Origin: Armatimonadota bacterium
GTDB taxonomy: Bacteria; Armatimonadota; Fimbriimonadia; Fimbriimonadales; GBS-DC
Assembly (NCBI GenBank): GCA_037444405.1
Contig: JBBIML010000006.1
Location: 128,001-192,000, forward strand
Direction: 5' to 3'
DNA length: 64,000 nucleotides
Shown here piece by piece: positions 1 through 64,000 of the stretch. The notes under the pieces are model-generated. The model worked only from the letters and a program-made list of their open reading frames with translations, had not been told where the DNA came from and made no database searches. Every line of letters begins with the position of its first letter. Position 1 is the stretch's first letter. The translations under genes and the position numbers were made by a program.

Positions 1-1200
1 ACCAGGCGAGGCGCCCAGCCCCTGCGCAATCAGCGGGTATTCGCCCGTCGTTAGTGCCTGCTCGTCCAGATGCGGATGCAGCACCTGGTCTAAATGCGCG
101 GGCGAGACGCGCAGCACCGCCTCATCACGCCCGATCAGACCCTCATGCACCATATCGACGGCAATCTTGACCGCCGCGCGACCCGTGCGCTTGCCCACCC
201 GACACTGGAGCATCCAGAGCGTGCCCCGCTCGATGGTGAATTCCAGATCCATCATATCGCGATAGTGGCGCTCCAGTCGGTCGGCAATCTCCAGAAACTG
301 CTGATACAGTTCGGGCATCCGCTCACGCAGGGCGTCCAGCGGCAGTGGCGTGCGGACGCCTGCCACCACATCCTCGCCCTGCGCGTTCGGCAGGAACTCG
401 CCGTAAAGCACCTTCTCGCCCGTGGCAGGGTCGCGTGTGAACGCCACGCCGGTGCCCGAATCGTCGCCCATATTGCCGAACACCATCGCCTGCACATTGC
501 ACGCCGTGCCCAGATCGTGTGGAATCTTCTCCCGCTCGCGATACACAATCGCCCGCTCGTTGTTCCACGAGCGGAACACCGCCTCAATCGCCATCTCCAG
601 CTGGACAAAGGGCTCCTGTGGGAACTCTTTGCCATGCTCGCGCACAATCTGTTGGAACGCTTCCACCAGCTCCTTAAGCGATTCGGCGGGCACTTCGGTG
701 TCCTGCGTCACGCCCAGCCGCGCCTTCAGCTCCGAAAATCGCTCCTCGAACAGCTTTTTGGGGATGTCCATCACCACATCGCTGAACATCATGATGAATC
801 GGCGGTAGGCGTCGTACACGAAGCGCGGGTTCCTGGTGAGGCGAATCATGCCCTGCGCGGTGCGGTCGTTCAGTCCGAGATTGAGGATGGTGTCCATCAT
901 GCCGGGCATGGAGAACTTGGCGCCGGAGCGCACGGAGACCAGCAGCGGGTTGTCGGGGTCGCCGAACCGCTTGCCAACCCGCTGCTCGACCACGGCGAGC
1001 TTCTCGCGCACCTCGTCCATCAGGTCGTCGGGCAGTCGCCCGCGGCGCATATAGTCGCGACACACATCGGTGGTGATAGTGAATCCGGGCGGTACGGGCA
1101 GCCCGATGTTGGTCATTTCCGCCAGATTGGCGCCCTTCCCGCCTAACAGGTCGCGCATGTCGGCGCGTCCTTCCTCAAAGAGATAGACCCGCTTCATCAT
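1..1200 (-). CDS. ppdK: pyruvate phosphate dikinase (5' part; runs off the window start)
   Basis: Manual translation gives [44 protein letters not shown]...[33 protein letters not shown] upstream. Absent from the ORF track because no stop lies in the window. Confidence 0.97.
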
Positions 1201-1214
1201 TTCAACCTCCTGTT

Positions 1215-1430
1215 GATCGTGGATTGTTTCTGGCGGGAACATGGCAGGGCGAGACTCGGCGCCCAGTTCCAGCCTCGCCGCGTCGCGAAAGCGGACACCC
1301 CCACCAGCTGAATTCTGGATGGCTGACGCTGCGCCTTAGCCGATAAGCGCGCTTCAGCCGCCCAGCAACGCACCTGCTGAAATCGTCCATTCTGGGGCAC
1401 CGCTGCCCACACCCTCTTAGACGCCCTCCG
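1215..1430 (-). ncRNA. candidate structured leader or ncRNA upstream of ppdK
   Basis: A -10 box (GGGTATAAT, 1437-1445) lies ~235 nt before the ATG. Nested complementary segments: CTGGGCGGCTGA/TCAGCCATCCAG, GGACG/TGTCC, GGCGAGGCT/AGTCTCGCC. Confidence 0.35.
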
Positions 1431-1573
1431 CAGGCGATTATACCCTCAAAATTGCCCATGTCGAGCCTCTCAACAAGGATTTTGCGGGAGATGTCGGGTA
1501 GCTGTGAAATATTTGCCGAGAATGGGGCAGGAATCAGATAGGCGGTAACGAATCACCAATCTGAGGGTTAGCG

Positions 1574-1840
1574 ATGAAAAACTGGGCAACGGTCGGACTG
1601 ATGGTGTGGATAGGCACGCTCGCTGCACAGGCGCAGAGCGTGGAGCAGAGTTGTGCCTTATTCAAGGGGGCGTAAGCATAGCAGTTTGAATACCGTCTGC
1701 CGCGCGGCTATCGCTTCGCAAGGATGTTTAGCAGACCGTCGACGATGATTGCTGGTCTCATGCCCCACACTCGCAGTGCAGGCAGTACACATATACCAGG
1801 ACTGCCGATGCGCCTTGCCTACAGACCAAGTGAAGACTTC
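1574..1840 (+). pseudogene. decayed secreted-protein gene remnant
   Basis: GAGGG RBS then signal-peptide-like MKNWATVGLMVWIGTLAAQAQ. In-frame TAA (1673) and TAG follow, then the frame reopens (QFEYRLPRGYRFARMF...). Confidence 0.45.
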
Positions 1841-1843
1841 CAT

Positions 1844-2665
1844 TCAGAGAGGAGAGCGGCGCAGGGGGGAGAGGGTCACTTCGGCGGTGGCAATCTCGGT
1901 CGGGCGGACGCCAAAGTGCGCGGCGGCGGAACCCTGATTGAGCGCAATCTCCAGATGACCGCTGCTGCCAAAGTATGCCACCGGCTCGCCCACCGCCACC
2001 TCGCCAAAGGTGCGCCGGAGAGGAATCGGCACACCCCTGAACCGAATCGTCGCCTCGCCATCGCCCGATAACCACGCACGGAACTGACGCTCCGGCAAAT
2101 CAAAAATCAGGTTGCCAAAGCCGTCGATGTGCAGCAGGTGCGTGCGGATGCCATCGGGCGATATTTCGGGGTCAATCGCGTCCAGTTGATGCAACGAGGC
2201 GGGGTCTATTGACGTGCCGAGCTGCTCCAGCGGGGTGCCGTTAAACAGGTGCGCGGCGACGGGCGCGAACAGGTCGCGCCCGTGAAAGGTGGCGCTCACT
2301 TCGGGCAGGAAGTAGCGCGGGTTGTCCAGCGCGACTACCCGCTGGAACGGGTCGATGCGCATCGCCAGCGACAGCAGCCCGTTATCGGGCGCGATATAGC
2401 GATGGCGTGACGCCTGCACCGCGACCGCCCGCCGCGCCGTGCCGACGCCCGGGTCCACCACCGCGACGATGTGCGTGCCATCAGGCAGGTGCGGGATGGC
2501 GGTCATCAGCAGGTACGCGCCGCTACGCCGATTGCCCGCAGGCACGCCGTGCGTCAAATCGAGCAGGCGCGCCTGCGGCGCCCGCTGCATCAGCACCGCC
2601 TTCAGCTGACCCACATAGGTGTCGGTGTAGCCGTAGTCGGTCAGCAGCGCGATAATCCCGCTCAC
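1844..2665 (-). CDS. SAM hydroxide adenosyltransferase / SAM-dependent halogenase family (DUF62)
   Basis: Motifs IALLTDYG, VVDPGVGTARR, APDNGLL, SATFHGRDLFAPVAAHL, HIDGFGNL, GSSGHLEIA. Confidence 0.93.
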   Translation of the reverse strand: MSGIIALLTDYGYTDTYVGQLKAVLMQRAPQARLLDLTHGVPAGNRRSGAYLLMTAIPHLPDGTHIVAVVDPGVGTARRAVAVQASRHRYIAPDNGLLSLAMRIDPFQRVVALDNPRYFLPEVSATFHGRDLFAPVAAHLFNGTPLEQLGTSIDPASLHQLDAIDPEISPDGIRTHLLHIDGFGNLIFDLPERQFRAWLSGDGEATIRFRGVPIPLRRTFGEVAVGEPVAYFGSSGHLEIALNQGSAAAHFGVRPTEIATAEVTLSPLRRSPL

Positions 2666-3108
2666 AGGTTCGCCTCCTCCAGCAGCGCGTGGCAGCAGTC
2701 GACCAGCCGGATTGTGCCCACGAACCGCCCTTCGCCCGTCACGGGCAGGGTGTCCAGCCCGTGCGCGTGCATCAGCGCAACCGCCTGCTCAATCGGAGCG
2801 CGTTCATCAATCGCGGGCGGGTTTGCCAGCATCCAGTCGGTGATGGGCGTCCGAGCATAAGCCTGTGCTTCGGGACGCAGGGTGTCCAGCGTCGGCAGCG
2901 GCTGACCGCTCCCGTACGCACTCAGAAAGCGTGCGAACAGCCGCTCGAACAGCTGGCGCTCCGTGACGATGCCCTGCAACACACCCTCGCCATCCAGCAC
3001 AGGCAGCAGCGTGACCTGATAGAGGTCTAACTTGTCCACCGCGTCCTGCAGGGTGGCGTCGGTGCGCAGGGTGGGCGCGTGCGTGTTGATGAACTCCAGC
3101 ACTCTCAT
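2662..3108 (-). CDS. CBS-domain pair protein
   Basis: True start MRVLEFINTHAPTL overlaps the upstream stop (ATGA). Two CBS motifs: LPVLDGEGVLQGIVT and LPVTGEGRFVGTI. Confidence 0.85.
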   Translation of the reverse strand: MRVLEFINTHAPTLRTDATLQDAVDKLDLYQVTLLPVLDGEGVLQGIVTERQLFERLFARFLSAYGSGQPLPTLDTLRPEAQAYARTPITDWMLANPPAIDERAPIEQAVALMHAHGLDTLPVTGEGRFVGTIRLVDCCHALLEEANL

Positions 3109-4244
3109 GATGGCAGACGGTTCACCTCGCGAATAATTGCCAGCGTGAGATCGACGCTGCGGGACAGATTGTCGATGCGCACAAACTCCTCGTGGGTATG
3201 CACTTTTTCCATCGCGGTGCCGACCACGCAGCAGGGCAATCCGCGCGCGATGAAGATGTTCGCGTCGGAGCCGCCGCCCGTGGGTCGCATGGGGGCTTCC
3301 AGCCCGATGGTATGAGCGGCAGACCGCACGATGCGCACGGGCAAGTCGTTCTCCGTGAGCTGGTAGCCCACATAGTGGCGCTCCACCTGAATCTCGGCAT
3401 CGCCGCCCCGCTCGCGCGCCGCCTGCTCGAAGCACTCGATCATATGGGCGATCTGCGCGTCCACTTTGGCGATGGTGCGGCTGCGGGCTTCGGCGCGGAT
3501 GCGCACTTCGGGGCAGACGATGTTGGTGGCGTGCCCGCCCTGAATCGCGCCGATGTTGGCGGTGGTCTCCTCGTCGATGCGTCCCAGTCGCATGCGGGCG
3601 ATGGCGTGCGCGGCGATTTCAATTGCGCTGATGCCCTTCTCTGGCTCCACGCCCGCGTGCGCAGGCTTGCCGATGAGGCGCACCTCCATCGTGTCGTGCG
3701 TGGGCGTCTGCGATACAATCGCGCCCACCGGCGGTCCCGAATCGTACACGAAGCCGAAGTCGCTCTCCACCAGGCTCATATCGAGCGCGCGGGCGCCTTT
3801 CAGTCCGATCTCCTCGCACACGGTCAACAGCAGTTGAATCTGCCCGTGCGGGAGGTTGTTCTCCACCACGATTCGGATGGCTTCCATGATCGCGCTCAGC
3901 CCCGCCTTGTCGTCCGCGCCCAGAATGGTGCTGCCATCGGTGCGGATGATGTCGCCTTCAATAATAATCTTCACATTCGGGTTCGGCTCGACGGTGTCGA
4001 GGTGGGCGCTGAAGAAGATTCGGGGCGCGCCGGAGATATTGGCGGGCAGGGTGGCGATGAGGTTATTCGCGTTGCCGTTGACGACCTGCGCGGCGTTATC
4101 TTCACGCACTTCCAGCCCCAGCCCGCGCAGGAAGCCCTTCACATACTCGGCAACCTCCCGCTCCTGACGCGAAGGCGAGTTGATGCTGCAGAGCGTGGTG
4201 AACAGCTCCACCAGACGATCCGACTGCACGCTGAGCGGCTCCAT
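3105..4244 (-). CDS. M20 family peptidase T-like metallopeptidase
   Basis: SAHLDTV, LGADDKAG, EEIGLKGA, GGGSDAN, HTHEE. Start set at MEPLSVQ; the longer ORF-track version is a shadow extension over ribF. Confidence 0.92.
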   Translation of the reverse strand: MEPLSVQSDRLVELFTTLCSINSPSRQEREVAEYVKGFLRGLGLEVREDNAAQVVNGNANNLIATLPANISGAPRIFFSAHLDTVEPNPNVKIIIEGDIIRTDGSTILGADDKAGLSAIMEAIRIVVENNLPHGQIQLLLTVCEEIGLKGARALDMSLVESDFGFVYDSGPPVGAIVSQTPTHDTMEVRLIGKPAHAGVEPEKGISAIEIAAHAIARMRLGRIDEETTANIGAIQGGHATNIVCPEVRIRAEARSRTIAKVDAQIAHMIECFEQAARERGGDAEIQVERHYVGYQLTENDLPVRIVRSAAHTIGLEAPMRPTGGGSDANIFIARGLPCCVVGTAMEKVHTHEEFVRIDNLSRSVDLTLAIIREVNRLPS

Positions 4245-4296
4245 AGTGGGGGTTCGATTCGCGCTGGCTGGCTTCGTTCCTGCTTCCCGCTGGGGA

Positions 4297-4380
4297 TCAG
4301 CCCCCTCACCCGTACCCTCTCCCCCGCGTGCGGGGGAGAGGGGCTTTTTGAACCTCCTCTCCCACAGCGGGGGAGAGGGA
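4297..4380. repeat. REP-like palindromic repeat, family A (CCCTCACCC..CCTCTCCC..GGGAGAGGG), tandem pair
   Basis: tcagccccctcacccgtaccctctcccccgcgtgcgggggagaggggc is near-identical to the reverse complement of 52925-52969. A related copy lies at 14330-14417. Confidence 0.8.
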
Positions 4381-4424
4381 TAAATAACTTCCTCTGGTGT
4401 GGGGTACAATAGGGCGCAGGCGAG

Positions 4425-5354
4425 ATGAGCTGGGTTGTGGGCGTGCAGGGCGCAGGCGCGGCGCTCGCTGCGGGTTGCGCCGTTGCGATTGGCAACTTCG
4501 ATGGCGTGCATCGGGGTCATCAGGCGATTGTGCAGCGGGCGCAGGCGTGGGCGCGGCAGGCAGGTGTGCCCGCTGTCGTGCTGACCTTTGACCCGCATCC
4601 GTCGGAGATCCTGCGCCCGCAGAATCCCGTTCCGCTGCTGTGCCCGCTCGCGCATCGGGTCGAACGCCTGCTTGCCTGCGGCGCCGACCTCGTGGTGGTG
4701 CAGCCCTTCACGCCTGACTTCTCGCGCCTGAGCGCGGACGCCTTCATCCAGCAGGTGCTGATTGAAGGGCTGAACGCGCGCGCGGTGGTGGTGGGCGTCG
4801 ATTTTCAGTTCGGGCATCAGCAGCAGGGCGATGTGGCGCTGCTGCGCCGTGAGGGGCGGTTCGAGGTGCTGACCGTGCCGCCCGTGCTGGATGAGAACGG
4901 CAAGCGCATCTCGTCCACCTACATTCGCCAGCTGGTTCAGGCGGGTGCGTTGCAACAGGCGGCGCAACTGCTCGGTGAGCCGTTCCGCTGGACCGGAATC
5001 GTGGTGCGGGGCGAATCGCGCGGGGCGACGCTGGGCTATCCGACGGCGAACCTTGTGCCTATTGGGCGACTGGTGCGCCCGCCCGAAGGGGTGTATGCGT
5101 GCCTTGCGGAGCTGGAGGGCAGGCGCTATGCGGCGGCGGTCAGCGTCGGCACGCCCCCGATGTTCCCTCACTCGCCCCCGCTTGTAGAAGCCTATCTGAT
5201 CGACTTCCCGCCACGCTCACTGTACGGGCGCATGCTCACGCTCCAGTTCATCCAGCGCCTGCGTCCCCAGCGCAAGTTCGAAAGCCTCGATGCGCTCGTG
5301 CAGCAGATGGCGCACGATGTGGAACAGACCCGCCAGCTGGTGACGGTCGATTAG
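4425..5354 (+). CDS. ribF: bifunctional riboflavin kinase / FAD synthetase
   Basis: IGNFDGVHRGHQ, TFDPHP, ISSTYIR, LGYPTAN, LRPQRKF. Confidence 0.97.
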   Translation: MSWVVGVQGAGAALAAGCAVAIGNFDGVHRGHQAIVQRAQAWARQAGVPAVVLTFDPHPSEILRPQNPVPLLCPLAHRVERLLACGADLVVVQPFTPDFSRLSADAFIQQVLIEGLNARAVVVGVDFQFGHQQQGDVALLRREGRFEVLTVPPVLDENGKRISSTYIRQLVQAGALQQAAQLLGEPFRWTGIVVRGESRGATLGYPTANLVPIGRLVRPPEGVYACLAELEGRRYAAAVSVGTPPMFPHSPPLVEAYLIDFPPRSLYGRMLTLQFIQRLRPQRKFESLDALVQQMAHDVEQTRQLVTVD

Positions 5355-5376
5355 AGCGATGCAGACTACCTTCCGC

Positions 5377-8300
5377 TCACGCCGACTGCGTCACCTGTTG
5401 CCACTGGCTCTGAGGCACCTGATAGCGCACAATCTCCCGAATCTGTTCGGGCTGGAGACGGCTGGCAGGGTTTTGAATCATGTGGAGTTGGGGCTGCTCG
5501 CTCGCGTGGGTGATGATGTAGAGCCAGTATTCATCGCCCAATCGCTGCGCCATAATCCACTCGTTGGGGGTCAGCACAATATCGCCTGTTTGGGCGCGTG
5601 CTTTCACCTCGATGTAGCGAACCGTGCCGTCGGGCGCTTCAGAGCGAATATCATAGCCGAGATTTTGCGCCGAGACATCCACGGGATTGCGCCCCTGTTG
5701 ACGCTCGTACTCCATCGCCACCTGCATGCCGATTGCCTCAACTTCGGCATCGGGCGTCATTCCTGACTGGGGCTTCGGGAGAACCTGCGCGACACCCAGC
5801 AGCTCAGGTGATTGCATAGAGAGGCTCTGCTCGCGTGCAATTTCCTGTTCCAGCGCGGCGAGCCGCTGTTCCGCCTCCACTTTGCGACGCTGGGTGTTGG
5901 CAATTTCTGCCTCAGGGATGTTTTCGCGCATGGAGTATTCTATCAGTTTATCGTTTAGTTCGCCAATTCGGCGATTCAACGAAGCGACACCGTACTTGCG
6001 TTTAATCTCAGCAAGTTGGGTTCGGGTTCGGCTGAGCTCGTCACGGAGCGGCATCACGAATTCCCGCATCAAAAACGCCCCTATAGAAGCCGTATCTGGC
6101 TCTGGGATCGTTGTGGGGGGATTCTGGGCTGGTACAAGGTCCCACAGGATTGCAGGGGGCACGAGGCGCGGTGTGCCATCCTGTGCCACATACACTGTGG
6201 CAATCTGCTGGGCAGCCGTGCGATTGTTGCCATCGCGGAGTTCGACACTGTAGAAGTAGAGCCAGCCGTCCAGTTTGCCGTCGGGGTCGTAGAAGGTGGC
6301 ACCGCGTTGGCAGGCGTCGCGGCTGGCTTCGCGCAGGCGCTCCCCAATCGCCTCCAGCAGGGGGTGCCCGGGCGCGATGAATTCGGCGCCTGAGGCGCGC
6401 GCCAGCTCTTTGCGAAACGCCAGCCTCTGATAGCTGCCTTGCACCTCACCATAGGTGCGTTTGAACGCCTCTGAGCGATGGCGCAGCTCAAAAGGCACAT
6501 TCGGCACGCTCCAGAGACCAGCATGCGAGCGCCGCGCACCGATTTGCAGATGCTGGCATGCTCGCTCAAAAAACTGCTCCACATACTCAGGCACGAGTCG
6601 GTTCTCGCGGGCGCGGCGCTCCTCCCCCACAATCGCCTGCATGTCGATGTGGCGTGTGGCTAACGCCTCCTGAGTGGCTTGCTGCACCTTCTCTATCAGC
6701 GCTCGGTCAGGCAGGGCGCGAATCGACTCCACAATCTCCTGCCAGTTGCGTCGATTCGTCACGGCGTCGATAATCAGCTCGCGCAGGTCGCGCTCCAGCA
6801 AATCGCCAATCACATCGAACACGCGGTCGGTGCCCATCTGCTCGCGGATGCGTTCCAGCTTTTCCAGCAGGGTTTCCAGCACCTCGCCCTCACGCGTGTC
6901 GTGCGCCACGAGGTTATAGATATGCACCTCTCGCGTCTGCCCATAGCGATGGATGCGCCCCATGCGCTGCTCCAGGCGGTTCGGGTTCCACGGAATGTCG
7001 TAGTTGACCATCAACGAGCAGAACTGCAGGTTAATGCCCTCGCCCCCCGCCTCGGTGGAGACCATCACTTGCGTCTCGTGGCGAAACTCATGTTCCGCCT
7101 GAATGCGCGCGTCGAGGTTCATGCCGCCGTGCAGCTCGGTGACGCTGTAGCCCCAGCTGCGCAGTTTCTTCACCAGATAGTCCAGCGTATCGCGCGATTC
7201 GGTGAAAATCAGCAGTTTCTCGTTGCGCCCGAGCAGTTGCAGTTCGTCCAGCACCTCACGCAGTTCCTTGAGCTTGGTCTCGATGCCCTGTTTCTCGGCT
7301 TGTTTTGCAAGTTGTACCAGATGGCGAAGGGTATTCACCTCCTGCTGAAGTTCTGCCTGCGTGGTGGCGTTGGTGAGCTTTTCAAGGAGCTCGTCTTCAA
7401 TCTTGAAGCGCTCTGCCTCTTCCAGCTCTTCCAGCTCCTCTTCGTCGTAAGGCAGTTTGCCCTGCCCTTGTTCGGTGAAGCGGATTCCGAGCTGGAGATA
7501 CTCTTCAAGGCGCTTGAGCCGTCTTTCGAGGGACTGGCGCGCGGCGTAGATGCTGGAGGCAAAGCGTCGCTGAAGCATCAGCAAGGCGAACGCCACATTG
7601 CGGTTCTCGCCCTGAAGCGCGCGTCCATACTCGCGCTCCACATACTCGGTGAGCGCGTTATACAGCTCCTTCTCGGCGTCGCTCAGTCGGAAGGTGCGCG
7701 TGAACACATGGCGCGGCGGGAACAGCGGGCGTCCCGAAAAATCTTTCAAATCCTCCTTGAGCCGCCGCAGATAGAGGGGGTTATCGCGCTGCACTATCGA
7801 TTGCTGCAGCGACTCCACCGTTCCGAAAAAGCCCGGACGGAGCAGGTCTAAAAACAGTCGGAAGTTTTCGGGGTCGCCGCGGTGCGGGGTGGCGGTCAGG
7901 AACAGAAGCCCATGCGTGCGCATCGAGAGCAGTTCGCCCAGCCGATAGCGGGCGGTTTTGTCGGTCTTGGAGCCATACTGATACGCCGCCATCTTGTGCG
8001 CCTCGTCCACAATCACCAGATCCCAGTGCGCTTCGTGCAAAGTCGCCATCACATCGGGCTGTTTGGCGTAGTCCATCGAGGTGATAATCTGGTTCTGGTC
8101 TTGCCACACATTGTGTCCCCAGTAGGCGTCCATCACACCTCTGTCCACGACGACAAACTGCTCATCGAACTTCTCTTTCATCTCGCGTTGCCACTGGTAT
8201 TTCAGGTGTCCCGGTACCACCAGCAGCACGCGCCGCGCCACGCCACGATACTTCAGTTCTTTAAGCAACAGCCCCGCCATGATGGTTTTGCCCGCGCCGG

Positions 8301-8706
8301 GGTCATCTGCCAGCAGGAAGCGCACATCAGGCTGGCGCAGAATGTAATGATAGACCGCCTCAATCTGGTGAGGCAGGGGGTCTATTTGCGACACATTCAC
8401 CGCGAGCAGGGGGTCAAAGAGATAGGCATAGTGCAGGCGGTACGCCTCAATCCCCAGGAAAAAAGCTTCAGGGTCGCCCTGAAAGTCGCGCATCAGGGGC
8501 GCTTGAATCTGCCACTGAGCAAGGTCAGCCTCTGAGAAAACGCCGTCGTAGGCTTGTTTCGTACGCACGCCCTGCGCGTAGATTTGCCAGAAGCCGTCCC
8601 CAAACGGCTGCACCTGCACCACGCGCACCGGTTCACGAAAGTGGCTCGATTCGACGATGCTCCCGATGGGCACAGGCAATTGGCTCGCGCCCTGCATCGC
8701 GCTCAC
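5377..8706 (-). CDS. SNF2-family helicase with C-terminal DUF3883-like nuclease domain
   Basis: LLADDPGAGKT, DEAH, TATPHRG, STEAGGEGINLQ, WNPNRLEQRMGRIHRYGQ. C-terminal GYDIRS...YIEVKAR...EW (PD-(D/E)xK-like). GTG start overlaps the DUF499 stop. Confidence 0.92.
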   Translation of the reverse strand: MSAMQGASQLPVPIGSIVESSHFREPVRVVQVQPFGDGFWQIYAQGVRTKQAYDGVFSEADLAQWQIQAPLMRDFQGDPEAFFLGIEAYRLHYAYLFDPLLAVNVSQIDPLPHQIEAVYHYILRQPDVRFLLADDPGAGKTIMAGLLLKELKYRGVARRVLLVVPGHLKYQWQREMKEKFDEQFVVVDRGVMDAYWGHNVWQDQNQIITSMDYAKQPDVMATLHEAHWDLVIVDEAHKMAAYQYGSKTDKTARYRLGELLSMRTHGLLFLTATPHRGDPENFRLFLDLLRPGFFGTVESLQQSIVQRDNPLYLRRLKEDLKDFSGRPLFPPRHVFTRTFRLSDAEKELYNALTEYVEREYGRALQGENRNVAFALLMLQRRFASSIYAARQSLERRLKRLEEYLQLGIRFTEQGQGKLPYDEEELEELEEAERFKIEDELLEKLTNATTQAELQQEVNTLRHLVQLAKQAEKQGIETKLKELREVLDELQLLGRNEKLLIFTESRDTLDYLVKKLRSWGYSVTELHGGMNLDARIQAEHEFRHETQVMVSTEAGGEGINLQFCSLMVNYDIPWNPNRLEQRMGRIHRYGQTREVHIYNLVAHDTREGEVLETLLEKLERIREQMGTDRVFDVIGDLLERDLRELIIDAVTNRRNWQEIVESIRALPDRALIEKVQQATQEALATRHIDMQAIVGEERRARENRLVPEYVEQFFERACQHLQIGARRSHAGLWSVPNVPFELRHRSEAFKRTYGEVQGSYQRLAFRKELARASGAEFIAPGHPLLEAIGERLREASRDACQRGATFYDPDGKLDGWLYFYSVELRDGNNRTAAQQIATVYVAQDGTPRLVPPAILWDLVPAQNPPTTIPEPDTASIGAFLMREFVMPLRDELSRTRTQLAEIKRKYGVASLNRRIGELNDKLIEYSMRENIPEAEIANTQRRKVEAEQRLAALEQEIAREQSLSMQSPELLGVAQVLPKPQSGMTPDAEVEAIGMQVAMEYERQQGRNPVDVSAQNLGYDIRSEAPDGTVRYIEVKARAQTGDIVLTPNEWIMAQRLGDEYWLYIITHASEQPQLHMIQNPASRLQPEQIREIVRYQVPQSQWQQVTQSA

Positions 8707-11350
8707 TCCTTCTCCTCGGTTTCAACTTCCGCCTGGATCTGATTCAGCGTCTCCCGTATACTGATGTCCACAAGGCTTTTGGGAATCTCCCCCTGCACTT
8801 CCAGCTCGATGGTGAAGCGGAAATTCAGCCCTTGTCGCATGAGGGGGGTCAGGACGCCCTGTGCCAGCTCATAGGTCTTCGCGCTGGACACCGAGGCGCG
8901 CAGTTTATAGCGCCGATAGCTGGGCTGCTCCGTGGACGCAGGCGGCGGTAGCGGCTCGACCTGATGACCATCGCTGACAGCCACTGGCTGGGCAGGCTCG
9001 CGCTCCGGCGGCACCTCTTCGGGCGTCGGCTCAGCCGAAGAGACAGCAGGCGGCTCCTTCAGCAGCGTGGCGTCGTAATTCAGCGCGTCCATCGGAATCG
9101 GCTGTTGGTAATACACGCGCTCTCCCACCCGTACAGCAAACGCGCCCTCCTGAACACCGCGTCGAATCGCCTGAAACACCACCTGCTCATTCTCCACTAT
9201 CGGCAGATGGGTGTAGCGGAAGAAGGCATCCACGATGTCCTTAACCGAAACCTCGTTCGTGTCAGCGGACACAGCCTTATCCAGTATCATTCGGGGCGAG
9301 ATTTGCTTCAGGAGCAGGTCATCATGCTCAAGGAATTGTCGCACGCGCTGGCTGAGCGTCTCCCGCGTGCCCGCGGTGGGCGTGCCCAGCGAGCGCCAGT
9401 CCAGCCGACCATCCCGTAGTAAAGCCACATGGCGATAGGCGTTCAGCGCCTGAAACTGCTCGCTTCCCAGAAAATCCTGAATGCGGCGATTGACCGTGTT
9501 TTTATCTTCGTCGCTCAAGGTTTCCCAGAGTGCCCGCTCTCTCTTGATTCGCTCGTACGCGAGGCGTTCGCGCACGCGGTTCTGCAGATTGGCTAAGTGC
9601 TGCTCGTCGGCAACCAGGAACACGAGCGTGTTGCGGAAGGTGCGTGGCTTTTCGCCTGCCGCGCCAAAGAGCGTATCCAGCAATCGCTCCGTTTCGGGGT
9701 GAGCGCGTGTGTAATCGGGCGCCAGCACGCCCAGCTTCAGCTCGCGTGTGTCGGGAATGTCATCGGGGCGCTCAGAAAAGAGCAACACCTTCGGGAACGC
9801 GCTTCCTGCATACTTACGAATCGCCTCCCGAACCGCCTCATCCACCTCCGACTGAGTAACCTGTTCCTGCTTGTCCAGAACAATCTTGTTCAGATTCGGC
9901 TGGAGTCGGAACTGGTACAGCCCGTCTTCGTAGTGGAGGTACCAGAGCTTGCGGGTGAGCTGGTGTATCGCCTCGCCGAGTATCGCTGTTGGCAGGGTGG
10001 GGTTCAGGGCGCACAGGCGCAGTTCGGCTTCGGAGACGCCGCGCTTCTCGCCCGCGCTGAACCCGCCAAAGAAGACGGCGGTCGCCAGCCCGCGCGCCAC
10101 CTGATGCGCCTCATATTCCGCGCCCAGCTGCTTCTCCACCATCCGCGCCTGCGCCGAATCGCCGATGATGTCCCGCTGAATCACCGAGGCGAACTCGTTG
10201 CCGATGTGGCGCAATAACTCCTGCTGAATCGCGCCGTTCGCCAGATTGATGTGAACGGGCAAGATCAGCGGCTCCGCCACACGACGCCGATAGAGGTCGC
10301 TCAACACCTCGCCCAGCAGTTTCAGCACGCCGCGCGTGCGTTGAAAATTTTGAAACGACGCCCACTTCTCGTAAAGCAGGTCAATCACCTCAGGGTGGAA
10401 GGGATAGGCAAGGCGCATGCGTTCCCGATAGGCGTCGGTGCGCGCCTTTTCGGGGAGCTGCTCCGCATGCCGTTGATACAGCTCATAAAACGCATCCACC
10501 GTGCGGCGTACTTCTGTCGGGTCTGCAATCTCCCTGAACAGGCGTGGCGAATCACATGGAAAAACTCATCCTGCTCTACAGGCGTGTAGATGGCTTGCAC
10601 GCGCCCGAAAATCATCTCCAGCTGGCGTAGCACGCGCTCGCCCTCTTCCCCGTAGGGCGCGCTGCTGGGAAGCGTCGCCACCAGCACGCTGTGTGGGAGC
10701 GATTTCACCACTTCGGTGAGCTGCTGGCAGAAGACCATCACCTGCTCCTGGAAGTCGCGGGCGCTCACGGCGTAGGTAGCCAGCTCGTCCATCAGGATGA
10801 GCGTGGAGGCGTCTCCCAGCATCGCGCGCAGGTTCTCGGCGCCGGGCGCCCGACGCTTGCGGTCATGCTCTTCCAGCAGGTCGTATCGCCCCAGCTGCTC
10901 CGCAAACAGCCCCCAGGGGGTTTTGCCCCGAATCGTATCGTACTCTGTGCCAACGAAGGTGAGGATGCGCACTTCAGGCAGTTTGTCCACCTGAGCGCGT
11001 TCGAGCGTATGCCGAACCAGCGGCGCCTCGCGGTGCGTGTCGCCGTGCCGAAACAGGTGGTAGAGGCTAATCAGCGCGTGCGTCTTGCCCCCGCCAAAGG
11101 GCGTTTGCAGTTGAATCACCGCATCGCCATGCCCCGTGGTCAGGCGTCGCACCACCTGCGCGAGCAGATTCAACAGCCCTTCCGTCGGATAGGTCTGCTG
11201 GAAAAACTTTTCGGGGATGCGATATTCCAGCGCGCCGCGCTCCTGCAACACATCGCGCAGGTCCGCCGCGAACATCGAATCATCCAGCTCACCCTGCAAA
11301 ATGTCTTCCCTCGGAATCGCGACCTCATACCATGCTTTCATGGGGTTCAC
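8703..11350 (-). pseudogene. DUF499 AAA+ ATPase, split by a 1-nt frameshift near 10545
   Basis: LQTPFGGGKTHAL (Walker A), LILMDEL (Walker B), YPFHPE, FQRTRGVL. The junction ATT CGC CA CGC CTG TTC lacks one base of the expected IRxRLF. Confidence 0.88.
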
Positions 11351-11384
11351 CCTCAGGGAAAGTTATACCACATTTTACATCCTC

Positions 11385-14252
11385 TCACACCTCCCAACGA
11401 CGGCTGAAGCCCAGCAACCCCTGCATCAAACGACGCTCCGAATCCCCCTCCGGCAACGAATCCGCCACCGCCTGCGCCAACATCCACAACACCCGATCCC
11501 GATGCAAACCCTCACGCTCCAACCACGCCACCAAACGCCCCGTCTGACCCGACTCCCACATCCACGCCGCCAACTGCAACGCCTCTACCTTGCTCCCCTT
11601 CGCCCGCGCATACAACGACTCCCACAACGCCTCCGACGCCTCGTTCGGCTTCTCCTCCATCTCCCAACCCATCGCCAACTGCTCAGGAGCCGCCCGACGA
11701 CGACCCCGCACCGACACGCCCACCAAACCCCGCCCCCACGCACGCTCCAACGGCGACACCACACGCACCCGCTTGCTCTCGCCCCCCCTTGCCCTGCGCA
11801 GGCACAATCACACGCCCCTCACCCCACACCGCCGTCAACTCCAACCCCACGCTCACCGCCAACTTGCGCGCCTCGTCAAACGGCACCTCCGCGTGCCCAT
11901 ACGACCACCGATACAACAGATAAAACTGCGACAGCGCGTCCAACTCCACCACCACCTCCCGCTCCCGCAAAATCCGCTCCAGCGCATAACGGCTCACCTG
12001 CTCCCGCACCAGCGTGAGCAACACCGACGCCCCCACCGCCTTCCCCGACGCCCGCTCCACACGCGCGTACTGCCCGAACACCGCCAGCGCCGGACCAATC
12101 GCGCTGATGAACAGATCCGCCCCCCGAACCCCCGCGTCCCAGAACTGGTGCAGGCGCCGCTCTATCGCGTCCACAATCTGTGGCTTGAGGTCGCCCCAGA
12201 AGCCGACGCGCGCCCCCACCCGCTTGCGACACACCAGATAGATAGACGACGCCAGCGCGGCGTTGCCCTGCGCCAGCAGGCGCGCCTGCATTTCAGTGTG
12301 TATCGGCAGGGCGGCGGTGGGGTAGAGACCTGCCCGCAACAGCGCGTTCAGCACCGTTTCCCACGCTTCGGTGGTCTTGTGGGCGAACACGATAATCGCG
12401 ATGCCGTCGGGCTTCAGCACGCGGTGCATCTCGCGGAACGCCTGCTCCAGCATCGCTTCAAACTGCTGTTTGGCGGCTTCCCGACTGCCCACGCGGTAGG
12501 CGTCGGCGACCATTTCCTGCGATTTGGGGGTGAGGGGTGTGGCGAACAGGTCGGGGTGCAGGTCGCCGATCGTGCGTTTGAGCCACACATAGAAGAAGTC
12601 AGAGAGGACGGCATAGTTCACATTATCGTAGTAGGGCGGGTCGGTGAAGATGGCGTCGAAGTGGTTATCGGGATAGGGCAACTCGGTCGCCGTGCCGTGA
12701 AGGGCTTTCGGGGGCGTTTCAACGGATGGAATAGCGCAGAGGTGGTCAAGTACTCTAACGGTGTCTTGAAATACTTCGTGCCAGCTCCGCGATGCCTCTC
12801 CTAACGGGTTCGATTCCACATAGTCCCACAGCATCGGGATTGCTTGGCGGGAAAAAGTATCCGCTATCTTTTCACCTACTGGTTGCCAGCGGCACACCGA
12901 AGAGCTTGCTGACGCCAGCCTGTCGAAGTTTAGTGCCAAATAAGTGCCACTGCTTTGGCGAACTCGGCGTCCGCGCCCTGCTCCACCATCAACCGATACG
13001 CCCGACGCACCCCCTCCGCAAACACCAGCAACGCCAAACGCTGACGCGCGTTGAACAAATCTCCAAACTCGTACATTTTGTAATGCAAAACTGCCATCTG
13101 GTTTCCGCCAGTGCGAACGAGGCGTTCATTCGGCACAGGCTCTATTCCCCACTCCGCTCGCAGGCGCGCCTCCCACTCCGCCAGCGCCGACCGCGCCCGC
13201 TCAAACACCGCCATATCCTCCGCCGTCGCCAAACGATACCTCTTGCCCGCACGATCCGAATAGTGCAACACCACCGCCACCAACCGCTCCCCCGCACGAC
13301 CCGCCTGAAACAACGCCCGAACCCGCTTGTCGTCCGTCGTCTCCCCACACACAGGACACCGCGCGTGCGCCCGCACCACCGTGCCCTGCTCCGGGTCAAA
13401 ATCCAATCCCTCCCCCTCCACAATCTCAAAATCCACCCGCTTCGCCACCTTATCGGGCACAATGCGCAACGCAACCTGCTTCTTCTCTTTCTTCACCAGC
13501 CAGGTCTGGCGCATCAGCGGGATTTCCGCCCCACAAATCGGGTTCTGGCACGGTATCGTGCGCGCCCAGAGGTAGCCCACAGGGATAGCACCGTCGGGGT
13601 CGGGCGGATAAAACGGCTCCAGATGTTCCCGCGCCCATTCCAGCACCCACTCACCATATGCCGCCACCGCCTCCACCAGCGGCGACTGGCGGCTCTCCGC
13701 CTCCAACAGGCGCAGCCCCTCCCCATTGCCCGACGGCAACACCACACGAAACGCCCCCGACGCCCCAAACCGCTGCGGATACTCCAGCACACAGCGGTTC
13801 AGCAACACCGCCAGCGGGTTATAATCCAGCGCGTGCGTCTCGCAGCCCAGCCGCAACGCCTCCAGCGGAATGCTCCCCCCGCCTGCAAACGGGTCCAGCA
13901 CCCGCGGCGCCCGCCCCCCATACGCCTCGCGAATCAGCGCCCGCGCTTTTTGCAAGTTCGGGTTCTTCGCGTTCTGTACCGCCTCAAAGGGGGTGAGCGC
14001 CTCAATCAGCTGGAGCCACTCGTGGCGTCGGCTGGGGCTGTCGGGCAACAGCGCCGCCAGTGCCGTCGCCCGCGAGGCTGCCAGCGGGCGGCGCGCCCAG
14101 TAGATATGGAGCGTGCTGATGTGCCCGTGTCGGAGGTTCTTCTCGCGGGTCGACTCGGCGGAGACGCGCTCCAGCGGAAAGACGGTTTCAATCAGGCGCG
14201 TCTGGCGTTCCTCTGGCGATAGGTTCTGAGCGTACATCATTCTGATGTTCAT
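11385..14252 (-). pseudogene. DUF1156 adenine-specific DNA methyltransferase, split by two frameshifts (~12946 and G7 at 11782-11788)
   Basis: LHIYWARRPLAASRA, DPFAGGGSIPLEALRLG, two CxxC-type pairs, FTDPPYYDNVNYAVLSDFFYVWLKR. Three ORFs join into one protein if two single-base indels are corrected. Confidence 0.88.
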
Positions 14253-14329
14253 CTCGTACCTCCTCACTTCTATTATACCCTATCTGTATTTTCGGCAGGG
14301 GGGAGGGCAGATTCCTGCAGAGGTTTTTG

Positions 14330-14417
14330 CTCCTTCCCCCGTATTCTCTCCCCTGCAGGTGGGAGAGGGCTGAACGAACCTCTCTTTCCGCAGGGGAAAG
14401 GATCGGGGTGAGAGGGG
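14330..14417. repeat. REP-like palindromic repeat, family A (degenerate pair)
   Basis: ctctcccctgcaggtgggagaggg and cctctctttccgcaggggaaaggatcggggtgagagggg, located directly after the serA stop. Confidence 0.7.
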
Positions 14418-15998
14418 TCAGAACTGCACCACGCGGGCGCTTTCGACGCCCTCTAACTGTCGAATCTGGGTCAGCACATCGGGCGGGATGGGGTCGTCCA
14501 CCTGCAGCATCATGACGGCGCGCCCGCCGATGCACTCCCGCCCCACATGCATGCCCGCGATGTTAATCTGATGGCTGCCTAACAGCGTGCCCACACGCCC
14601 GATGATGCCCGGACGGTCGTGATGCTCTGTCACCAGCAGGATCCCTTCGGGCTTGATGTCGACGAACAGGTCATCCAGGTGGGTGATGCGCAGGTCGTGG
14701 CGTCCGAACACGGTGCCGCTGAGCCGCTGTTCGCCCTGCGCGGTGGTGGCGATGGTGGTGAGCGTGTCGGGATAGAGTTCCGATTCGGCGCGGTGGCTCC
14801 ATTCCAGTTTCAGCCCGCGCTGCTGGGCGATCAGGGGCGCGTTCACGAGGTTCACCGGCGTATCGGTCGTGTGGCTGAACAGTCCGACCAGCGCGGCGCG
14901 GGCAATCATATCGAGCGGGATGCCCTCCCAGTCGCCCGCGAAGCGCACCTGCAGCTGCTCGACGGGCGCGTTCAGCAGCTGGGCGTGCAGGCGTCCCATG
15001 CGCTCGGCGAGCTGCAGGTAGGGCTGAACGCGCTCGCGCTGTTCAGCGGGGATCGGCGGTAGGTTCACCGGGCTGCGCGGCACGCCCCCTGTCAGCACCG
15101 CGACAATCTGCTCTGCCACATCGAGGGCGACCTTGACCTGCGCCTCTTCGGTGGACGCGCCCAGATGGGGCGTCAGCACATTCTGGGGCTGGTGCAGCAC
15201 GCGCAGGTCGCCCGGCGGCGGCTCCTGCGGGAACACATCGAGCGCCGCGCCCGCGACATGCCCTGAATCGATCAGCTCCGCCAGCGCGTCCAGATCGATC
15301 AGCTCGCCCCGTGCGCAGTTGATGATTCGCACGCCCGGTTTAGCCCTCGCCAGCCGTTCGCGATTGAGCAGGTGGTGGGTTTCGGGGGTGAGCGGCGCGT
15401 GCAGGCTGATAAAATCGCTGCGCTGGAGCAGTTCATCCAGGCTGACTGGCTCTGCGCCGAGTTGCTGGATGTGGGCGGGCGGCACGAAGGGGTCGTACGC
15501 CAGCACCTGCATGCCGAACGCGCGGGCGCGACGGGCGACCTCCCTGCCAATCTTGCCGATGCCGATGATGCCGAGCGTCTTCTTGTAGAGTTCGGCGCCG
15601 ATGAAGGCGCTGCGTTTCCATTCGCCTGCGCGCACGGAGCGGTCGGCTTGCGGCACTTTGCGGGCGAGCGCGAGCAGCAGCGCGAAGGTCAGCTCCGCCG
15701 CCGCAATCGTGTTGCCTTCGGGCGAGTTCACCACCACGATGCCGCGTCGGGTGGCGGCGTCCACATCGATGTTGTCCACGCCGACGCCCGCCCTGCCAAT
15801 CACCTTGAGGCGCGTGCCCGCCTCGATCAGCGTGGCGTCCACCTGCGTCTGCGAGCGCACCATCAGCGCGTCGTAATCGCCGATGATTGTGAGCAGCGGC
15901 TCACGCGCGATACCGGGGCGATACCCCACCTCGCCCGCCTGTCGCAGAATCGCCAGCCCCTCCTCGGCTATCGCGTCGCTCACCAGTATGCGCGCCAT
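14418..15998 (-). CDS. serA: D-3-phosphoglycerate dehydrogenase (long form with ACT domain)
   Basis: RAGVGVDNID, GIGKIG, INCARGEL, TPHLGAST, C-terminal DRPGIIGRVG. Confidence 0.97.
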   Translation of the reverse strand: MARILVSDAIAEEGLAILRQAGEVGYRPGIAREPLLTIIGDYDALMVRSQTQVDATLIEAGTRLKVIGRAGVGVDNIDVDAATRRGIVVVNSPEGNTIAAAELTFALLLALARKVPQADRSVRAGEWKRSAFIGAELYKKTLGIIGIGKIGREVARRARAFGMQVLAYDPFVPPAHIQQLGAEPVSLDELLQRSDFISLHAPLTPETHHLLNRERLARAKPGVRIINCARGELIDLDALAELIDSGHVAGAALDVFPQEPPPGDLRVLHQPQNVLTPHLGASTEEAQVKVALDVAEQIVAVLTGGVPRSPVNLPPIPAEQRERVQPYLQLAERMGRLHAQLLNAPVEQLQVRFAGDWEGIPLDMIARAALVGLFSHTTDTPVNLVNAPLIAQQRGLKLEWSHRAESELYPDTLTTIATTAQGEQRLSGTVFGRHDLRITHLDDLFVDIKPEGILLVTEHHDRPGIIGRVGTLLGSHQINIAGMHVGRECIGGRAVMMLQVDDPIPPDVLTQIRQLEGVESARVVQF

Positions 15999-15999
15999 C

Positions 16000-16047
16000 T
16001 CACTCATTATTATTATCCATGAACGCATACAGCTTAGCTTCGTCCAT
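16000..16047 (-). other. 15-codon micro-ORF (MDEAKLYAFMDNNNE) abutting the serA start; probable stump of a third cassette gene
   Basis: Strong GAGGAGG RBS. Its TGA is 1 nt before the serA ATG. AT-rich like the adjacent cassette. Confidence 0.4.
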
Positions 16048-16166
16048 CGTTGTTCCTCCTCTTGAGTGTTGTGGGAGCTCACGCGGTTGCATGTATACCA
16101 TAAAAATTACACCTCACCAAAAGCCTTTTTGCCAAGATCGATCGCACATTTCAATTCGGGAACTTT

Positions 16167-17108
16167 TCATTTGAATCGCTGGTAGGCTGACCATCGCTGA
16201 TGCTCCATGCTGCCTTGACCAGCCATACACCAGCTCCGTACAGGGCACCTTGTGCAGTCTGGACTCGCTTCAAAACACCATTTCATAGCAACATGGAACG
16301 CACCTTCATCCACAAACATCGGCACCACTTGAGGTACTGATTGCACTCTCTTCTCTATGGAGCCTCGCATGTTCTTGGCTACAATCACATAGGGACGCCC
16401 CGACTCGTAGACTACATCCTCTATCACGCCCGTCCGACAAAAGACTTTACCGACATGTCCATCTACAACCATGAGTGTTTCTCGCATATCGATATCCAAC
16501 TCCCGCCATTTTTCCACAAAAAGCCAGACCAGCCAGCTGGTCAGCATGCGAGCAGCTTTCGGATCATTGCCAACCCACCCGCCCTCTAAAATAGAGTGTT
16601 CACGCAAAAATGCCCAAAGAGAGTTTACACCGTCCTGAAGCCGACTTCTGGACAGTTCATACAGACCAGTACCGTCTGGCAGATTACGAACGAGAAAAAT
16701 AAAAGTGGCGAATCTATATAGAAACAGCGACAGTGGTTTGATGCCACCCAATGCACCAACACGATAAAGCTCTCTGCCTTTTCGACCACCGATTTCTCGG
16801 AAGATATCCAGCACATCTCCGAATCGCTGCTCCACCGTATCAGGCTGGTATAGCAGTGTATCTCCAAATCTGGCGAACAGCTCGCGTACGAACTCTCGTA
16901 TTTTGCCGGTGTCGCCTTGCTGATTGAGTAATGAACGCAAAAGCAGGTAACGAATGATGCTTTCTCTGTTTTCGATGGGTAGCTCCTCAGGCAGCGCCAT
17001 GCTCTCGCGCCACTGCCCCTTCCATGTACGCCGACCAATCTGTTCCAGATGCGAAATTAACTCTTTTCGCTGATCAGGCTCGAGAGCTTCTTGTTTTACC
17101 TTTGGCAT
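16167..17108 (-). CDS. divergent endonuclease III-like (HhH-GPD) DNA glycosylase with [4Fe-4S] motif
   Basis: C-X6-C-X2-C-X5-C (CFEASPDCTRCPVRSWC), VDGHVGKVFCRTG (compare Nth VDTH..RV..R.G), GNDPKAARM (HhH lysine position), LLLRSLLNQQ. Start MPKVKQ. Confidence 0.75.
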   Translation of the reverse strand: MPKVKQEALEPDQRKELISHLEQIGRRTWKGQWRESMALPEELPIENRESIIRYLLLRSLLNQQGDTGKIREFVRELFARFGDTLLYQPDTVEQRFGDVLDIFREIGGRKGRELYRVGALGGIKPLSLFLYRFATFIFLVRNLPDGTGLYELSRSRLQDGVNSLWAFLREHSILEGGWVGNDPKAARMLTSWLVWLFVEKWRELDIDMRETLMVVDGHVGKVFCRTGVIEDVVYESGRPYVIVAKNMRGSIEKRVQSVPQVVPMFVDEGAFHVAMKWCFEASPDCTRCPVRSWCMAGQGSMEHQRWSAYQRFK

Positions 17109-18072
17109 TACGAGCTGATGACCTCCTCTTTTTGACCTGGTCGGAGAGCCAGGTACGCAGGCGTTGAGCATCATCGCGCACGGTATACTCAAATCTCACA
17201 TCGTCCAGTAAAGAAGGGCTATCGACACCAACTTTTGCCCGAATGATGGGTAGCAGTTCGCTGTCGATTTCGTAGCCGATGCATGGGCGTCCGAGGCGAT
17301 ACGCTACTCGCATCGTTGTGCCACTGCCCAGAAACGGGTCCAGCACCGTCTCGCCCTTATAGGAGAACAACAGCATCAGACGCCGTACCAGCTCTTCTGG
17401 AAATGCCGCGATGCCTTCTTCCAGCCGTCCCTGCAACGGCAATACATTTGTTATCTGCCATACATTCAGGTACCATTTTTGTTTTTGATACTCAACTAGA
17501 TCGATTCGGGACTCTTCACGCCTGCCGGCGCAGATGCGTTGATAATCGAAGCGACCTTTCTGGAAAATCAGCACGCTCTCCTGTACATTATCCGGGTAGT
17601 AATAGAGCGGGTATGGATGCTGAAGAATCACCCCACTGCGACGGCTGATGCGGATATAACCCTCTGGTTTAAGCCAGACGATGCGATCCCGATAGCGGAA
17701 GCCCGCCTCCAGGAAGATTCGGGTCATGTCCGCAACCACAGGGTAGCGCTCGCCGTCGACAAGCACATCGTCGCAAACGATGCAGGCAACGCGCCCTTCC
17801 TCCAGCACACGCCAGATTTCCTGTGCCACGGCACGCATCGATTCGAGATAAGCCTCGTAGCTCTGGAATAGGTTGGGATAGTCAAATGGGGCATTGAAGT
17901 AGGGTGGGCTGGTGAGAACCATCTGCACCGACCGTTCGGGCAACTCTGTCATATTCCGCGCGTCGCCGAAAATCACGCGCAGAATGCAGCGCTCTGGCGC
18001 ACCTGCCTCTGGGGTATCAGCGGCTCGGTTCGCCAGACCATTCTGAATTGGTCGCTTCGCTGGCATGGTCAT
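17074..18072 (-). CDS. beta-class N4-cytosine/N6-adenine DNA methyltransferase
   Basis: Catalytic TSPPY precedes the SAM-binding DPFLGSGTT. Also AAFPEELVRRL and GYEID. Start overlaps the serC stop (ATGA). Confidence 0.93.
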   Translation of the reverse strand: MTMPAKRPIQNGLANRAADTPEAGAPERCILRVIFGDARNMTELPERSVQMVLTSPPYFNAPFDYPNLFQSYEAYLESMRAVAQEIWRVLEEGRVACIVCDDVLVDGERYPVVADMTRIFLEAGFRYRDRIVWLKPEGYIRISRRSGVILQHPYPLYYYPDNVQESVLIFQKGRFDYQRICAGRREESRIDLVEYQKQKWYLNVWQITNVLPLQGRLEEGIAAFPEELVRRLMLLFSYKGETVLDPFLGSGTTMRVAYRLGRPCIGYEIDSELLPIIRAKVGVDSPSLLDDVRFEYTVRDDAQRLRTWLSDQVKKRRSSARNAKGKTRSSRA

Positions 18073-19157
18073 CCCCTGCGTTGCATGAAGTCGAGCATGA
18101 AGTCGCGCAGCGCCTGCACGCCTTCGAGGGGCATGGCGTTATAGATCGAGGCGCGGCAGCCGCCGACGGAGCGGTGTCCCTTCAGCTCGTACAGCCCGTT
18201 CGCCTGCGCCTCCTGCAAAAACGCCTTCTCCAGCTCCTCGCTCGGCAGTCGCCAGGTCACATTCATTACGGAGCGGCATTCGGGGTGCGCATGCCCGCGA
18301 TAGAAGCCCCCACTCTGGTCGATCACCTCATACAGCAGGCTCGCCTTCTGGCGATTGAGCTGCTGCATGCGTTCCAGCCCGCCGATCTCGTTCAGCAGCC
18401 AGCGCGTGACGAGCATCACGATATAGATGGCGAACACGGGTGGCGTGTTATACACCGATTGATGCTCCGCTTGCAGGCGATAGTCGAGCATGGCGGGCAG
18501 GTTCGGTGGCACGCGCTCCAGCAGGTCCTCCCGAATAATCACGATGGTGACGCCAGCGGGTCCTGCGTTCTTCTGGGCGCCAGCGTAGATGAGCGCGTAG
18601 CGTTCGATGGGCAGTGGGCGCGACAGGAAATCGGACGAGGCGTCGCACACCAGCGGCAGGTCGCCCACAGGTGGCTCCTGCTGAAACTCCACGCCCTGAA
18701 TCGTCTCGTTGGAGGTGAAATGCACATAGGCGGCGTTGGGGTCGATGTCCAGTTCGTCGGGGCGTGGGGTTCGGGTGAAGTTCTCGCTTTTGCCTGACCA
18801 CGCGATGCGCGCCCGCCCGACCTTGAGCGCCTCTTGAAATGCCTTCTCACCCCATGAACCCGTGAGGATATAATCGGCAGAACGGTCGCCCAGCAGGTTC
18901 ATCGGCACCATCGCGAACTGCAGGCTCGCGCCGCCCTGCAAAAACAGCACGCGATAGTGAGCGGGGATATTCAGCAGCCGTCGCAGGTTCGCCTCCGTCT
19001 CCTGCAAAATCGCATCGAACCATCGGGAGCGGTGGCTGATCTCCAGCACCGACATGCCGACGCCTGGCAGCGCCAGCAAATCGCGCTGCGCTTCCTGCAG
19101 CACGGGCAGCGGCAACACCGCTGGACCCGCCGAAAAGTTCCACACTCGCTCTGGCAT
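18069..19157 (-). CDS. serC: phosphoserine aminotransferase
   Basis: NFSAGPAVLP, QGGASLQF, YAGAQKNAGPAG, YNTPP, GHRSVGGCRASIYNA. Confidence 0.98.
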   Translation of the reverse strand: MPERVWNFSAGPAVLPLPVLQEAQRDLLALPGVGMSVLEISHRSRWFDAILQETEANLRRLLNIPAHYRVLFLQGGASLQFAMVPMNLLGDRSADYILTGSWGEKAFQEALKVGRARIAWSGKSENFTRTPRPDELDIDPNAAYVHFTSNETIQGVEFQQEPPVGDLPLVCDASSDFLSRPLPIERYALIYAGAQKNAGPAGVTIVIIREDLLERVPPNLPAMLDYRLQAEHQSVYNTPPVFAIYIVMLVTRWLLNEIGGLERMQQLNRQKASLLYEVIDQSGGFYRGHAHPECRSVMNVTWRLPSEELEKAFLQEAQANGLYELKGHRSVGGCRASIYNAMPLEGVQALRDFMLDFMQRRG

Positions 19158-19172
19158 GACTGTCCCTCCAGC

Positions 19173-20603
19173 TTACAGAATGTATCGGCTCAGGTCGACA
19201 TCCTTCACGATGTCGCCGAGTTTGTTGCGCACATAGTCCACATCGATGACGATTCGCTCGCCTGCGCGTTCGGGCGCCTCGAACGAGAGGTCTTCCATCA
19301 GCTTCTCCATCACGGTGTGCAGGCGACGGGCGCCGATGTTCTCGGTGCGGGTGTTCACCTCGTAGGCGATGCGGGCAATCTCCTCAATCGCGTCGTCGGT
19401 GAATTCGAGTTCGACGCCCTCGGTGGCGAGCAGCTGCTGATACTGTTTGGTGAGCGCGTTGCGTGGCTCCCTGAGGATTCGGACGAAATCGGCGGCGGTC
19501 AGCGGCTCCAGCTCGACACGGATCGGCAATCGTCCCTGCAGCTCGGGAATGAGGTCGGAGGGCTTGCTCATATGGAACGCGCCCGCCGCAATAAAGAGGA
19601 TGTGGTCGGTGCGCACGGGACCGTACTTGGTGATGACGGTGGAGCCTTCGATGATGGGCAGCAGGTCGCGTTGCACGCCTTCGCGGCTCACATCGGGACC
19701 GTACTGACTGCGCGCGCCAGCGATTTTATCGATCTCGTCCAGAAAGATGATGCCCGTCTGTTCGGCGCGCTGGATCGCTTCGCGAACGACACTGGAGCGG
19801 TCGATGAGCTTGCGGGCTTCCTGCTGGGTGAGGATTTCGCGTGCCTCTTTGATGGTGACCACGCGGCGGGCACGGTTCTGTGGCACAAAGGGGTTGAAGG
19901 TGTCCACATCCATGCCCATCTCTTCGATGCCCTGCGCCGAGAACACCTGCAGGAAGGGGATGACGGGTTCCTCCACTTCGATTTCGATGGTTTCATCGTC
20001 GCGCAGTCCTGCGCGGATTTGTTCAGCGAGGGCGCGTCGGAGTCGGCGCCGCTCGGTTTCCGATTCTTCCGCGTTCTCATCCGATTCTTCCTGTTCAGGT
20101 GGGGTTTCGGTGCCGAAGATGAGGCGCATGAGGGGTGGGGGTGAGGTCTGGCGTCGGCGTCGGCGCGGGCGCAGCATCAGCTCCACGATGCGTTCCACCG
20201 CGCGCGCCTCCGCCCGCTCGCGCACCTCCTCCAGCTTCTCCTGCTCCACCATCCGCACGGCGACATTCACAAGGTCGCGCACCATCGAGTCGACATCGCG
20301 CCCCACATAGCCCACTTCGGTGAACTTGGTGGCTTCCACCTTGATGAAGGGCGCTTTCACCAGCGCTGCCAGGCGGCGCGCGATCTCGGTCTTGCCCACA
20401 CCTGTGGGACCAATCATCAGGATGTTTTTGGGCATCACCTCGTCGCGCAGTTCCGGTGGCAGTTGCTGGCGACGGTAGCGGTTGCGCAGGGCTATGGCGA
20501 CGGCGCGCTTCGCCTTCGCCTGACCCACAATATATTTATCCAGCTCCGCCACAATCTGGCGCGGAGTCAGCTCTTCAATCGGCAAAGTCGTTTCGGCTGG
20601 CAC
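19173..20603 (-). CDS. hslU: ATP-dependent protease ATPase subunit
   Basis: [58 protein letters not shown] start at 20603 inferred from -10 spacing (ORF track gives 20609). Confidence 0.96.
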
Positions 20604-20671
20604 ATGCAAGAGTATACCCGCTGCTATGGGAATAATGGCTTGCAGGCGGGTATAATCCCTCAGGTGCTGCT

Positions 20672-21250
20672 ATGCGACACTTCTGGATGATGGGGCTTAT
20701 TGGGCTGATGGCGCTGGCGGCGGCGCAACCCCCACGCGAGACCCAGCAGAAGCTCGAGGCGGTTCGCGACCTGCTTCAGTTCCGTCTGGTGCAGTTGAGC
20801 GACTATTACTGGCACGAGGGACACCACTACAAGACGATGGCGCTGCTCTTCGTGCTGATCGAGTATGACCCGCAGGATGTGGAGGGCTTCGCCTCACTGG
20901 GCTGGTTGCTCGATAGCTACGGGCAGACCGAGCGCGCGTTTCAGGTCTATGAGCGTGGCATCCGCGCCAATCCGAATCGGTACGATCTCTATTTTGAGGC
21001 GGGCTTCTGGTACTCTCAAAAGGGCGAGTATCAGCGAGCGCGCGCCTATCTGGAGAAGGCGGTGAGCTTCAAAGAGGCGCCCATCTTCGTCTGGAAATCG
21101 CTGGCGCACACCTGCGAGCGCATGGGTGATTTGAAACGCGCCCTCGAAGCGTGGGAGAAAGCCAAACAGATGGACCCCACCGACGGCGCGGTCGATCTGA
21201 ACATGGCGCGTGTGCGCAGGAAACTGCAGGAACAGAGCGAACCAAAGTAG
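20672..21250 (+). CDS. secreted TPR-repeat protein
   Basis: Signal peptide followed by TPR-like helices (LGWLLDSYGQTERAFQVYERG, LAHTCERMGDLKRALEAWEKA). Confidence 0.8.
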   Translation: MRHFWMMGLIGLMALAAAQPPRETQQKLEAVRDLLQFRLVQLSDYYWHEGHHYKTMALLFVLIEYDPQDVEGFASLGWLLDSYGQTERAFQVYERGIRANPNRYDLYFEAGFWYSQKGEYQRARAYLEKAVSFKEAPIFVWKSLAHTCERMGDLKRALEAWEKAKQMDPTDGAVDLNMARVRRKLQEQSEPK

Positions 21251-21262
21251 GGGTGGTCAGGG

Positions 21263-21553
21263 ATGATTTCGCCCATCGATCTGGTCATCTGGGTATTGCA
21301 GGCGCTGGTGGTGATTATCATTCTGGATGTCATCTTCTCGTGGATACGGTTTGCGGGTGGGCGCGTGCCGCGCTATAACCCGGTGGTGCGCTTTATTGAG
21401 CGAGTCGCGGACGCCATCTTAGACCCCTTCCGTCGCCTGCAGGAACGGCTCTTCCGCAGCGCTGGCATGAGCATGTTCCCCATCGACTTCTCGCCTGTGC
21501 TGGCGATTATTCTGATCCAGTTTCTGGTTGCGCTATTGAACGGGCTGCGGTAA
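21263..21553 (+). CDS. YggT family membrane protein
   Basis: IFSWI...ILDPFRR...IDFSPVLAII. Confidence 0.9.
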   Translation: MISPIDLVIWVLQALVVIIILDVIFSWIRFAGGRVPRYNPVVRFIERVADAILDPFRRLQERLFRSAGMSMFPIDFSPVLAIILIQFLVALLNGLR

Positions 21554-21562
21554 GCCCCGTGT

Positions 21563-24217
21563 TCAGCTCTGCAACTGCTGTCGGATCAGCTCGGGCAGGG
21601 TTTGCAGGGCGGTGGGTAGTTGGTCAGGCTGTTTGCCACCTGCCTGGGCGAAGTCGGGCTTGCCGCCGCCGGAACCGTTGATGCGCTGTGCCAGCTCGCG
21701 TGCCAGTTGACCCGCATGCAAGCCTCGCTGTACCCATTCAGGCGCAATTTTGACCACCAGCACGGCTTTGCTATCCTGCGCTGTGCCGAGCGCGACCACG
21801 CCTGCGCCTTTCTGGATGAGCCGATCTGCGAGCGCGCCCAGCGATTTGCCGTCCGCGCCCGCGACCACCTGCGCAATCACGGGCACGCCCGCCACCTCCA
21901 CAGGCGTCATCTCGCCGACAGCCTGCGCAACCGCGCTTTGCCGGAGCCGTTCCAGCTCGTCCTGCAGCTCTTTCAGCTGGCGTGTGAGGCGTTCGACGGC
22001 GCGGGGCAGTTCGGGCACAGGCGTCTGCAGGCGTTCGGCAGCCTCGCGAATGGCATGCTCACGCTCACGCAGCCACTGATAGAGCCAGCGCCCTGTGAGC
22101 GCCTCGATGCGCCGCACGCCCGCCGCCACACTGCCCTCATGAACAATCTTGAACAGCCCCGCTTCGATGGTGTTGGTCAGATGGGTGCCGCCGCACAGCT
22201 CCAGTGAGAAGCCCGGTATCTCCACCATGCGCACGCGCTCGCCGTACTTTTCGCCAAAGAGCATCATTGCGCCGCGCCGACGCGCCTCTTCGATCGGCAC
22301 ATCGGTGTGGACCCGCACCTCCAGCTCCGCCAGAATCTTCTCGTTGACCAGCGATTCGATGCGCTCCAGTTCGTCGGGCGTGAGGGCGCGCGGATGGGTG
22401 AAGTCGAAGCGCAGTCGGTCGGGCGCCACCAGCGAGCCTGCCTGCACCACATGGGGTCCCAGCACGGTGCGAAGCGCCGCGTGCAGAAGGTGCGTCGCCG
22501 TGTGATTGCGCCGGATGTCCAGGCGGCGTTGCGCGGGCACACGGGCATGTACCGTTTGCTCGATGGTCAGCTCACCTTCCACGATTCGAGCGTGATGGAA
22601 ATAAAAATCACCCGCTTTCTGGGTATCCAGCACTTCGGCTCTGCCGCCCGCCCATTCCAGGAGTCCCGTGTCGCCCACCTGTCCACCCGCTTCGGCATAG
22701 AAGGGAGTGATGTCCAGCACGATCTCCGCCATCTCGCCCTCATGGGAGGCGGGCACAAGATTGCCCTCTTTGACCAGCCCCACAACGGTCGCTTCGGCTT
22801 CGAGCTGGTCATAGCCCACGAATCGGGTTGGTGATGCCCGCTGCGCCAGTTCAGTGAGGGCGGCGCCCGTTTGCACGAAGAGCTTCTCGGAGATGCCGCT
22901 GGCTTCGCGGGCGCGGCGACGCTGTTCCTCCAGCGCGCGCTGAAAGCCTTCGATATCGACCTGCACGCCTCGTTCCGCCGCGATCTCGCGTGTCAGCTCC
23001 AGTGGGAAGCCGTAGGTGTCATAGAGGGTGAAGGCGCGTTCGCCGGGCAATACGCCCGATTCGGGCAGCTCGGTCAGCATCTCTTCCAGTCGCGCCAGCC
23101 CTGTCTGCAGCGTCTGGCGGAACCGCTCTTCCTCAAAGCGCAGCGTGCTTTCGATATACGCCTGTCGCTGTACGATTTCAGGGTACTGGTCGCCCAGCGC
23201 TTCGATGACGGCGGGCACCAGCTCGGCGAGGAACGGCTTCTCCAGATTGAGGATGCGCAGCCCGCGCGTGATGGCGCGGCGGATAAGCCGCCGCAACACA
23301 TAGCCGCGCCCCTCGTTCTGGGGGATCACACCATCGGCGATGCTGAAGGTCGCTGCGCGAATATGATCGGCGATCAGGCGAATAGCGGTATCGCTGGCTT
23401 CACCTGCTTTATAGGCGATACCGGCTATCTGCTCGATGCGGCGCACGATGGGCGCGAACACATCGGTCTCATAGGGGCTTTCCAGCCCCATCAGCACCGC
23501 TGCCGTGCGCTCCAGCCCCATGCCCGTGTCGATGTTCTTCTTTGGCAGCAGAACCAGCTTTGGCTTGCCGTTCTCTTCAGTGCGCTCGTACTGCATGAAC
23601 ACGAGGTTCCAGATTTCGAGCCAGCGTCCGCATTCACAGGCGGGACCGCAGTCGGGGTTGTTGCAGCCTGTGTTCAGCCCGGTGTCGTAGAAGATTTCGG
23701 AGCAGGGACCGCAGGGACCGTTGGGACCCTCGCTGATGGCGTTTGCGGGCCAGAAGTTGGTCTTCTCGCCTAATCGCCAGATTCGGTTCGCTTCGATGCC
23801 CACCTCGCGGTGCCAGATGTCGAACGCCTCATCGTCATCCTGAAAAACGGTGAACTGCAGGCGGTTGGGGTCTACCTTCAGCCGCTCGGTGAGGAACTCG
23901 AACGCCCAGAGGATCGCCTCGCGCTTGAAATAGTCGCCGAAGCTGAAGTTGCCCAGCATCTCGAAGAAGGTGAGATGCGACAGGTCGCCCACCGAGTCGA
24001 TGTCGGTGGTGCGCAGGCACTTCTGCACAGTGGTGACGCGCGGCGCGGGCGGTTGCGCCGTGCCCAGAAAGTAGGGCTTGAACTGTACCATGCCCGCGCT
24101 GGTGAACAGCAGGGAGGGGTCTTTCGGCACGAGGCTATCGGAGGGGAGCAGCCGATGCCCCTTCTGCTGAAAGAACTCCAGAAACGCCCGTCGCAGGTCG
24201 CGCGCGTTCCAAGTCAT
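21563..24217 (-). CDS. alaS: alanine--tRNA ligase
   Basis: LLFTSAGMVQFK, FFEMLGNFSFGDYFK, IDTGMGLER, NHTATHLL, ELCGGTH, GGGKPDFAQAGG. Confidence 0.98.
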   Translation of the reverse strand: MTWNARDLRRAFLEFFQQKGHRLLPSDSLVPKDPSLLFTSAGMVQFKPYFLGTAQPPAPRVTTVQKCLRTTDIDSVGDLSHLTFFEMLGNFSFGDYFKREAILWAFEFLTERLKVDPNRLQFTVFQDDDEAFDIWHREVGIEANRIWRLGEKTNFWPANAISEGPNGPCGPCSEIFYDTGLNTGCNNPDCGPACECGRWLEIWNLVFMQYERTEENGKPKLVLLPKKNIDTGMGLERTAAVLMGLESPYETDVFAPIVRRIEQIAGIAYKAGEASDTAIRLIADHIRAATFSIADGVIPQNEGRGYVLRRLIRRAITRGLRILNLEKPFLAELVPAVIEALGDQYPEIVQRQAYIESTLRFEEERFRQTLQTGLARLEEMLTELPESGVLPGERAFTLYDTYGFPLELTREIAAERGVQVDIEGFQRALEEQRRRAREASGISEKLFVQTGAALTELAQRASPTRFVGYDQLEAEATVVGLVKEGNLVPASHEGEMAEIVLDITPFYAEAGGQVGDTGLLEWAGGRAEVLDTQKAGDFYFHHARIVEGELTIEQTVHARVPAQRRLDIRRNHTATHLLHAALRTVLGPHVVQAGSLVAPDRLRFDFTHPRALTPDELERIESLVNEKILAELEVRVHTDVPIEEARRRGAMMLFGEKYGERVRMVEIPGFSLELCGGTHLTNTIEAGLFKIVHEGSVAAGVRRIEALTGRWLYQWLREREHAIREAAERLQTPVPELPRAVERLTRQLKELQDELERLRQSAVAQAVGEMTPVEVAGVPVIAQVVAGADGKSLGALADRLIQKGAGVVALGTAQDSKAVLVVKIAPEWVQRGLHAGQLARELAQRINGSGGGKPDFAQAGGKQPDQLPTALQTLPELIRQQLQS

Positions 24218-24261
24218 GGCTGTGCGTGATGAGCCTCTCAAGAGGCAAGTCGGTCGCGATT

Positions 24262-24648
24262 CTACTGACCATAGCATCCGCAGCTGCCGCAGCCGCAGCC
24301 GGGCGCGCCCTCGACACCCTCTGCCTGAAACGACGAGCCACAGCCGCAGGTGGCTATCGCGTTCGGGTTATCGATCTTGAACCCACCGCCCAGCATGTCT
24401 TCCACATAGTCGATGGAAGAGCCGTCCATATACTGGATGCTCAGGTTGTCCACATAGATTCGCACGCCGTGCGACTCGAAGATGAGGTCGTCGGGTTCGG
24501 GCTCGGCGTCGTCGATCGCCATCTGGTACTGCAGTCCGCTGCAGCCGCCGCCCGCCACCCAAACGCGCAGGCTGGCGTTCGGAATGCCCTGCTCCTCCAG
24601 CAACGCTCTGATCTCCTGAGCCGCACGCTCGGTAAGTGTGATTGCCAT
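24262..24648 (-). CDS. A-type Fe-S cluster carrier (IscA/ErpA/HesB family)
   Basis: GGCSGLQY and NPNAIATCGCGSSF, plus an extra Cys-rich tail. Confidence 0.93.
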   Translation of the reverse strand: MAITLTERAAQEIRALLEEQGIPNASLRVWVAGGGCSGLQYQMAIDDAEPEPDDLIFESHGVRIYVDNLSIQYMDGSSIDYVEDMLGGGFKIDNPNAIATCGCGSSFQAEGVEGAPGCGCGSCGCYGQ

Positions 24649-24812
24649 CGGTCTCTACCTCCACAGGGATTATACCCGACTGACCTGCCCTTCCGCGCCC
24701 AAAAACAAAACTCGCATTTTTCGCATGTGAAAGGGGCGGCTGGGTGTGGAAAAACGCCTCTGCAGACGCCTGACAGGGCGTCCGATACTCTTGCAACAGG
24801 AGGAGTGGAACG

Positions 24813-25241
24813 ATGCGACGAGTGAAGGGCTTTACGCTGATAGAGATGCTCGCGGTGCTGGTGATTCTGGTGACACTGGCGGCGATTGTGATCCCGCGCT
24901 TTATTAATGCGGGCACGCGCAGCCGCGAAGCCGCTTTACGACAGACGCTGGCGGAAGTGCGCAACGCCATCTCCATCTTCCGCAACGACACGGGCTACTA
25001 CCCCCGGCAGCTCAGCGACCTGACGGCGACCACCCCACCGACTCAGGGCTATGACCGCTGGGGTCAGCTCCAGCCGATTGACCCTGCCGATTATCACGGT
25101 CCCTATCTGGATAAGCTGCCCATCTGCCCCATTTCCAAGCAGCCGCTGCAGTACTATCGGAACGCGCAGACGGGCGCATGGGATGTGCGCAGCCCGTCCA
25201 CGGCACGCGCACAGGACGGCACGCGCTACAACACCTGGTAG
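24813..25241 (+). CDS. type II secretion major pseudopilin-like protein (GspG-like)
   Basis: Class III signal KGFTLIEML...IVIP, followed by FRNDTGYYP and YHGPYL. Confidence 0.85.
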   Translation: MRRVKGFTLIEMLAVLVILVTLAAIVIPRFINAGTRSREAALRQTLAEVRNAISIFRNDTGYYPRQLSDLTATTPPTQGYDRWGQLQPIDPADYHGPYLDKLPICPISKQPLQYYRNAQTGAWDVRSPSTARAQDGTRYNTW

Positions 25242-25249
25242 GTGGTGTT

Positions 25250-25660
25250 ATGCAGGGTCGGGACTATCGCCAGCAGCGGGGTTTGAGCCTTGTGGAGGTG
25301 CTCACCGCGGTGGTTATCATCGCGGTGGGGCTGCTGGCGATTGCCGGCACGCTGGGCTGGGTCAGCCGCTCCAGCGCGAAAATGCGCTATCAGAAGATCG
25401 CACTCACGCTGGCGGAAAGCAAACTCGCTGAGCTGGAGGCTGACCCCCAGCTGCCTGCAAGACCAACGACCCAGTTATTTAATGTGGGGCGCCCCGTGAG
25501 CAATTTGCCGCGCGGAGCCGTGATGCAGCTCTATTCGGAGCCGTTTCCGACGCCGACCGAGAAACGCCTGCGTCGGGTGCGAATCGAGGTGCGCTGGGGC
25601 GCACCCAACGACCCGCTCAGCGGGCGAATCGTGCGCGAGCGGCTCATCTGCTTGAGGTGA
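25250..25660 (+). CDS. minor (pseudo)pilin, PilV/GspI-like
   Basis: RGLSLVEVL prepilin motif. Confidence 0.8.
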   Translation: MQGRDYRQQRGLSLVEVLTAVVIIAVGLLAIAGTLGWVSRSSAKMRYQKIALTLAESKLAELEADPQLPARPTTQLFNVGRPVSNLPRGAVMQLYSEPFPTPTEKRLRRVRIEVRWGAPNDPLSGRIVRERLICLR

Positions 25661-26268
25661 GAACCATGCGACTGCGGCAGGGCTTGACGCTGGTGGAAGC
25701 ACTCATCGCGCTTGCGGTCGCAGGCTTGCTGGTTGCAGCCCTGTTGACTGTTTATGTGCAGGGCATGCGCGGCTCCACTCACCTGCAGAGCAAGGCGCTC
25801 ACCGAGCGCATGGTGGAAACCGCGCTGATGGAGATGGAGAGCGCGTGCCGACAGGCGATGTTCGCGGAGGTCAAAAACGGGCGACTGATTCTGACCTTCC
25901 CGCGTGATACCGACGCCTACGGCAAGCCGATTCCCCGTAAGGTGAACGATTCGCCCGCCTATCGCAAGGGCGCAGAGATAATCTACTATCTGTCGGACAC
26001 CTCTGGTGCGCTCAATCGGCGCGGCACAGTTCTCTGGCGAGCGGTGATAAACGGCGCCTCTATTCAGCCTGACCGCGCATGGAGCCTGCTTGGCAACGGG
26101 CGAGGACGAATCACACCCATCACCCAGTTCACCCCATCGGTGCAAATCTCGCCCGCTGGCGTGGCGGTAACCCTAACGGTGCAATCGATCATTCAATCAG
26201 GGGAGGATCGCTATGAGACAACACGCACGCGCACATTTCTGGTGCAGAATGCGAACACATGGCGTTAG
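25657..26268 (+). CDS. minor (pseudo)pilin, PilW/GspJ-like
   Basis: QGLTLVEAL prepilin motif; overlaps the upstream stop. Confidence 0.8.
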   Translation: MRTMRLRQGLTLVEALIALAVAGLLVAALLTVYVQGMRGSTHLQSKALTERMVETALMEMESACRQAMFAEVKNGRLILTFPRDTDAYGKPIPRKVNDSPAYRKGAEIIYYLSDTSGALNRRGTVLWRAVINGASIQPDRAWSLLGNGRGRITPITQFTPSVQISPAGVAVTLTVQSIIQSGEDRYETTRTRTFLVQNANTWR

Positions 26269-27334
26269 GCGTCAGCGCGGCAGCACCTACGCGATAGCGC
26301 TGATTGTGCTAACAGTGCTGGGCACGCTGGCGACGATGCTCGGCTGGAGCGCGCTGATGCAGAGCCGACAGGCGCAGGCGAAGGAGACCCAGCTGCGCCT
26401 CGATTCGCTGCTCGCCAGCGGCGTCACCTACGCCTGCTGGGCACGCTGCTATCAGGGAAGAAACCTGCCCTTCACCTTTACGCTTAATCTGAGCGAAGGG
26501 CGAGTCGTGGGGCGCGTGAGCCAGAATAAGCGCTACGGCGATAACGCGATGGAGGTGCGCGTCACAGCGACCTATAAAGACCATACCAAGACGCTCACCC
26601 GCATCATTGATGGCAGCCAGAAAGCCCGCAGCACCACCGAGTTCGCCCTGTTCCTCGATGAGGAGCTGGTGGTGGATGGCGGCAGGAAGCTGACCCTGAA
26701 GGGCGACCTGCGCGCCAACAACAACATCCAGGTCAAACCCGGCGGCACCCTGAGCGTGCAGGGCGCGGTCAGCACCAGCCGCCAGATTATCACCGGGACA
26801 CTTACTGGATTCACCGCCACCCTCTATATGGAGCAGTGGGCCCAGGTTATGCCCGATGACCTGCCCGATATCGGCGAGCTGTACTCGCAAGCCACACAGG
26901 TGGTTGCCGGCAATCAGAACCTGCCGTTCGGACTGACTCTGACCAACAAATCGGTCTACTATGTGCAGGGCAATCTGCAGATTCAGGGCGCTCTGAAGGG
27001 CTGCGCGATTATCGTGGCGGAAGGCAATATTGTGTTCACGGGCGACACCAGCTACGCCGACAACGACTCGCTGTTCGTGTTCTTTGCGGAGGGCAACATC
27101 GAGGTGCCCGATAACGCCCGCGTGTCGGGGCTGCTTATCAGCCTCGATGGGAATGTGAAACTGGGCAACAGGGCGCAGGTCAACGGCGGGATTATCATTC
27201 TGGATGGCGATTTGCAGCTGCAGGGCGAGGCACAGCTCGAACATGACCCGCGCATTAACGCCGACCTCTTCCGCGAGCTGACTCGCCTGCAGGAAACTAC
27301 GGGGGGGCTCCCCGTCCTCGTGCCGTTCCCGTGA
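26249..27334 (+). CDS. PilX/GspK-like minor pilin with beta-helix-like C-terminus
   Basis: RQRGSTYAIALIVL (no Glu+5, typical of PilX/GspK). Repeated G-N-(I/V)-x beta strands. Confidence 0.7.
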   Translation: MRTHGVRRQRGSTYAIALIVLTVLGTLATMLGWSALMQSRQAQAKETQLRLDSLLASGVTYACWARCYQGRNLPFTFTLNLSEGRVVGRVSQNKRYGDNAMEVRVTATYKDHTKTLTRIIDGSQKARSTTEFALFLDEELVVDGGRKLTLKGDLRANNNIQVKPGGTLSVQGAVSTSRQIITGTLTGFTATLYMEQWAQVMPDDLPDIGELYSQATQVVAGNQNLPFGLTLTNKSVYYVQGNLQIQGALKGCAIIVAEGNIVFTGDTSYADNDSLFVFFAEGNIEVPDNARVSGLLISLDGNVKLGNRAQVNGGIIILDGDLQLQGEAQLEHDPRINADLFRELTRLQETTGGLPVLVPFP

Positions 27335-27375
27335 AGGAGTGGATATTGCCTGGCACAGGGAGATTTATTGACGCA

Positions 27376-27402
27376 GTACGGGCGCGGTCACCGCGCCCGT
27401 GC
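27376..27402. repeat. REP-like palindrome, family B (GTAG-type)
   Basis: gtacgggcgcggtcaccgcgcccgtgc resembles the copy at 36280-36304. Confidence 0.6.
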
Positions 27403-29126
27403 CACAGAAGGAGGCTTTATCGATGAGACGATGGCGCTGGATTCGGAACGGTCATTCGGCAGACCCTGAGCGGTCAGGTCTGTCAGGGCAGGAGCACGGG
27501 TGTGATGCTCGCGTCCCTGCAGGAGGGGGCGCGCAGCCAGTGCGCACGGCTGTCCTGCTGATGTCGTTGCTGTTGTGGGGCGCGCTCGCGACACGCTCCA
27601 CCCTCCTGCTGACAGCTTGCGTCGGACTGAGCGTGGCGACGCTGTTGCTCTGGCAGCAGGAGCGCCGGTCGGAGGGTCAGCGTCCGATGGCCTGGGCGCT
27701 GCTCTGGCTGATTGCCTGCGCCCTGCTGATTCTTTCGCCCGAGCCGTCGCGCACATGGTGGATGGCAGGCGCGTTCGGATTAGCAGCGGGATGGGCTGGC
27801 GGGAGCCGTCTCTGGCGCACGCTGGGCGTTACGATGGCGGTGTTCGCCAGCATCGAGTGGCAGATGCTCGGTGATGGGTTGACCCTCAGCCTGCAGAGCG
27901 CGTCGGCACTGTGGGGGTTAGCCGAGCAGCTGCTGCGAATCGGCTCGCTGGGGCTGGGTGCATGGCTGATCGGGCGCGCACCGGCGGGCGATTCGGCGCC
28001 CGTGAAGCAGGCTGTGGAGCCTGTGCCGTTAGAGAACCTGCCGCACCCGCGCTTCCTCTCTCAGCGGTTGAGCGTCTACCTGCAGCAGCATCTGCCGCGC
28101 CTGCAGGCGGAAGGCGCGGTGCTGTATCTGTACGATTTGCGCGCGGGCGCCCTGGATGCCGTTCTACGGCTGGGAGCGTTGCCCGATTTAGTCAAGCAGC
28201 GGGCGCGCGTGCCGATGGGCGACGGGATGGTGGGCGTGTGCGCCGCCACGGGGCGACCGCTGGCGTTCCTCTCGCTGCTGAAGCCGCCCGCTGACCTGCC
28301 GCGCAATGTGGCATGGGAGGGCGCACCCAGCCTCTGTGTGCCCCTGTTCGACCCCGCCAGCCCCAGCGGGCGACCGCTCGGCGTGCTTCAACTCACAGGA
28401 ACCCACCTCTCGATGGAGATTCTGCCACTTGCCCTATCGGTTGCCGCTCGTCTTGCCGAAGCGCTGGCAATCGTGCGCCAGCGCGAAGCCGAGCAGCTAG
28501 CAAACTTCCAGAAGCTGAGCGCGATTGTCGCTCAGGTGGAAGAGCAAAGCCCCCACACGCGCGGGCACTCCCATCGCGTGGCGGCGCTGTGCGACCTGCT
28601 CGCCGAAGAGCTGGGGCTGGAACCCGAGCTGCGCGAGAAGCTGCGCATCGCCGCGCTTTTCCACGACATCGGCAAAACGCGCGTGCCGCCCGAAATCCTC
28701 AACAAAGAGGGCGCACTCACCGATGAAGAGAAACTCCAGATCCGCCGATACCCCATCCACAGCGTGGAAATCTGCGGCGGTATGGGCTTCGACGAGGATG
28801 TGCTGTTCCTGGTCCGGCACCATGGCGAGCGGCTGGATGGCTCGGGCTATCCCGATGGGCTGGACGCCGCGCGTCAGCCTTTGGCGCTGCGCATCCTTGC
28901 CGTCGCCGATGTGTTCGACACGATGGCATGCACGCGCGCCTATCGCGACGCCTTAAGCACCGAAGAGCGCCTGCGCGAGCTGTCGCGCCTGGCGGGCACC
29001 AAGCTGGATATCCTGGTGGTGGAGACCCTGCGTCGGGCGCACCTGCAGGGGCGACTGGAGCCAATCTACAACGAGCTGCTGCGTAATCCGCTGGCGAGTC
29101 AGGAGCCGAAGCTGCTGGCGGCATAG
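27399..29126 (+). CDS. membrane-anchored GAF + HD-GYP cyclic dinucleotide phosphodiesterase
   Basis: N-terminal TM helices, GAF-like GDGMVGVCA, HTRGHSHRV, FHDIGK, HHGERLDGSGYPDGL, VADVFD. Start uncertain. Confidence 0.88.
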   Translation: MPQKEALSMRRWRWIRNGHSADPERSGLSGQEHGCDARVPAGGGAQPVRTAVLLMSLLLWGALATRSTLLLTACVGLSVATLLLWQQERRSEGQRPMAWALLWLIACALLILSPEPSRTWWMAGAFGLAAGWAGGSRLWRTLGVTMAVFASIEWQMLGDGLTLSLQSASALWGLAEQLLRIGSLGLGAWLIGRAPAGDSAPVKQAVEPVPLENLPHPRFLSQRLSVYLQQHLPRLQAEGAVLYLYDLRAGALDAVLRLGALPDLVKQRARVPMGDGMVGVCAATGRPLAFLSLLKPPADLPRNVAWEGAPSLCVPLFDPASPSGRPLGVLQLTGTHLSMEILPLALSVAARLAEALAIVRQREAEQLANFQKLSAIVAQVEEQSPHTRGHSHRVAALCDLLAEELGLEPELREKLRIAALFHDIGKTRVPPEILNKEGALTDEEKLQIRRYPIHSVEICGGMGFDEDVLFLVRHHGERLDGSGYPDGLDAARQPLALRILAVADVFDTMACTRAYRDALSTEERLRELSRLAGTKLDILVVETLRRAHLQGRLEPIYNELLRNPLASQEPKLLAA

Positions 29127-29127
29127 A

Positions 29128-29778
29128 TTAGCGCGGGCGGTGCTGGCGTCGCATCCAGAGCCAGCCGAGCGGTAGCCCGATCAGCGCACCCAGCAGGGCG
29201 CCCCAGCTGCCGAACGCCCAGTAGCCCAGCCAGCCCAGAATCGCAGGGGGTAACCCCAGCACCAGCAGATAGACCATCAGCAGCCCCGCCACCATGCCCC
29301 CCATCAAGCCGACCAGCGCGCCCGGAACACAGCCCACAATCCCGCACGGCAGCCCAACGAGGAAGCCCGCCACCAGCCCCAGCCCTGCGAACAGCCCCGA
29401 CAGCAGCTGCGCCCACACAGGCAGCGTGTGGGTCTGCACCTGCACGCGCTGGAGCCGTTGCTGATAGCCCGCCCGCACCTGCATGTAGGGGTCGCGCGGG
29501 GAAGCGCGCACCGAAGGCGGTCTGGGCGGTGTGGCTGTGCCGCCGCCGTTCTGGCGCGCCGCATCGTACGCTGCCCGCCGCGCCGGGTTGCCCAGAATCG
29601 CGTACGCCGCGTTCACCCGCTTCATCTTCTCTTCATACTCGCGCTGCTTGCCGTCGGGCGCATGATCGGGATGGTAGCGGCGTGCCAGCTGGCGATAGGC
29701 TTGCCGAATCGCCTCCTGTGAGGCGTCGGGCGTCAGCCCCAGCTCCCGATAGGCGTCCCAGTGCCGTTCGAACCGCAT
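29128..29778 (-). CDS. J-domain (DnaJ-like) membrane protein
   Basis: AYRQLARRYHPD...NAAYAIL, with Gly-rich TM C-terminus. Confidence 0.9.
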   Translation of the reverse strand: MRFERHWDAYRELGLTPDASQEAIRQAYRQLARRYHPDHAPDGKQREYEEKMKRVNAAYAILGNPARRAAYDAARQNGGGTATPPRPPSVRASPRDPYMQVRAGYQQRLQRVQVQTHTLPVWAQLLSGLFAGLGLVAGFLVGLPCGIVGCVPGALVGLMGGMVAGLLMVYLLVLGLPPAILGWLGYWAFGSWGALLGALIGLPLGWLWMRRQHRPR

Positions 29779-29810
29779 CGCCCCCTTCTATTGTACACCA
29801 GAAACGGCTT

Positions 29811-30725
29811 TTAGAGGGGTGGGCGGATGGGCAGAAAGGTGAGCATCAGGCGCAGCAGGCTCTTGACGCGCAGCGGGTAGAGGCGCAGGGAGTGCAAGTA
29901 CGCCTGTCGCGCCCGATGCCGATTGCCCAGCAGGGCGTACTCCGTGCCCAGACAGGCGTAGGAGTGCGCCAGTGCCAATCGCATCGCCCGCGCGTCGTTC
30001 GCCCGCTGCCACAATCGCGCCTCGTTCGCATGGATGGTCTCTTCACGCACGCGCACATCGTCCTCGTACACGCGCCGATGCTGGAACGAGGCGTTCGCCC
30101 CATGCACCCGATAGAAGGTTAACGGCTCATCGATGAAGGCGATGTCGTACTCCAGTGCAATCCGAAACCACATCTCCCAGTCGCCGGAGCCGAACAGGTC
30201 TTCGCGGAAGCCGCCCAGCCGCTCAAAGCATTCCCGGCGCACCAGCACCGACGAGGCGATAATCTTATTGCAGCGCACCAGCGCCTCGATGATGTTGCCC
30301 GACGGCGTTCGGGGCCACTCGAAGCCCAGCGGGTTGCCCCACAGGAGATTGCCTTCGGCGTCGATGAAGCGTCCATCGGTATGCACCAGCCCCACCTGCG
30401 GCTGCGCCTCTAAAATCGCGACCTGCTTTTCCAGTTTGGTGGGCGCCCAGCGGTCATCGGAGTTCAGAATCGCCAGATAGCGCCCGCGCGACTCCGCGAT
30501 ACAGCGATTGAGCGTCGGATAGGTGCCGCGATTGGGCTGGGTGAACAGGCGGATGCGCTCCCCGTAGCTGCGCAACAGCTCGACGGAGTGATCCGTGCTG
30601 CCGTCGTCCACCGCCACAATCTCATAGTCGGTGAAGGTCTGCTCGAACACGCTTTGCAGGGCGTCGGGCAGGAACCGCGCGTGATTATAGCTGGGTATCA
30701 GCACGCTCACCGTCGGCTGGCTCAT
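29811..30725 (-). CDS. GT2 family glycosyltransferase
   Basis: VSVLIPSYNH, VDDGSTD, LNSDD. Confidence 0.93.
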   Translation of the reverse strand: MSQPTVSVLIPSYNHARFLPDALQSVFEQTFTDYEIVAVDDGSTDHSVELLRSYGERIRLFTQPNRGTYPTLNRCIAESRGRYLAILNSDDRWAPTKLEKQVAILEAQPQVGLVHTDGRFIDAEGNLLWGNPLGFEWPRTPSGNIIEALVRCNKIIASSVLVRRECFERLGGFREDLFGSGDWEMWFRIALEYDIAFIDEPLTFYRVHGANASFQHRRVYEDDVRVREETIHANEARLWQRANDARAMRLALAHSYACLGTEYALLGNRHRARQAYLHSLRLYPLRVKSLLRLMLTFLPIRPPL

Positions 30726-30785
30726 CGATTCGATTGTACCTGTCGCGCGAGGAAGATTCAGGGTCAATCAGGTACACTTGCACTG

Positions 30786-33700
30786 ATGGAGACGCCATTC
30801 GCGACGCAGGTGCGGGCGCGGGAGCGGGCGCACCTGCAGGAATGGCTCCAGCAGGTGGCGCAGGGCAACGGTGGCATTCTAATCCTGATGGGCGACTGGG
30901 GCATGGGGCGCACCAGTCTGCTCCGCGACGCGCTGGCGCACGCGCCGACCATCGGGCTGATCACCGCCGACACATGGTGTCGGGGCGAGCATGGTGAGCC
31001 AGGTTGGATGCCCCTCGCCTCTCTGATGGAGCAGTTGCTACGCCATTTCGGCGAGGAGCCGCTCGCGCAGCCTCTGCAGGAGGGACTGCAGCAGTGGCTG
31101 GCGTTCCCGCAATCGTGGCATATCCCCGCCCAGTTCATTCGCCCGCTGCGCGCGCTGGCACGCAAGCGCGGGCTGCTGCTGTGCATCGACGATCTGCATC
31201 TCGCCTCCGAACAGCTCTGTCGCCTGATCCAGAGCTGGCTCTCGGGCATCCGCTTCGAACCGATTGGACTGCTGCTGACCATCTGCACGCCGATTGAGCA
31301 TCCGCTGCTCCATGAGCTGATTCGGCGTGGCGAGCAACACGGCGTCGCGCGCACGCTTACGCTGGAGCCACTGAATCGCGAGCAGGTGCGGGCGCTGATC
31401 GAATGCTGGCGCCCCGCGCTCGCGGGCGATGAGACGCTCGCCGAAGCGCTGCAGGTGCAGACCGCTGGCAATCTATTGCTGATCACGGAGATTTTGCGCA
31501 ACGCGGAGACGTGGGAGGCGGAGTGGCACGCGCGGCGCGAGCTGACGACCATTGTGCCGACCAGCCTGCGCACGCCCATCCTGCAGCGGATGCAGACTCT
31601 GCAGGCGCGGGAGCGTGAACTGCTGCAGTGGCTCAGCTGCTTTGAAAGCGCGATTCCTGAGGCGATTCTGCCTGCGCTCATGAACTGCAATGAGCGGCGG
31701 ATTGCCCAGTGGGTGGCGAGCCTGTTGCGCACGGGCTGGCTGGAACCTGCGCGCCAGCAACCCCACGCGCTCGCCTGGCGCCACCCGCTCGTGCGAAAGG
31801 TCATCTACGAGACCATCCCGACCCATCGCCGCGCCGCCATGCACCGCCAGATCGCCGAGCGGCTCGAACAGAACCCGCTGCTGCCCGACGAGCAACGCTG
31901 GTGGCACTGGACGCACGCGGAACCCGATTCCATCGTGCTGGAGCGGCTCTGGAACGCTTATCTGCAGGCACGCCAGCATGCCAATCCGCGATTCCGTCTG
32001 GAGCTGCTGGAGGCATGCCTGCAGGCGGCGACCCTGCAGGGCGACCATCCGAAACGCGTGCAGCTGCTGTGCGAGCGCCCGCACCTGATGTACTGCCTGC
32101 CGAACGGATTGATGCGGGCGCTGGAAGCCTCCCAGCAGGCGATTGTGGAGCTGGAAGCGCACCCCGATTGCGACCCGGATCGCACACTGTGGGTGCAGGT
32201 GCATTGCGCTCGCGCGGGTCAACTGGCGCAGCTGGGGCGCAGCGACGAAGCGCGGCAAGCCATCAATGCCCTGCTCGAATCGGGCGGCTGGTCCGATGCC
32301 CAGCAATCGATGCTGGAGCTGACGCTCGCCTATCTGCACGCCTGCCAGGGCGACCTGCGCACTGCCTGCGCTCTCCATCGCACCGTGTGGACGCGCATGC
32401 GGGCGAACCGCGACTGGTGGCAGCGGTGGATGGGCGTGCTGCGCTATACGCTGCGCTATGCGCTCGCCTGCGCCGACCTCGAGCTGGCACACGATGTGCT
32501 GACCCGGTTCAGCCACTGGTGCAATCATCCCTCCGCACCATCCGCATGGCAGTCGTCGCTACACCTGATGCAGGCAGACCTCGCTTACTTTGAGGGGCGT
32601 GGGGCGGAGCAGCTCTATCATGCCAGCGCGTCCCGCTCCGCTGAAAGTACCGCCGAACCCTACAGCATCGATTACGAGAGCGAGTTCCAGATTCGGCTCT
32701 ATCGCGACCCGCTGGAGGCGTTGCATATCGCCGAGCGTGCGCTGACGGCGGTGCGCGAGGCGATGGGCTACGAGCGTGAAGCCGAATGGCTCTGTTATCG
32801 GGCGCAGGCACTGATGGAAGCTGAACGGTTCATCGAGTCGCTCGCCACACTCGCTGAGGCGCGGCGGCTCGCCCGCAAGCTCAATCACCAGCTGGTGCTG
32901 GCGCGGAGCGCGCTGCTGCAGGCGACCGTCGTCCTGCTGATGAACCGTCCCGCGCAGGCGTGCGACGCGCTGATTCAGGCGGAGCCGTCCATTCGTGCGC
33001 TGAACCTGCCCGAGCTGAACACCGAATTCGAGAGGCTCCAGTCGATGCTCATGGTTCAGCAGGGCGACCTGACGGCGGCGCAGGCGCACGCGCAAAAAGC
33101 GGTTGAACACGCCACCGCCTGGGGGCACGCGCTCTATCGCGGGCTGGCGCTGCTGCAACATGCGGCGGTGCTGCAGGCGCAGGGCAGCCCGCAGGCAGTT
33201 AGCGTGCAGGAAGAGGCGGAGAGCCTGTTGAGCGGCTACGGGATGCCGCTGGTCTGGCGGCGTCTGCAGGCGCCGCGCCCGACCATAGAGTGGGTGCAGC
33301 AGCGCGGCTGGGAGCTGGAGGTGCGGCTGCTGGGCACGGTGCGCCTGCGCTTTCGCGGGCGCGAACTTCCACCCGACGAGTGGGTCAGCCCGCGCACGCG
33401 CGCCCTGTTCGCCCATCTAACGCTGCTGCAGGGGCGCCCCGTGTATGCCGACACGCTCTGCGAACTGCACTTCGCGCACCTGCCCCTGGAACGCGCACGG
33501 GTCAACCTGCAGACGACCGTCTCGGCGGTGCGCCGCACCCTGCGCCGCGCTTTCGGGGAGACCGCTGGTGACTGGCTGCGATACGATTCGGGCTTCTACC
33601 GCTGGGCGCCCGACCACAGCTGGACAGCGGACGCCTTCGAGTTCGAGCGCATCGCCCGCGACGCGCTCAGCCGCACCGAGCCGGAAGCCCAGCAGGCGCG

Positions 33701-34070
33701 ACTGGACGAAGCGCTCGCCCTCTATCAGGGCGACCTGCTGCCGGAGTTCGCCGAAGAGGAGTGGTGCGCTCCCCATTATCATCGCCTGCACGCGCTCTAT
33801 CTGGAGTGCCTGCTCGTGCGAGCGCAAATCGCCTCCCTCGCCGGGCGACTGGTGGAGGTGATTGAGTACGGGGGGCGACTGCTGGAGATCGATCCGTGTG
33901 ATGAGGCGGCGGCACGGCTGCTGATGCAGGCGTATCGGGCGCTGGGACGCCGTGCCGAAGCCCTTCAGGTCTACACGCGCTGCCAGAAAGCGCTCGCCGA
34001 GCTGCTCGGCGCGTCGCCCTCCGAGCCGACCCGCCAGCTGTACGAATCGCTGGTCAGCGCGGTGAGTTAG
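30786..34070 (+). CDS. STAND-type AAA ATPase / TPR / C-terminal SARP-BTAD transcriptional regulator
   Basis: GDWGMGRTS (Walker A-like), LLCIDDLH, TAGNLL, WRHPLVR. C-terminus VRLLG...ALALYQGDLL...DPCDE...LMQAY...PSEPTRQLY. Confidence 0.85.
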   Translation: METPFATQVRARERAHLQEWLQQVAQGNGGILILMGDWGMGRTSLLRDALAHAPTIGLITADTWCRGEHGEPGWMPLASLMEQLLRHFGEEPLAQPLQEGLQQWLAFPQSWHIPAQFIRPLRALARKRGLLLCIDDLHLASEQLCRLIQSWLSGIRFEPIGLLLTICTPIEHPLLHELIRRGEQHGVARTLTLEPLNREQVRALIECWRPALAGDETLAEALQVQTAGNLLLITEILRNAETWEAEWHARRELTTIVPTSLRTPILQRMQTLQARERELLQWLSCFESAIPEAILPALMNCNERRIAQWVASLLRTGWLEPARQQPHALAWRHPLVRKVIYETIPTHRRAAMHRQIAERLEQNPLLPDEQRWWHWTHAEPDSIVLERLWNAYLQARQHANPRFRLELLEACLQAATLQGDHPKRVQLLCERPHLMYCLPNGLMRALEASQQAIVELEAHPDCDPDRTLWVQVHCARAGQLAQLGRSDEARQAINALLESGGWSDAQQSMLELTLAYLHACQGDLRTACALHRTVWTRMRANRDWWQRWMGVLRYTLRYALACADLELAHDVLTRFSHWCNHPSAPSAWQSSLHLMQADLAYFEGRGAEQLYHASASRSAESTAEPYSIDYESEFQIRLYRDPLEALHIAERALTAVREAMGYEREAEWLCYRAQALMEAERFIESLATLAEARRLARKLNHQLVLARSALLQATVVLLMNRPAQACDALIQAEPSIRALNLPELNTEFERLQSMLMVQQGDLTAAQAHAQKAVEHATAWGHALYRGLALLQHAAVLQAQGSPQAVSVQEEAESLLSGYGMPLVWRRLQAPRPTIEWVQQRGWELEVRLLGTVRLRFRGRELPPDEWVSPRTRALFAHLTLLQGRPVYADTLCELHFAHLPLERARVNLQTTVSAVRRTLRRAFGETAGDWLRYDSGFYRWAPDHSWTADAFEFERIARDALSRTEPEAQQARLDEALALYQGDLLPEFAEEEWCAPHYHRLHALYLECLLVRAQIASLAGRLVEVIEYGGRLLEIDPCDEAAARLLMQAYRALGRRAEALQVYTRCQKALAELLGASPSEPTRQLYESLVSAVS

Positions 34071-34076
34071 CCTGCT

Positions 34077-35081
34077 CTACGGGTTCGCCAGCATCTGCGC
34101 CGCTTGATGGGGCTGAATCTCGCCGGTAAGCAGAATCGCTTTGCCGTCTGCGCGGCGTACCGTCGCCACCACACCTTCGAACCCCTCGCTCAGGCGTAGC
34201 TGGCTATCGGCGCGACGCGCGTCGGGACACTCCGCCGGCAGCAAGAACAGCGTGAAGCAGTCCAGCCCGTTCGAGTAAAGCGCCCCTATCGCGAAGTGGG
34301 AACCCCCACATGGGCAGGAGCGCTTCAGCACCATGATGCGCTCATAACCCTTCGGTGGCTGGTAAGCGTTGAGTTTGAAGCCCAGCTTCGGCTCCAGCGG
34401 CGCAATCTGCAGGGGGCGCTCCATGCGCCAGTTGGGTGGCGGCATCGGCAGCGCGGGCGGTGCAGGTGTCGCTGGCAGAATCTGGTAGCGGAACCGCTGC
34501 TCGTCGCGGATCAGCACGCCCTGCCGATTGTAGGTCTGAATCCGCCCCACATAGGGAGGGCTGCCGCTGGTAATCCAGTACCGCTTGCGCAGGTAGCCGT
34601 CGGGCACCCACACCTCCACCACGACCCACTGCTTGCCCTGCCACTCAGCGCGTTCCAGCTCGCGCAGGCGGGCGTTGCGTTCGAACAGTTGTTGAATCTG
34701 CGCTTTGCCCGCCGCATCGAGCAGCTGCGGGCGCACGATGCACCGCCGTTCGAGCGGCAGCCAGCGCACCCATTCACGGCTCGTCACATAAGTCGTCGGG
34801 CGATACTCCTGTCCCCCTATCAGGCACGCTTCGGCGCCGCGCTCCACTATCTGCAGGTAATCGGGATGCGGGCGGTACACCTCCAGCAGGGCGGGCAGCC
34901 GATCGGCGTGCGGGATTTGCACTTGCACCTCCATTCGGCAGGGCTGGGTCGCGTCGTTGAGGATCGCCTGCTTCCATACAAGCGGCGCGCGGGGCAGCGT
35001 GGTGGAACGCTGACAGCCGCTGAGAGCGATCAGCAGCCCCACCAGGCACACCAGCCAGCGCGTCATGGGGTTCCGCATCAC
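34077..35081 (-). CDS. MucB/RseB-like periplasmic lipoprotein
   Basis: Lipobox LSGC, YSNGLDCFTLF near the C-terminus, and position after an anti-sigma gene. Confidence 0.65.
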   Translation of the reverse strand: MMRNPMTRWLVCLVGLLIALSGCQRSTTLPRAPLVWKQAILNDATQPCRMEVQVQIPHADRLPALLEVYRPHPDYLQIVERGAEACLIGGQEYRPTTYVTSREWVRWLPLERRCIVRPQLLDAAGKAQIQQLFERNARLRELERAEWQGKQWVVVEVWVPDGYLRKRYWITSGSPPYVGRIQTYNRQGVLIRDEQRFRYQILPATPAPPALPMPPPNWRMERPLQIAPLEPKLGFKLNAYQPPKGYERIMVLKRSCPCGGSHFAIGALYSNGLDCFTLFLLPAECPDARRADSQLRLSEGFEGVVATVRRADGKAILLTGEIQPHQAAQMLANP

Positions 35082-35510
35082 TTATTGCGCCTCCACATAG
35101 GGATAGAGTTCGCCGGCGCCGCCGTTCTGCGCCCACTCGCGGTGCGCCTGCCAGTATCGGGCATAGGAGTCAACGACGGGCGGGTACGCGGGTGTGGCGC
35201 GTTGCCAGATGAAGAACGCGAGCAGCAGCGCTGCCGCCGCTGCCGACAGCGTGGCGATGAGCGCGTAGCGACGGGGTTGCCAGCGTCGCGCCCGAATGCG
35301 ACTCTCGATGCCCGCCCAGATACGCTCTGACGGCACAGGCGGCGACCACTGTCGCAATACCTGTGGCACGCGCTGGAGCATCTGCAGCTCGTGGGCGCAG
35401 TCAGGGCAACCCTGCAGGTGCGCCTCCACCACCTGCGCCTGCTCCAGCGGCAGCACACCCTCCACATAGTCTGTTAGAGACCTCCGAACCTCATCGCATC
35501 GCATCGCCAT
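35082..35510 (-). CDS. zinc-finger (zf-HC2) anti-sigma factor
   Basis: MRCDEVR...YVEG...HLQGCPDC, followed by one TM helix. Confidence 0.9.
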   Translation of the reverse strand: MAMRCDEVRRSLTDYVEGVLPLEQAQVVEAHLQGCPDCAHELQMLQRVPQVLRQWSPPVPSERIWAGIESRIRARRWQPRRYALIATLSAAAAALLLAFFIWQRATPAYPPVVDSYARYWQAHREWAQNGGAGELYPYVEAQ

Positions 35511-36096
35511 TCCCCCTGTTCAGAAACGGTTCCAGCTGGCGCCGCAGCGACTCGCGTGCCCGCGCCAGCCGCGATTTGACCGTGCCCACTGGAATTGATA
35601 GCAGCTCCGCAATCTCTTCCACGGGCACCTCCTCGATGTAGTGCAGCACGACCACAGCGCGATGGAGCGGGGAGAGTTGCCGAAGCGCCTGCTGGACACA
35701 GTCCTGCAATTCTTTCTGCTCGACGGCTGCCTCCACATCCTGGCTCTCATCGGGTATCTGCCATTCAAAGGATTCACCCTCCGAATCGTCATATAACGGC
35801 GCATCCAGGGATTGAAACTTGACCAGCCGACTGCGGCGCAGATGATCGATGCCCAGATTGATGGCGGTGCGGCGCAGCCAGCCGTAGAGCGTCTTTTCGA
35901 TGTGCAGGCGCGGCAGCTCGATCCATGCGCGCACGAACACCTCCTGGGTCAGGTCGGCGGCATCGTCGCGATTGCCCAGCATGCCATAGAGCAGTTTGTA
36001 GATACGCGCATGATAACGTGCGTAGAGCACCTCGAATGCCCCCGCATCGCCCTCTCTGGCACGCTGTACCAGCTCCGTGTCGGACCGTGTATTCAA
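35491..36096 (-). CDS. ECF RNA polymerase sigma factor (RpoE-like)
   Basis: DAADLTQEVFVRAW, WLRRTAIN, EEIAELLSIPVGTVKSRLARAR. TTG start inferred. Confidence 0.92.
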   Translation of the reverse strand: MNTRSDTELVQRAREGDAGAFEVLYARYHARIYKLLYGMLGNRDDAADLTQEVFVRAWIELPRLHIEKTLYGWLRRTAINLGIDHLRRSRLVKFQSLDAPLYDDSEGESFEWQIPDESQDVEAAVEQKELQDCVQQALRQLSPLHRAVVVLHYIEEVPVEEIAELLSIPVGTVKSRLARARESLRRQLEPFLNRGNGDAMR

Positions 36097-36168
36097 CCCC
36101 TGCCCTTCCTGAACGAATAAGATATTAGCATGGTTCCTTTTGGCGCGGGTAATGGCAGACACGGATAA

Positions 36169-36304
36169 GGGCGCGGGCACCGTGCCCCTACTCGGAACGG
36201 CTTCAGCTGGTCTGTTGCAAAGAGGGCAGGCGTTCACAAGCGGGGTGCGGGAACCGCACCCTACAGGCATGCGGCATGGGTAGGGGCGCGGTCGCCGCGC
36301 CCCC
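36169..36304. repeat. cluster of three GTAG-type REP palindromes (family B)
   Basis: gggcgcgggcaccgtgcccctac (36169-36191), ggggtgcgggaaccgcaccctac (36242-36264), gtaggggcgcggtcgccgcgcccc (36280-36304). Confidence 0.75.
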
Positions 36305-36358
36305 AAAGCGGCGAAACCCGCTGTGCCCAAAAGGTGGAACGAGCATCCTTGCAACAGA
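36211..36358. mobile_element. possible MITE with short terminal inverted repeats
   Basis: tctgttgcaa (36211) and ttgcaacaga (ending 36358) form a perfect 10-bp inverted repeat ~148 bp apart with no coding capacity. Confidence 0.4.
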
Positions 36359-36409
36359 GCAGATTCAGCCGTCTTGTTCAGGAGCGAATTGCTGGATCGC
36401 CTCCGAGAG

Positions 36410-37384
36410 CTAACATCCCGCGCCGAACTCGAACAGCACTGTTAGCAGATCGGTGTCGTCCACGATGCCGTCGCGATTGACATCGCCTGCGAGCGCGGAG
36501 CCTGTTTGCCCGAACTCGAACAGCACGGTCAGCAGGTCGGCGTCATCCACACAGCCGTCGGCGCTGGTATCACCGTAGCGCCGCACAAGCGCAATCGCGC
36601 TGACCTCCGTTGAAGACCGCCCGAACGCGCCCAGATTGGCGTTGCCCGCATGGGTGATACGCACGAACTGCGCCTGATCGATCTCGACGGGCTGACCCGT
36701 TTGCCAGTCCACCGCCCACTCCAGCTGGAAGGCGTCCCCACCCGCCGAGAGACCCTGAATACCTGGCGTGAACGGGTCATCGGGCACGAGCGGATGCCCC
36801 TGATTGGTGATGGGCGTGATGTCGGCATAGCCCACGATGGGCGTCGGGCATACGCTGAGCGAGCCGAACCACTGGTCGGGCAACGGGAAGCGCGGGACAC
36901 CTGTTGCATCACGCGGGTCGGGATGACGCGGCAGCAGCAGGTACCAGTCGTCGCCACCATCGGGGACGCCGTTGCCGTTTCGGTCGATACCGACTTCCAC
37001 ATAGCCTGGCTCGCCCCACACCTGACAGGGGTTGCCGCCCACATAGAAGGCGTTGCCAAACACAATCAGGTCGTAGCCGTCGGGATTGTGCGGGTCAAGC
37101 CCTGCGGGCAGGTTCTGGATGGGGCGGTCGAAGCCCACCTCGACGAAACCGCCCCATCCGAAGGAGAAGAGCTTGGTGTTATCGGGCACGCCTGGCGTCG
37201 CGTTCGGCGGCGGATAGCCCAGCACCTGTGTCGGGTCGGTGTTGAAGCCCGGCGCACCGTTGACGCCGCTCCAGCCGAACACGCGCGTGGCGAAATCGCG
37301 CTCAGCGAAACTGCCCCGATACTGGGCGCTCACTGACGCGACGGCGATCACCAGCCCGATAGCAACCAGCTCGCGTGCGGGCAT
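36410..37384 (-). CDS. secreted BtuH-like cell-surface protein with C-terminal dockerin-like repeats
   Basis: Signal peptide, FSFGWGGFVEVGFDRPI..DLIVFGNAF..EPGYVEV..DRNGNGVPD..WY, then two DxxxDGxVDDxDLLTVLFEFG repeats. Lies downstream of the B12 riboswitch. Confidence 0.6.
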   Translation of the reverse strand: MPARELVAIGLVIAVASVSAQYRGSFAERDFATRVFGWSGVNGAPGFNTDPTQVLGYPPPNATPGVPDNTKLFSFGWGGFVEVGFDRPIQNLPAGLDPHNPDGYDLIVFGNAFYVGGNPCQVWGEPGYVEVGIDRNGNGVPDGGDDWYLLLPRHPDPRDATGVPRFPLPDQWFGSLSVCPTPIVGYADITPITNQGHPLVPDDPFTPGIQGLSAGGDAFQLEWAVDWQTGQPVEIDQAQFVRITHAGNANLGAFGRSSTEVSAIALVRRYGDTSADGCVDDADLLTVLFEFGQTGSALAGDVNRDGIVDDTDLLTVLFEFGAGC

Positions 37385-37395
37385 GGTTCACCCCT

Positions 37396-38409
37396 TCAGG
37401 CGCGATGGGCCCTGCGGCGACGCCAGCCGAGCGCCATCAGCCCCGCCATCAGCATGCCGAGCGTGCCCGGCTCCGGCACGGGCGTGATGGCGAACAGCCC
37501 GCCCACCTCCGTGAAGCTGCCGTCCACGATTAACAGCCCGTCGCCGCTGAACGGCTCGAAGCGCGCGCCGAAGTAAGCCACGCTCGCTGGAAACGGATAC
37601 GCGCCGCTGAAGATGCCAAACGGCGTCGCCGTCGACCCGCGCAACTGCGTGAGCGTGCGACCCGTGCTGGCGATTAAATCGCCCTCCGAATCGAAGGCGA
37701 ATCCCACCAGCCCGGAGCCGCCCCCACCTGCGAGCGAGAGCGCCTCGACGAGCGTGGCGCCGATCAGCAAGCCGTCGCTGTCGAAGTGCGGCTCGTAGCG
37801 CAGCACCTGACCCGGATTGCCCGCGAAGAGCGGGTCGTTCGTATCGCCCAGATAGAGCCAGCCGCCGCGCAGGCTCACGCCGCTCGCGTAGCCGTTGCCG
37901 TAGCCGCTGACAATCACGCTGGCAGCGCCGTTCGCCACACGATAGAGCCGATTCGCGCCGGGTCCATCTGCGCCGAGCGCCAGCACCTGATTGCCCAGAA
38001 TGAACACATCCGCCGCGTTCGGGATGGCGCCTTCGGGCGCGAGCGGGGCGACGCCCGTGCCGATGCGCCACTCCAGCACGGTGTCCAGATCGCCGTTCTC
38101 GGAGAAGACCAGCGTGTTCTCGTCGCGCCAGGCAAGCCCGCCAAAAAATTGCCAGCGGCTGTCGCTGATGGCGGCGACCACCTGACGCCCGTCGGGGCGA
38201 ATGCGGTCATACACGGTAATCTCTGCGCCTCCGCCGAACCGACCGCGTGCGACCGCCAGCTGCCCGGAGGGGCTGACGGCAACGACGCCGCCGCTCAGCT
38301 CCAGCGAGAAGGCGCGATAGCCTGTCGGCGGGCTATAACCCGCCACCTGCGAACCTGCATGCTGCACCCACAGCAGCGTTAGCCCGATAAGGATGCTTCG
38401 TCCGTTCAT
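37396..38409 (-). CDS. PEP-CTERM-sorted surface protein, probable beta-propeller
   Basis: Signal peptide, beta-rich repeats (GFAFDSEGDLI), C-terminal VPEPGTL-TM-RRRR. GGAGG RBS. Confidence 0.85.
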   Translation of the reverse strand: MNGRSILIGLTLLWVQHAGSQVAGYSPPTGYRAFSLELSGGVVAVSPSGQLAVARGRFGGGAEITVYDRIRPDGRQVVAAISDSRWQFFGGLAWRDENTLVFSENGDLDTVLEWRIGTGVAPLAPEGAIPNAADVFILGNQVLALGADGPGANRLYRVANGAASVIVSGYGNGYASGVSLRGGWLYLGDTNDPLFAGNPGQVLRYEPHFDSDGLLIGATLVEALSLAGGGGSGLVGFAFDSEGDLIASTGRTLTQLRGSTATPFGIFSGAYPFPASVAYFGARFEPFSGDGLLIVDGSFTEVGGLFAITPVPEPGTLGMLMAGLMALGWRRRRAHRA

Positions 38410-38439
38410 CGCATGACCTCCTTTCTGTGGGTGCGGGTT

Positions 38440-38478
38440 TAAAAGCAACACGCGCCCGACGCTCGGTCAGGCGCGTTC
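38440..38478 (-). terminator. intrinsic terminator / expression platform of the riboswitch
   Basis: ACGCGCCTGAC-CGAGC-GTCGGGCGCGT hairpin followed by GTTGCTTTT on the minus strand. Confidence 0.65.
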
Positions 38479-38559
38479 AGGGCAAAAAGCGGATTTGCGC
38501 TATTTCCCTGACCGCACCCTGTGCTTCGCAGGGCTGCTCCCGATAGGGAGCGCGGTCGA

Positions 38560-38710
38560 CCGTGGCTGGGCATTCGGGCTTGTCCCCTCTGCGCCTTCGG
38601 GGCGGCAGGAGGCTTACCGTTGCGGCACAGCGCCGGACTCTCACCGGACTTCCCCCAACTCGTCTCAAAAGCGGCTTTTGAGACATAGCCCCAGCACGAC
38701 CTGGGGCGCA
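38560..38710 (-). promoter_or_regulatory. cobalamin riboswitch
   Basis: Minus strand reads GGGAAGTCCGGTGAGAGTCCGGCGCTGTGCCGCAACGGTAA ... AAGCCCGAATGCC (B12-box). Confidence 0.92.
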
Positions 38711-38726
38711 CACGGTCTTTAGATGC

Positions 38727-38750
38727 GCAGGGGCGAGGCGACCTCGCCCC
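38727..38750. repeat. REP-like palindrome, family B
   Basis: gcaggggcgaggcgacctcgcccc. Confidence 0.55.
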
Positions 38751-38774
38751 CTCTCACAGCCCACGATAGATGGG

Positions 38775-39587
38775 TTAATCATACCCGCTCCGCAGATATC
38801 GAATCGACTCGCGGGTAATCTGTTCGGGATCGGGCGTGTAATCGAGCGGCTCCAGCGAACACCAGCCGGCGTAGTTCACCTCGCGCAACGCCTGCAGGAT
38901 CGGCGCGAAGTCGGTCGGTCCGAAGCCTGGCGCGCGCATATCTCTGTCGTTCAGATGCACATGGCGCAGGTAGGGCGCATAGTGGCGGATGAGCGCGGGC
39001 ACATCGTCGCTCTCCGCGAGCGCGCTTTTGACATCGAGCATCGTGCCCAGCGCGGGGTGCTGCACCTGCTCCAGCAGGGCGACCGCCTCGCCAAGCGTGT
39101 TCAGCACATCGGTCTCGGACGGCGGCAACGGCTCCAGCAGGATGATAATCCCGGCGCGCTCGCACTCGCGCAGGGCAGGCTGGAGTGTATCGAGCCAGAG
39201 TTGCAACGCATCGGTGGGCGTGAGAGGTGGGAGCGTGCGTCGCTGTTTCGGCGAGCCGAACACCATCAGCGGCGCGCCAACCGCCTCCGCAAAATGCACC
39301 AGCTCCACCAGATAGTCCGCCGTGCGACGGCGAACCTCTGGGTCGGGATGCGCCACATGCAGGTCGTCCCGACCCCACAACAGCATATGCAGTCCCACAA
39401 TCGGCAAGCCGAACGCCTGTGCCGTGCACCGAATCGCCGCGCGGGTATCGGCGTCAATCTGCTCCACCGACGGCGCGAACACCAGCGGCGCCAGCTCAAT
39501 CCCCTCATAGCCCGACTCAGCAATCAGCCGACACGCCGATTCGAAGCTCAGGTGGCGCAGCACCTCGTGGCAAAGCGTGTATCTCAT
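38775..39587 (-). CDS. sugar phosphate isomerase/epimerase (TIM barrel, ketose 3-epimerase-like)
   Basis: [38 protein letters not shown]. Confidence 0.88.
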
Positions 39588-40576
39588 TGCTGTTTCAGCT
39601 CGTTCATGCGGTTGCGCACCTCGCGCCCGACCTGTTCGATGGGATGTTCCGCTTCGGCGCGGGCGAGCGCGTTAAACACGGGGCGACCAACCTGATTCTC
39701 CAGCAGCCACTCCCGCGCGAACTGACCCGTGCGAATCTCCTCTAAAATCCGCCTCAGCTCGGCGCGCACCGGGTCGCTGATCAGGCGTGGACCGCGCGTC
39801 ATCGCGCCGTACTGCGCCGTGTCGGAGATGGCGAACTGCATGCCGCTGATGCCACTCTCGTAGATGAGATCGACAATCAGTTTCAGCTCGTGCAGGCATT
39901 CGAAGTAGGCGATTTCGGGCTGGTAGCCCGCCTCAACGAGCGTTTCGAAGGCGGCTTTGATCAGCGCGGGCACGCCGCCGCACAGCACCGCCTGCTCGCC
40001 GAACAGGTCGCTCTCACACTCCTCGCGGAAGGTGGTCTCGTAGACGCCCGCGCGCGTGCCGCCCAGCGCCCGCGCGTAAGCGAGCGCAATCGCCTTCGCG
40101 CTGCCCGTGTAGTCCTGATGGATGGCAATCAGGCAGGGTGCGCCGTGCCCCGCCACAAACAGCCGCCGCAGCTGGGGACCAACCGCTTTCGGCGAGACCA
40201 TGAACACATCGATATCGGGCGGCGGCACAATCTGACCGTAGTGGATATTGAACCCGTGCGCGAAGCCGAGCGCGACACCAGAGCGTAAAGCGGGCGCGAT
40301 CGATTCTGTATAGACGCGCGGCTGATGCTCGTCATTAATCAGCATCATAATCACATCGGCTTCGGCGACGGCTTCGGGCACGCTCATGACGGGGAAGCCG
40401 TCGGCTTGCGCGCGCTCCCACGAGCCGCCCTGCCGCACGCCGATAATCACATTTAGCCCGCTATCGCGCAGGTTCAGCGCCTGCGCATGACCCTGCGAGC
40501 CGTAGCCAATCAGCGCGATGGTCTTACCCTGCAGAATCTCCATCGGCGCATCCGCATCCGTGTAAACGGTTGCCAT
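39584..40576 (-). CDS. ilvC: ketol-acid reductoisomerase
   Basis: [53 protein letters not shown]. Confidence 0.98.
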
Positions 40577-40627
40577 TCAGCGTCTCCCCCGCCATCCTTT
40601 CGCCATCTCACTGGAACTTCCTGTTCG

Positions 40628-43342
40628 CTATTCAAACTTCAGCACGAGGGTGGGTTCCAGCGGGTAGCAACCCATCGTGGCGCCGTAGATGGCAAGTCCG
40701 CCGGGCAGGTCGGGCGGCACGGTCAGGCGAACGGTCAGCACGCGCTCGCGTTGCAGCTGCGTTCGCAGGCGGTTGGAAACTTCGAGCGTGGCGGTGCGCC
40801 GATAGCCGTACGAGCCGCGCTCGACACCCGCCCAGTGCGACAGCACGCCACGCGCGTCGGCAGGGTCATCGGGCAGCTCCCAGCCTGTTATGCGTATGCC
40901 GTTGAGTGCCACCTCCACGCGCGAGAGGAACTTCTTGCCGTCGGTCTGCGGATAGTCGGCAGGGTGAACGCGCTGGCTCCAGTCGACCTTTTCGCGTCCC
41001 GCTTTCGCTGCTACCTCCATCACCAGCGTGATGCGCTGGAGCCTGTCCAGCGGCGCATCATCGGGCAGGCGCACCGTATACTCCACGAAGCCGTGTCCGC
41101 GCCCGTAATGCTTGCCCGCGATAGGGCTGGCGGGCGCGCTCTGCAGGCTGAACTCGCTGCGAGCGTAGTCGGTCGGGCGAAAGCGCACGATGAGCTGATT
41201 CGGGCTACGCCACTCGGTGGCAGGTATCTCATCCAGCGCGACCGCCCACTGCGTGTAGTTGATATGGATGCGCCTGCCACGCCTATCCTGTAGCCAGACG
41301 ACCAGCGTCGCCAGCGCGGGCTGATCGGGCAGAGCCACCTCCAGCGTCGCCAGTGGGGTCAGGCGGTACGCCGGCGGGCTGGCGATGCGCATGCGCTCCA
41401 CCTCGCCCTGATAGCGGTTGCCCAGCGTGTCCAGCCAGTCCAGCCGATAGCAGAGCGTGAGGGCGCCGCGCCAGCGCCCCGAATAGTGGCTGAACAGCAC
41501 GGGCACCTTCACGCGCTCGCCCCGCCGCGCCCGCTTGATGGCAGGCACATCCAGCACCAGAAAATCTTCCGCGAACAGATCAGCGACGGTCATCCCCTCC
41601 ACCCAGAAGTCGAACCCGAACTCTTTGGGCGAGCGGTCGTAGTTATACACGCCGTTATGCTCCCACTCGATGTCGGTCAGCTCGGTGTAGGTGTAGCCGA
41701 CCAGTTTATCGAGGCTGCGCAGGGCGTTCACGGCGGCGAGATTGCCCCACGACCAGTCGCCATCGCCGTCGCCCGCCGCCAGATAGCTGAACTCGTTATT
41801 GATGAACGGCTCACCGCGACTGACACGCCCGTCGATATAGTTCCAGCCTTTGCCGGCGCCAATCTCGCGCGCGTTGATCTGGCGATAATGCTCACGCAAG
41901 GCGTCCACATCGCGCCCGTACCAGTGGAACGAGTTCAGATCAGTCTCCAGATGCGACCAGCCGGAGTTATCGTGAACCAGCCGTGTGGGGTCTAACTGCC
42001 GCGCGAGCTGCACCATCTGCAGCACCCAGTCGACGCGATGGGCGCGGTCGGTGTTCGCCAGCGAGCCGATGCCCCACTCCTCGTTAAAAATCGTCCAGAT
42101 AATCAGGCTTGGATGATTGAAGTCGCGCTCGATCTGGTCGCGCATGGTGCGTTCGAACAGCTGGCGGGCGCGGGCGGTGGGCAGGTAGACGCAGGGGATG
42201 TCCGCCTGAACGAGGATACCCAGCCTATCTGCCCAGTAGAGCTTGCGCGGCTCGTCCGCCTTAATATGGATGCGCAACATGTTGAAGCCTGCCCGCTTCG
42301 CCAGCTCGATATCGCGCCGCAGAAACGCATCGTCGGGCGCGGTGTAAATCCCGCCGGGATTGAATGACTGATCCAGCACGCCACGCAGAAAGATAGGCTC
42401 ACCGTTGAGCAACACATAGCTGTAGTCAGAGCCGTTGTACCTGCCCCAGCGCACGGTGCGCAGTCCGAAATAGCCGCGCACTTCATCAAGCAGCGTCTGC
42501 CTGTCCGATGAGGGGCGCAGCTGCACGATGAACGGGTACAGCGCGGGCGTTTCTGGTGTCCAGAATCGGGGACGGGCGACCTTCAGGCGCAACTCCAGCC
42601 GGGTCTGATCCGCCGCGAGCGACGCGCTTGCCTGCCCAAACTGGCGATTGGGCGAGCGCACGCTGATATGCAGGGGCATCCCATCCTGCGTGCGCCCGAT
42701 TTCAATCTGCAATCGGACGGCGCCCGTGGGCACGCCGTCCGTGTCGCCCTCTATGAGAACCCGCCACCGTTCAACCCATGCCTCGCCCGTCGCTTCCAGC
42801 CACACGCTCTGCCAGATGCCGCTGGTGCTGGTGTACCATGTGGGGATTTGCTTGCCGAGCGGGGTTTCGGGGTCGGTGCGATCTTCCACGCGCACCACGA
42901 GCCGATTGGGGCGGTCGAAGCGCGCCCAGCGCGTGATGTCGAATCGGAACCCGGAGTAGCCGCCCTCGTGATCGCCCACCCGCTCGCCGTTCACCCACAC
43001 CTGTGCCGCCCAGTCGACTGCGCCGAAGCAGAGCCAGATGCGTTTGCCCTGCCATTCGGCTGGCAGGCTGAACTCGCGCCGATACCACGCGACGCCTTTA
43101 TAGTCGGTGCGCTGGATGCCGCTCAATCGGCTCTCCCAGCCGAAGGGCACGCGAATGCGCGCCTCAAAGGGCGTCTCACGGCGCATCCAGCCGTCGGTCA
43201 GCCCGCGATTGTCGGGGTCGAACTGAAACTCCCAGATGCCATCGAGCGAGTGCCACAGCGGGCGTTCAAAATCGGGGCGCGGATGCAAATCGGTCACGCC
43301 TGTCAGCGTCGCCAACGCCGCCATCGTCGCCATCCATGCCAT
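40628..43342 (-). CDS. glycoside hydrolase family 2
   Basis: HPRPDFER, FGAVDW, SGIWQSVWLE, GFNMLRIHIK, NHPSLIIWTIFNEEWG, YTELTDIEWEHNG. Confidence 0.92.
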   Translation of the reverse strand: MAWMATMAALATLTGVTDLHPRPDFERPLWHSLDGIWEFQFDPDNRGLTDGWMRRETPFEARIRVPFGWESRLSGIQRTDYKGVAWYRREFSLPAEWQGKRIWLCFGAVDWAAQVWVNGERVGDHEGGYSGFRFDITRWARFDRPNRLVVRVEDRTDPETPLGKQIPTWYTSTSGIWQSVWLEATGEAWVERWRVLIEGDTDGVPTGAVRLQIEIGRTQDGMPLHISVRSPNRQFGQASASLAADQTRLELRLKVARPRFWTPETPALYPFIVQLRPSSDRQTLLDEVRGYFGLRTVRWGRYNGSDYSYVLLNGEPIFLRGVLDQSFNPGGIYTAPDDAFLRRDIELAKRAGFNMLRIHIKADEPRKLYWADRLGILVQADIPCVYLPTARARQLFERTMRDQIERDFNHPSLIIWTIFNEEWGIGSLANTDRAHRVDWVLQMVQLARQLDPTRLVHDNSGWSHLETDLNSFHWYGRDVDALREHYRQINAREIGAGKGWNYIDGRVSRGEPFINNEFSYLAAGDGDGDWSWGNLAAVNALRSLDKLVGYTYTELTDIEWEHNGVYNYDRSPKEFGFDFWVEGMTVADLFAEDFLVLDVPAIKRARRGERVKVPVLFSHYSGRWRGALTLCYRLDWLDTLGNRYQGEVERMRIASPPAYRLTPLATLEVALPDQPALATLVVWLQDRRGRRIHINYTQWAVALDEIPATEWRSPNQLIVRFRPTDYARSEFSLQSAPASPIAGKHYGRGHGFVEYTVRLPDDAPLDRLQRITLVMEVAAKAGREKVDWSQRVHPADYPQTDGKKFLSRVEVALNGIRITGWELPDDPADARGVLSHWAGVERGSYGYRRTATLEVSNRLRTQLQRERVLTVRLTVPPDLPGGLAIYGATMGCYPLEPTLVLKFE

Positions 43343-43441
43343 ATCCGTCCATGTGCCCCTATTGTACCAGAGGGAAGGGGTAATGACGCGAGGGAATCCT
43401 TCGTGAAGCCGAACCAGTATGAGAGGGTATTATCTTGGGTG

Positions 43442-44539
43442 ATGCACCGATTCGCCTTTGTGATTCATCCGATCGATGTGAAGCGGGATGCGGCGCGGAA
43501 GTATCCGATTGCCCGCTACCTGCCTGAGCGCTGGGTGGAGAGCCTGCTGAAGCGCAAGGAGCCGATGGTGGTCTCGCGCATCACGGGCATCCGTTCGCTC
43601 ACGGGCGTACAGACCGAAGGCTGGTTCATCGGTTGCCCGCTCTCGCCCCGCATGATGCTCTCGCTGCCGCTGGAGTTCGTGTATCAGAAGATTATCCGTT
43701 GCGGTCAGATTGCGCAGGAGCTGGGCGCGGAGATTATCGGGCTGGGCGCGTTCACCTCGGTGGTGGGCGACGGCGGCATCACGATTGCCCGCCACCTCGA
43801 TATCGCCGTCACCACGGGCAACAGCTACACGGTCGCGACGGCGATTGAGGGCGCAATCAGGGGTGCGGAGCTAATGGGCATCCCGATTGAGCAGGCAACG
43901 GTGGCGGTGGTGGGCGCGACGGGTTCCATCGGGCGCACCTGTGCGCAGGCGCTAGCGCCCGTCGCGGCACGAACCCTGCTACTGGGGCGTGATGCCAGCC
44001 GACTGGAGCCGATTGCCGACGAGCTGCGAGCCGCCGCGCACGGAACCGTGCAGGTCGCCACCGACTTAGCTCGCGCACTACCCGACGCCGATGTGGTCAT
44101 CACTGTTACCAGCGCAGTCGATGCGATTATCGAGCCAGAGCATCTGAAGCCGGGCGCCGTCGTGTGCGATGTGGCGCGTCCGCGCGATGTGTCGGTGCGG
44201 GTCGCCCGCGAGCGCGATGATGTGCTGGTGATCGAAGGCGGAGTGGTAGAAGTGCCCGGCGAGGTGGATTTCGGCTTCGATTTCGGCTTCCCACCCCGCA
44301 CCGCCTACGCCTGCATGTCCGAAACGATGATGCTGGCACTGGAAGGGCGTATCGAGAGCTTCACGCTGGGCAAAGAGGTGAGTTTGCAACAGGTGGAGAC
44401 CATGCAGGCGCTGGCACGCAAGCACGGCTTCCGGCTGGCAGGCTTCCGCAGCTTCGAACGCGCGCTCACCGACGCCGAGATCGAGCGCATTCGCGCGAAC
44501 GCCGGGCGCAAGCGGGCGCACGCTTACTCACCCGCCTGA
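43442..44539 (+). CDS. acyl-ACP reductase-like / COG5322 NAD(P)-dependent oxidoreductase
   Basis: FAFVIHP, GLGAFTSVVGDGG, TTGNSYT, VVGATGSIG, DVARPRDV, AYACMSETM. Confidence 0.8.
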   Translation: MHRFAFVIHPIDVKRDAARKYPIARYLPERWVESLLKRKEPMVVSRITGIRSLTGVQTEGWFIGCPLSPRMMLSLPLEFVYQKIIRCGQIAQELGAEIIGLGAFTSVVGDGGITIARHLDIAVTTGNSYTVATAIEGAIRGAELMGIPIEQATVAVVGATGSIGRTCAQALAPVAARTLLLGRDASRLEPIADELRAAAHGTVQVATDLARALPDADVVITVTSAVDAIIEPEHLKPGAVVCDVARPRDVSVRVARERDDVLVIEGGVVEVPGEVDFGFDFGFPPRTAYACMSETMMLALEGRIESFTLGKEVSLQQVETMQALARKHGFRLAGFRSFERALTDAEIERIRANAGRKRAHAYSPA

Positions 44540-44572
44540 AAGGGCGAAGTTCCGAGCAGTCCCGGCTCTCTG

Positions 44573-44588
44573 TGGCACAAAAGGTGCT
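44573..44588 (+). promoter_or_regulatory. candidate sigma-54 promoter (-24/-12)
   Basis: TGGCAC-AAAAG-GTGCT has the canonical GG-N10-GC spacing, ~20 nt before ATG 44609. Confidence 0.5.
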
Positions 44589-44608
44589 GAATGCTCCTGT
44601 GAGCCACC

Positions 44609-44908
44609 ATGTTGAAAGAGAGCTGGGGACTGATTCTTATCTGCACGGCTGACGCGCTCAGCACCTACTGGCTGATCACGAACGAACTGGCGACGGAGTT
44701 CAACCCGATTATGAACTGGGTGCTGGGCTTTGGCTGGGGCGCGTTCTTCGGGGTGAAGGGCGCGACCGTGATGCTGGCTGTCGGCTTCGCCGAGTGGTAT
44801 CGGCATCACAACCCGCTCTTTGTGCGCCGATGGACTCGCCTCTGCATCGGGCTGTATCTGACGCTGTGGACGCTCGGCGTGCTGACAGGCTGGCTCGTCG
44901 ACAGGTAA
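44609..44908 (+). CDS. small membrane protein (DUF5658-like)
   Basis: D..ST...E.NP.M...F..K pattern and three TM segments. Confidence 0.7.
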   Translation: MLKESWGLILICTADALSTYWLITNELATEFNPIMNWVLGFGWGAFFGVKGATVMLAVGFAEWYRHHNPLFVRRWTRLCIGLYLTLWTLGVLTGWLVDR

Positions 44909-44924
44909 ATCGGCTGATGGCTGG

Positions 44925-46535
44925 TTATAACGCTTCGGGCGGTTCGTCCTCCGCCTCTTCAGGGCTGATCTCATGCCCGTTAAAGCTGCGCTTGATGGCT
45001 TCGACCAGCGCCTCGCCTTCGAGGGTGGGTTGTGCGACGGGCGGCGGTGGGAGCGCCTGCGAGTCGCTTTCGGGCAGCACTTCCAGAATCACCTGCGCCT
45101 GCGGCATGTTCACCTGTTTGCGCACCATGTCGACGAGGGTGTTCTCGCGCTGGGGCGAATGGCGAAAATACTGGCGTGCCATCTCGCTGCGCAGGTAGAG
45201 GCGAACGGTGTTGCCCTCGATGTGCAGGCGCGAGCCATCCAGATTGCGCCCCCCGACAGGGCTTCTCTCCTTGAGTCGCTGGACGAAGGTGTGCCAACGC
45301 TGATTGATGGCGTCGGGTTCAGGCGCGGCAGGCGATTCTTCGGGTGTCGCTTCGGCGGGCGCAGTTTCGGTCGGCTGGGTCGGTTCGGCATGCGGTGCAG
45401 CGGGTTCAGCCACTGCAGGCACGGGTGATGGAGCGACAGTGGGTGCTGTTGGCTCGCTGGCGAAGGTGAGCAGGGTCAGCTCCAGCACGGCGCGCGGTGA
45501 GCCTGCCATGCGCATCTCGCTGAGCGTCTCCGCCATGCGCTCCCACCAACGCAGCAGGCGTGGCACGGTCGCCCGCACCGCCTGCTCCCGCATCGCGCCC
45601 CACTGCGCCGGGTCGTAAGCCTGCTGGCGATGGTCGCCCTGCACGGCTGCCTGAATCAGCGCACGCCAGTGCTGAATCAGCGATTCTGCCAGCACGCGCG
45701 GCTCGCGCCCCAGCCGCAGCTGCGCGTCGAGCGTGTCCAGCACGGCGGCGGCGTCGCCCGCTATCAGCGCGTCGGTCAGGCGCATCAGCGTCTCGTCTTC
45801 CAGCACGCCCAGCGCGTTATACACCGTTTCGGGCGTGATGGTGCCCTCGCTGAAGGCAATCACCTGCTCCAGCGCGGTGAGCGCGTCACGCCATGAGCCG
45901 TCCGCTGCCCGCGCAATCAGGTGCAACGCCGCTGGCTCCGCCTGCAGACCCTCCGCGCGAACCACATACTCCAGTCGCTTCACAATATCGGCAATCGTGC
46001 CCCTGTGGAAATCGAACCGCTGACAGCGCGAGCGGATGGTCGGCGGCACGCGATGGAACTCGGTGGTCGCCAGAATGAACACCACATGCGGCGGCGGCTC
46101 CTCCAGCGTCTTCAACAGCGCGTCGAACGCCTTCGCCGACAGATCATGCACCTCATCAATAATGTACACCTTATAGCGCGCCTCCATCGGGGGATACTTG
46201 GCGTTCTCGATAATCGTGGTGCGCACATCCTCGATGCTGGTCTCGGACGCGGCGTCCATCTCGATCACATCGACGCAGTTGCCTTCATGGATGGCGCGGC
46301 AGAATCGGCACTCTTTGCAGGGGTTCGGCGTGGGACCCTGCTCGCAGTTGAGTGCTTTGGCGAGCAGGCGGGCGGCGGAGGTTTTGCCCGTGCCGCGCGG
46401 TCCGCAAAACAGGTAGGCGTGCGCCCACCTGCCCTGCTGGATGGCGTTGCGCAGGGTGATGGTGACATGCGACTGCCCCATCAGCTCGTCGAAGTCCTGC
46501 GCCCGATATTTGCGATAGAGGCTGATATACGCCAC
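44925..46535 (-). CDS. dnaX: DNA polymerase III subunit gamma/tau
   Basis: LYRKYR, GPRGTGKTS, zinc Cys cluster, IIDEVH, LLKTLEEPP, TIRSRCQ. Confidence 0.97.
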   Translation of the reverse strand: MAYISLYRKYRAQDFDELMGQSHVTITLRNAIQQGRWAHAYLFCGPRGTGKTSAARLLAKALNCEQGPTPNPCKECRFCRAIHEGNCVDVIEMDAASETSIEDVRTTIIENAKYPPMEARYKVYIIDEVHDLSAKAFDALLKTLEEPPPHVVFILATTEFHRVPPTIRSRCQRFDFHRGTIADIVKRLEYVVRAEGLQAEPAALHLIARAADGSWRDALTALEQVIAFSEGTITPETVYNALGVLEDETLMRLTDALIAGDAAAVLDTLDAQLRLGREPRVLAESLIQHWRALIQAAVQGDHRQQAYDPAQWGAMREQAVRATVPRLLRWWERMAETLSEMRMAGSPRAVLELTLLTFASEPTAPTVAPSPVPAVAEPAAPHAEPTQPTETAPAEATPEESPAAPEPDAINQRWHTFVQRLKERSPVGGRNLDGSRLHIEGNTVRLYLRSEMARQYFRHSPQRENTLVDMVRKQVNMPQAQVILEVLPESDSQALPPPPVAQPTLEGEALVEAIKRSFNGHEISPEEAEDEPPEAL

Positions 46536-46556
46536 GGTGCGACCACCCGCCAGATT

Positions 46557-47465
46557 TTACCCTGCAGGGGGTTTCTGCTGGAAAATCTCGCCGTCGCGGC
46601 AGAAGTAGGCTTCGAATCGGTTGGGCTGGGTGGCAGCGCAGCCGAAGTCGCCGTCGGCACGGATAGCAATCACCGCCGCCTGATGCTCGACGACTTCGGG
46701 CAGGCGGCGCACCATCGATTGAATGACCTGCTCGCACGCGCGCTGTGCGGAGACGCCCTCGCGCATCAGTTCCACCACGCGTGAGCAGAGCGCGAACCGC
46801 CAGATTTCCTCGCCCATACCGGTGGCGACGGCGGCGCCCGCCTCGTCGTCGGCATAGAGACCCGCGCCCACAATCGGCGAATCGCCCACGCGCCCCGGCA
46901 TCTTCCATGCCAGCCCGCTGGTGGTGCAGGCCGCCACCACATGCCCCGCATGCCAGCCCAGCACCCCGACCGTATCGTGCGGCTCGTCGGCGGCTGACGC
47001 TGCCCGTACGACCGATACATCCTGCGGCGCCTGCTGCTTCTGATACCATTCGTACCAGCGGCGCAGCGATTCTTCAGTCAGCAGCGAGCGTGGCTGGAAA
47101 CCCTGCTGGAGGGCGAACCGCTCCGCGCCCTCCCCAATCAGCATCAGGTGCGGCGTCTGCTCCATCACGCGCTGGGCTATCTGGATGGCGGGCACGAAGC
47201 GTCGGATGCCTGCGACTGCGCCCGCGCGCAACTGCGTGCCCTCCATCAACGCGGCGTCCAGCTCCACCTCGCCTATCCGATTGGGCAATCCCCCCAGCCC
47301 AACCGACATCACATCGGGATCTAACTCCACCGCGGACGCGCCGGCGACCACCGCCTGGATCAGTCGCTGACCTGGCGGTGCGTCGGCTTGCTGCTGCCAC
47401 ACACGCCACGCCTCCGCCACCGCCCGCTGTCCAAACCACCATGTCGCTGCGAACAGGGTCTTCAT
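46557..47465 (-). CDS. Ntn-hydrolase: isoaspartyl peptidase / glycosylasparaginase
   Basis: SVGLGG.P, ELDAALM, HDTVG (nucleophile Thr), TSG..KMPGRVGDSP, ATGMGE. Confidence 0.92.
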   Translation of the reverse strand: MKTLFAATWWFGQRAVAEAWRVWQQQADAPPGQRLIQAVVAGASAVELDPDVMSVGLGGLPNRIGEVELDAALMEGTQLRAGAVAGIRRFVPAIQIAQRVMEQTPHLMLIGEGAERFALQQGFQPRSLLTEESLRRWYEWYQKQQAPQDVSVVRAASAADEPHDTVGVLGWHAGHVVAACTTSGLAWKMPGRVGDSPIVGAGLYADDEAGAAVATGMGEEIWRFALCSRVVELMREGVSAQRACEQVIQSMVRRLPEVVEHQAAVIAIRADGDFGCAATQPNRFEAYFCRDGEIFQQKPPAG

Positions 47466-47603
47466 AGCAGGAAATGATTCACCCCGTTCCCCGTTTATCC
47501 TGCAGAGGACACGCCTGCACCTTCAACCCCACAACAGCACCGATTCACCTCCCTTAAGCAGGAATCGAACCTACCCATGTGAATCTCAACTGGGTGGACA
47601 ACT

Positions 47604-48182
47604 ATGGGCAACGAGGCACTGGCGCTTGAAGCGTACCGTGAAGCCATCCATCGCTGGTTTGTGCGCCACGGTCTGGACGCCTGCACCGCCGACGACCTGA
47701 CCCAGCAGGTGCTGCTACGCCTGCACGGTGCAATCGCGCGCGGGCAAACGCTGACCCACGCCTACATCACGGCTGCCTGCCATAACGTGCTGAACGACTA
47801 TCTCCGCCAGCGTCAGCGGGAGCCAGCCTGCCTCTCGCTGGAAGAGTGCTGTGCCTGCGCCGTCGTTGAGATAGGCTATGAGGCGGTGGAGACCCGCCTG
47901 CTGCTGGAACAGGCGTTAGCTCAGCTGGGCGTGCGCGAGCGAACAATTGTGGAGCTGCACTATCTGGAGGAGTTGCCGTTTGCGGTGATTGGGGAGCGTT
48001 TGGGCGAGCCAGAGGAGCGTGTGAAGAAGGCGTGTCAGCGCGCCATCAGGAAGCTGCAGAGATGGGCACAGGGTGGCGGGGGGGGGTGGACTCCTCCCGC
48101 TCGTCGGGAAACCCGTGCGGTAAGAAAGGCAGATGATGAGAGGGTTGTTGTCCCGCGAAGGGCTGTCCGAGCGTTTATATAA
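47604..48182 (+). CDS. divergent ECF sigma factor
   Basis: ADDLTQQVLLRL, NVLNDYLR, IVELHYLEELPFAVIGERLG...VKK...RA. G9 tract at 48078-48086. Confidence 0.75.
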   Translation: MGNEALALEAYREAIHRWFVRHGLDACTADDLTQQVLLRLHGAIARGQTLTHAYITAACHNVLNDYLRQRQREPACLSLEECCACAVVEIGYEAVETRLLLEQALAQLGVRERTIVELHYLEELPFAVIGERLGEPEERVKKACQRAIRKLQRWAQGGGGGWTPPARRETRAVRKADDERVVVPRRAVRAFI

Positions 48183-48197
48183 TTGGAGGGTTTACGG

Positions 48198-48635
48198 ATG
48201 AGCGAGATGATGGTGGCGAAGGCAGGTTTTCAGCGCTGGCATCGGTGGGCGGCGCTGGGATTGGTGCTGATAGGTTGTGTCTGGCTGGGTTGGCTGACAG
48301 TTCGGTCGCAGGTGTCGGGGTCGCGTTTGTGGCTGGTTGGGGCGCGGTACGACGCGGGCAAGGTGAAGCGAGGTGAGGTAATTCGGCAGAGGGTATGGGT
48401 TTTCAATCCATCGTTGGGGGAGGTAGTGCTGAAGGTGGAGCCGTCGTGTGGGTGCAGTGTGGTGGAGTTGCCGTATGATCGGCTGACGCCGTTGAACGGG
48501 TTTCCGGTGGAGGTTCGCATAGAAACCTGGGGTTTGCCGTTGGGGTATCAGGAGAAGGTGGCGGAGTTGAATGCGTTGTCTGGTGGGATTCGCTGGCAGG
48601 AGAGGGTGGTGATTCGGCTGGAAGTAGTGCCCTGA
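48198..48635 (+). CDS. DUF1573-like Ig-fold protein with N-terminal anchor
   Basis: YDAGKV...VFNPS...VEPSCGCS motif. Confidence 0.7.
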   Translation: MSEMMVAKAGFQRWHRWAALGLVLIGCVWLGWLTVRSQVSGSRLWLVGARYDAGKVKRGEVIRQRVWVFNPSLGEVVLKVEPSCGCSVVELPYDRLTPLNGFPVEVRIETWGLPLGYQEKVAELNALSGGIRWQERVVIRLEVVP

Positions 48636-48686
48636 TGTCCCCTGACGGGGTTTGGGAGCGTTTAATATAGATGGAGGTGAACGAAA

Positions 48687-49145
48687 ATGGCACGAAAAGC
48701 ATTGAGGAGACGACTGGTTGCTTCGGTGGTGTTCGCCACCTTATTAGCGTCACTCCCTGTATCTGTAATCCCGTCAGATGTGTGCGGGATTGCAAACACT
48801 GATATTAACCCGGCTGCGGTTATGCCGTGTCCTAATCCACCACCAAGTCAGACTTTGCCAGGCTATAAATGCGCTCCTTGGTTCTGGGCTAGCTGCCAGG
48901 ATATTCCCTGCCGCTGTACAACTTATACTTATTGCTATGGGCAAGGACGATTTCGTATCTGTGTTTCCGTCACAATATGCGAGGAGTTTGTCTCTACCCG
49001 AGCACAGTTCCCGCGCTGCTATCCGTCACCTGGTTCCACATGTACATACAACCCTCGCCCATGCGGCACGTATTATAAGTACTTTGGACGCTGTGGTGGC
49101 ATACGATTTTGGAGGTTCGATGGCTGGATTCTCTCCTGCGCTTGA
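48687..49145 (+). CDS. secreted cysteine-rich peptide (14 Cys)
   Basis: GGAGGTG RBS, basic-hydrophobic signal peptide, 14 Cys, rich in Tyr/Pro/Arg. Confidence 0.75.
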   Translation: MARKALRRRLVASVVFATLLASLPVSVIPSDVCGIANTDINPAAVMPCPNPPPSQTLPGYKCAPWFWASCQDIPCRCTTYTYCYGQGRFRICVSVTICEEFVSTRAQFPRCYPSPGSTCTYNPRPCGTYYKYFGRCGGIRFWRFDGWILSCA

Positions 49146-49150
49146 TAACA

Positions 49151-50467
49151 ATGTACAGAAGGCTTCTGATTTGGGTGGTAGCAGGTGGTGTCGTGCTGGT
49201 AGCGGCTGGAATTGGGTTTTACCTGCTGACAGCCTATCTGATAACAAAAAAGCTGATGCAGAGCCTCCAGCCGCTGCCAGCAAACCAGATATTTCGCTCT
49301 GCTATCCCTGCCTCGTCGTCTCCAAATAAGCCCTTGCCCAAAGCGGAGACAATTTTTGAGGCTGCCGATAGTTCTTTCACCTCTATGGAGCGTATAAATA
49401 TCCAGCTAAACATAAATCAATATTTATCACCATTCTTCTTAACCCTTTTGTCTACACCACCCACTGCCTCGACACAACCAAGTTCTTCAACGACATATAT
49501 TTCTATCGATATTAATGATATTAATTCAAATATAATAAATGAGTGGCATATCGATTTCGGTCAACGATCAGTTCTATTTAAGAAGATTAAAGATGACACG
49601 ACCCAACAAACACCCAAGAGGCTTCGCCCCATTGTAAAGTCAGAACCCATTAAACAAGCTGCCTATGATGGCACGCGGTGGGTTATCATACTGGACGACT
49701 ATCACCATCCGCTCAAACTACCTGAATATGACTGGCGGTATCAAGTGATCTTGCTTGGTAGCCTCGAAGAGGGTATAAAGGTGATTAATAGGATTGAGAG
49801 TAGCGACCTGCTCCTGCCTTTGTTCGGACTTCATCGAGCCTATCTGTTTGCTGAAAATAATATAGACAGTTTAATAAAAGTTAATAAAGCTCTTAATGTT
49901 GAAGGGATACCGAATGGGTGGAGAGTAGAGACAGTTGGAGTTGATCGGATAAATGGATATGAATGTTACAGAATCCGAGCTTCTAACCCCAATCTGCAAT
50001 CCACAGTCTGGCTCTGGTTCTGTCCTAACTTGCAGAATCGGTGTGTGCGCGCGGAAGCTCTGGTATCTGGCAACATTAAGGTCAATGGACAGCCCGCATC
50101 ATTTGCAATCGCTGCTGAGATAACAGAGTGGGCTACTGAAGACTTCAAAATCCCCATGCCCAGAAAATTAAAGATTACGAGATATTTTCCATCTTCTAAA
50201 TCGGAGTATATCCTGTTTGATCGTGTTGAAGCGACTGTTCGCTATCTGAAGCCGATAGCCGAGCATGAGTATCATCTTTCGATTCCGACTGATTCGGCGC
50301 ATGTTTCAGACAACATCAATAACCGTGTTTATACCGTCGGTAAGATGGTTCCCATCGCCCCCCGCAAATCGCTGGTAGTGCCCGCACTGATTGCAGGCTC
50401 AGTCATAATGGCGCTGATAGCCATTTTCGGCTTACGCGCTTACAGGAGGTGGGCTTACCGTGGATAA
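49151..50467 (+). CDS. hypothetical protein with N- and C-terminal TM helices and a beta-rich periplasmic domain
   Basis: Long AT-rich ORF with hydrophobic ends. The segment G.DRINGYECYRI..VWLWFCP resembles LolA/MucB-like folds (weak). Confidence 0.7.
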   Translation: MYRRLLIWVVAGGVVLVAAGIGFYLLTAYLITKKLMQSLQPLPANQIFRSAIPASSSPNKPLPKAETIFEAADSSFTSMERINIQLNINQYLSPFFLTLLSTPPTASTQPSSSTTYISIDINDINSNIINEWHIDFGQRSVLFKKIKDDTTQQTPKRLRPIVKSEPIKQAAYDGTRWVIILDDYHHPLKLPEYDWRYQVILLGSLEEGIKVINRIESSDLLLPLFGLHRAYLFAENNIDSLIKVNKALNVEGIPNGWRVETVGVDRINGYECYRIRASNPNLQSTVWLWFCPNLQNRCVRAEALVSGNIKVNGQPASFAIAAEITEWATEDFKIPMPRKLKITRYFPSSKSEYILFDRVEATVRYLKPIAEHEYHLSIPTDSAHVSDNINNRVYTVGKMVPIAPRKSLVVPALIAGSVIMALIAIFGLRAYRRWAYRG

Positions 50468-51491
50468 ACGGAAGGTGTTGATGAGCTTGCCTGCGGTCCT
50501 CCTATTGTTGCTGATTGGAGTGACCACCTATTGGTGGATAACGCGATCATCCACAGCGTCACGATCATCAGCAGATGAGCTACCTGTGTTCGCGACATCC
50601 AGAGTATCGATTGGTAATCGGTTTGAAGAGGATCATACCTATACAGATGTTAAATTCGTAAACAAAACAAATCTCACATGGCGAGTGAAAAGGGTACTTT
50701 ATTCCTGTTGTGGAAACACGGAGCAATACTATCGCTGGCAGCCTGAAGTTGTTCCTCCTGGCGCCACTTTGCAAGTGCATGCCCGACTGGACTTTTCGGG
50801 GCATCTGGCAGGTGTTGCAGAGAGAGCTTTTGTGCAGACCTTCTGGGTGGAGGTGGAAACGGATGGCAACCCCCGAAGAGGCTTTCTTGTCGCGGAAGTT
50901 GAGGGGGTTCAGAAGAACTGTCTTCCTGACGCTCCTCTGTATCTGCATCTGAAATCATCCAAGCCAGGCACATTATCTTACAGCCTCCATCCAGAAATCA
51001 ATCTGCAAGACATCAAGGTATCTACAACCTTGCCATGTCTGCGGGCTTTTGTCGACACCCAGCAGAGACAATTGAGGATCAAATACTATCCTGTTGATAA
51101 AGACTATTCTGGAAAATTAATCATAAAAGATAAAGAAGGAAATATAGTTCGTACAATTGTTGTTGCAATTATGCCTGCGGAACGAATCCTCATAACTCCC
51201 CGCTTATTAGGATTTGGATTGGTTGATAAAAACAAAATTTATAGAAAATATTTAAGATTAAATCTTGGAAAAATTTTGCAATATCATAACGAGATAAGGC
51301 TCCTTAATCCTGTATCGCCTGCGGGCAGGTTCCGAATCGCTGACATCGAGCGCGAGAACCAATCGGTGCTTTTGACAATTGAGTTTGTGCCGCATACTGA
51401 TGGCGTCCATCGAGGGAAGCTCAGAATTCAAGCAGGCAAAACGGCTCTCGATGTACCGTGGAGCTGCGAAACCGTGCCTGCCTCGCGCTAA
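50460..51491 (+). CDS. membrane-anchored DUF1573-like multi-Ig protein
   Basis: TM helix, FVNKT..VKRVLYSCCG..VVPPG, second P..LGFG.V repeat. Overlaps the upstream stop. Confidence 0.65.
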   Translation: MDKRKVLMSLPAVLLLLLIGVTTYWWITRSSTASRSSADELPVFATSRVSIGNRFEEDHTYTDVKFVNKTNLTWRVKRVLYSCCGNTEQYYRWQPEVVPPGATLQVHARLDFSGHLAGVAERAFVQTFWVEVETDGNPRRGFLVAEVEGVQKNCLPDAPLYLHLKSSKPGTLSYSLHPEINLQDIKVSTTLPCLRAFVDTQQRQLRIKYYPVDKDYSGKLIIKDKEGNIVRTIVVAIMPAERILITPRLLGFGLVDKNKIYRKYLRLNLGKILQYHNEIRLLNPVSPAGRFRIADIERENQSVLLTIEFVPHTDGVHRGKLRIQAGKTALDVPWSCETVPASR

Positions 51492-51539
51492 CGGGCGTAC
51501 TCAAGAAAAAAAGTTGCTTATCAGGTACAGTCTATAGTG

Positions 51540-52925
51540 ATGGCGAAGGCACGGGTGCAGTATGTGTGTGCGACCTGTGGGCATATAACGCCGCGCTGGG
51601 TGGGGCGCTGCCCCGAATGCGGCGAGTGGAACACCCTTCAGGAGGAATCGGTCGGCGTCGTACAGCGGTCGCCCAGGCGCGGTGGCGGTCAGACGGTTGT
51701 CAAGCCCCTGCTCGCCATGCCCATCACCGCCCTCCCTGAAGAGACCGAAGCCCACATCCCCACCGGACTGGAGGAGTTCGACCGCGTGCTGGGCGGCGGC
51801 ATCGTGCGCGGCGCGATGGTGCTGATCGGCGGCGAGCCGGGCGTCGGCAAAAGCACGCTGATGCTGCAAATCGCCCATCGGCTGGCGCAACACGGAACCG
51901 TGCTGTATATCACAGGCGAGGAATCGGTTCGCCAGCTGCGCCTGCGTGCCCGCCGCCTGCAGACCGAGCATCCGAACCTGAAGGTCGCCACGGGCAACGA
52001 GCTGGAGAGCGTCCTGGCGCTCCTTGAGAATGAGCTGCCCTTCGCGGCGATTATCGACTCCATCCAGACGCTCTACACGCCCGCTGTGGAAGCCGTGCTC
52101 GGCACCGTCTCGCAGATTCGAACCTGCGCCAGCGCGCTGCAACAGCTCGCCAAAGCGCACGAAATCACGCTGTTCTTGATCGGGCATGTCACCAAAGAGG
52201 GCGCGATTGCCGGACCGAAGGTGCTGGAGCATCTGGTCGACACAGTTCTCTACTTTGAGGGTGAACCGCAGGGCGCGTTCCGCATTCTGCGAGCGACCAA
52301 GAATCGGTTCGGGGCGACTGACGAGATTGGCGTGTTCGATTTGCGGGCGGAGGGGCTGGTTCCCGTGCCGAACCCGTCGGAGCTGCTGCTGGCGGAGCGG
52401 GCGACCGACGCGCCCGGCTCGGTGGTGTTCCCTGCGCTGGAGGGCAGTCGCGCCCTGTTGATGGAGATTCAGGCACTGACCACGCCCTCCTTTCTGAACA
52501 CGCCGCGCCGCGTTATCACAGGGTTGAGCTATGAGCGGGTGAGCCTTGTGCTGGCGGTGCTGGAGAAGCGACTGGGCTATCGGATGATCTCGCACGATGT
52601 GTTTGTGAATGTGGCGGGTGGGTTGCGCTTGCAGGAGCCGGCGGCGGATCTGGCGGTGCTGATGGCGGTCGCCTCTGCGATGCGCGATCAGCCGTTGCGC
52701 CCCGATCTGGTGGTGTTTGGCGAGGTGGGGCTGGGCGGTGAGGTGCGGGGCGTGCCGCGCATGGAGGCACGCCTGCGCGAAGCGGCTCGCATGGGCTTCC
52801 GCTACGCACTCGTGCCCCACAGCAATCTCCAGCGCCCGCACGAACGGCTCCCGCTCAGCGCGTTCCCCGTCCGCCACGCCCGCGAAGCCATCGCCCAGGC
52901 GCTGGCACACACCGAATCGGGTTAG
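51540..52925 (+). CDS. radA: DNA repair protein RadA/Sms
   Basis: CxxC...CPEC zinc finger, GGEPGVGKSTL, DSIQT, KNRFG, GEVGLGGEVR. Confidence 0.98.
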   Translation: MAKARVQYVCATCGHITPRWVGRCPECGEWNTLQEESVGVVQRSPRRGGGQTVVKPLLAMPITALPEETEAHIPTGLEEFDRVLGGGIVRGAMVLIGGEPGVGKSTLMLQIAHRLAQHGTVLYITGEESVRQLRLRARRLQTEHPNLKVATGNELESVLALLENELPFAAIIDSIQTLYTPAVEAVLGTVSQIRTCASALQQLAKAHEITLFLIGHVTKEGAIAGPKVLEHLVDTVLYFEGEPQGAFRILRATKNRFGATDEIGVFDLRAEGLVPVPNPSELLLAERATDAPGSVVFPALEGSRALLMEIQALTTPSFLNTPRRVITGLSYERVSLVLAVLEKRLGYRMISHDVFVNVAGGLRLQEPAADLAVLMAVASAMRDQPLRPDLVVFGEVGLGGEVRGVPRMEARLREAARMGFRYALVPHSNLQRPHERLPLSAFPVRHAREAIAQALAHTESG

Positions 52926-52969
52926 CCCCTCTCCCCCACTGGGGAAGAGGGTACGGGTGAGGGGGCTGA
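52925..52969. repeat. REP-like palindromic repeat, family A (between convergent genes)
   Basis: cccctctcccccactggggaagagggtacgggtgagggggctga matches the reverse complement of the 4297 copy. Confidence 0.8.
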
Positions 52970-52972
52970 ACC

Positions 52973-54949
52973 TCACTGATCCCAGCCTAAATGCCCATTA
53001 ATGGAGATGGTGTACACCGCCTGACCCGTCACCAGCCGATAGATGGCTAATGGCGTGTCCACCGCGAACTCCGCCAGGATCACCCCCAGCGCAATCGCCC
53101 GCAGCTTCTCATAGCCCGGCAAGCCCCAGTAGCGGTTCACAAACAGCTTGATAATCAGCACCATTAGCAGCCCGAACCAGATGTAGTCGATGCCAAAGTT
53201 CATCGAGAGCGCGTAGCCCGCGGGATGGATCGGGAAGCCAGGCACGCGATAGCGAATGAAATCGAGCAGCAGCACGAAGCAGAACGCGCCCGTGAAGAAC
53301 GCCATCGCCGTTACATTCGGCGGGTAGCGGTTATCGGCTAACTGCGTGATGACACCCGCCATGCCGCCCGCCCAGTCCGGTGCGCCATCCCGATAGAACC
53401 GATTCACGCTGAACAGCTCGCCCAGAAAGATGCCCGTCAGCACCGCCGCCGCAATCACAAAAAACAGCCCGCGCTGATTGAGGCGGGCAATCTCGCCCAT
53501 CTTCATCGCCTCCAGCTCGTACGGCATCGGATGCGTGCGGTGCAAACGGTTCATAAAATGGAAGGTGGTCATCAGGCGAGCGATGGTCGATTCGGAGAGA
53601 TTCTGCGTGCCCGTGAAGGCAATCATCAGCTGGTGCGGTCCCATGAACGCCATCTCGTGGATGGGGGCGCCCAGCTGCGCCCGCAACCGCGCCACAATCA
53701 CGCTGAACGCCATGTAGAGCGCCACATAGATGGTCACCAGCCACCAGGGCAGCCCCACCGCCACGCCCAGCCCAATCAGCAGACCCAGACTGAGAATCAG
53801 CCCGATGAACGCCCAGCGTGCAGAAATCGCGTAGCCCGCGTCGGGGTTGAACCCTGTGCGAATCTCGTTCCAGATCTCCTTCAGATAACCGCGCGACGCC
53901 CACACCACGCTCACGAACAGCCCCAGAAACGCGCCCCACGACTGCTCGCTGAAATAGGGCGGCTGCGGCACCAGATAGCCCCCACCAAACACGCCCTGCT
54001 CGTAGCCCAGCGCCGCCGTAATCACCTGCATCCCCTTGCGCACAAAGTAGAACAGAATGCACGAAAAGAGCAGGTCATTCGGCACGAACACGCCAATCGC
54101 CGTCATATAAGGAAACAGCCCCATCGGGATCCAGCCAATCTGATTCCAGGGCGGGCTTTGCAGGTACTCGTTCAATCGCGCCAGAAAGCGCACCTTGATG
54201 GGCGGAATCCACGGATAGAAGAAGTTGAGCGCGTTCAGCGTGTCGATGGCAACCATCACGAGGAAGCCACCCCACAGATATTTGCTCCGCCACAGCGGCG
54301 CCTGCGGCTGACACAGCAGCATCGGCACTTGCAGGATGGGGAACGCCAGCCGCTCTTGCTGCGTCCACAGCCGCCGCATCAGCGCGTTAATGCAGAGCAT
54401 CGCCAGCGCCGCCGAGCCGAACAGCCCCATCCAGCCCAGAAAGATGGGCAACCACAGGGGCAACTTCGTCAGCACATAGGGCATCCCGTGCCCGCCCTGA
54501 CCGTAATCCGGCAGCTGATCCCCGCTTTTGAAGAAGAGCCAGCCGGCAATATGGGGCAGCACGCGCGTCTTGTAGGTGTTGTTCTGGTCGGCATACAGCC
54601 CGAAGGCGTGCCAGAGCGGTGAGACGACCGCCATCCACTCCGCCGACATCGCCGTGCCCACAAACAGAATGCTGAACAGCAGCACCAGATCGGGCGTGCG
54701 CAGAAACCAGCGACGGGTCAGCCCGTAGCCGATGGCGTTCAGCAGGGCGACCGCCATCAGCGCGGAAACGGGTGGGATAATCAGCGAGAAGATGACGCTC
54801 ACCACGCTCTCCACCGCCCAGTAGGTGGTGAACGGCAACAGGGCGAACCCGATCAGCAGCGCTCGCAACCGAATCGGGTTCGCCTGTTCCGATGGAGCCA
54901 CCTCGCTCACAGCGGAGACCATTGCCTCCGATGAGGGCTTCGTTTGCAT
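52973..54949 (-). CDS. polytopic membrane protein (DUF6785/DUF6784-like putative transporter)
   Basis: Many TM helices. Motifs W..QERLAFPI, RLRAQLGAP, FPIHPAGY, YWGLPGYEK. Confidence 0.75.
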   Translation of the reverse strand: MQTKPSSEAMVSAVSEVAPSEQANPIRLRALLIGFALLPFTTYWAVESVVSVIFSLIIPPVSALMAVALLNAIGYGLTRRWFLRTPDLVLLFSILFVGTAMSAEWMAVVSPLWHAFGLYADQNNTYKTRVLPHIAGWLFFKSGDQLPDYGQGGHGMPYVLTKLPLWLPIFLGWMGLFGSAALAMLCINALMRRLWTQQERLAFPILQVPMLLCQPQAPLWRSKYLWGGFLVMVAIDTLNALNFFYPWIPPIKVRFLARLNEYLQSPPWNQIGWIPMGLFPYMTAIGVFVPNDLLFSCILFYFVRKGMQVITAALGYEQGVFGGGYLVPQPPYFSEQSWGAFLGLFVSVVWASRGYLKEIWNEIRTGFNPDAGYAISARWAFIGLILSLGLLIGLGVAVGLPWWLVTIYVALYMAFSVIVARLRAQLGAPIHEMAFMGPHQLMIAFTGTQNLSESTIARLMTTFHFMNRLHRTHPMPYELEAMKMGEIARLNQRGLFFVIAAAVLTGIFLGELFSVNRFYRDGAPDWAGGMAGVITQLADNRYPPNVTAMAFFTGAFCFVLLLDFIRYRVPGFPIHPAGYALSMNFGIDYIWFGLLMVLIIKLFVNRYWGLPGYEKLRAIALGVILAEFAVDTPLAIYRLVTGQAVYTISINGHLGWDQ

Positions 54950-55001
54950 CGATATATGTTTTGATTCGCCCTGCGCCGCCGATTGTCCTGCTCACCCGGG
55001 C

Positions 55002-56120
55002 TTATCCGAGTCGGTTCAGGCGCACGCGATAGATATGGGCGGACGCCTCGCGCGGGATGCCGCCGCGTGCCAGCGCGCGCTCGATCTGCTCCTGCGAGAT
55101 TCGCGCGTCGGGGATGGGCGGCACAATCGCGCTGACGCGACCTTGCCACTCCACCAGCACGGCGTCGCGCTGGGGATCCACCTGCGCCCCCTCCCGCAAC
55201 GGCTCATACGACTCCACCAGATAGACCACATAGCGCAGGGTGGGCAGCTCATACGGCTCCACGGGCGGGCGGTGCGGGTCCAGCAGGGCGGCGCGGGTCG
55301 CCTGATGGATAATCTCGTGAGCGCGGGTCGGCTTCTGGGGCTTCAGACTGCCCATCAGTCCGCGCAGTTGCTCGTCCTGATAGAGCGCGACGAACACACT
55401 GCCTGGCTCCCGCAGCGCCTTCGGCAGGCGTCGCAGGTCAGGCTCAATCAGCGCGCCCTCCTGCACGAACCGCTCCACCGCCGTCTGCGCCAGCTGCAGG
55501 CAAGCTGCTTCCAGCGACGGCTCCGTTTTGCGCCATGTGAGGCGCGGCTCCTGACCACGCAGGATGCGCTGAATGTTGGCGCGATGGCGGAACACCACAA
55601 TCGCCGCCGCGACCGCCAGAATCGCGATGGCAGCGGGCGAGTGCCCGAACCAGTAGGCGGCAATTGGCACGGTAATCGCGCCCAGAATGGAGCCGAGCGA
55701 GACCCAGCGGGTCAGCCCGAAGGCAATCAGCCACACGACAAAGGCGACGCCAGCGGTCGCGGGCGCAGCCGCTAACAGCACGCCCAGCCCTGTCGCGATG
55801 CCCTTGCCGCCCCGAAAGCGCATAAAAGGCGAGAAGGTGTGTCCCAGTATCGCCGCCGCGCCGATTAGCAAAGCGTCCACATCGCTCTGGGTCGCACGAA
55901 CCACTGCAAAGGTGGGCAGCCAGCCCTTGAAGGCGTCCAGCAACAGCACCGCCACGCCCGCCTTCGCGCCCAGCACACGGAACACATTCGTCGCGCCGAT
56001 GTTGCCGCTCCCATGCTGGCGGATATCGACCCCGCGCAGTCGCCCCACCCAGTAGCCGAACGGCAGCGAGCCGATACCGAACGCCACCAGCATCACTCCA
56101 AGCAGCGCGTACCACTCCAT
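55002..56120 (-). CDS. plsY: glycerol-3-phosphate acyltransferase PlsY fused to an AMMECR1-like domain
   Basis: GSLPFG, GSGNIGATN, DAFKG, LGHTFSPF..FRGGKGIAT, RHRANIQR. Then VFVAL...LRGLMGS...AALLDP..PPV...EL. Confidence 0.88.
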   Translation of the reverse strand: MEWYALLGVMLVAFGIGSLPFGYWVGRLRGVDIRQHGSGNIGATNVFRVLGAKAGVAVLLLDAFKGWLPTFAVVRATQSDVDALLIGAAAILGHTFSPFMRFRGGKGIATGLGVLLAAAPATAGVAFVVWLIAFGLTRWVSLGSILGAITVPIAAYWFGHSPAAIAILAVAAAIVVFRHRANIQRILRGQEPRLTWRKTEPSLEAACLQLAQTAVERFVQEGALIEPDLRRLPKALREPGSVFVALYQDEQLRGLMGSLKPQKPTRAHEIIHQATRAALLDPHRPPVEPYELPTLRYVVYLVESYEPLREGAQVDPQRDAVLVEWQGRVSAIVPPIPDARISQEQIERALARGGIPREASAHIYRVRLNRLG

Positions 56121-56144
56121 CCCAGCAGATTATACCGCAGGCTT

Positions 56145-57635
56145 CTAACGATGGGCGCGTTCGATGGCTCGCAGGGCAGCCATCGCCTTGTTGAGGCACT
56201 CCTGATACTCGCGTTCAGGCTGCGAATCGGCGACGATCCCCGCTCCCGCCTGCACATGCGCGACGCCATCCTTGAGCAGGATGGTGCGGATGGTGATGCA
56301 GGTGTCCATGTCGCCTGTGTAGCTGAAGTAGCCGACGGCGCCCGCGTAGGGTCCGCGGCGGGTCGGCTCCAGCTCCTCAATAATCTCCATCGCCCTCACT
56401 TTGGGCGCGCCTGCCACCGTGCCCGCGGGGAAGCAGGCGCGCAACACATCGAAACTGTCCACGCCCGCCTTCAGCCGCCCGCGCACCTCCGACACGATAT
56501 GCATCACATGCGAGTAGCGCTCAATCACCATCAGCTCGGGCACATGCACCGTGCCATACTCGCAGACGCGCCCCAGGTCGTTGCGCCCCAGATCGACCAG
56601 CATGATATGCTCGGCGCGTTCCTTCTCGTCGGCAAGCAGTTCCTGCGCCAGTTGCTGATCTTCGGTTTCGTTCGCGCCGCGCGGGCGTGTGCCCGCAATC
56701 GGGCGCGTGGTCGCCTGACGCCCCTCCACCGTTACCAGCACCTCTGGCGACGCGCCAACCAGCGTCATATCGTCCATGCGCAGGAAAAACATATAGGGCG
56801 ACGGGTTGATGGAGCGCAGGGCGCGATAGATGTTGAGCGCGGGCGCACGCACAGGCTGGCTGAACCGCTGGGACAGCACCACCTGAATGCAGTCGCCCGC
56901 ATGGATATACTCCACCGCGCGCTCCACCGCCTTCAGAAACGCCTCGCGCGCCATGTTCGGCGTCGGATTGAGCTGGAAGCTGGGGTCTTCAAAGGGTGGC
57001 GGGGGTGGCAGCGGGCGATTGAGCTGGGTCAATACGCTTTCGATGCGCTCCGTCGCTCGCCGATACGCGCTCGACGGCTCGGCGCACGGCGGCGCATTCA
57101 CCAGCACCTGAATGCGATGCAACACATGGTCAAAAATCAGCAGCACTTCGGGGAAGATGAGGCAACAGTCGTCGGTTTGCAAATCGTCTGCGGTCTGGTC
57201 AGGCAGGCGTTCGAGGAAGCGCACATAGTCGTAGGCGATATAGCCGACCGCGCCGCCGGTGAATCGGGGTAGTTGCGGGTCGCGCCGATAGCGGAACCGA
57301 TAGAGCAGCGCGCGCACGGCGTCGAGCGGGTCCTGGTTCGGGGGCAGCTCCAGCGTTCGCCAGCCTGTGTCGCGCTCCCACAGGCGCATGAGGCGCCCTT
57401 TAGAGCGCACAATCGCCGTCGGCGCAAAGCCGATAAAGGAGTAGCGGGCGATGCGCTCGCCCCCGCTCACGCTCTCCAGCAAAAAGGCGTACGGCTCGTC
57501 GCCTGCCACCTTGTAGAAGGCGGAGAGGGGCGTCTCCCAGTCTGCCAGCACCGCCTGATGGACGGGCGCCATCAGCCCCGCCGCCTGCCAGCGGCAAAAG
57601 GCATCCGCATCAGGCTGAATCGCCAGCCTATACAC
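56145..57635 (-). CDS. trpE: anthranilate synthase component I
   Basis: FLLESV, QVVLSQRF, NPSPYM, PIAGTRPRG, AEHIMLVDLGRND, GAPKVRAM, QAGAGIVADS. Confidence 0.95.
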   Translation of the reverse strand: MYRLAIQPDADAFCRWQAAGLMAPVHQAVLADWETPLSAFYKVAGDEPYAFLLESVSGGERIARYSFIGFAPTAIVRSKGRLMRLWERDTGWRTLELPPNQDPLDAVRALLYRFRYRRDPQLPRFTGGAVGYIAYDYVRFLERLPDQTADDLQTDDCCLIFPEVLLIFDHVLHRIQVLVNAPPCAEPSSAYRRATERIESVLTQLNRPLPPPPPFEDPSFQLNPTPNMAREAFLKAVERAVEYIHAGDCIQVVLSQRFSQPVRAPALNIYRALRSINPSPYMFFLRMDDMTLVGASPEVLVTVEGRQATTRPIAGTRPRGANETEDQQLAQELLADEKERAEHIMLVDLGRNDLGRVCEYGTVHVPELMVIERYSHVMHIVSEVRGRLKAGVDSFDVLRACFPAGTVAGAPKVRAMEIIEELEPTRRGPYAGAVGYFSYTGDMDTCITIRTILLKDGVAHVQAGAGIVADSQPEREYQECLNKAMAALRAIERAHR

Positions 57636-57760
57636 CGTCGGGCGAACCCCCTCGATCCGTCCAGATTGACCCTGCCCGCCTGTATGCGCACTCCATCGGC
57701 ACCGCCCCGAAGTATACCCGTCGGCAGGAAAGGGCGCTTGCCTGCTGAACTCAGGAGGGG

Positions 57761-58837
57761 ATGAAACGCACGGCTTTATATGAGGCGCATCGGCAGCTGG
57801 GCGCGCGCATGGTGGAGTTCGCGGGCTGGGAGATGCCCATCCAGTACCAGAGCATTCTGGACGAGGCGCGCGCGGTGCGCACTCGCTGGGGCATCTTCGA
57901 TGTGAGCCATATGGGGCGCGCCTGCCTGCACGGCGAGAACACCATCCCGTTTTTGAACCTGTTAGTGCCCAGCGATCTGGGCAAGCTGGGCGACAACAGC
58001 GCGCTCTATACCGTGCTGACCAACGAGCGCGGCGGCGTCGTGGACGATATCATCCTCTATCGGCAATCGCCCGACCAGTGGCTGATGGTGTTCAACGCCG
58101 CCAACCACGACAAAGACCTCGCGTGGCTCCAGCGCTGGCAGGGACGCTTCAATCCGCCGCCCACCATCGACGACCAGACCGAGCGCACGGTGATGATTGC
58201 GGTTCAGGGACCCGAAGCGGTGGCGCATCTGACGGCATTATTGGCGCCGCGCCTCACCGATGTGCCGCGGTTTGGAGCGCTCGCGTTTGAGTGGCGCGGG
58301 GTGCCCGTTTTTGCGGGACGCACAGGCTATACAGGTGAAGATGGTTTTGAGCTGATTGTGCCTGCGGAAGCGGGTGAGGCACTATGGGAGACCCTGTTGC
58401 AGGCGGGCGCGACACCCTGCGGGCTGGGCGCCCGCGATGTGCTGCGCGTGGAAGCAGGACTCCATCTCTATGGGCACGAACTGACCGACGACACGAACCC
58501 CATTGAGGCGGGGTTGGGCTGGCTTGTGAGCGAGCGCACCGACTACATCGGCGCGGACATCATCCAGCGGGTCAAAACCGAAGGTGCTGCGCGCCGCCTG
58601 ATGGGGATCGTGCTGCAGGAGCGCGGCGTGCCCCGTGAGGGCTATCCCGTGCTGATTGAGGGGCAGGTGGTGGCGCAGCTCACCAGCGGCGTCTACTCGC
58701 CCACGCTTGAATGCGGAATCGGAATGGCGTATCTGCCCGCTGAATGGGCGAAGGCAGGCACACCCTGCGCAGTGGAGATTCGCGGACGCGCCGTGCCCGC
58801 GCTGATCACCACCCGCCGCTTCCTCAAACGAGGCTGA
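57761..58837 (+). CDS. gcvT: glycine cleavage system aminomethyltransferase T
   Basis: KRTALY, FAGWEMP, FDVSHMG, RTGYTGEDGFE, GLGARDVLRVEAGL. Confidence 0.97.
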   Translation: MKRTALYEAHRQLGARMVEFAGWEMPIQYQSILDEARAVRTRWGIFDVSHMGRACLHGENTIPFLNLLVPSDLGKLGDNSALYTVLTNERGGVVDDIILYRQSPDQWLMVFNAANHDKDLAWLQRWQGRFNPPPTIDDQTERTVMIAVQGPEAVAHLTALLAPRLTDVPRFGALAFEWRGVPVFAGRTGYTGEDGFELIVPAEAGEALWETLLQAGATPCGLGARDVLRVEAGLHLYGHELTDDTNPIEAGLGWLVSERTDYIGADIIQRVKTEGAARRLMGIVLQERGVPREGYPVLIEGQVVAQLTSGVYSPTLECGIGMAYLPAEWAKAGTPCAVEIRGRAVPALITTRRFLKRG

Positions 58838-59912
58838 GCTGGCACCATTGGCGCAAAACCCATTCGACGCCGTGCTGCTGCACCCAATCGCGCAACTGTA
58901 CCGATTCGGCGTCGCTCGGGTCATAGTAGCGGAGCGCGGCAAGGATTGCCTCCCGGAACGGCTCGCTATCCTCACCCTGCTCGCGCAACAGGCGATACGC
59001 GCCCACCAGTCGGTCATCGGCGCGCAGTTTGCGCAGCGGCTCGCGTGCCACCCGCGCGATAGGATCGTTCAGCGCAGGGTGCTGGATGCGAGCCACGATG
59101 TCGGCGACCGTTTGATGATGCTCAGCGTGGTCAAAGGCAAATGCCTTCAGCAGCGCCCGCTCCAGTGCAGCCGCCGCGCGCTCGAACCGCTCGCGGATAG
59201 AAGCGTCGTTGAGGGCTTGCTGGATGGTGGTGTAGCCTTTCTGTGCGCCCAGATAGGCGACCAGCGCGTGCAGCCCATTATGCACATAGAGCTTGCGCAG
59301 GAAATAGTTCTCGAAGGGGCGCACGGGATGGACGCCTTCGATGGGAGGTAGCTCGCCACGAATGGCGTCGGCGTCGAGGAGCAGGCGGTCGTGGCGTTCA
59401 GCGCGCACGCCGGGCGGGTCGCCGGGCAGTTCCGCCACCACCTGCCGCTCAACCACACACCGCACCAGCACCACCGCCTCATCCAGAGCCATATCGGGCA
59501 GCGCGGTTCGAAGCGCGTCGCGCACAATCTGGTCGGCATGCAGTTCGTTCTCGCCCAGCAGCAGGTGGAGCGGCGGGCGCCGATGGGCGACGCGCAGGCG
59601 CAGTCCCTCCGTTAGCAGAGGGGCAATCGCGGGCAGGGCGCCGGCTCCCACTGTTGTCGCGCCGATCCTCGCGTTCAGGCACGCCTGTGCAATCGCCTCG
59701 CGCTCCGTTGTGTGCAACGCCTGCACGGGCGCAATCGTTTCCCGCTCGCCGTCCAGCCACTCAATCCAGCAGGCGCGATGGCGCTGCAGGCTCTGCACCA
59801 GCTCCGGGCGCGCCTCCACGAACACCACCTCCAGCCCTGCGCGGGTGAACAGCTGGGCGAACAGCCCGCGCCCAATCCTGCCCGCGCCGAACTGAAGGGC
59901 AACCGAAGGCAT
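58824..59912 (-). CDS. mannitol-1-phosphate 5-dehydrogenase-like
   Basis: FGAGRIGRG, TTVG, RKLYVHNGLHA, RVAREPLRKL..DDRL. Confidence 0.85.
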   Translation of the reverse strand: MPSVALQFGAGRIGRGLFAQLFTRAGLEVVFVEARPELVQSLQRHRACWIEWLDGERETIAPVQALHTTEREAIAQACLNARIGATTVGAGALPAIAPLLTEGLRLRVAHRRPPLHLLLGENELHADQIVRDALRTALPDMALDEAVVLVRCVVERQVVAELPGDPPGVRAERHDRLLLDADAIRGELPPIEGVHPVRPFENYFLRKLYVHNGLHALVAYLGAQKGYTTIQQALNDASIRERFERAAAALERALLKAFAFDHAEHHQTVADIVARIQHPALNDPIARVAREPLRKLRADDRLVGAYRLLREQGEDSEPFREAILAALRYYDPSDAESVQLRDWVQQHGVEWVLRQWCQLSLV

Positions 59913-59915
59913 GCG

Positions 59916-61256
59916 CTAATTATCACCCACCGCGCCGAAGTTAAACAGCACGGTCAGCAGGTCGGCATCGTCCACCACGCCGTCGCCGTTCAGGTCCTCC
60001 AATAAGCCAGAACCCGTCTGCCCGAAGGCGAACAGCACCACCAGCAGGTCGGCATCGTCAATCACATTATCGCCGTTAATATCGCCGTTGATGAGGTTGA
60101 ACACCAGCCCGGAAACATCGGAGTCCAACGATACATTGCGGATGACCCGCCACAGGCTGGTGGGCGCACGGCAGGCAAGATTGTAAGTGCCCGACATCAG
60201 CGAGGTGTAGGTGGTGAAGTTGCCGTTCGAGTCGGTGTTGAGGGTGCGCTGCTGACGCACCTGATTGCTGCCCGGCTCCCGAATCTCCAGTGTGAAGGGT
60301 ACCGTTTGCAGCGCCTGCCGATCAAAGATGATGCGTCCCGAAATAAATCGCCGCACAGGTGTGTAGTCGGTGAGCATGATGTCGTACCAGCCCCCTGCCC
60401 GTCCACCCGCGTAGCTGAACCCCTCGACCAAGATATAGTAGATACCTGCGGGCAGATTCTGGAGCGCGATCCGCGAGGTGAAGGGATTGAAGGGGTCATG
60501 GGGGTCGTCATCGTTGGTGGCGAGCGGATTGAACGCCGAGTCGTAGACGGTTACGACGGTATCGGTCGCGCCGAAGGTGCGCACAGTGAGGTTGCCGGCG
60601 CCGATTTCGATGCGGTAGTAGTCGAAATCGGTCTGGCGATAGGTCAGGAAGGCATTCGAGATCAGCGTGAAATCGTCGGCAAGGTTGCCCGCATCGGTGG
60701 CGGTAGCAAAGGTGTCATTTGTTCCGTTAACCTCGTAAGGGTCATAGTCGGGCGCGGTGCTACCGTCGAACAGGCGCAGGGTGTAGCGGAGGCGTGCCAG
60801 CTCACCAGAGGCGGCTATCGAGCGTACCTGCACATAGTAGGTGCCCGCGGAAAGGCTGATGGTGATGCCCGAATCGGCGTTCGTGAAGGATGTATCGCGG
60901 TTGCCGCGCGTGTTATCGCCCGGCACATCATCGTCGTTTTCCGCTATCAAGCCGCCGCTGCTGTTATAAAGCGCCAGCACCGAGTCGAAGGTGGTGTCCA
61001 CACGGAAGGTGTAGGTGCCCGATTGCAACACCTGGAAGCGGAAGTAGTCCAGGTCGCCATCGGGGTTGATCAAGCCCCGAACGACCTTCATCACGCGCTG
61101 GTTGGTGGAGTCGCGCCCCACGACACCCACATTGTGGGCATTCGCGATGGTATCGTTCAGCTCCTGTTCGGTCAGAAACTCGATGCGCGGCATTTGCGCA
61201 GCCGCGAGCATCAGTGTCAGCCCCAGCATCCCAATCAGTATCGTTTCCCTTCTCAT
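59916..61256 (-). CDS. secreted protein with two PPC-like domains and C-terminal dockerin-like repeats
   Basis: Signal peptide, E.NDT..A, D.DY(F/Y)R, IAENDD/LATNDD, GTYY. Ends with GDINGDNVIDDADLL..GDGVVDDADLLTVLFNFG. Confidence 0.8.
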   Translation of the reverse strand: MRRETILIGMLGLTLMLAAAQMPRIEFLTEQELNDTIANAHNVGVVGRDSTNQRVMKVVRGLINPDGDLDYFRFQVLQSGTYTFRVDTTFDSVLALYNSSGGLIAENDDDVPGDNTRGNRDTSFTNADSGITISLSAGTYYVQVRSIAASGELARLRYTLRLFDGSTAPDYDPYEVNGTNDTFATATDAGNLADDFTLISNAFLTYRQTDFDYYRIEIGAGNLTVRTFGATDTVVTVYDSAFNPLATNDDDPHDPFNPFTSRIALQNLPAGIYYILVEGFSYAGGRAGGWYDIMLTDYTPVRRFISGRIIFDRQALQTVPFTLEIREPGSNQVRQQRTLNTDSNGNFTTYTSLMSGTYNLACRAPTSLWRVIRNVSLDSDVSGLVFNLINGDINGDNVIDDADLLVVLFAFGQTGSGLLEDLNGDGVVDDADLLTVLFNFGAVGDN

Positions 61257-61296
61257 AGCTCCTTTCCCGTACCTCTATTATAGCACAGGTGTGCCT

Positions 61297-61989
61297 TTAA
61301 AGCAGCCCCTGCTCACGGAAACTGGTATATCTGCCGTCGCCGATGATGATGTGATCGAGCAGTTCGATGCCGAGCAGGTTGCCCGCCTCGCGCAGGCGGC
61401 GGGTGATGGCGATGTCTTCGGGGCTGGGAGTGGGGTCGCCGCTGGGATGGTTGTGGGCGGCAATCCAGCAGGCGGCACCTTCGCGAATAGCAGCGCGATA
61501 CACCTCACGCGGATGCACCAGACTGCTATCCAGCGTGCCGATGGAGATGGTCTCGGCGCGAAGCACCCGATTTTTGATGTCCAGTAGCACGGCAATAAAA
61601 TGTTCGCGTTTCTCAAACAGCAGGTCCGCATAAAGCAGGTTATAGACATCTTCAGGCGAGCGGATTTGCGGGCGTTCCTGGAAGGTGCTAATGGCGACGC
61701 GGCGTCCCAGCTCCATCGCGGCGGCAATCTGGGTCGCTTTCGCCAGCCCCATGCCTTTGACGGCGGCTAACTCGCGCACGGTGGCGTTCAGCACACCGCG
61801 CAAGCCGTTGAACCGCTGGAGCAGTTCCTGTGCCAGCTGGAGCGCGGAGCGCTGGCGTGTACCCGTGCGCAACAAGATGGCGAGCAGTTCATGGTCGCGC
61901 AGGCTTGCCGCGCCCCATGTCGCCAGCTTTTCGCGCGGACGCTCCGAAGCGGGCAGCTCCCGAATGGTCGTATAGGTTGTCGGCTCCAT
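61297..61989 (-). CDS. radC: RadC/JAB-domain protein
   Basis: ERPREKL, ELLAILLRTG, VHPREV, HNHPSGDPTPSPED, LLDHIIIG. Confidence 0.95.
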   Translation of the reverse strand: MEPTTYTTIRELPASERPREKLATWGAASLRDHELLAILLRTGTRQRSALQLAQELLQRFNGLRGVLNATVRELAAVKGMGLAKATQIAAAMELGRRVAISTFQERPQIRSPEDVYNLLYADLLFEKREHFIAVLLDIKNRVLRAETISIGTLDSSLVHPREVYRAAIREGAACWIAAHNHPSGDPTPSPEDIAITRRLREAGNLLGIELLDHIIIGDGRYTSFREQGLL

Positions 61990-61996
61990 CGTTCAC

Positions 61997-62506
61997 CTAT
62001 AGTGCTTTTTTGAGGCGGGTATGCACCGCGTCCAGCAGGGAGTGAACTGCGCCGCCTGCGATCAGCCCGATCAGCAGCGCCAGCACCTCCTGCCGATAGG
62101 TGAGCATCCAGTCGGTGGCGTGCAGCAGCCAGCTCTGGGTGTCCACCTGCAACGCCAGCCCGATGCGTGTCAGCAGCCAGCTGATGACGCTCACGAACAG
62201 CACGAGCATCGCAATCAGGTAGGCGACGCGCAATAGCGGACCAATACCCAGCCCGTGCGAAATCCAGCTCCGATGCGGCACCAGCTTCTGATAGGGATAC
62301 CACAGCACGCGCAGGGGTCCCCAGCGGTAGTACGCGCTGGAGCGCGTGTCCAGATCGCTGGAGAGCCAGATGCCCGAAAAGGTGTAGCTGGCGATGGCGA
62401 GCCAGGCGAGCGGGCGCGTCTCCGGCGGCAGGCATATTGTCGAGAGCGGGATCGCTCCCGCCGCCGTCGCGATGGTCACCCAGTCATGCACCTTGCCCGA
62501 TGGCAT
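61997..62506 (-). CDS. DUF2227-like metal-binding membrane protein
   Basis: MPSGKVHD, SSDLD, WYPY...HRSWISHG..GPLLR. Confidence 0.85.
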   Translation of the reverse strand: MPSGKVHDWVTIATAAGAIPLSTICLPPETRPLAWLAIASYTFSGIWLSSDLDTRSSAYYRWGPLRVLWYPYQKLVPHRSWISHGLGIGPLLRVAYLIAMLVLFVSVISWLLTRIGLALQVDTQSWLLHATDWMLTYRQEVLALLIGLIAGGAVHSLLDAVHTRLKKAL

Positions 62507-62518
62507 CGCTGTGGTTGC

Positions 62519-63559
62519 TTATAAGCCAGCCGCTTTGCGCATCTTCTCGATGGCGCGGGCTTCCAGCTGGCGCACACGCTCGCGACTGAGGTTCAGCGCG
62601 CGCCCGATTTCCGAGATAGTGAGCGGTTGCGCCCCTCCCAGCCCGTAGCGCAGCTCGATCACGGTGCGTTCCTTCTCGTTCAGCACGCCGAGCAGCGGCT
62701 CCAAATTGAACCCTTCTTCGATGGGCGGCGGCTCTTCGGCAATCAGGTCGAGCAGGGTCGCCTCCTCGCCACCGCCACCGACTGGCGTTTCAAGGGAGAT
62801 GGGTCGCGCGACAGCGTTCAGCAGATTGCTGACCTGTTCGACGCTCATGCCAGCGTGCCGGGCAATCTCGTGCAGGGTCGGCTGGCGTCCGAGCTGTTGC
62901 TGGAGCAGGGCGGTGGTCTGGCGCACGCGGCGCAATGCCTTCATGAGATGCTCTGGCAGGCGCACTGTTGCAGCCTGCACCTGCAGCGCCCGCCCAATCT
63001 GATGGCGGATCCACCAGGCAGCAAAGGTGGCGAAGGGTGTGCCCTTTTCCGGGCGGAACAGGTTCACCGCTCGCATCAGCCCCAGCGTGCCCTCCTGAAT
63101 CAGGTCAGCGAGCGGCAGTCCGCGTCCCGTGTAGTGGCGAGCGATGGAGAGAACCAGTCGCAGGTTCGATTCGATCAGCCGTTCGCGTGCGGTCTCGTCG
63201 CCTTCACGCGCCTGACGGGCGAGTTCCTGCTCCTCATCGGGCGTCAGGCGCGGGGCGCGCGTCGCCTGCCGAACCCACCACTGCACCGGGTCATCAAGCG
63301 TCTCGCTCTCCATCTGCTCGATGGCGCGGTCGGCTTCTTCCGCCAGCAGGCGCAGCTCCCGCTCGGCTGCCTCGCTACCGAGCAGCACAGGAATGCCCTC
63401 CTGCTCAAAAATCGCAAGTGCCTCCTCGATAGCTTCGGGTTCCAATAGCTCCGGCAGGCTCCCTGTCAGCTCCTCCACCGTGATGTAGCCCTGCTGACGC
63501 CCCTTTTCGATGAGCGCGAGCATCCTGTCCGAGTCATAGCCCGACGGTATCTCGTTCAT
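62519..63559 (-). CDS. RpoD/SigA-family sigma-70 factor, divergent
   Basis: Region 1.1-like N-terminus, NLRLVLSIA, DLIQEG..GLMRAV, WWIR, SLETPV, SRERVRQLE. GGAGG RBS. Confidence 0.88.
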   Translation of the reverse strand: MNEIPSGYDSDRMLALIEKGRQQGYITVEELTGSLPELLEPEAIEEALAIFEQEGIPVLLGSEAAERELRLLAEEADRAIEQMESETLDDPVQWWVRQATRAPRLTPDEEQELARQAREGDETARERLIESNLRLVLSIARHYTGRGLPLADLIQEGTLGLMRAVNLFRPEKGTPFATFAAWWIRHQIGRALQVQAATVRLPEHLMKALRRVRQTTALLQQQLGRQPTLHEIARHAGMSVEQVSNLLNAVARPISLETPVGGGGEEATLLDLIAEEPPPIEEGFNLEPLLGVLNEKERTVIELRYGLGGAQPLTISEIGRALNLSRERVRQLEARAIEKMRKAAGL

Positions 63560-63589
63560 TGCCATCCTCCGCAACTGCCTTTCACGATT

Positions 63590-64000
63590 TTAAGATTCGA
63601 CGCGCAGGCGCCAGTATTCCTGCCACTTATCGGGGTCAGGGGGCGTATTGCTGTGGGTGAGTTCGTGGAGGAGCTGCATGCGGCGGGCGCGCTCCTGACG
63701 CCGACGGAGGTAAGCGATGCAGTCAGCGATGATGGTGGGCGTCAGCGGCGGCTCGGTCTGCATCAGCAGGCTGGTCAACAGCGCCTGCAACGGCTCCTGA
63801 TTGAGGGTCTCAAGCAGCTCGCGCGGGGTGTACCGGTAGGGCGGTTGAGGGAGTTGCTGGAGCGCTTGGGCGAGCGCGGCATGGTCGGGCAGGCTCCACT
63901 CGATCTGGGGCAGCTGTTCCCATGCAGAGGCGGCGGTTTCGGGCAATAGCACCGCTCGCAGAAGCGTACGCTCGGCGTCGATCACGGCGCGTGGCAGCTC
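63590..64000 (-). CDS. dnaG: probable DNA primase C-terminus (partial)
   Basis: Open frame to the window edge (ELPRAVIDAERTLLRAVL...), helical, directly upstream of a sigma-70 gene. The call rests mostly on synteny. Confidence 0.55.
   Translation of the reverse strand, partial: ELPRAVIDAERTLLRAVLLPETAASAWEQLPQIEWSLPDHAALAQALQQLPQPPYRYTPRELLETLNQEPLQALLTSLLMQTEPPLTPTIIADCIAYLRRRQERARRMQLLHELTHSNTPPDPDKWQEYWRLRVES

Follow-up and report, generated by a model that had tools for sequence, protein, structure and literature searches.

On the minus strand of the window, by which is meant the whole 64,000-nucleotide stretch analysed, a two-gene cassette lies between serC and serA (Table 1). The upstream gene, here called M, encodes a DNA methyltransferase, and the downstream gene, G, encodes a protein with a predicted DNA glycosylase fold. 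The ATG of the M open reading frame (ORF) overlaps the stop codon of serC as ATGA (18069–18072), and serA begins 84 nt beyond the stop codon of G. The part of the M ORF encoding residues 1 to about 30 is GC-rich and has no counterpart in the orthologues of M; the real start of M, or an insertion boundary, is probably near 17985.

A longer ORF for G extends to 17192 from a TTG, and the ATG at 17108 was taken as the start. A matching MPK or MAK start is used by 20 of 21 aligned relatives of G, the exception, P0013, beginning eight residues further in, and the overlap of the two genes is therefore 35 nt, as the original prediction had stated. The overlap and the GAGGAGG ahead of G suggest translational coupling in which M precedes G. 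A scan for promoters and terminators gave nothing above shuffled controls.

Table 1. Features of the two-gene cassette and of the host genes on either side of it (window coordinates).
Feature	Position	Strand	Description	Profile matches
serC	18069-19157	-	phosphoserine aminotransferase family; host gene upstream	PF00266, 2.8e-42
M	17074-18072	-	beta-class DNA amino-methyltransferase, 332-aa ORF	PF01555, 5.2e-41
GAGGAGG	17122-17128	-	13 nt upstream of the G ATG (17108)	
M/G overlap	17074-17108	-	35 nt: end of M and start of G	
G	16167-17108	-	313-aa [4Fe-4S] protein of predicted HhH-GPD fold; candidate restriction glycosylase/AP lyase	
serA	14418-16082	-	D-3-phosphoglycerate dehydrogenase; host gene downstream	PF02826, PF00389, PF19304, ACT domains

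The composition of the cassette is foreign to its surroundings. Its GC content is 0.48–0.54, compared to 0.60–0.69 in the flanks, and the GC content at third codon positions (GC3) is 0.50 in the longer G ORF (16167–17192) and 0.60 in M, compared to 0.75–0.83 in the neighbouring genes. The lower GC content remarked on earlier is thus real, and indeed every sequence feature named in the original prediction was found. A search of the cassette flanks for repeats and target duplications gave just short, chance-level matches.

In M the sequence TSPPYFN (motif IV) precedes DPFLGSGTT (motif I), which is the order of the beta class; with the match to N6_N4_Mtase (PF01555), this upholds the class first proposed for the enzyme. 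The catalytic and S-adenosylmethionine motifs of Type II restriction-modification (R-M) methyltransferases, SPPY and FLGSGTT, are both present, and M matches the PADLOC MTase_II model at 2e-72. Its nearest solved structure is TTHA0409 (2zie, 1.3e-25), for which the available part of the literature gives no target base. SPPY is described as motif IV of an N4-cytosine methyltransferase and DPPY as that of the adenine methyltransferase CcrM (PMC10406627). All 19 of the M orthologues checked have SPPY. Since an SPPY motif IV precedes motif I, M is probably specific for N4 of cytosine. The names of the relatives of M are all generic and give no specificity; plasmid records searched with M yielded only matches of 32–35% identity, again with uninformative names.

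The three motifs that had been noted in G are all in place: the cluster motif C278-X6-C285-X2-C288-X5-C294, VVDGHV, which contains D216, and GNDPKAARM, which contains K184. The spacing from K184 to D216 is 32 residues, compared to 18 from K120 to D138 in Escherichia coli Nth (NC_000913.3), so that the unusual distance first reported was correct; G is also about 100 residues longer than Nth and MutY. Among the 21 aligned relatives, which have 42–62% identity with G, there is no variation at K124, K184, D216, K221, D267, C285, C288 or C294, and almost none at C278. This conservation, together with the independently predicted fold, indicates that the motifs are not a product of chance. K184 is invariant in more distant relatives as well; in two of these, P0126 and P0143, D216 is replaced by Asn. 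The family has 56 representatives among 1.84 billion, and G is a member of this compact family, which occurs in thermophilic Bacteria and Archaea.

Curated models place G outside the established families, below every threshold. There is no match to the HhH-GPD model PF00730 at E ≤ 1, and two relatives, P0127 and P0166, score 20.3 and 20.2 bits against it, below the cut-off of 26.2. The only Pfam signal in G is the EndIII_4Fe-2S motif (E 0.07), the sole NCBIfam match, to mutY, scores 22.2 bits where the cut-off is 286.5, and the curated Nth model does not match. Judged by these scores, G is neither the housekeeping Nth nor MutY, as had been argued from the sequence. The position four residues before a conserved QQ, which from MutY numbering we take to be that of the catalytic Glu, holds Ser, Ala or Val across the family alignment, and a MutY-type mechanism was therefore set aside. 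No G homologue was found in plasmid and phage records. A search for fused or longer forms, which is weak evidence, found none.

The AlphaFold2 model of G is a confident one (pLDDT 91.6, pTM 0.91). The best 50 Foldseek matches listed from the PDB are all MutY/MUTYH, EndoIII/NTHL1, the thermostable thymine glycosylase 1kea or AGOG. Among these listed matches the probability is 0.93–1.00, the best E-value is 3.8e-3, so that all exceed 1e-3, and the TM-score normalised by target length reaches 0.69 (2abk); the T:G glycosylase 1kea ranks fourth. At the level of sequence, phmmer aligned VVDGHV and the Cys loop of G with the VVDGNV and loop of MUTYH (E 0.0058), and hhalign placed D216 on D138 of E. 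coli Nth, with the Cys loop aligned, at a probability of 39%. In the secondary structure of the model K184 follows GWVGNDP and opens the helix 182–200, directly before the helix that bears the Asp. The equation of K184 with K120 of Nth comes from the motif and the model secondary structure, and no alignment places it there.

The predicted two-domain, all-helical fold and the aligned catalytic Asp are those of the HhH-GPD superfamily, and the cluster loop is in sequence that of Nth-type enzymes; the PF00730 threshold is not reached, and curated models give no orthology to Nth or MutY. The EndoIII fold originally proposed is borne out by the likeness of the model to EndoIII, MutY and Mig structures and by the alignment of Asp and loop. 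On this modelling, G is a distant relative of the HhH-GPD/[4Fe-4S] glycosylases. It shares with Nth and MutY the fold, the Asp and the loop, and would share with bifunctional Nth a Lys after the hairpin. It differs from them in being mobile, linked to a methylase and foreign in composition, and in the invariant, family-specific motif GALGGIKPLSLFLYR (residues 118–132), which lies inside a predicted dimer interface.

Prediction of a complex of two G copies gave a score of 0.78, compared to 0.02 for the best control. Of 30 proteins whose structures are pairs of one chain, 20 score this high, as does one of the 23 whose structures are single chains. At least 96% of contacts were common to the runs, with a partner pLDDT of at least 90. 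The predicted interface comprises residues 89–100, 120–142 and 172–180, within which the invariant motif falls. G is thus predicted to form a symmetric homodimer.

The linkage was followed in 34 genome loci encoding a G relative, 32 of them with upstream DNA. An orthologous M (53–78% identity) adjoins G in 30 loci, all but two of those that have upstream DNA; the other two of the four loci without an adjoining M are the ones that lack it. The pairing of G with a methylase of the N4/N6 type, proposed from a single locus, therefore holds across many phyla. The pair is undisrupted in 22 loci, in three of which a contig end cuts one gene. The order of M then G, with overlap, is conserved: in the mapped loci M ends 23–47 nt past the start of G, and L024 has a gap of 21 nt. 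There is no third conserved gene common to the loci beyond close relatives; recurring neighbours of the AMP-binding, GH127 and IF-2B families were considered as a third component and judged to be housekeeping coincidences.

M and G have travelled together. Their pairwise identities are correlated (r = 0.92 for 171 pairs from 19 loci, the pairs being non-independent), the GC content of the module is below that of the flanks in 18 of 21 loci, and the flanking genes vary between loci. The G proteins of an archaeal metagenome-assembled genome (MAG; L012) and of a Clostridia MAG (L010) are 69% identical. The two genes form a mobile unit that has been transferred across domains, and G is a co-occurring gene that moves with the methylase, as expected of the partner in a Type II R-M system. 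Disruption of G beside an intact M was seen in four loci (L022, L028, L031 and L032), and disruption of M beside an intact G in one, L014, where M has two frameshifts.

The surroundings of the module are mostly housekeeping genes. PADLOC models match nine of 196 neighbouring ORFs, in eight loci, at E ≤ 1e-15, and a consistent location in defence islands, which the original prediction had proposed as a check, is not what was found. None of the 196 neighbouring ORFs matches a PADLOC REase model; therefore G fills the position of the R gene. In the window itself, the Hma defence system lies one gene away from the cassette.

We read the cassette, with a probability of roughly 55%, as a Type II-like R-M module whose restriction arm is a base-excising, homodimeric HhH-GPD glycosylase/AP lyase. 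In the host DNA, M would act at a short, probably palindromic site and methylate an exocyclic amino group there, which from its SPPY motif is probably that at N4 of cytosine. G would be translated after M, from the overlapping frame, and its symmetric dimer on the same site would flip a base into the pocket. Where the methyl group is absent, Asp216 would help to break the N-glycosidic bond; Lys184 would then form a Schiff base, and the strand would be broken by beta-elimination. Such an event in both strands, or cleavage of the abasic sites by heat or an AP endonuclease, would destroy incoming unmethylated DNA. From the analysis as a whole we infer the glycosylase activity, the sequence specificity, the block by methylation, the toxicity and the nature of the base removed.

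A restriction role is favoured by the mobility of the two genes as a unit, by their cross-domain transfer, by the more frequent decay of G than of M and by the predicted dimer, and overall the interpretation is partly supported. It stands at even odds that restriction glycosylases include a second superfamily of separate evolutionary origin, to which G belongs: homodimeric [4Fe-4S] enzymes of EndoIII fold that would excise a normal unmethylated base, possibly the cytosine protected at N4, from a short palindrome, nick by beta-elimination, and spread between thermophilic Bacteria and Archaea as a two-gene selfish module. Against a restriction role tell the weak sequence similarity of G to known glycosylases, the lack of G homologues in the plasmid and phage records, the inconsistent placement in defence islands and the Asn at the D216 position of two distant relatives. 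To our knowledge, moreover, HhH-GPD enzymes remove normal, undamaged bases in special cases only, for example MutY acting on A opposite 8-oxoG. No published restriction system consisting of a methylase and an EndoIII-fold glycosylase was found in the literature.

A close counterpart in proposed logic is R.PabI/M.PabI, in which, as described, the methylase is paired with an AP lyase that also removes a base from sites lacking methylation; the family is reported from thermophiles, is mobile, and its R gene often decays (PMC10273834; PMC4615327; PMC7229829). The M–G module resembles it in occurrence in thermophiles, mobility and frequent decay of the putative R gene, and the active form of PabI is a dimer, as is predicted for G. 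The folds are unrelated: the best 50 Foldseek matches listed include neither PabI nor CcoLI, and G, which does not have the HALFPIPE fold, lies outside the PabI family and may work alike. G differs further in its [4Fe-4S] loop and putative HhH-GPD Lys/Asp pair, and the base protected by M is probably cytosine at N4, whereas that of PabI is the adenine of GTAC. The activity of PabI has been demonstrated, whereas G is known from sequence and models.

It is unlikely, at a level that still deserves attention, that M is an orphan methylase and G a non-toxic partner directing base excision repair to its site, as Vsr does for Dcm or Mig.MthI for M.MthTI. Candidate lesions would be a deaminated base, or a wrongly alkylated one such as the by-product 3-methylcytosine, at the methylated site. 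In those systems too a repair-type enzyme is genetically tied to a methylase, and dcm and vsr are strictly linked and have overlapping frames. Because dcm-vsr shows the same pattern, the overlap and strict linkage of M and G, with M first, do not separate restriction from repair. Most of the genomic observations are also compatible with a Vsr-like partner. Housekeeping genes make up most of the neighbourhood, an accessory gene for repair would likewise be lost more readily than M (four loci to one), and the fold is shared with Mig, 1kea being fourth among the listed matches. The intact G beside the frameshifted M of L014 is unexpected for a toxic enzyme, although the name of that contig gives a coverage of about 4x, and sits more easily with repair.

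The chemistry of M argues the other way. Vsr and Mig serve C5-cytosine methylases and repair T:G mismatches, whereas the partner of G is an amino-methyltransferase (PF01555, with SPPY in every orthologue checked) and no C5 methylase. Deamination of N4-methylcytosine or N6-methyladenine yields uracil or hypoxanthine, which are handled by general repair; thus a dedicated repair partner would not be expected. The symmetric homodimer predicted for G, with the most conserved family motif in its interface, suits a palindrome rather than a single lesion, and repair leaves the mobile M without any other candidate R gene. At the putative lyase position G has Lys, where Mig is described as having Tyr (PMC9945173).

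Other uses of the fold in defence suggest two further readings. The END nucleases are described as joining a PLD nuclease to an EndoIII/Ogg domain that is inactivated, an instance of the EndoIII fold recruited against phage (PMC12191111). Such reuse of the fold as a sensor, and the Asn at the D216 position in two distant relatives, would accord with a G that is catalytically dead or non-glycolytic and would only bind DNA, whether to sense it, to regulate M or to confer specificity. This is very improbable: neither K184 nor D216 varies among the 21 members of the core family, G has no fused effector domain (longer relatives, on weak evidence, were not found), and no third conserved gene is at hand as an effector. 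END lacks the catalytic residues, has a nuclease domain, acts against hypermodified DNA and is not paired with a methylase, whereas G retains both Lys and Asp, carries no nuclease domain and is accompanied by M.

Brig1 and Brig3 use base excision as an immune effector (PMC13160076). They recognise cytosines modified by the phage, and their self-protection involves no methylase. A modification-dependent G, Type IV-like or akin to the DME/ROS1 demethylases, would excise a base modified by the invader or a methylated one. Defence glycosylases against modified phage bases are indeed reported (PMC13160076; PMC12191111), and the G family profile touches ROS1 in the cluster region, at E-values (0.15–0.32) above any significance threshold. 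Such an enzyme would have no need of a dedicated methylase, yet the same M accompanies G in 30 of the 32 assessable loci, and removal of its own partner's mark would be a futile and damaging cycle. The phage-modified target that the original prediction offered as its alternative fits poorly with an obligatory methylase partner, and we consider this reading very improbable. That G is an ordinary Nth or MutY paralogue lying beside a methylase by chance is, on the sequence comparisons, already contradicted; its fold and cluster motif are the same in kind, but the linkage across many phyla, the small family, the foreign composition and the lack of any curated Nth, MutY (22 of 286.5 bits) or HhH-GPD match all oppose it.

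If the restriction-glycosylase reading is true, base excision would be not an oddity of PabI but a recurrent way to restriction enzymes, one of which would have been built from the commonest scaffold of DNA-repair glycosylases. An HhH-GPD enzyme could then become sequence-specific and methyl-sensitive, which bears on the origins of DME/ROS1-type demethylases. No glycosylase in nature before it might have been seen to take an undamaged cytosine, or some other normal base, out of a specific sequence, and G might also provide a thermostable, probably metal-ion-independent reagent for making site-specific abasic sites. Annotation pipelines for restriction enzymes overlook such partners, G having no match of any kind in PADLOC-DB v2.0.0 (2023), and some "orphan" methylases of thermophiles may therefore not be orphans.

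Avoidance of palindromes was considered as a guide to the recognition site and rejected. In the window CTAG occurs four times against 66 expected, GGCC six against 424 and ACGT five against 140. Of the 34 sequences compared, all of them carriers of the module, 33 are low in CTAG, and so is a 20-kb E. coli control (2 against 16). Because the control is also poor in CTAG and all sequences compared carry the module, no site can be assigned in this way. One CTAG lies within the M gene itself, at 17496.

The overlapping genes M, encoding a DNA methyltransferase, and G, encoding a glycosylase-like protein, lie together on the minus strand of the window, flanked by serC and serA. With a probability of about 0.55, this cassette is a restriction-modification module whose restriction arm excises bases. 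Its anatomy and comparative pattern are observed; the activity, specificity, methyl-sensitivity and toxicity of G we infer. M carries TSPPYFN and then DPFLGSGTT, the order of the beta class. It is probably an N4-cytosine methylase, since SPPY is motif IV of N4CMT, CcrM having DPPY instead (PMC10406627).

The original prediction described a low-GC, two-gene cassette in which a methyltransferase with SPPY...DPFLGSGTT is overlapped by 35 nt. The methylase is confirmed by translation of its ORF and by its Pfam match, and the overlap is real because the ATG at 17108 is matched by 20 of 21 aligned relatives (P0013 begins 8 residues further in) and is preceded, 13 nt upstream and within the 3′ end of M, by GAGGAGG. 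The GC content of the cassette is 0.48-0.54 vs. 0.60-0.69 in the surroundings, and the GC3 of the two genes is 0.50 and 0.60 vs. 0.75-0.83 in neighboring genes, a composition foreign to the host. At its 5′ end the M ORF has ~30 GC-rich codons that orthologues do not share. Because the ATG of this ORF overlaps the serC stop (ATGA), the insertion probably has its left edge near 17985. Apparently the cassette sits within a serC-serA transcription unit; a promoter and terminator scan around it gave no signal exceeding shuffled controls.

Coordinates of features in the window and of methylase genes adjoining the module at other loci
Feature	Coordinates	Strand	Remarks
HmaA	5377-8706	-	1.1e-213
HmaC, split in two ORFs	8703-10499 and 10385-11350	-	
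HmaB (DUF1156 methylase), split in two ORFs	11683-12939 and 12930-14267	-	
serA	14418-16082		flank of cassette
G	16167-17108	-	313 aa
M	17074-18072	-	332-aa ORF; PF01555 N6_N4_Mtase 5.2e-41
GC-rich opening of M ORF	17980-18072	-	
serC	18069-19157		flank of cassette
Low-GC3 ORF	24368-24991	-	
Low-GC3 ORF	25051-25431	+	
Second low-GC3 island	48687-51491	+	three consecutive ORFs, 152, 452, 343 aa
Different Type II methylase, L022	298-2876		
Different Type II methylase, L003	7169-7903		
Different Type II methylase, L025	3713-4777		
Different Type II methylase, L016	2553-3224		

G has the HhH-GPD [4Fe-4S] glycosylase fold, of which it is a genuine though divergent example. Pfam returned the EndIII_4Fe-2S motif alone (17 residues, E 0.07), and no PADLOC defence-system model matched G. 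In a phmmer search of PDB sequences, residues 206-303 align with human MUTYH (E 0.0058), VVDGHV falling on VVDGNV and the Cys loops coinciding; hhalign with E. coli Nth (NC_000913.3) pairs D216 with D138 and brings the cluster loops into register. The AlphaFold model, built on a 21-sequence alignment, has a pLDDT of 91.6 and a pTM of 0.91. Its Foldseek PDB matches listed (ranks 1-50) are all MutY/MUTYH, EndoIII/NTHL1, AGOG or the thermostable thymine glycosylase 1kea. Scores among the matches listed are modest, with E-values of 3.8e-3 and weaker and TM of 0.31-0.69 by target length and 0.25-0.49 by query length; therefore G shares the glycosylase core and has ~100 residues extra. The nearest clusters in a language-model atlas are HhH-GPD, AGOG and an "iron-sulfur cluster loop" family. 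The EndoIII fold that had been proposed is thus borne out by model, Foldseek, phmmer and hhalign. Although a structural member of the superfamily, G is below the threshold of every curated HhH-GPD family and is ruled out as an orthologue of Nth or MutY; the NCBIfam mutY score, 22 bits vs. a cut-off of 286.5, agrees with the earlier view that it is not a housekeeping enzyme.

The residues first noted in G, an exact Cys cluster motif, the Asp of VDGH and the Lys of GNDPKAARM, are present and conserved in 21 relatives, and the Lys-Asp spacing of 32 aa vs. ~18 in Nth was given correctly. Invariant in these relatives are K124, K184, D216, K221, D267, C285, C288 and C294, with C278 nearly so, and K184 stays invariant when six relatives at 24-30% identity are added. 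It follows GWVGNDP and, in the model, opens the helix preceding the Asp-bearing helix; motif and secondary structure would put it at the position of Nth K120. Judged from its sequence, G retains the residues expected of a bifunctional glycosylase/AP lyase. Its family is small, centered on thermophiles, and comprises 180 clusters at 90% identity (E<=1e-3); a 50%-identity clustering of 1.84 billion proteins includes only 56 representatives of it. The sources include Fervidibacter, other Armatimonadota, Kryptobacter, Archaeoglobaceae, Thermoplasmatota and Jordarchaeales. A more distant subfamily at 24-30% identity (P0138, P0141, P0143, P0144, P0155, P0156, P0126, P0127 and P0131) keeps K184 and the Cys loop, while the GALGGIKP and GWVGNDP motifs are missing from it. 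Cys-rich inserts occur within the cluster loop of several members, and P0126 and P0143 have Asn at the D216 position.

Complex prediction with two copies of G and alignment A1 gave a score of 0.78 (best of three controls, 0.02), a mark that 20 of 30 one-chain pairs and 1 of 23 single chains among solved proteins also reach. Contact agreement between runs was at least 96% and partner pLDDT at least 90. The predicted interface is symmetric (residues 89-100, 120-142 and 172-180) and contains the invariant GALGGIKPLSLFLYR motif, which is absent from the more distant subfamily. The predicted complex supports self-binding by G, short of demonstrating it. To our knowledge, classical HhH-GPD glycosylases act as monomers; reading palindromic sites calls for a two-fold dimer.

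The linkage of G to an N4/N6 methylase, named by the original prediction as a check, is extensive. A single scan of species-representative genomes yielded 34 loci encoding a relative of G (L001-L034), among them that of the window's own contig, an Armatimonadota MAG; they were sorted by tblastn and ORF maps. The same methylase is present at 30, or 30 of 32 assessable. Undisrupted G directly follows undisrupted orthologous M on the same strand at 22 loci (L001-L013, L015-L017, L020, L021, L023, L024, L026, L027), 19 of them complete and three (L020, L024, L027) with one gene cut by a contig end. G is disrupted beside intact M at four loci, by a TGA stop (L022), a frameshift (L028, L031) or two frameshifts and a stop (L032), and both genes are disrupted at L018 and L034. 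M lies upstream on the opposite strand at L033, a C-terminal G remnant occurs without orthologous M at L025 and L030, and the contigs of L019 and L029 have no upstream DNA. The opposite case, intact G next to a methylase with two frameshifts, is confined to L014 (410-1310); since both frameshift junctions sit in A/T-rich stretches and coverage is about 4x by the contig name, the assembly may be at fault there. The M orthologues are 53-78% identical to M of the window, and SPPY is present in 19 of 19 translated. M ends 23-47 nt beyond the G start in loci read from the ORF map, except for a 21-nt gap in L024.

The pair behaves as a single horizontally moving unit, landing in unrelated places. 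M and G co-diverge (r = 0.92; 171 non-independent pairs from 19 loci), module GC is below flank GC in 18 of 21 loci, and G proteins from a Methanobacteriota MAG and a Clostridia MAG are 69% identical. The ORF maps show no third shared gene around M-G beyond three near-identical Fervidibacter neighborhoods; other recurring neighbors are few (AMP-binding, GH127 and IF-2B family proteins). An Hma (helicase-methylase-ATPase) system, at 5377-14267 (-) of the window, is one gene, serA, away from the cassette; the splits in its HmaC and HmaB may reflect frameshifts in pseudogenes or faults of assembly. At other loci, most of the module's neighbors are housekeeping genes, and 9 of 196 neighboring ORFs, in 8 loci, match PADLOC at E<=1e-15 (ORFs >=100 aa, those mostly overlapped by longer ones left out). 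Defence-island location therefore does not hold in general, and of the earlier interpretation it is fold, distinctness from Nth/MutY and methylase linkage that stand. Four of the nine matches are other methylases, and different Type II methylase genes adjoin the module at four loci, at L025 after the G remnant. No restriction-endonuclease PADLOC model matched among the 196 ORFs. With no other candidate nuclease nearby, the mobile Type II-like methylase is left with G as its sole partner.

In the proposed mechanism, M would mark a short site. G, produced after M through translational coupling, would bind unmarked sites as a dimer, excise a base via Asp216 and break the strand via a Lys184 Schiff base; abasic sites would also break unaided at the hosts' growth temperatures.

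The serious rival, itself unlikely, is that G is a repair partner of the methylase. The Vsr gene overlaps dcm in the same manner, Mig has the fold of G by Foldseek, an accessory repair gene would likewise decay first, and L014 has kept G without intact M. An amino-methylase, however, creates no obvious special lesion, and the predicted symmetric dimer would fit a site rather than a single lesion; G also has a putative lyase Lys, which is absent from Mig (PMC9945173). It is improbable that G is an inactive sensor or regulator, as is the inactivated EndoIII domain reused in END nucleases (PMC12191111), since such a protein would not hold Lys and Asp invariant and no effector is present. Also improbable is a modification-dependent enzyme, of which the Brig enzymes, which excise modified phage bases (PMC13160076), are examples; it would have no need of a methylase. 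The M-G linkage excludes, for practical purposes, a housekeeping Nth lying beside a methylase by chance.

A restriction-modification module with a base-excising arm has a precedent in R.PabI and its relatives, restriction glycosylases with AP-lyase activity and the HALFPIPE fold, whose systems are mobile and whose R genes often decay (PMC10273834). The proposed activity of G is alike in concept but the fold differs, and G is therefore outside the PabI family. Excerpts of a 2023 review describe every other known restriction-enzyme family as phosphodiesterases (PMC10273834), and those of a 2025 review mention glycosylase action only with PabI references and modification-dependent enzymes (PMC12707154). 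No EndoIII-fold restriction enzyme or methylase-glycosylase module is described in the open-access literature searched. The restriction-glycosylase concept is already known; what is proposed as new is its realization on a different and very common repair scaffold.

Several 4-bp palindromes are extremely rare across the whole 64 kb relative to Markov expectation (observed vs. expected): GGCC (6 vs. 424), ACGT (5 vs. 140), CTAG (4 vs. 66), GATC (163 vs. 422) and CCGG (117 vs. 325). This avoidance suggests a past of several restriction systems in the lineage; within the 64-kb window no link of any avoided palindrome to the cassette was established. Neither the two separate low-GC3 ORFs (0.53-0.54) nor the three ORFs of the second island (0.45-0.46) have a Pfam or PADLOC match. 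This island contains one of the window's four CTAG sites and one of its five ACGT sites.
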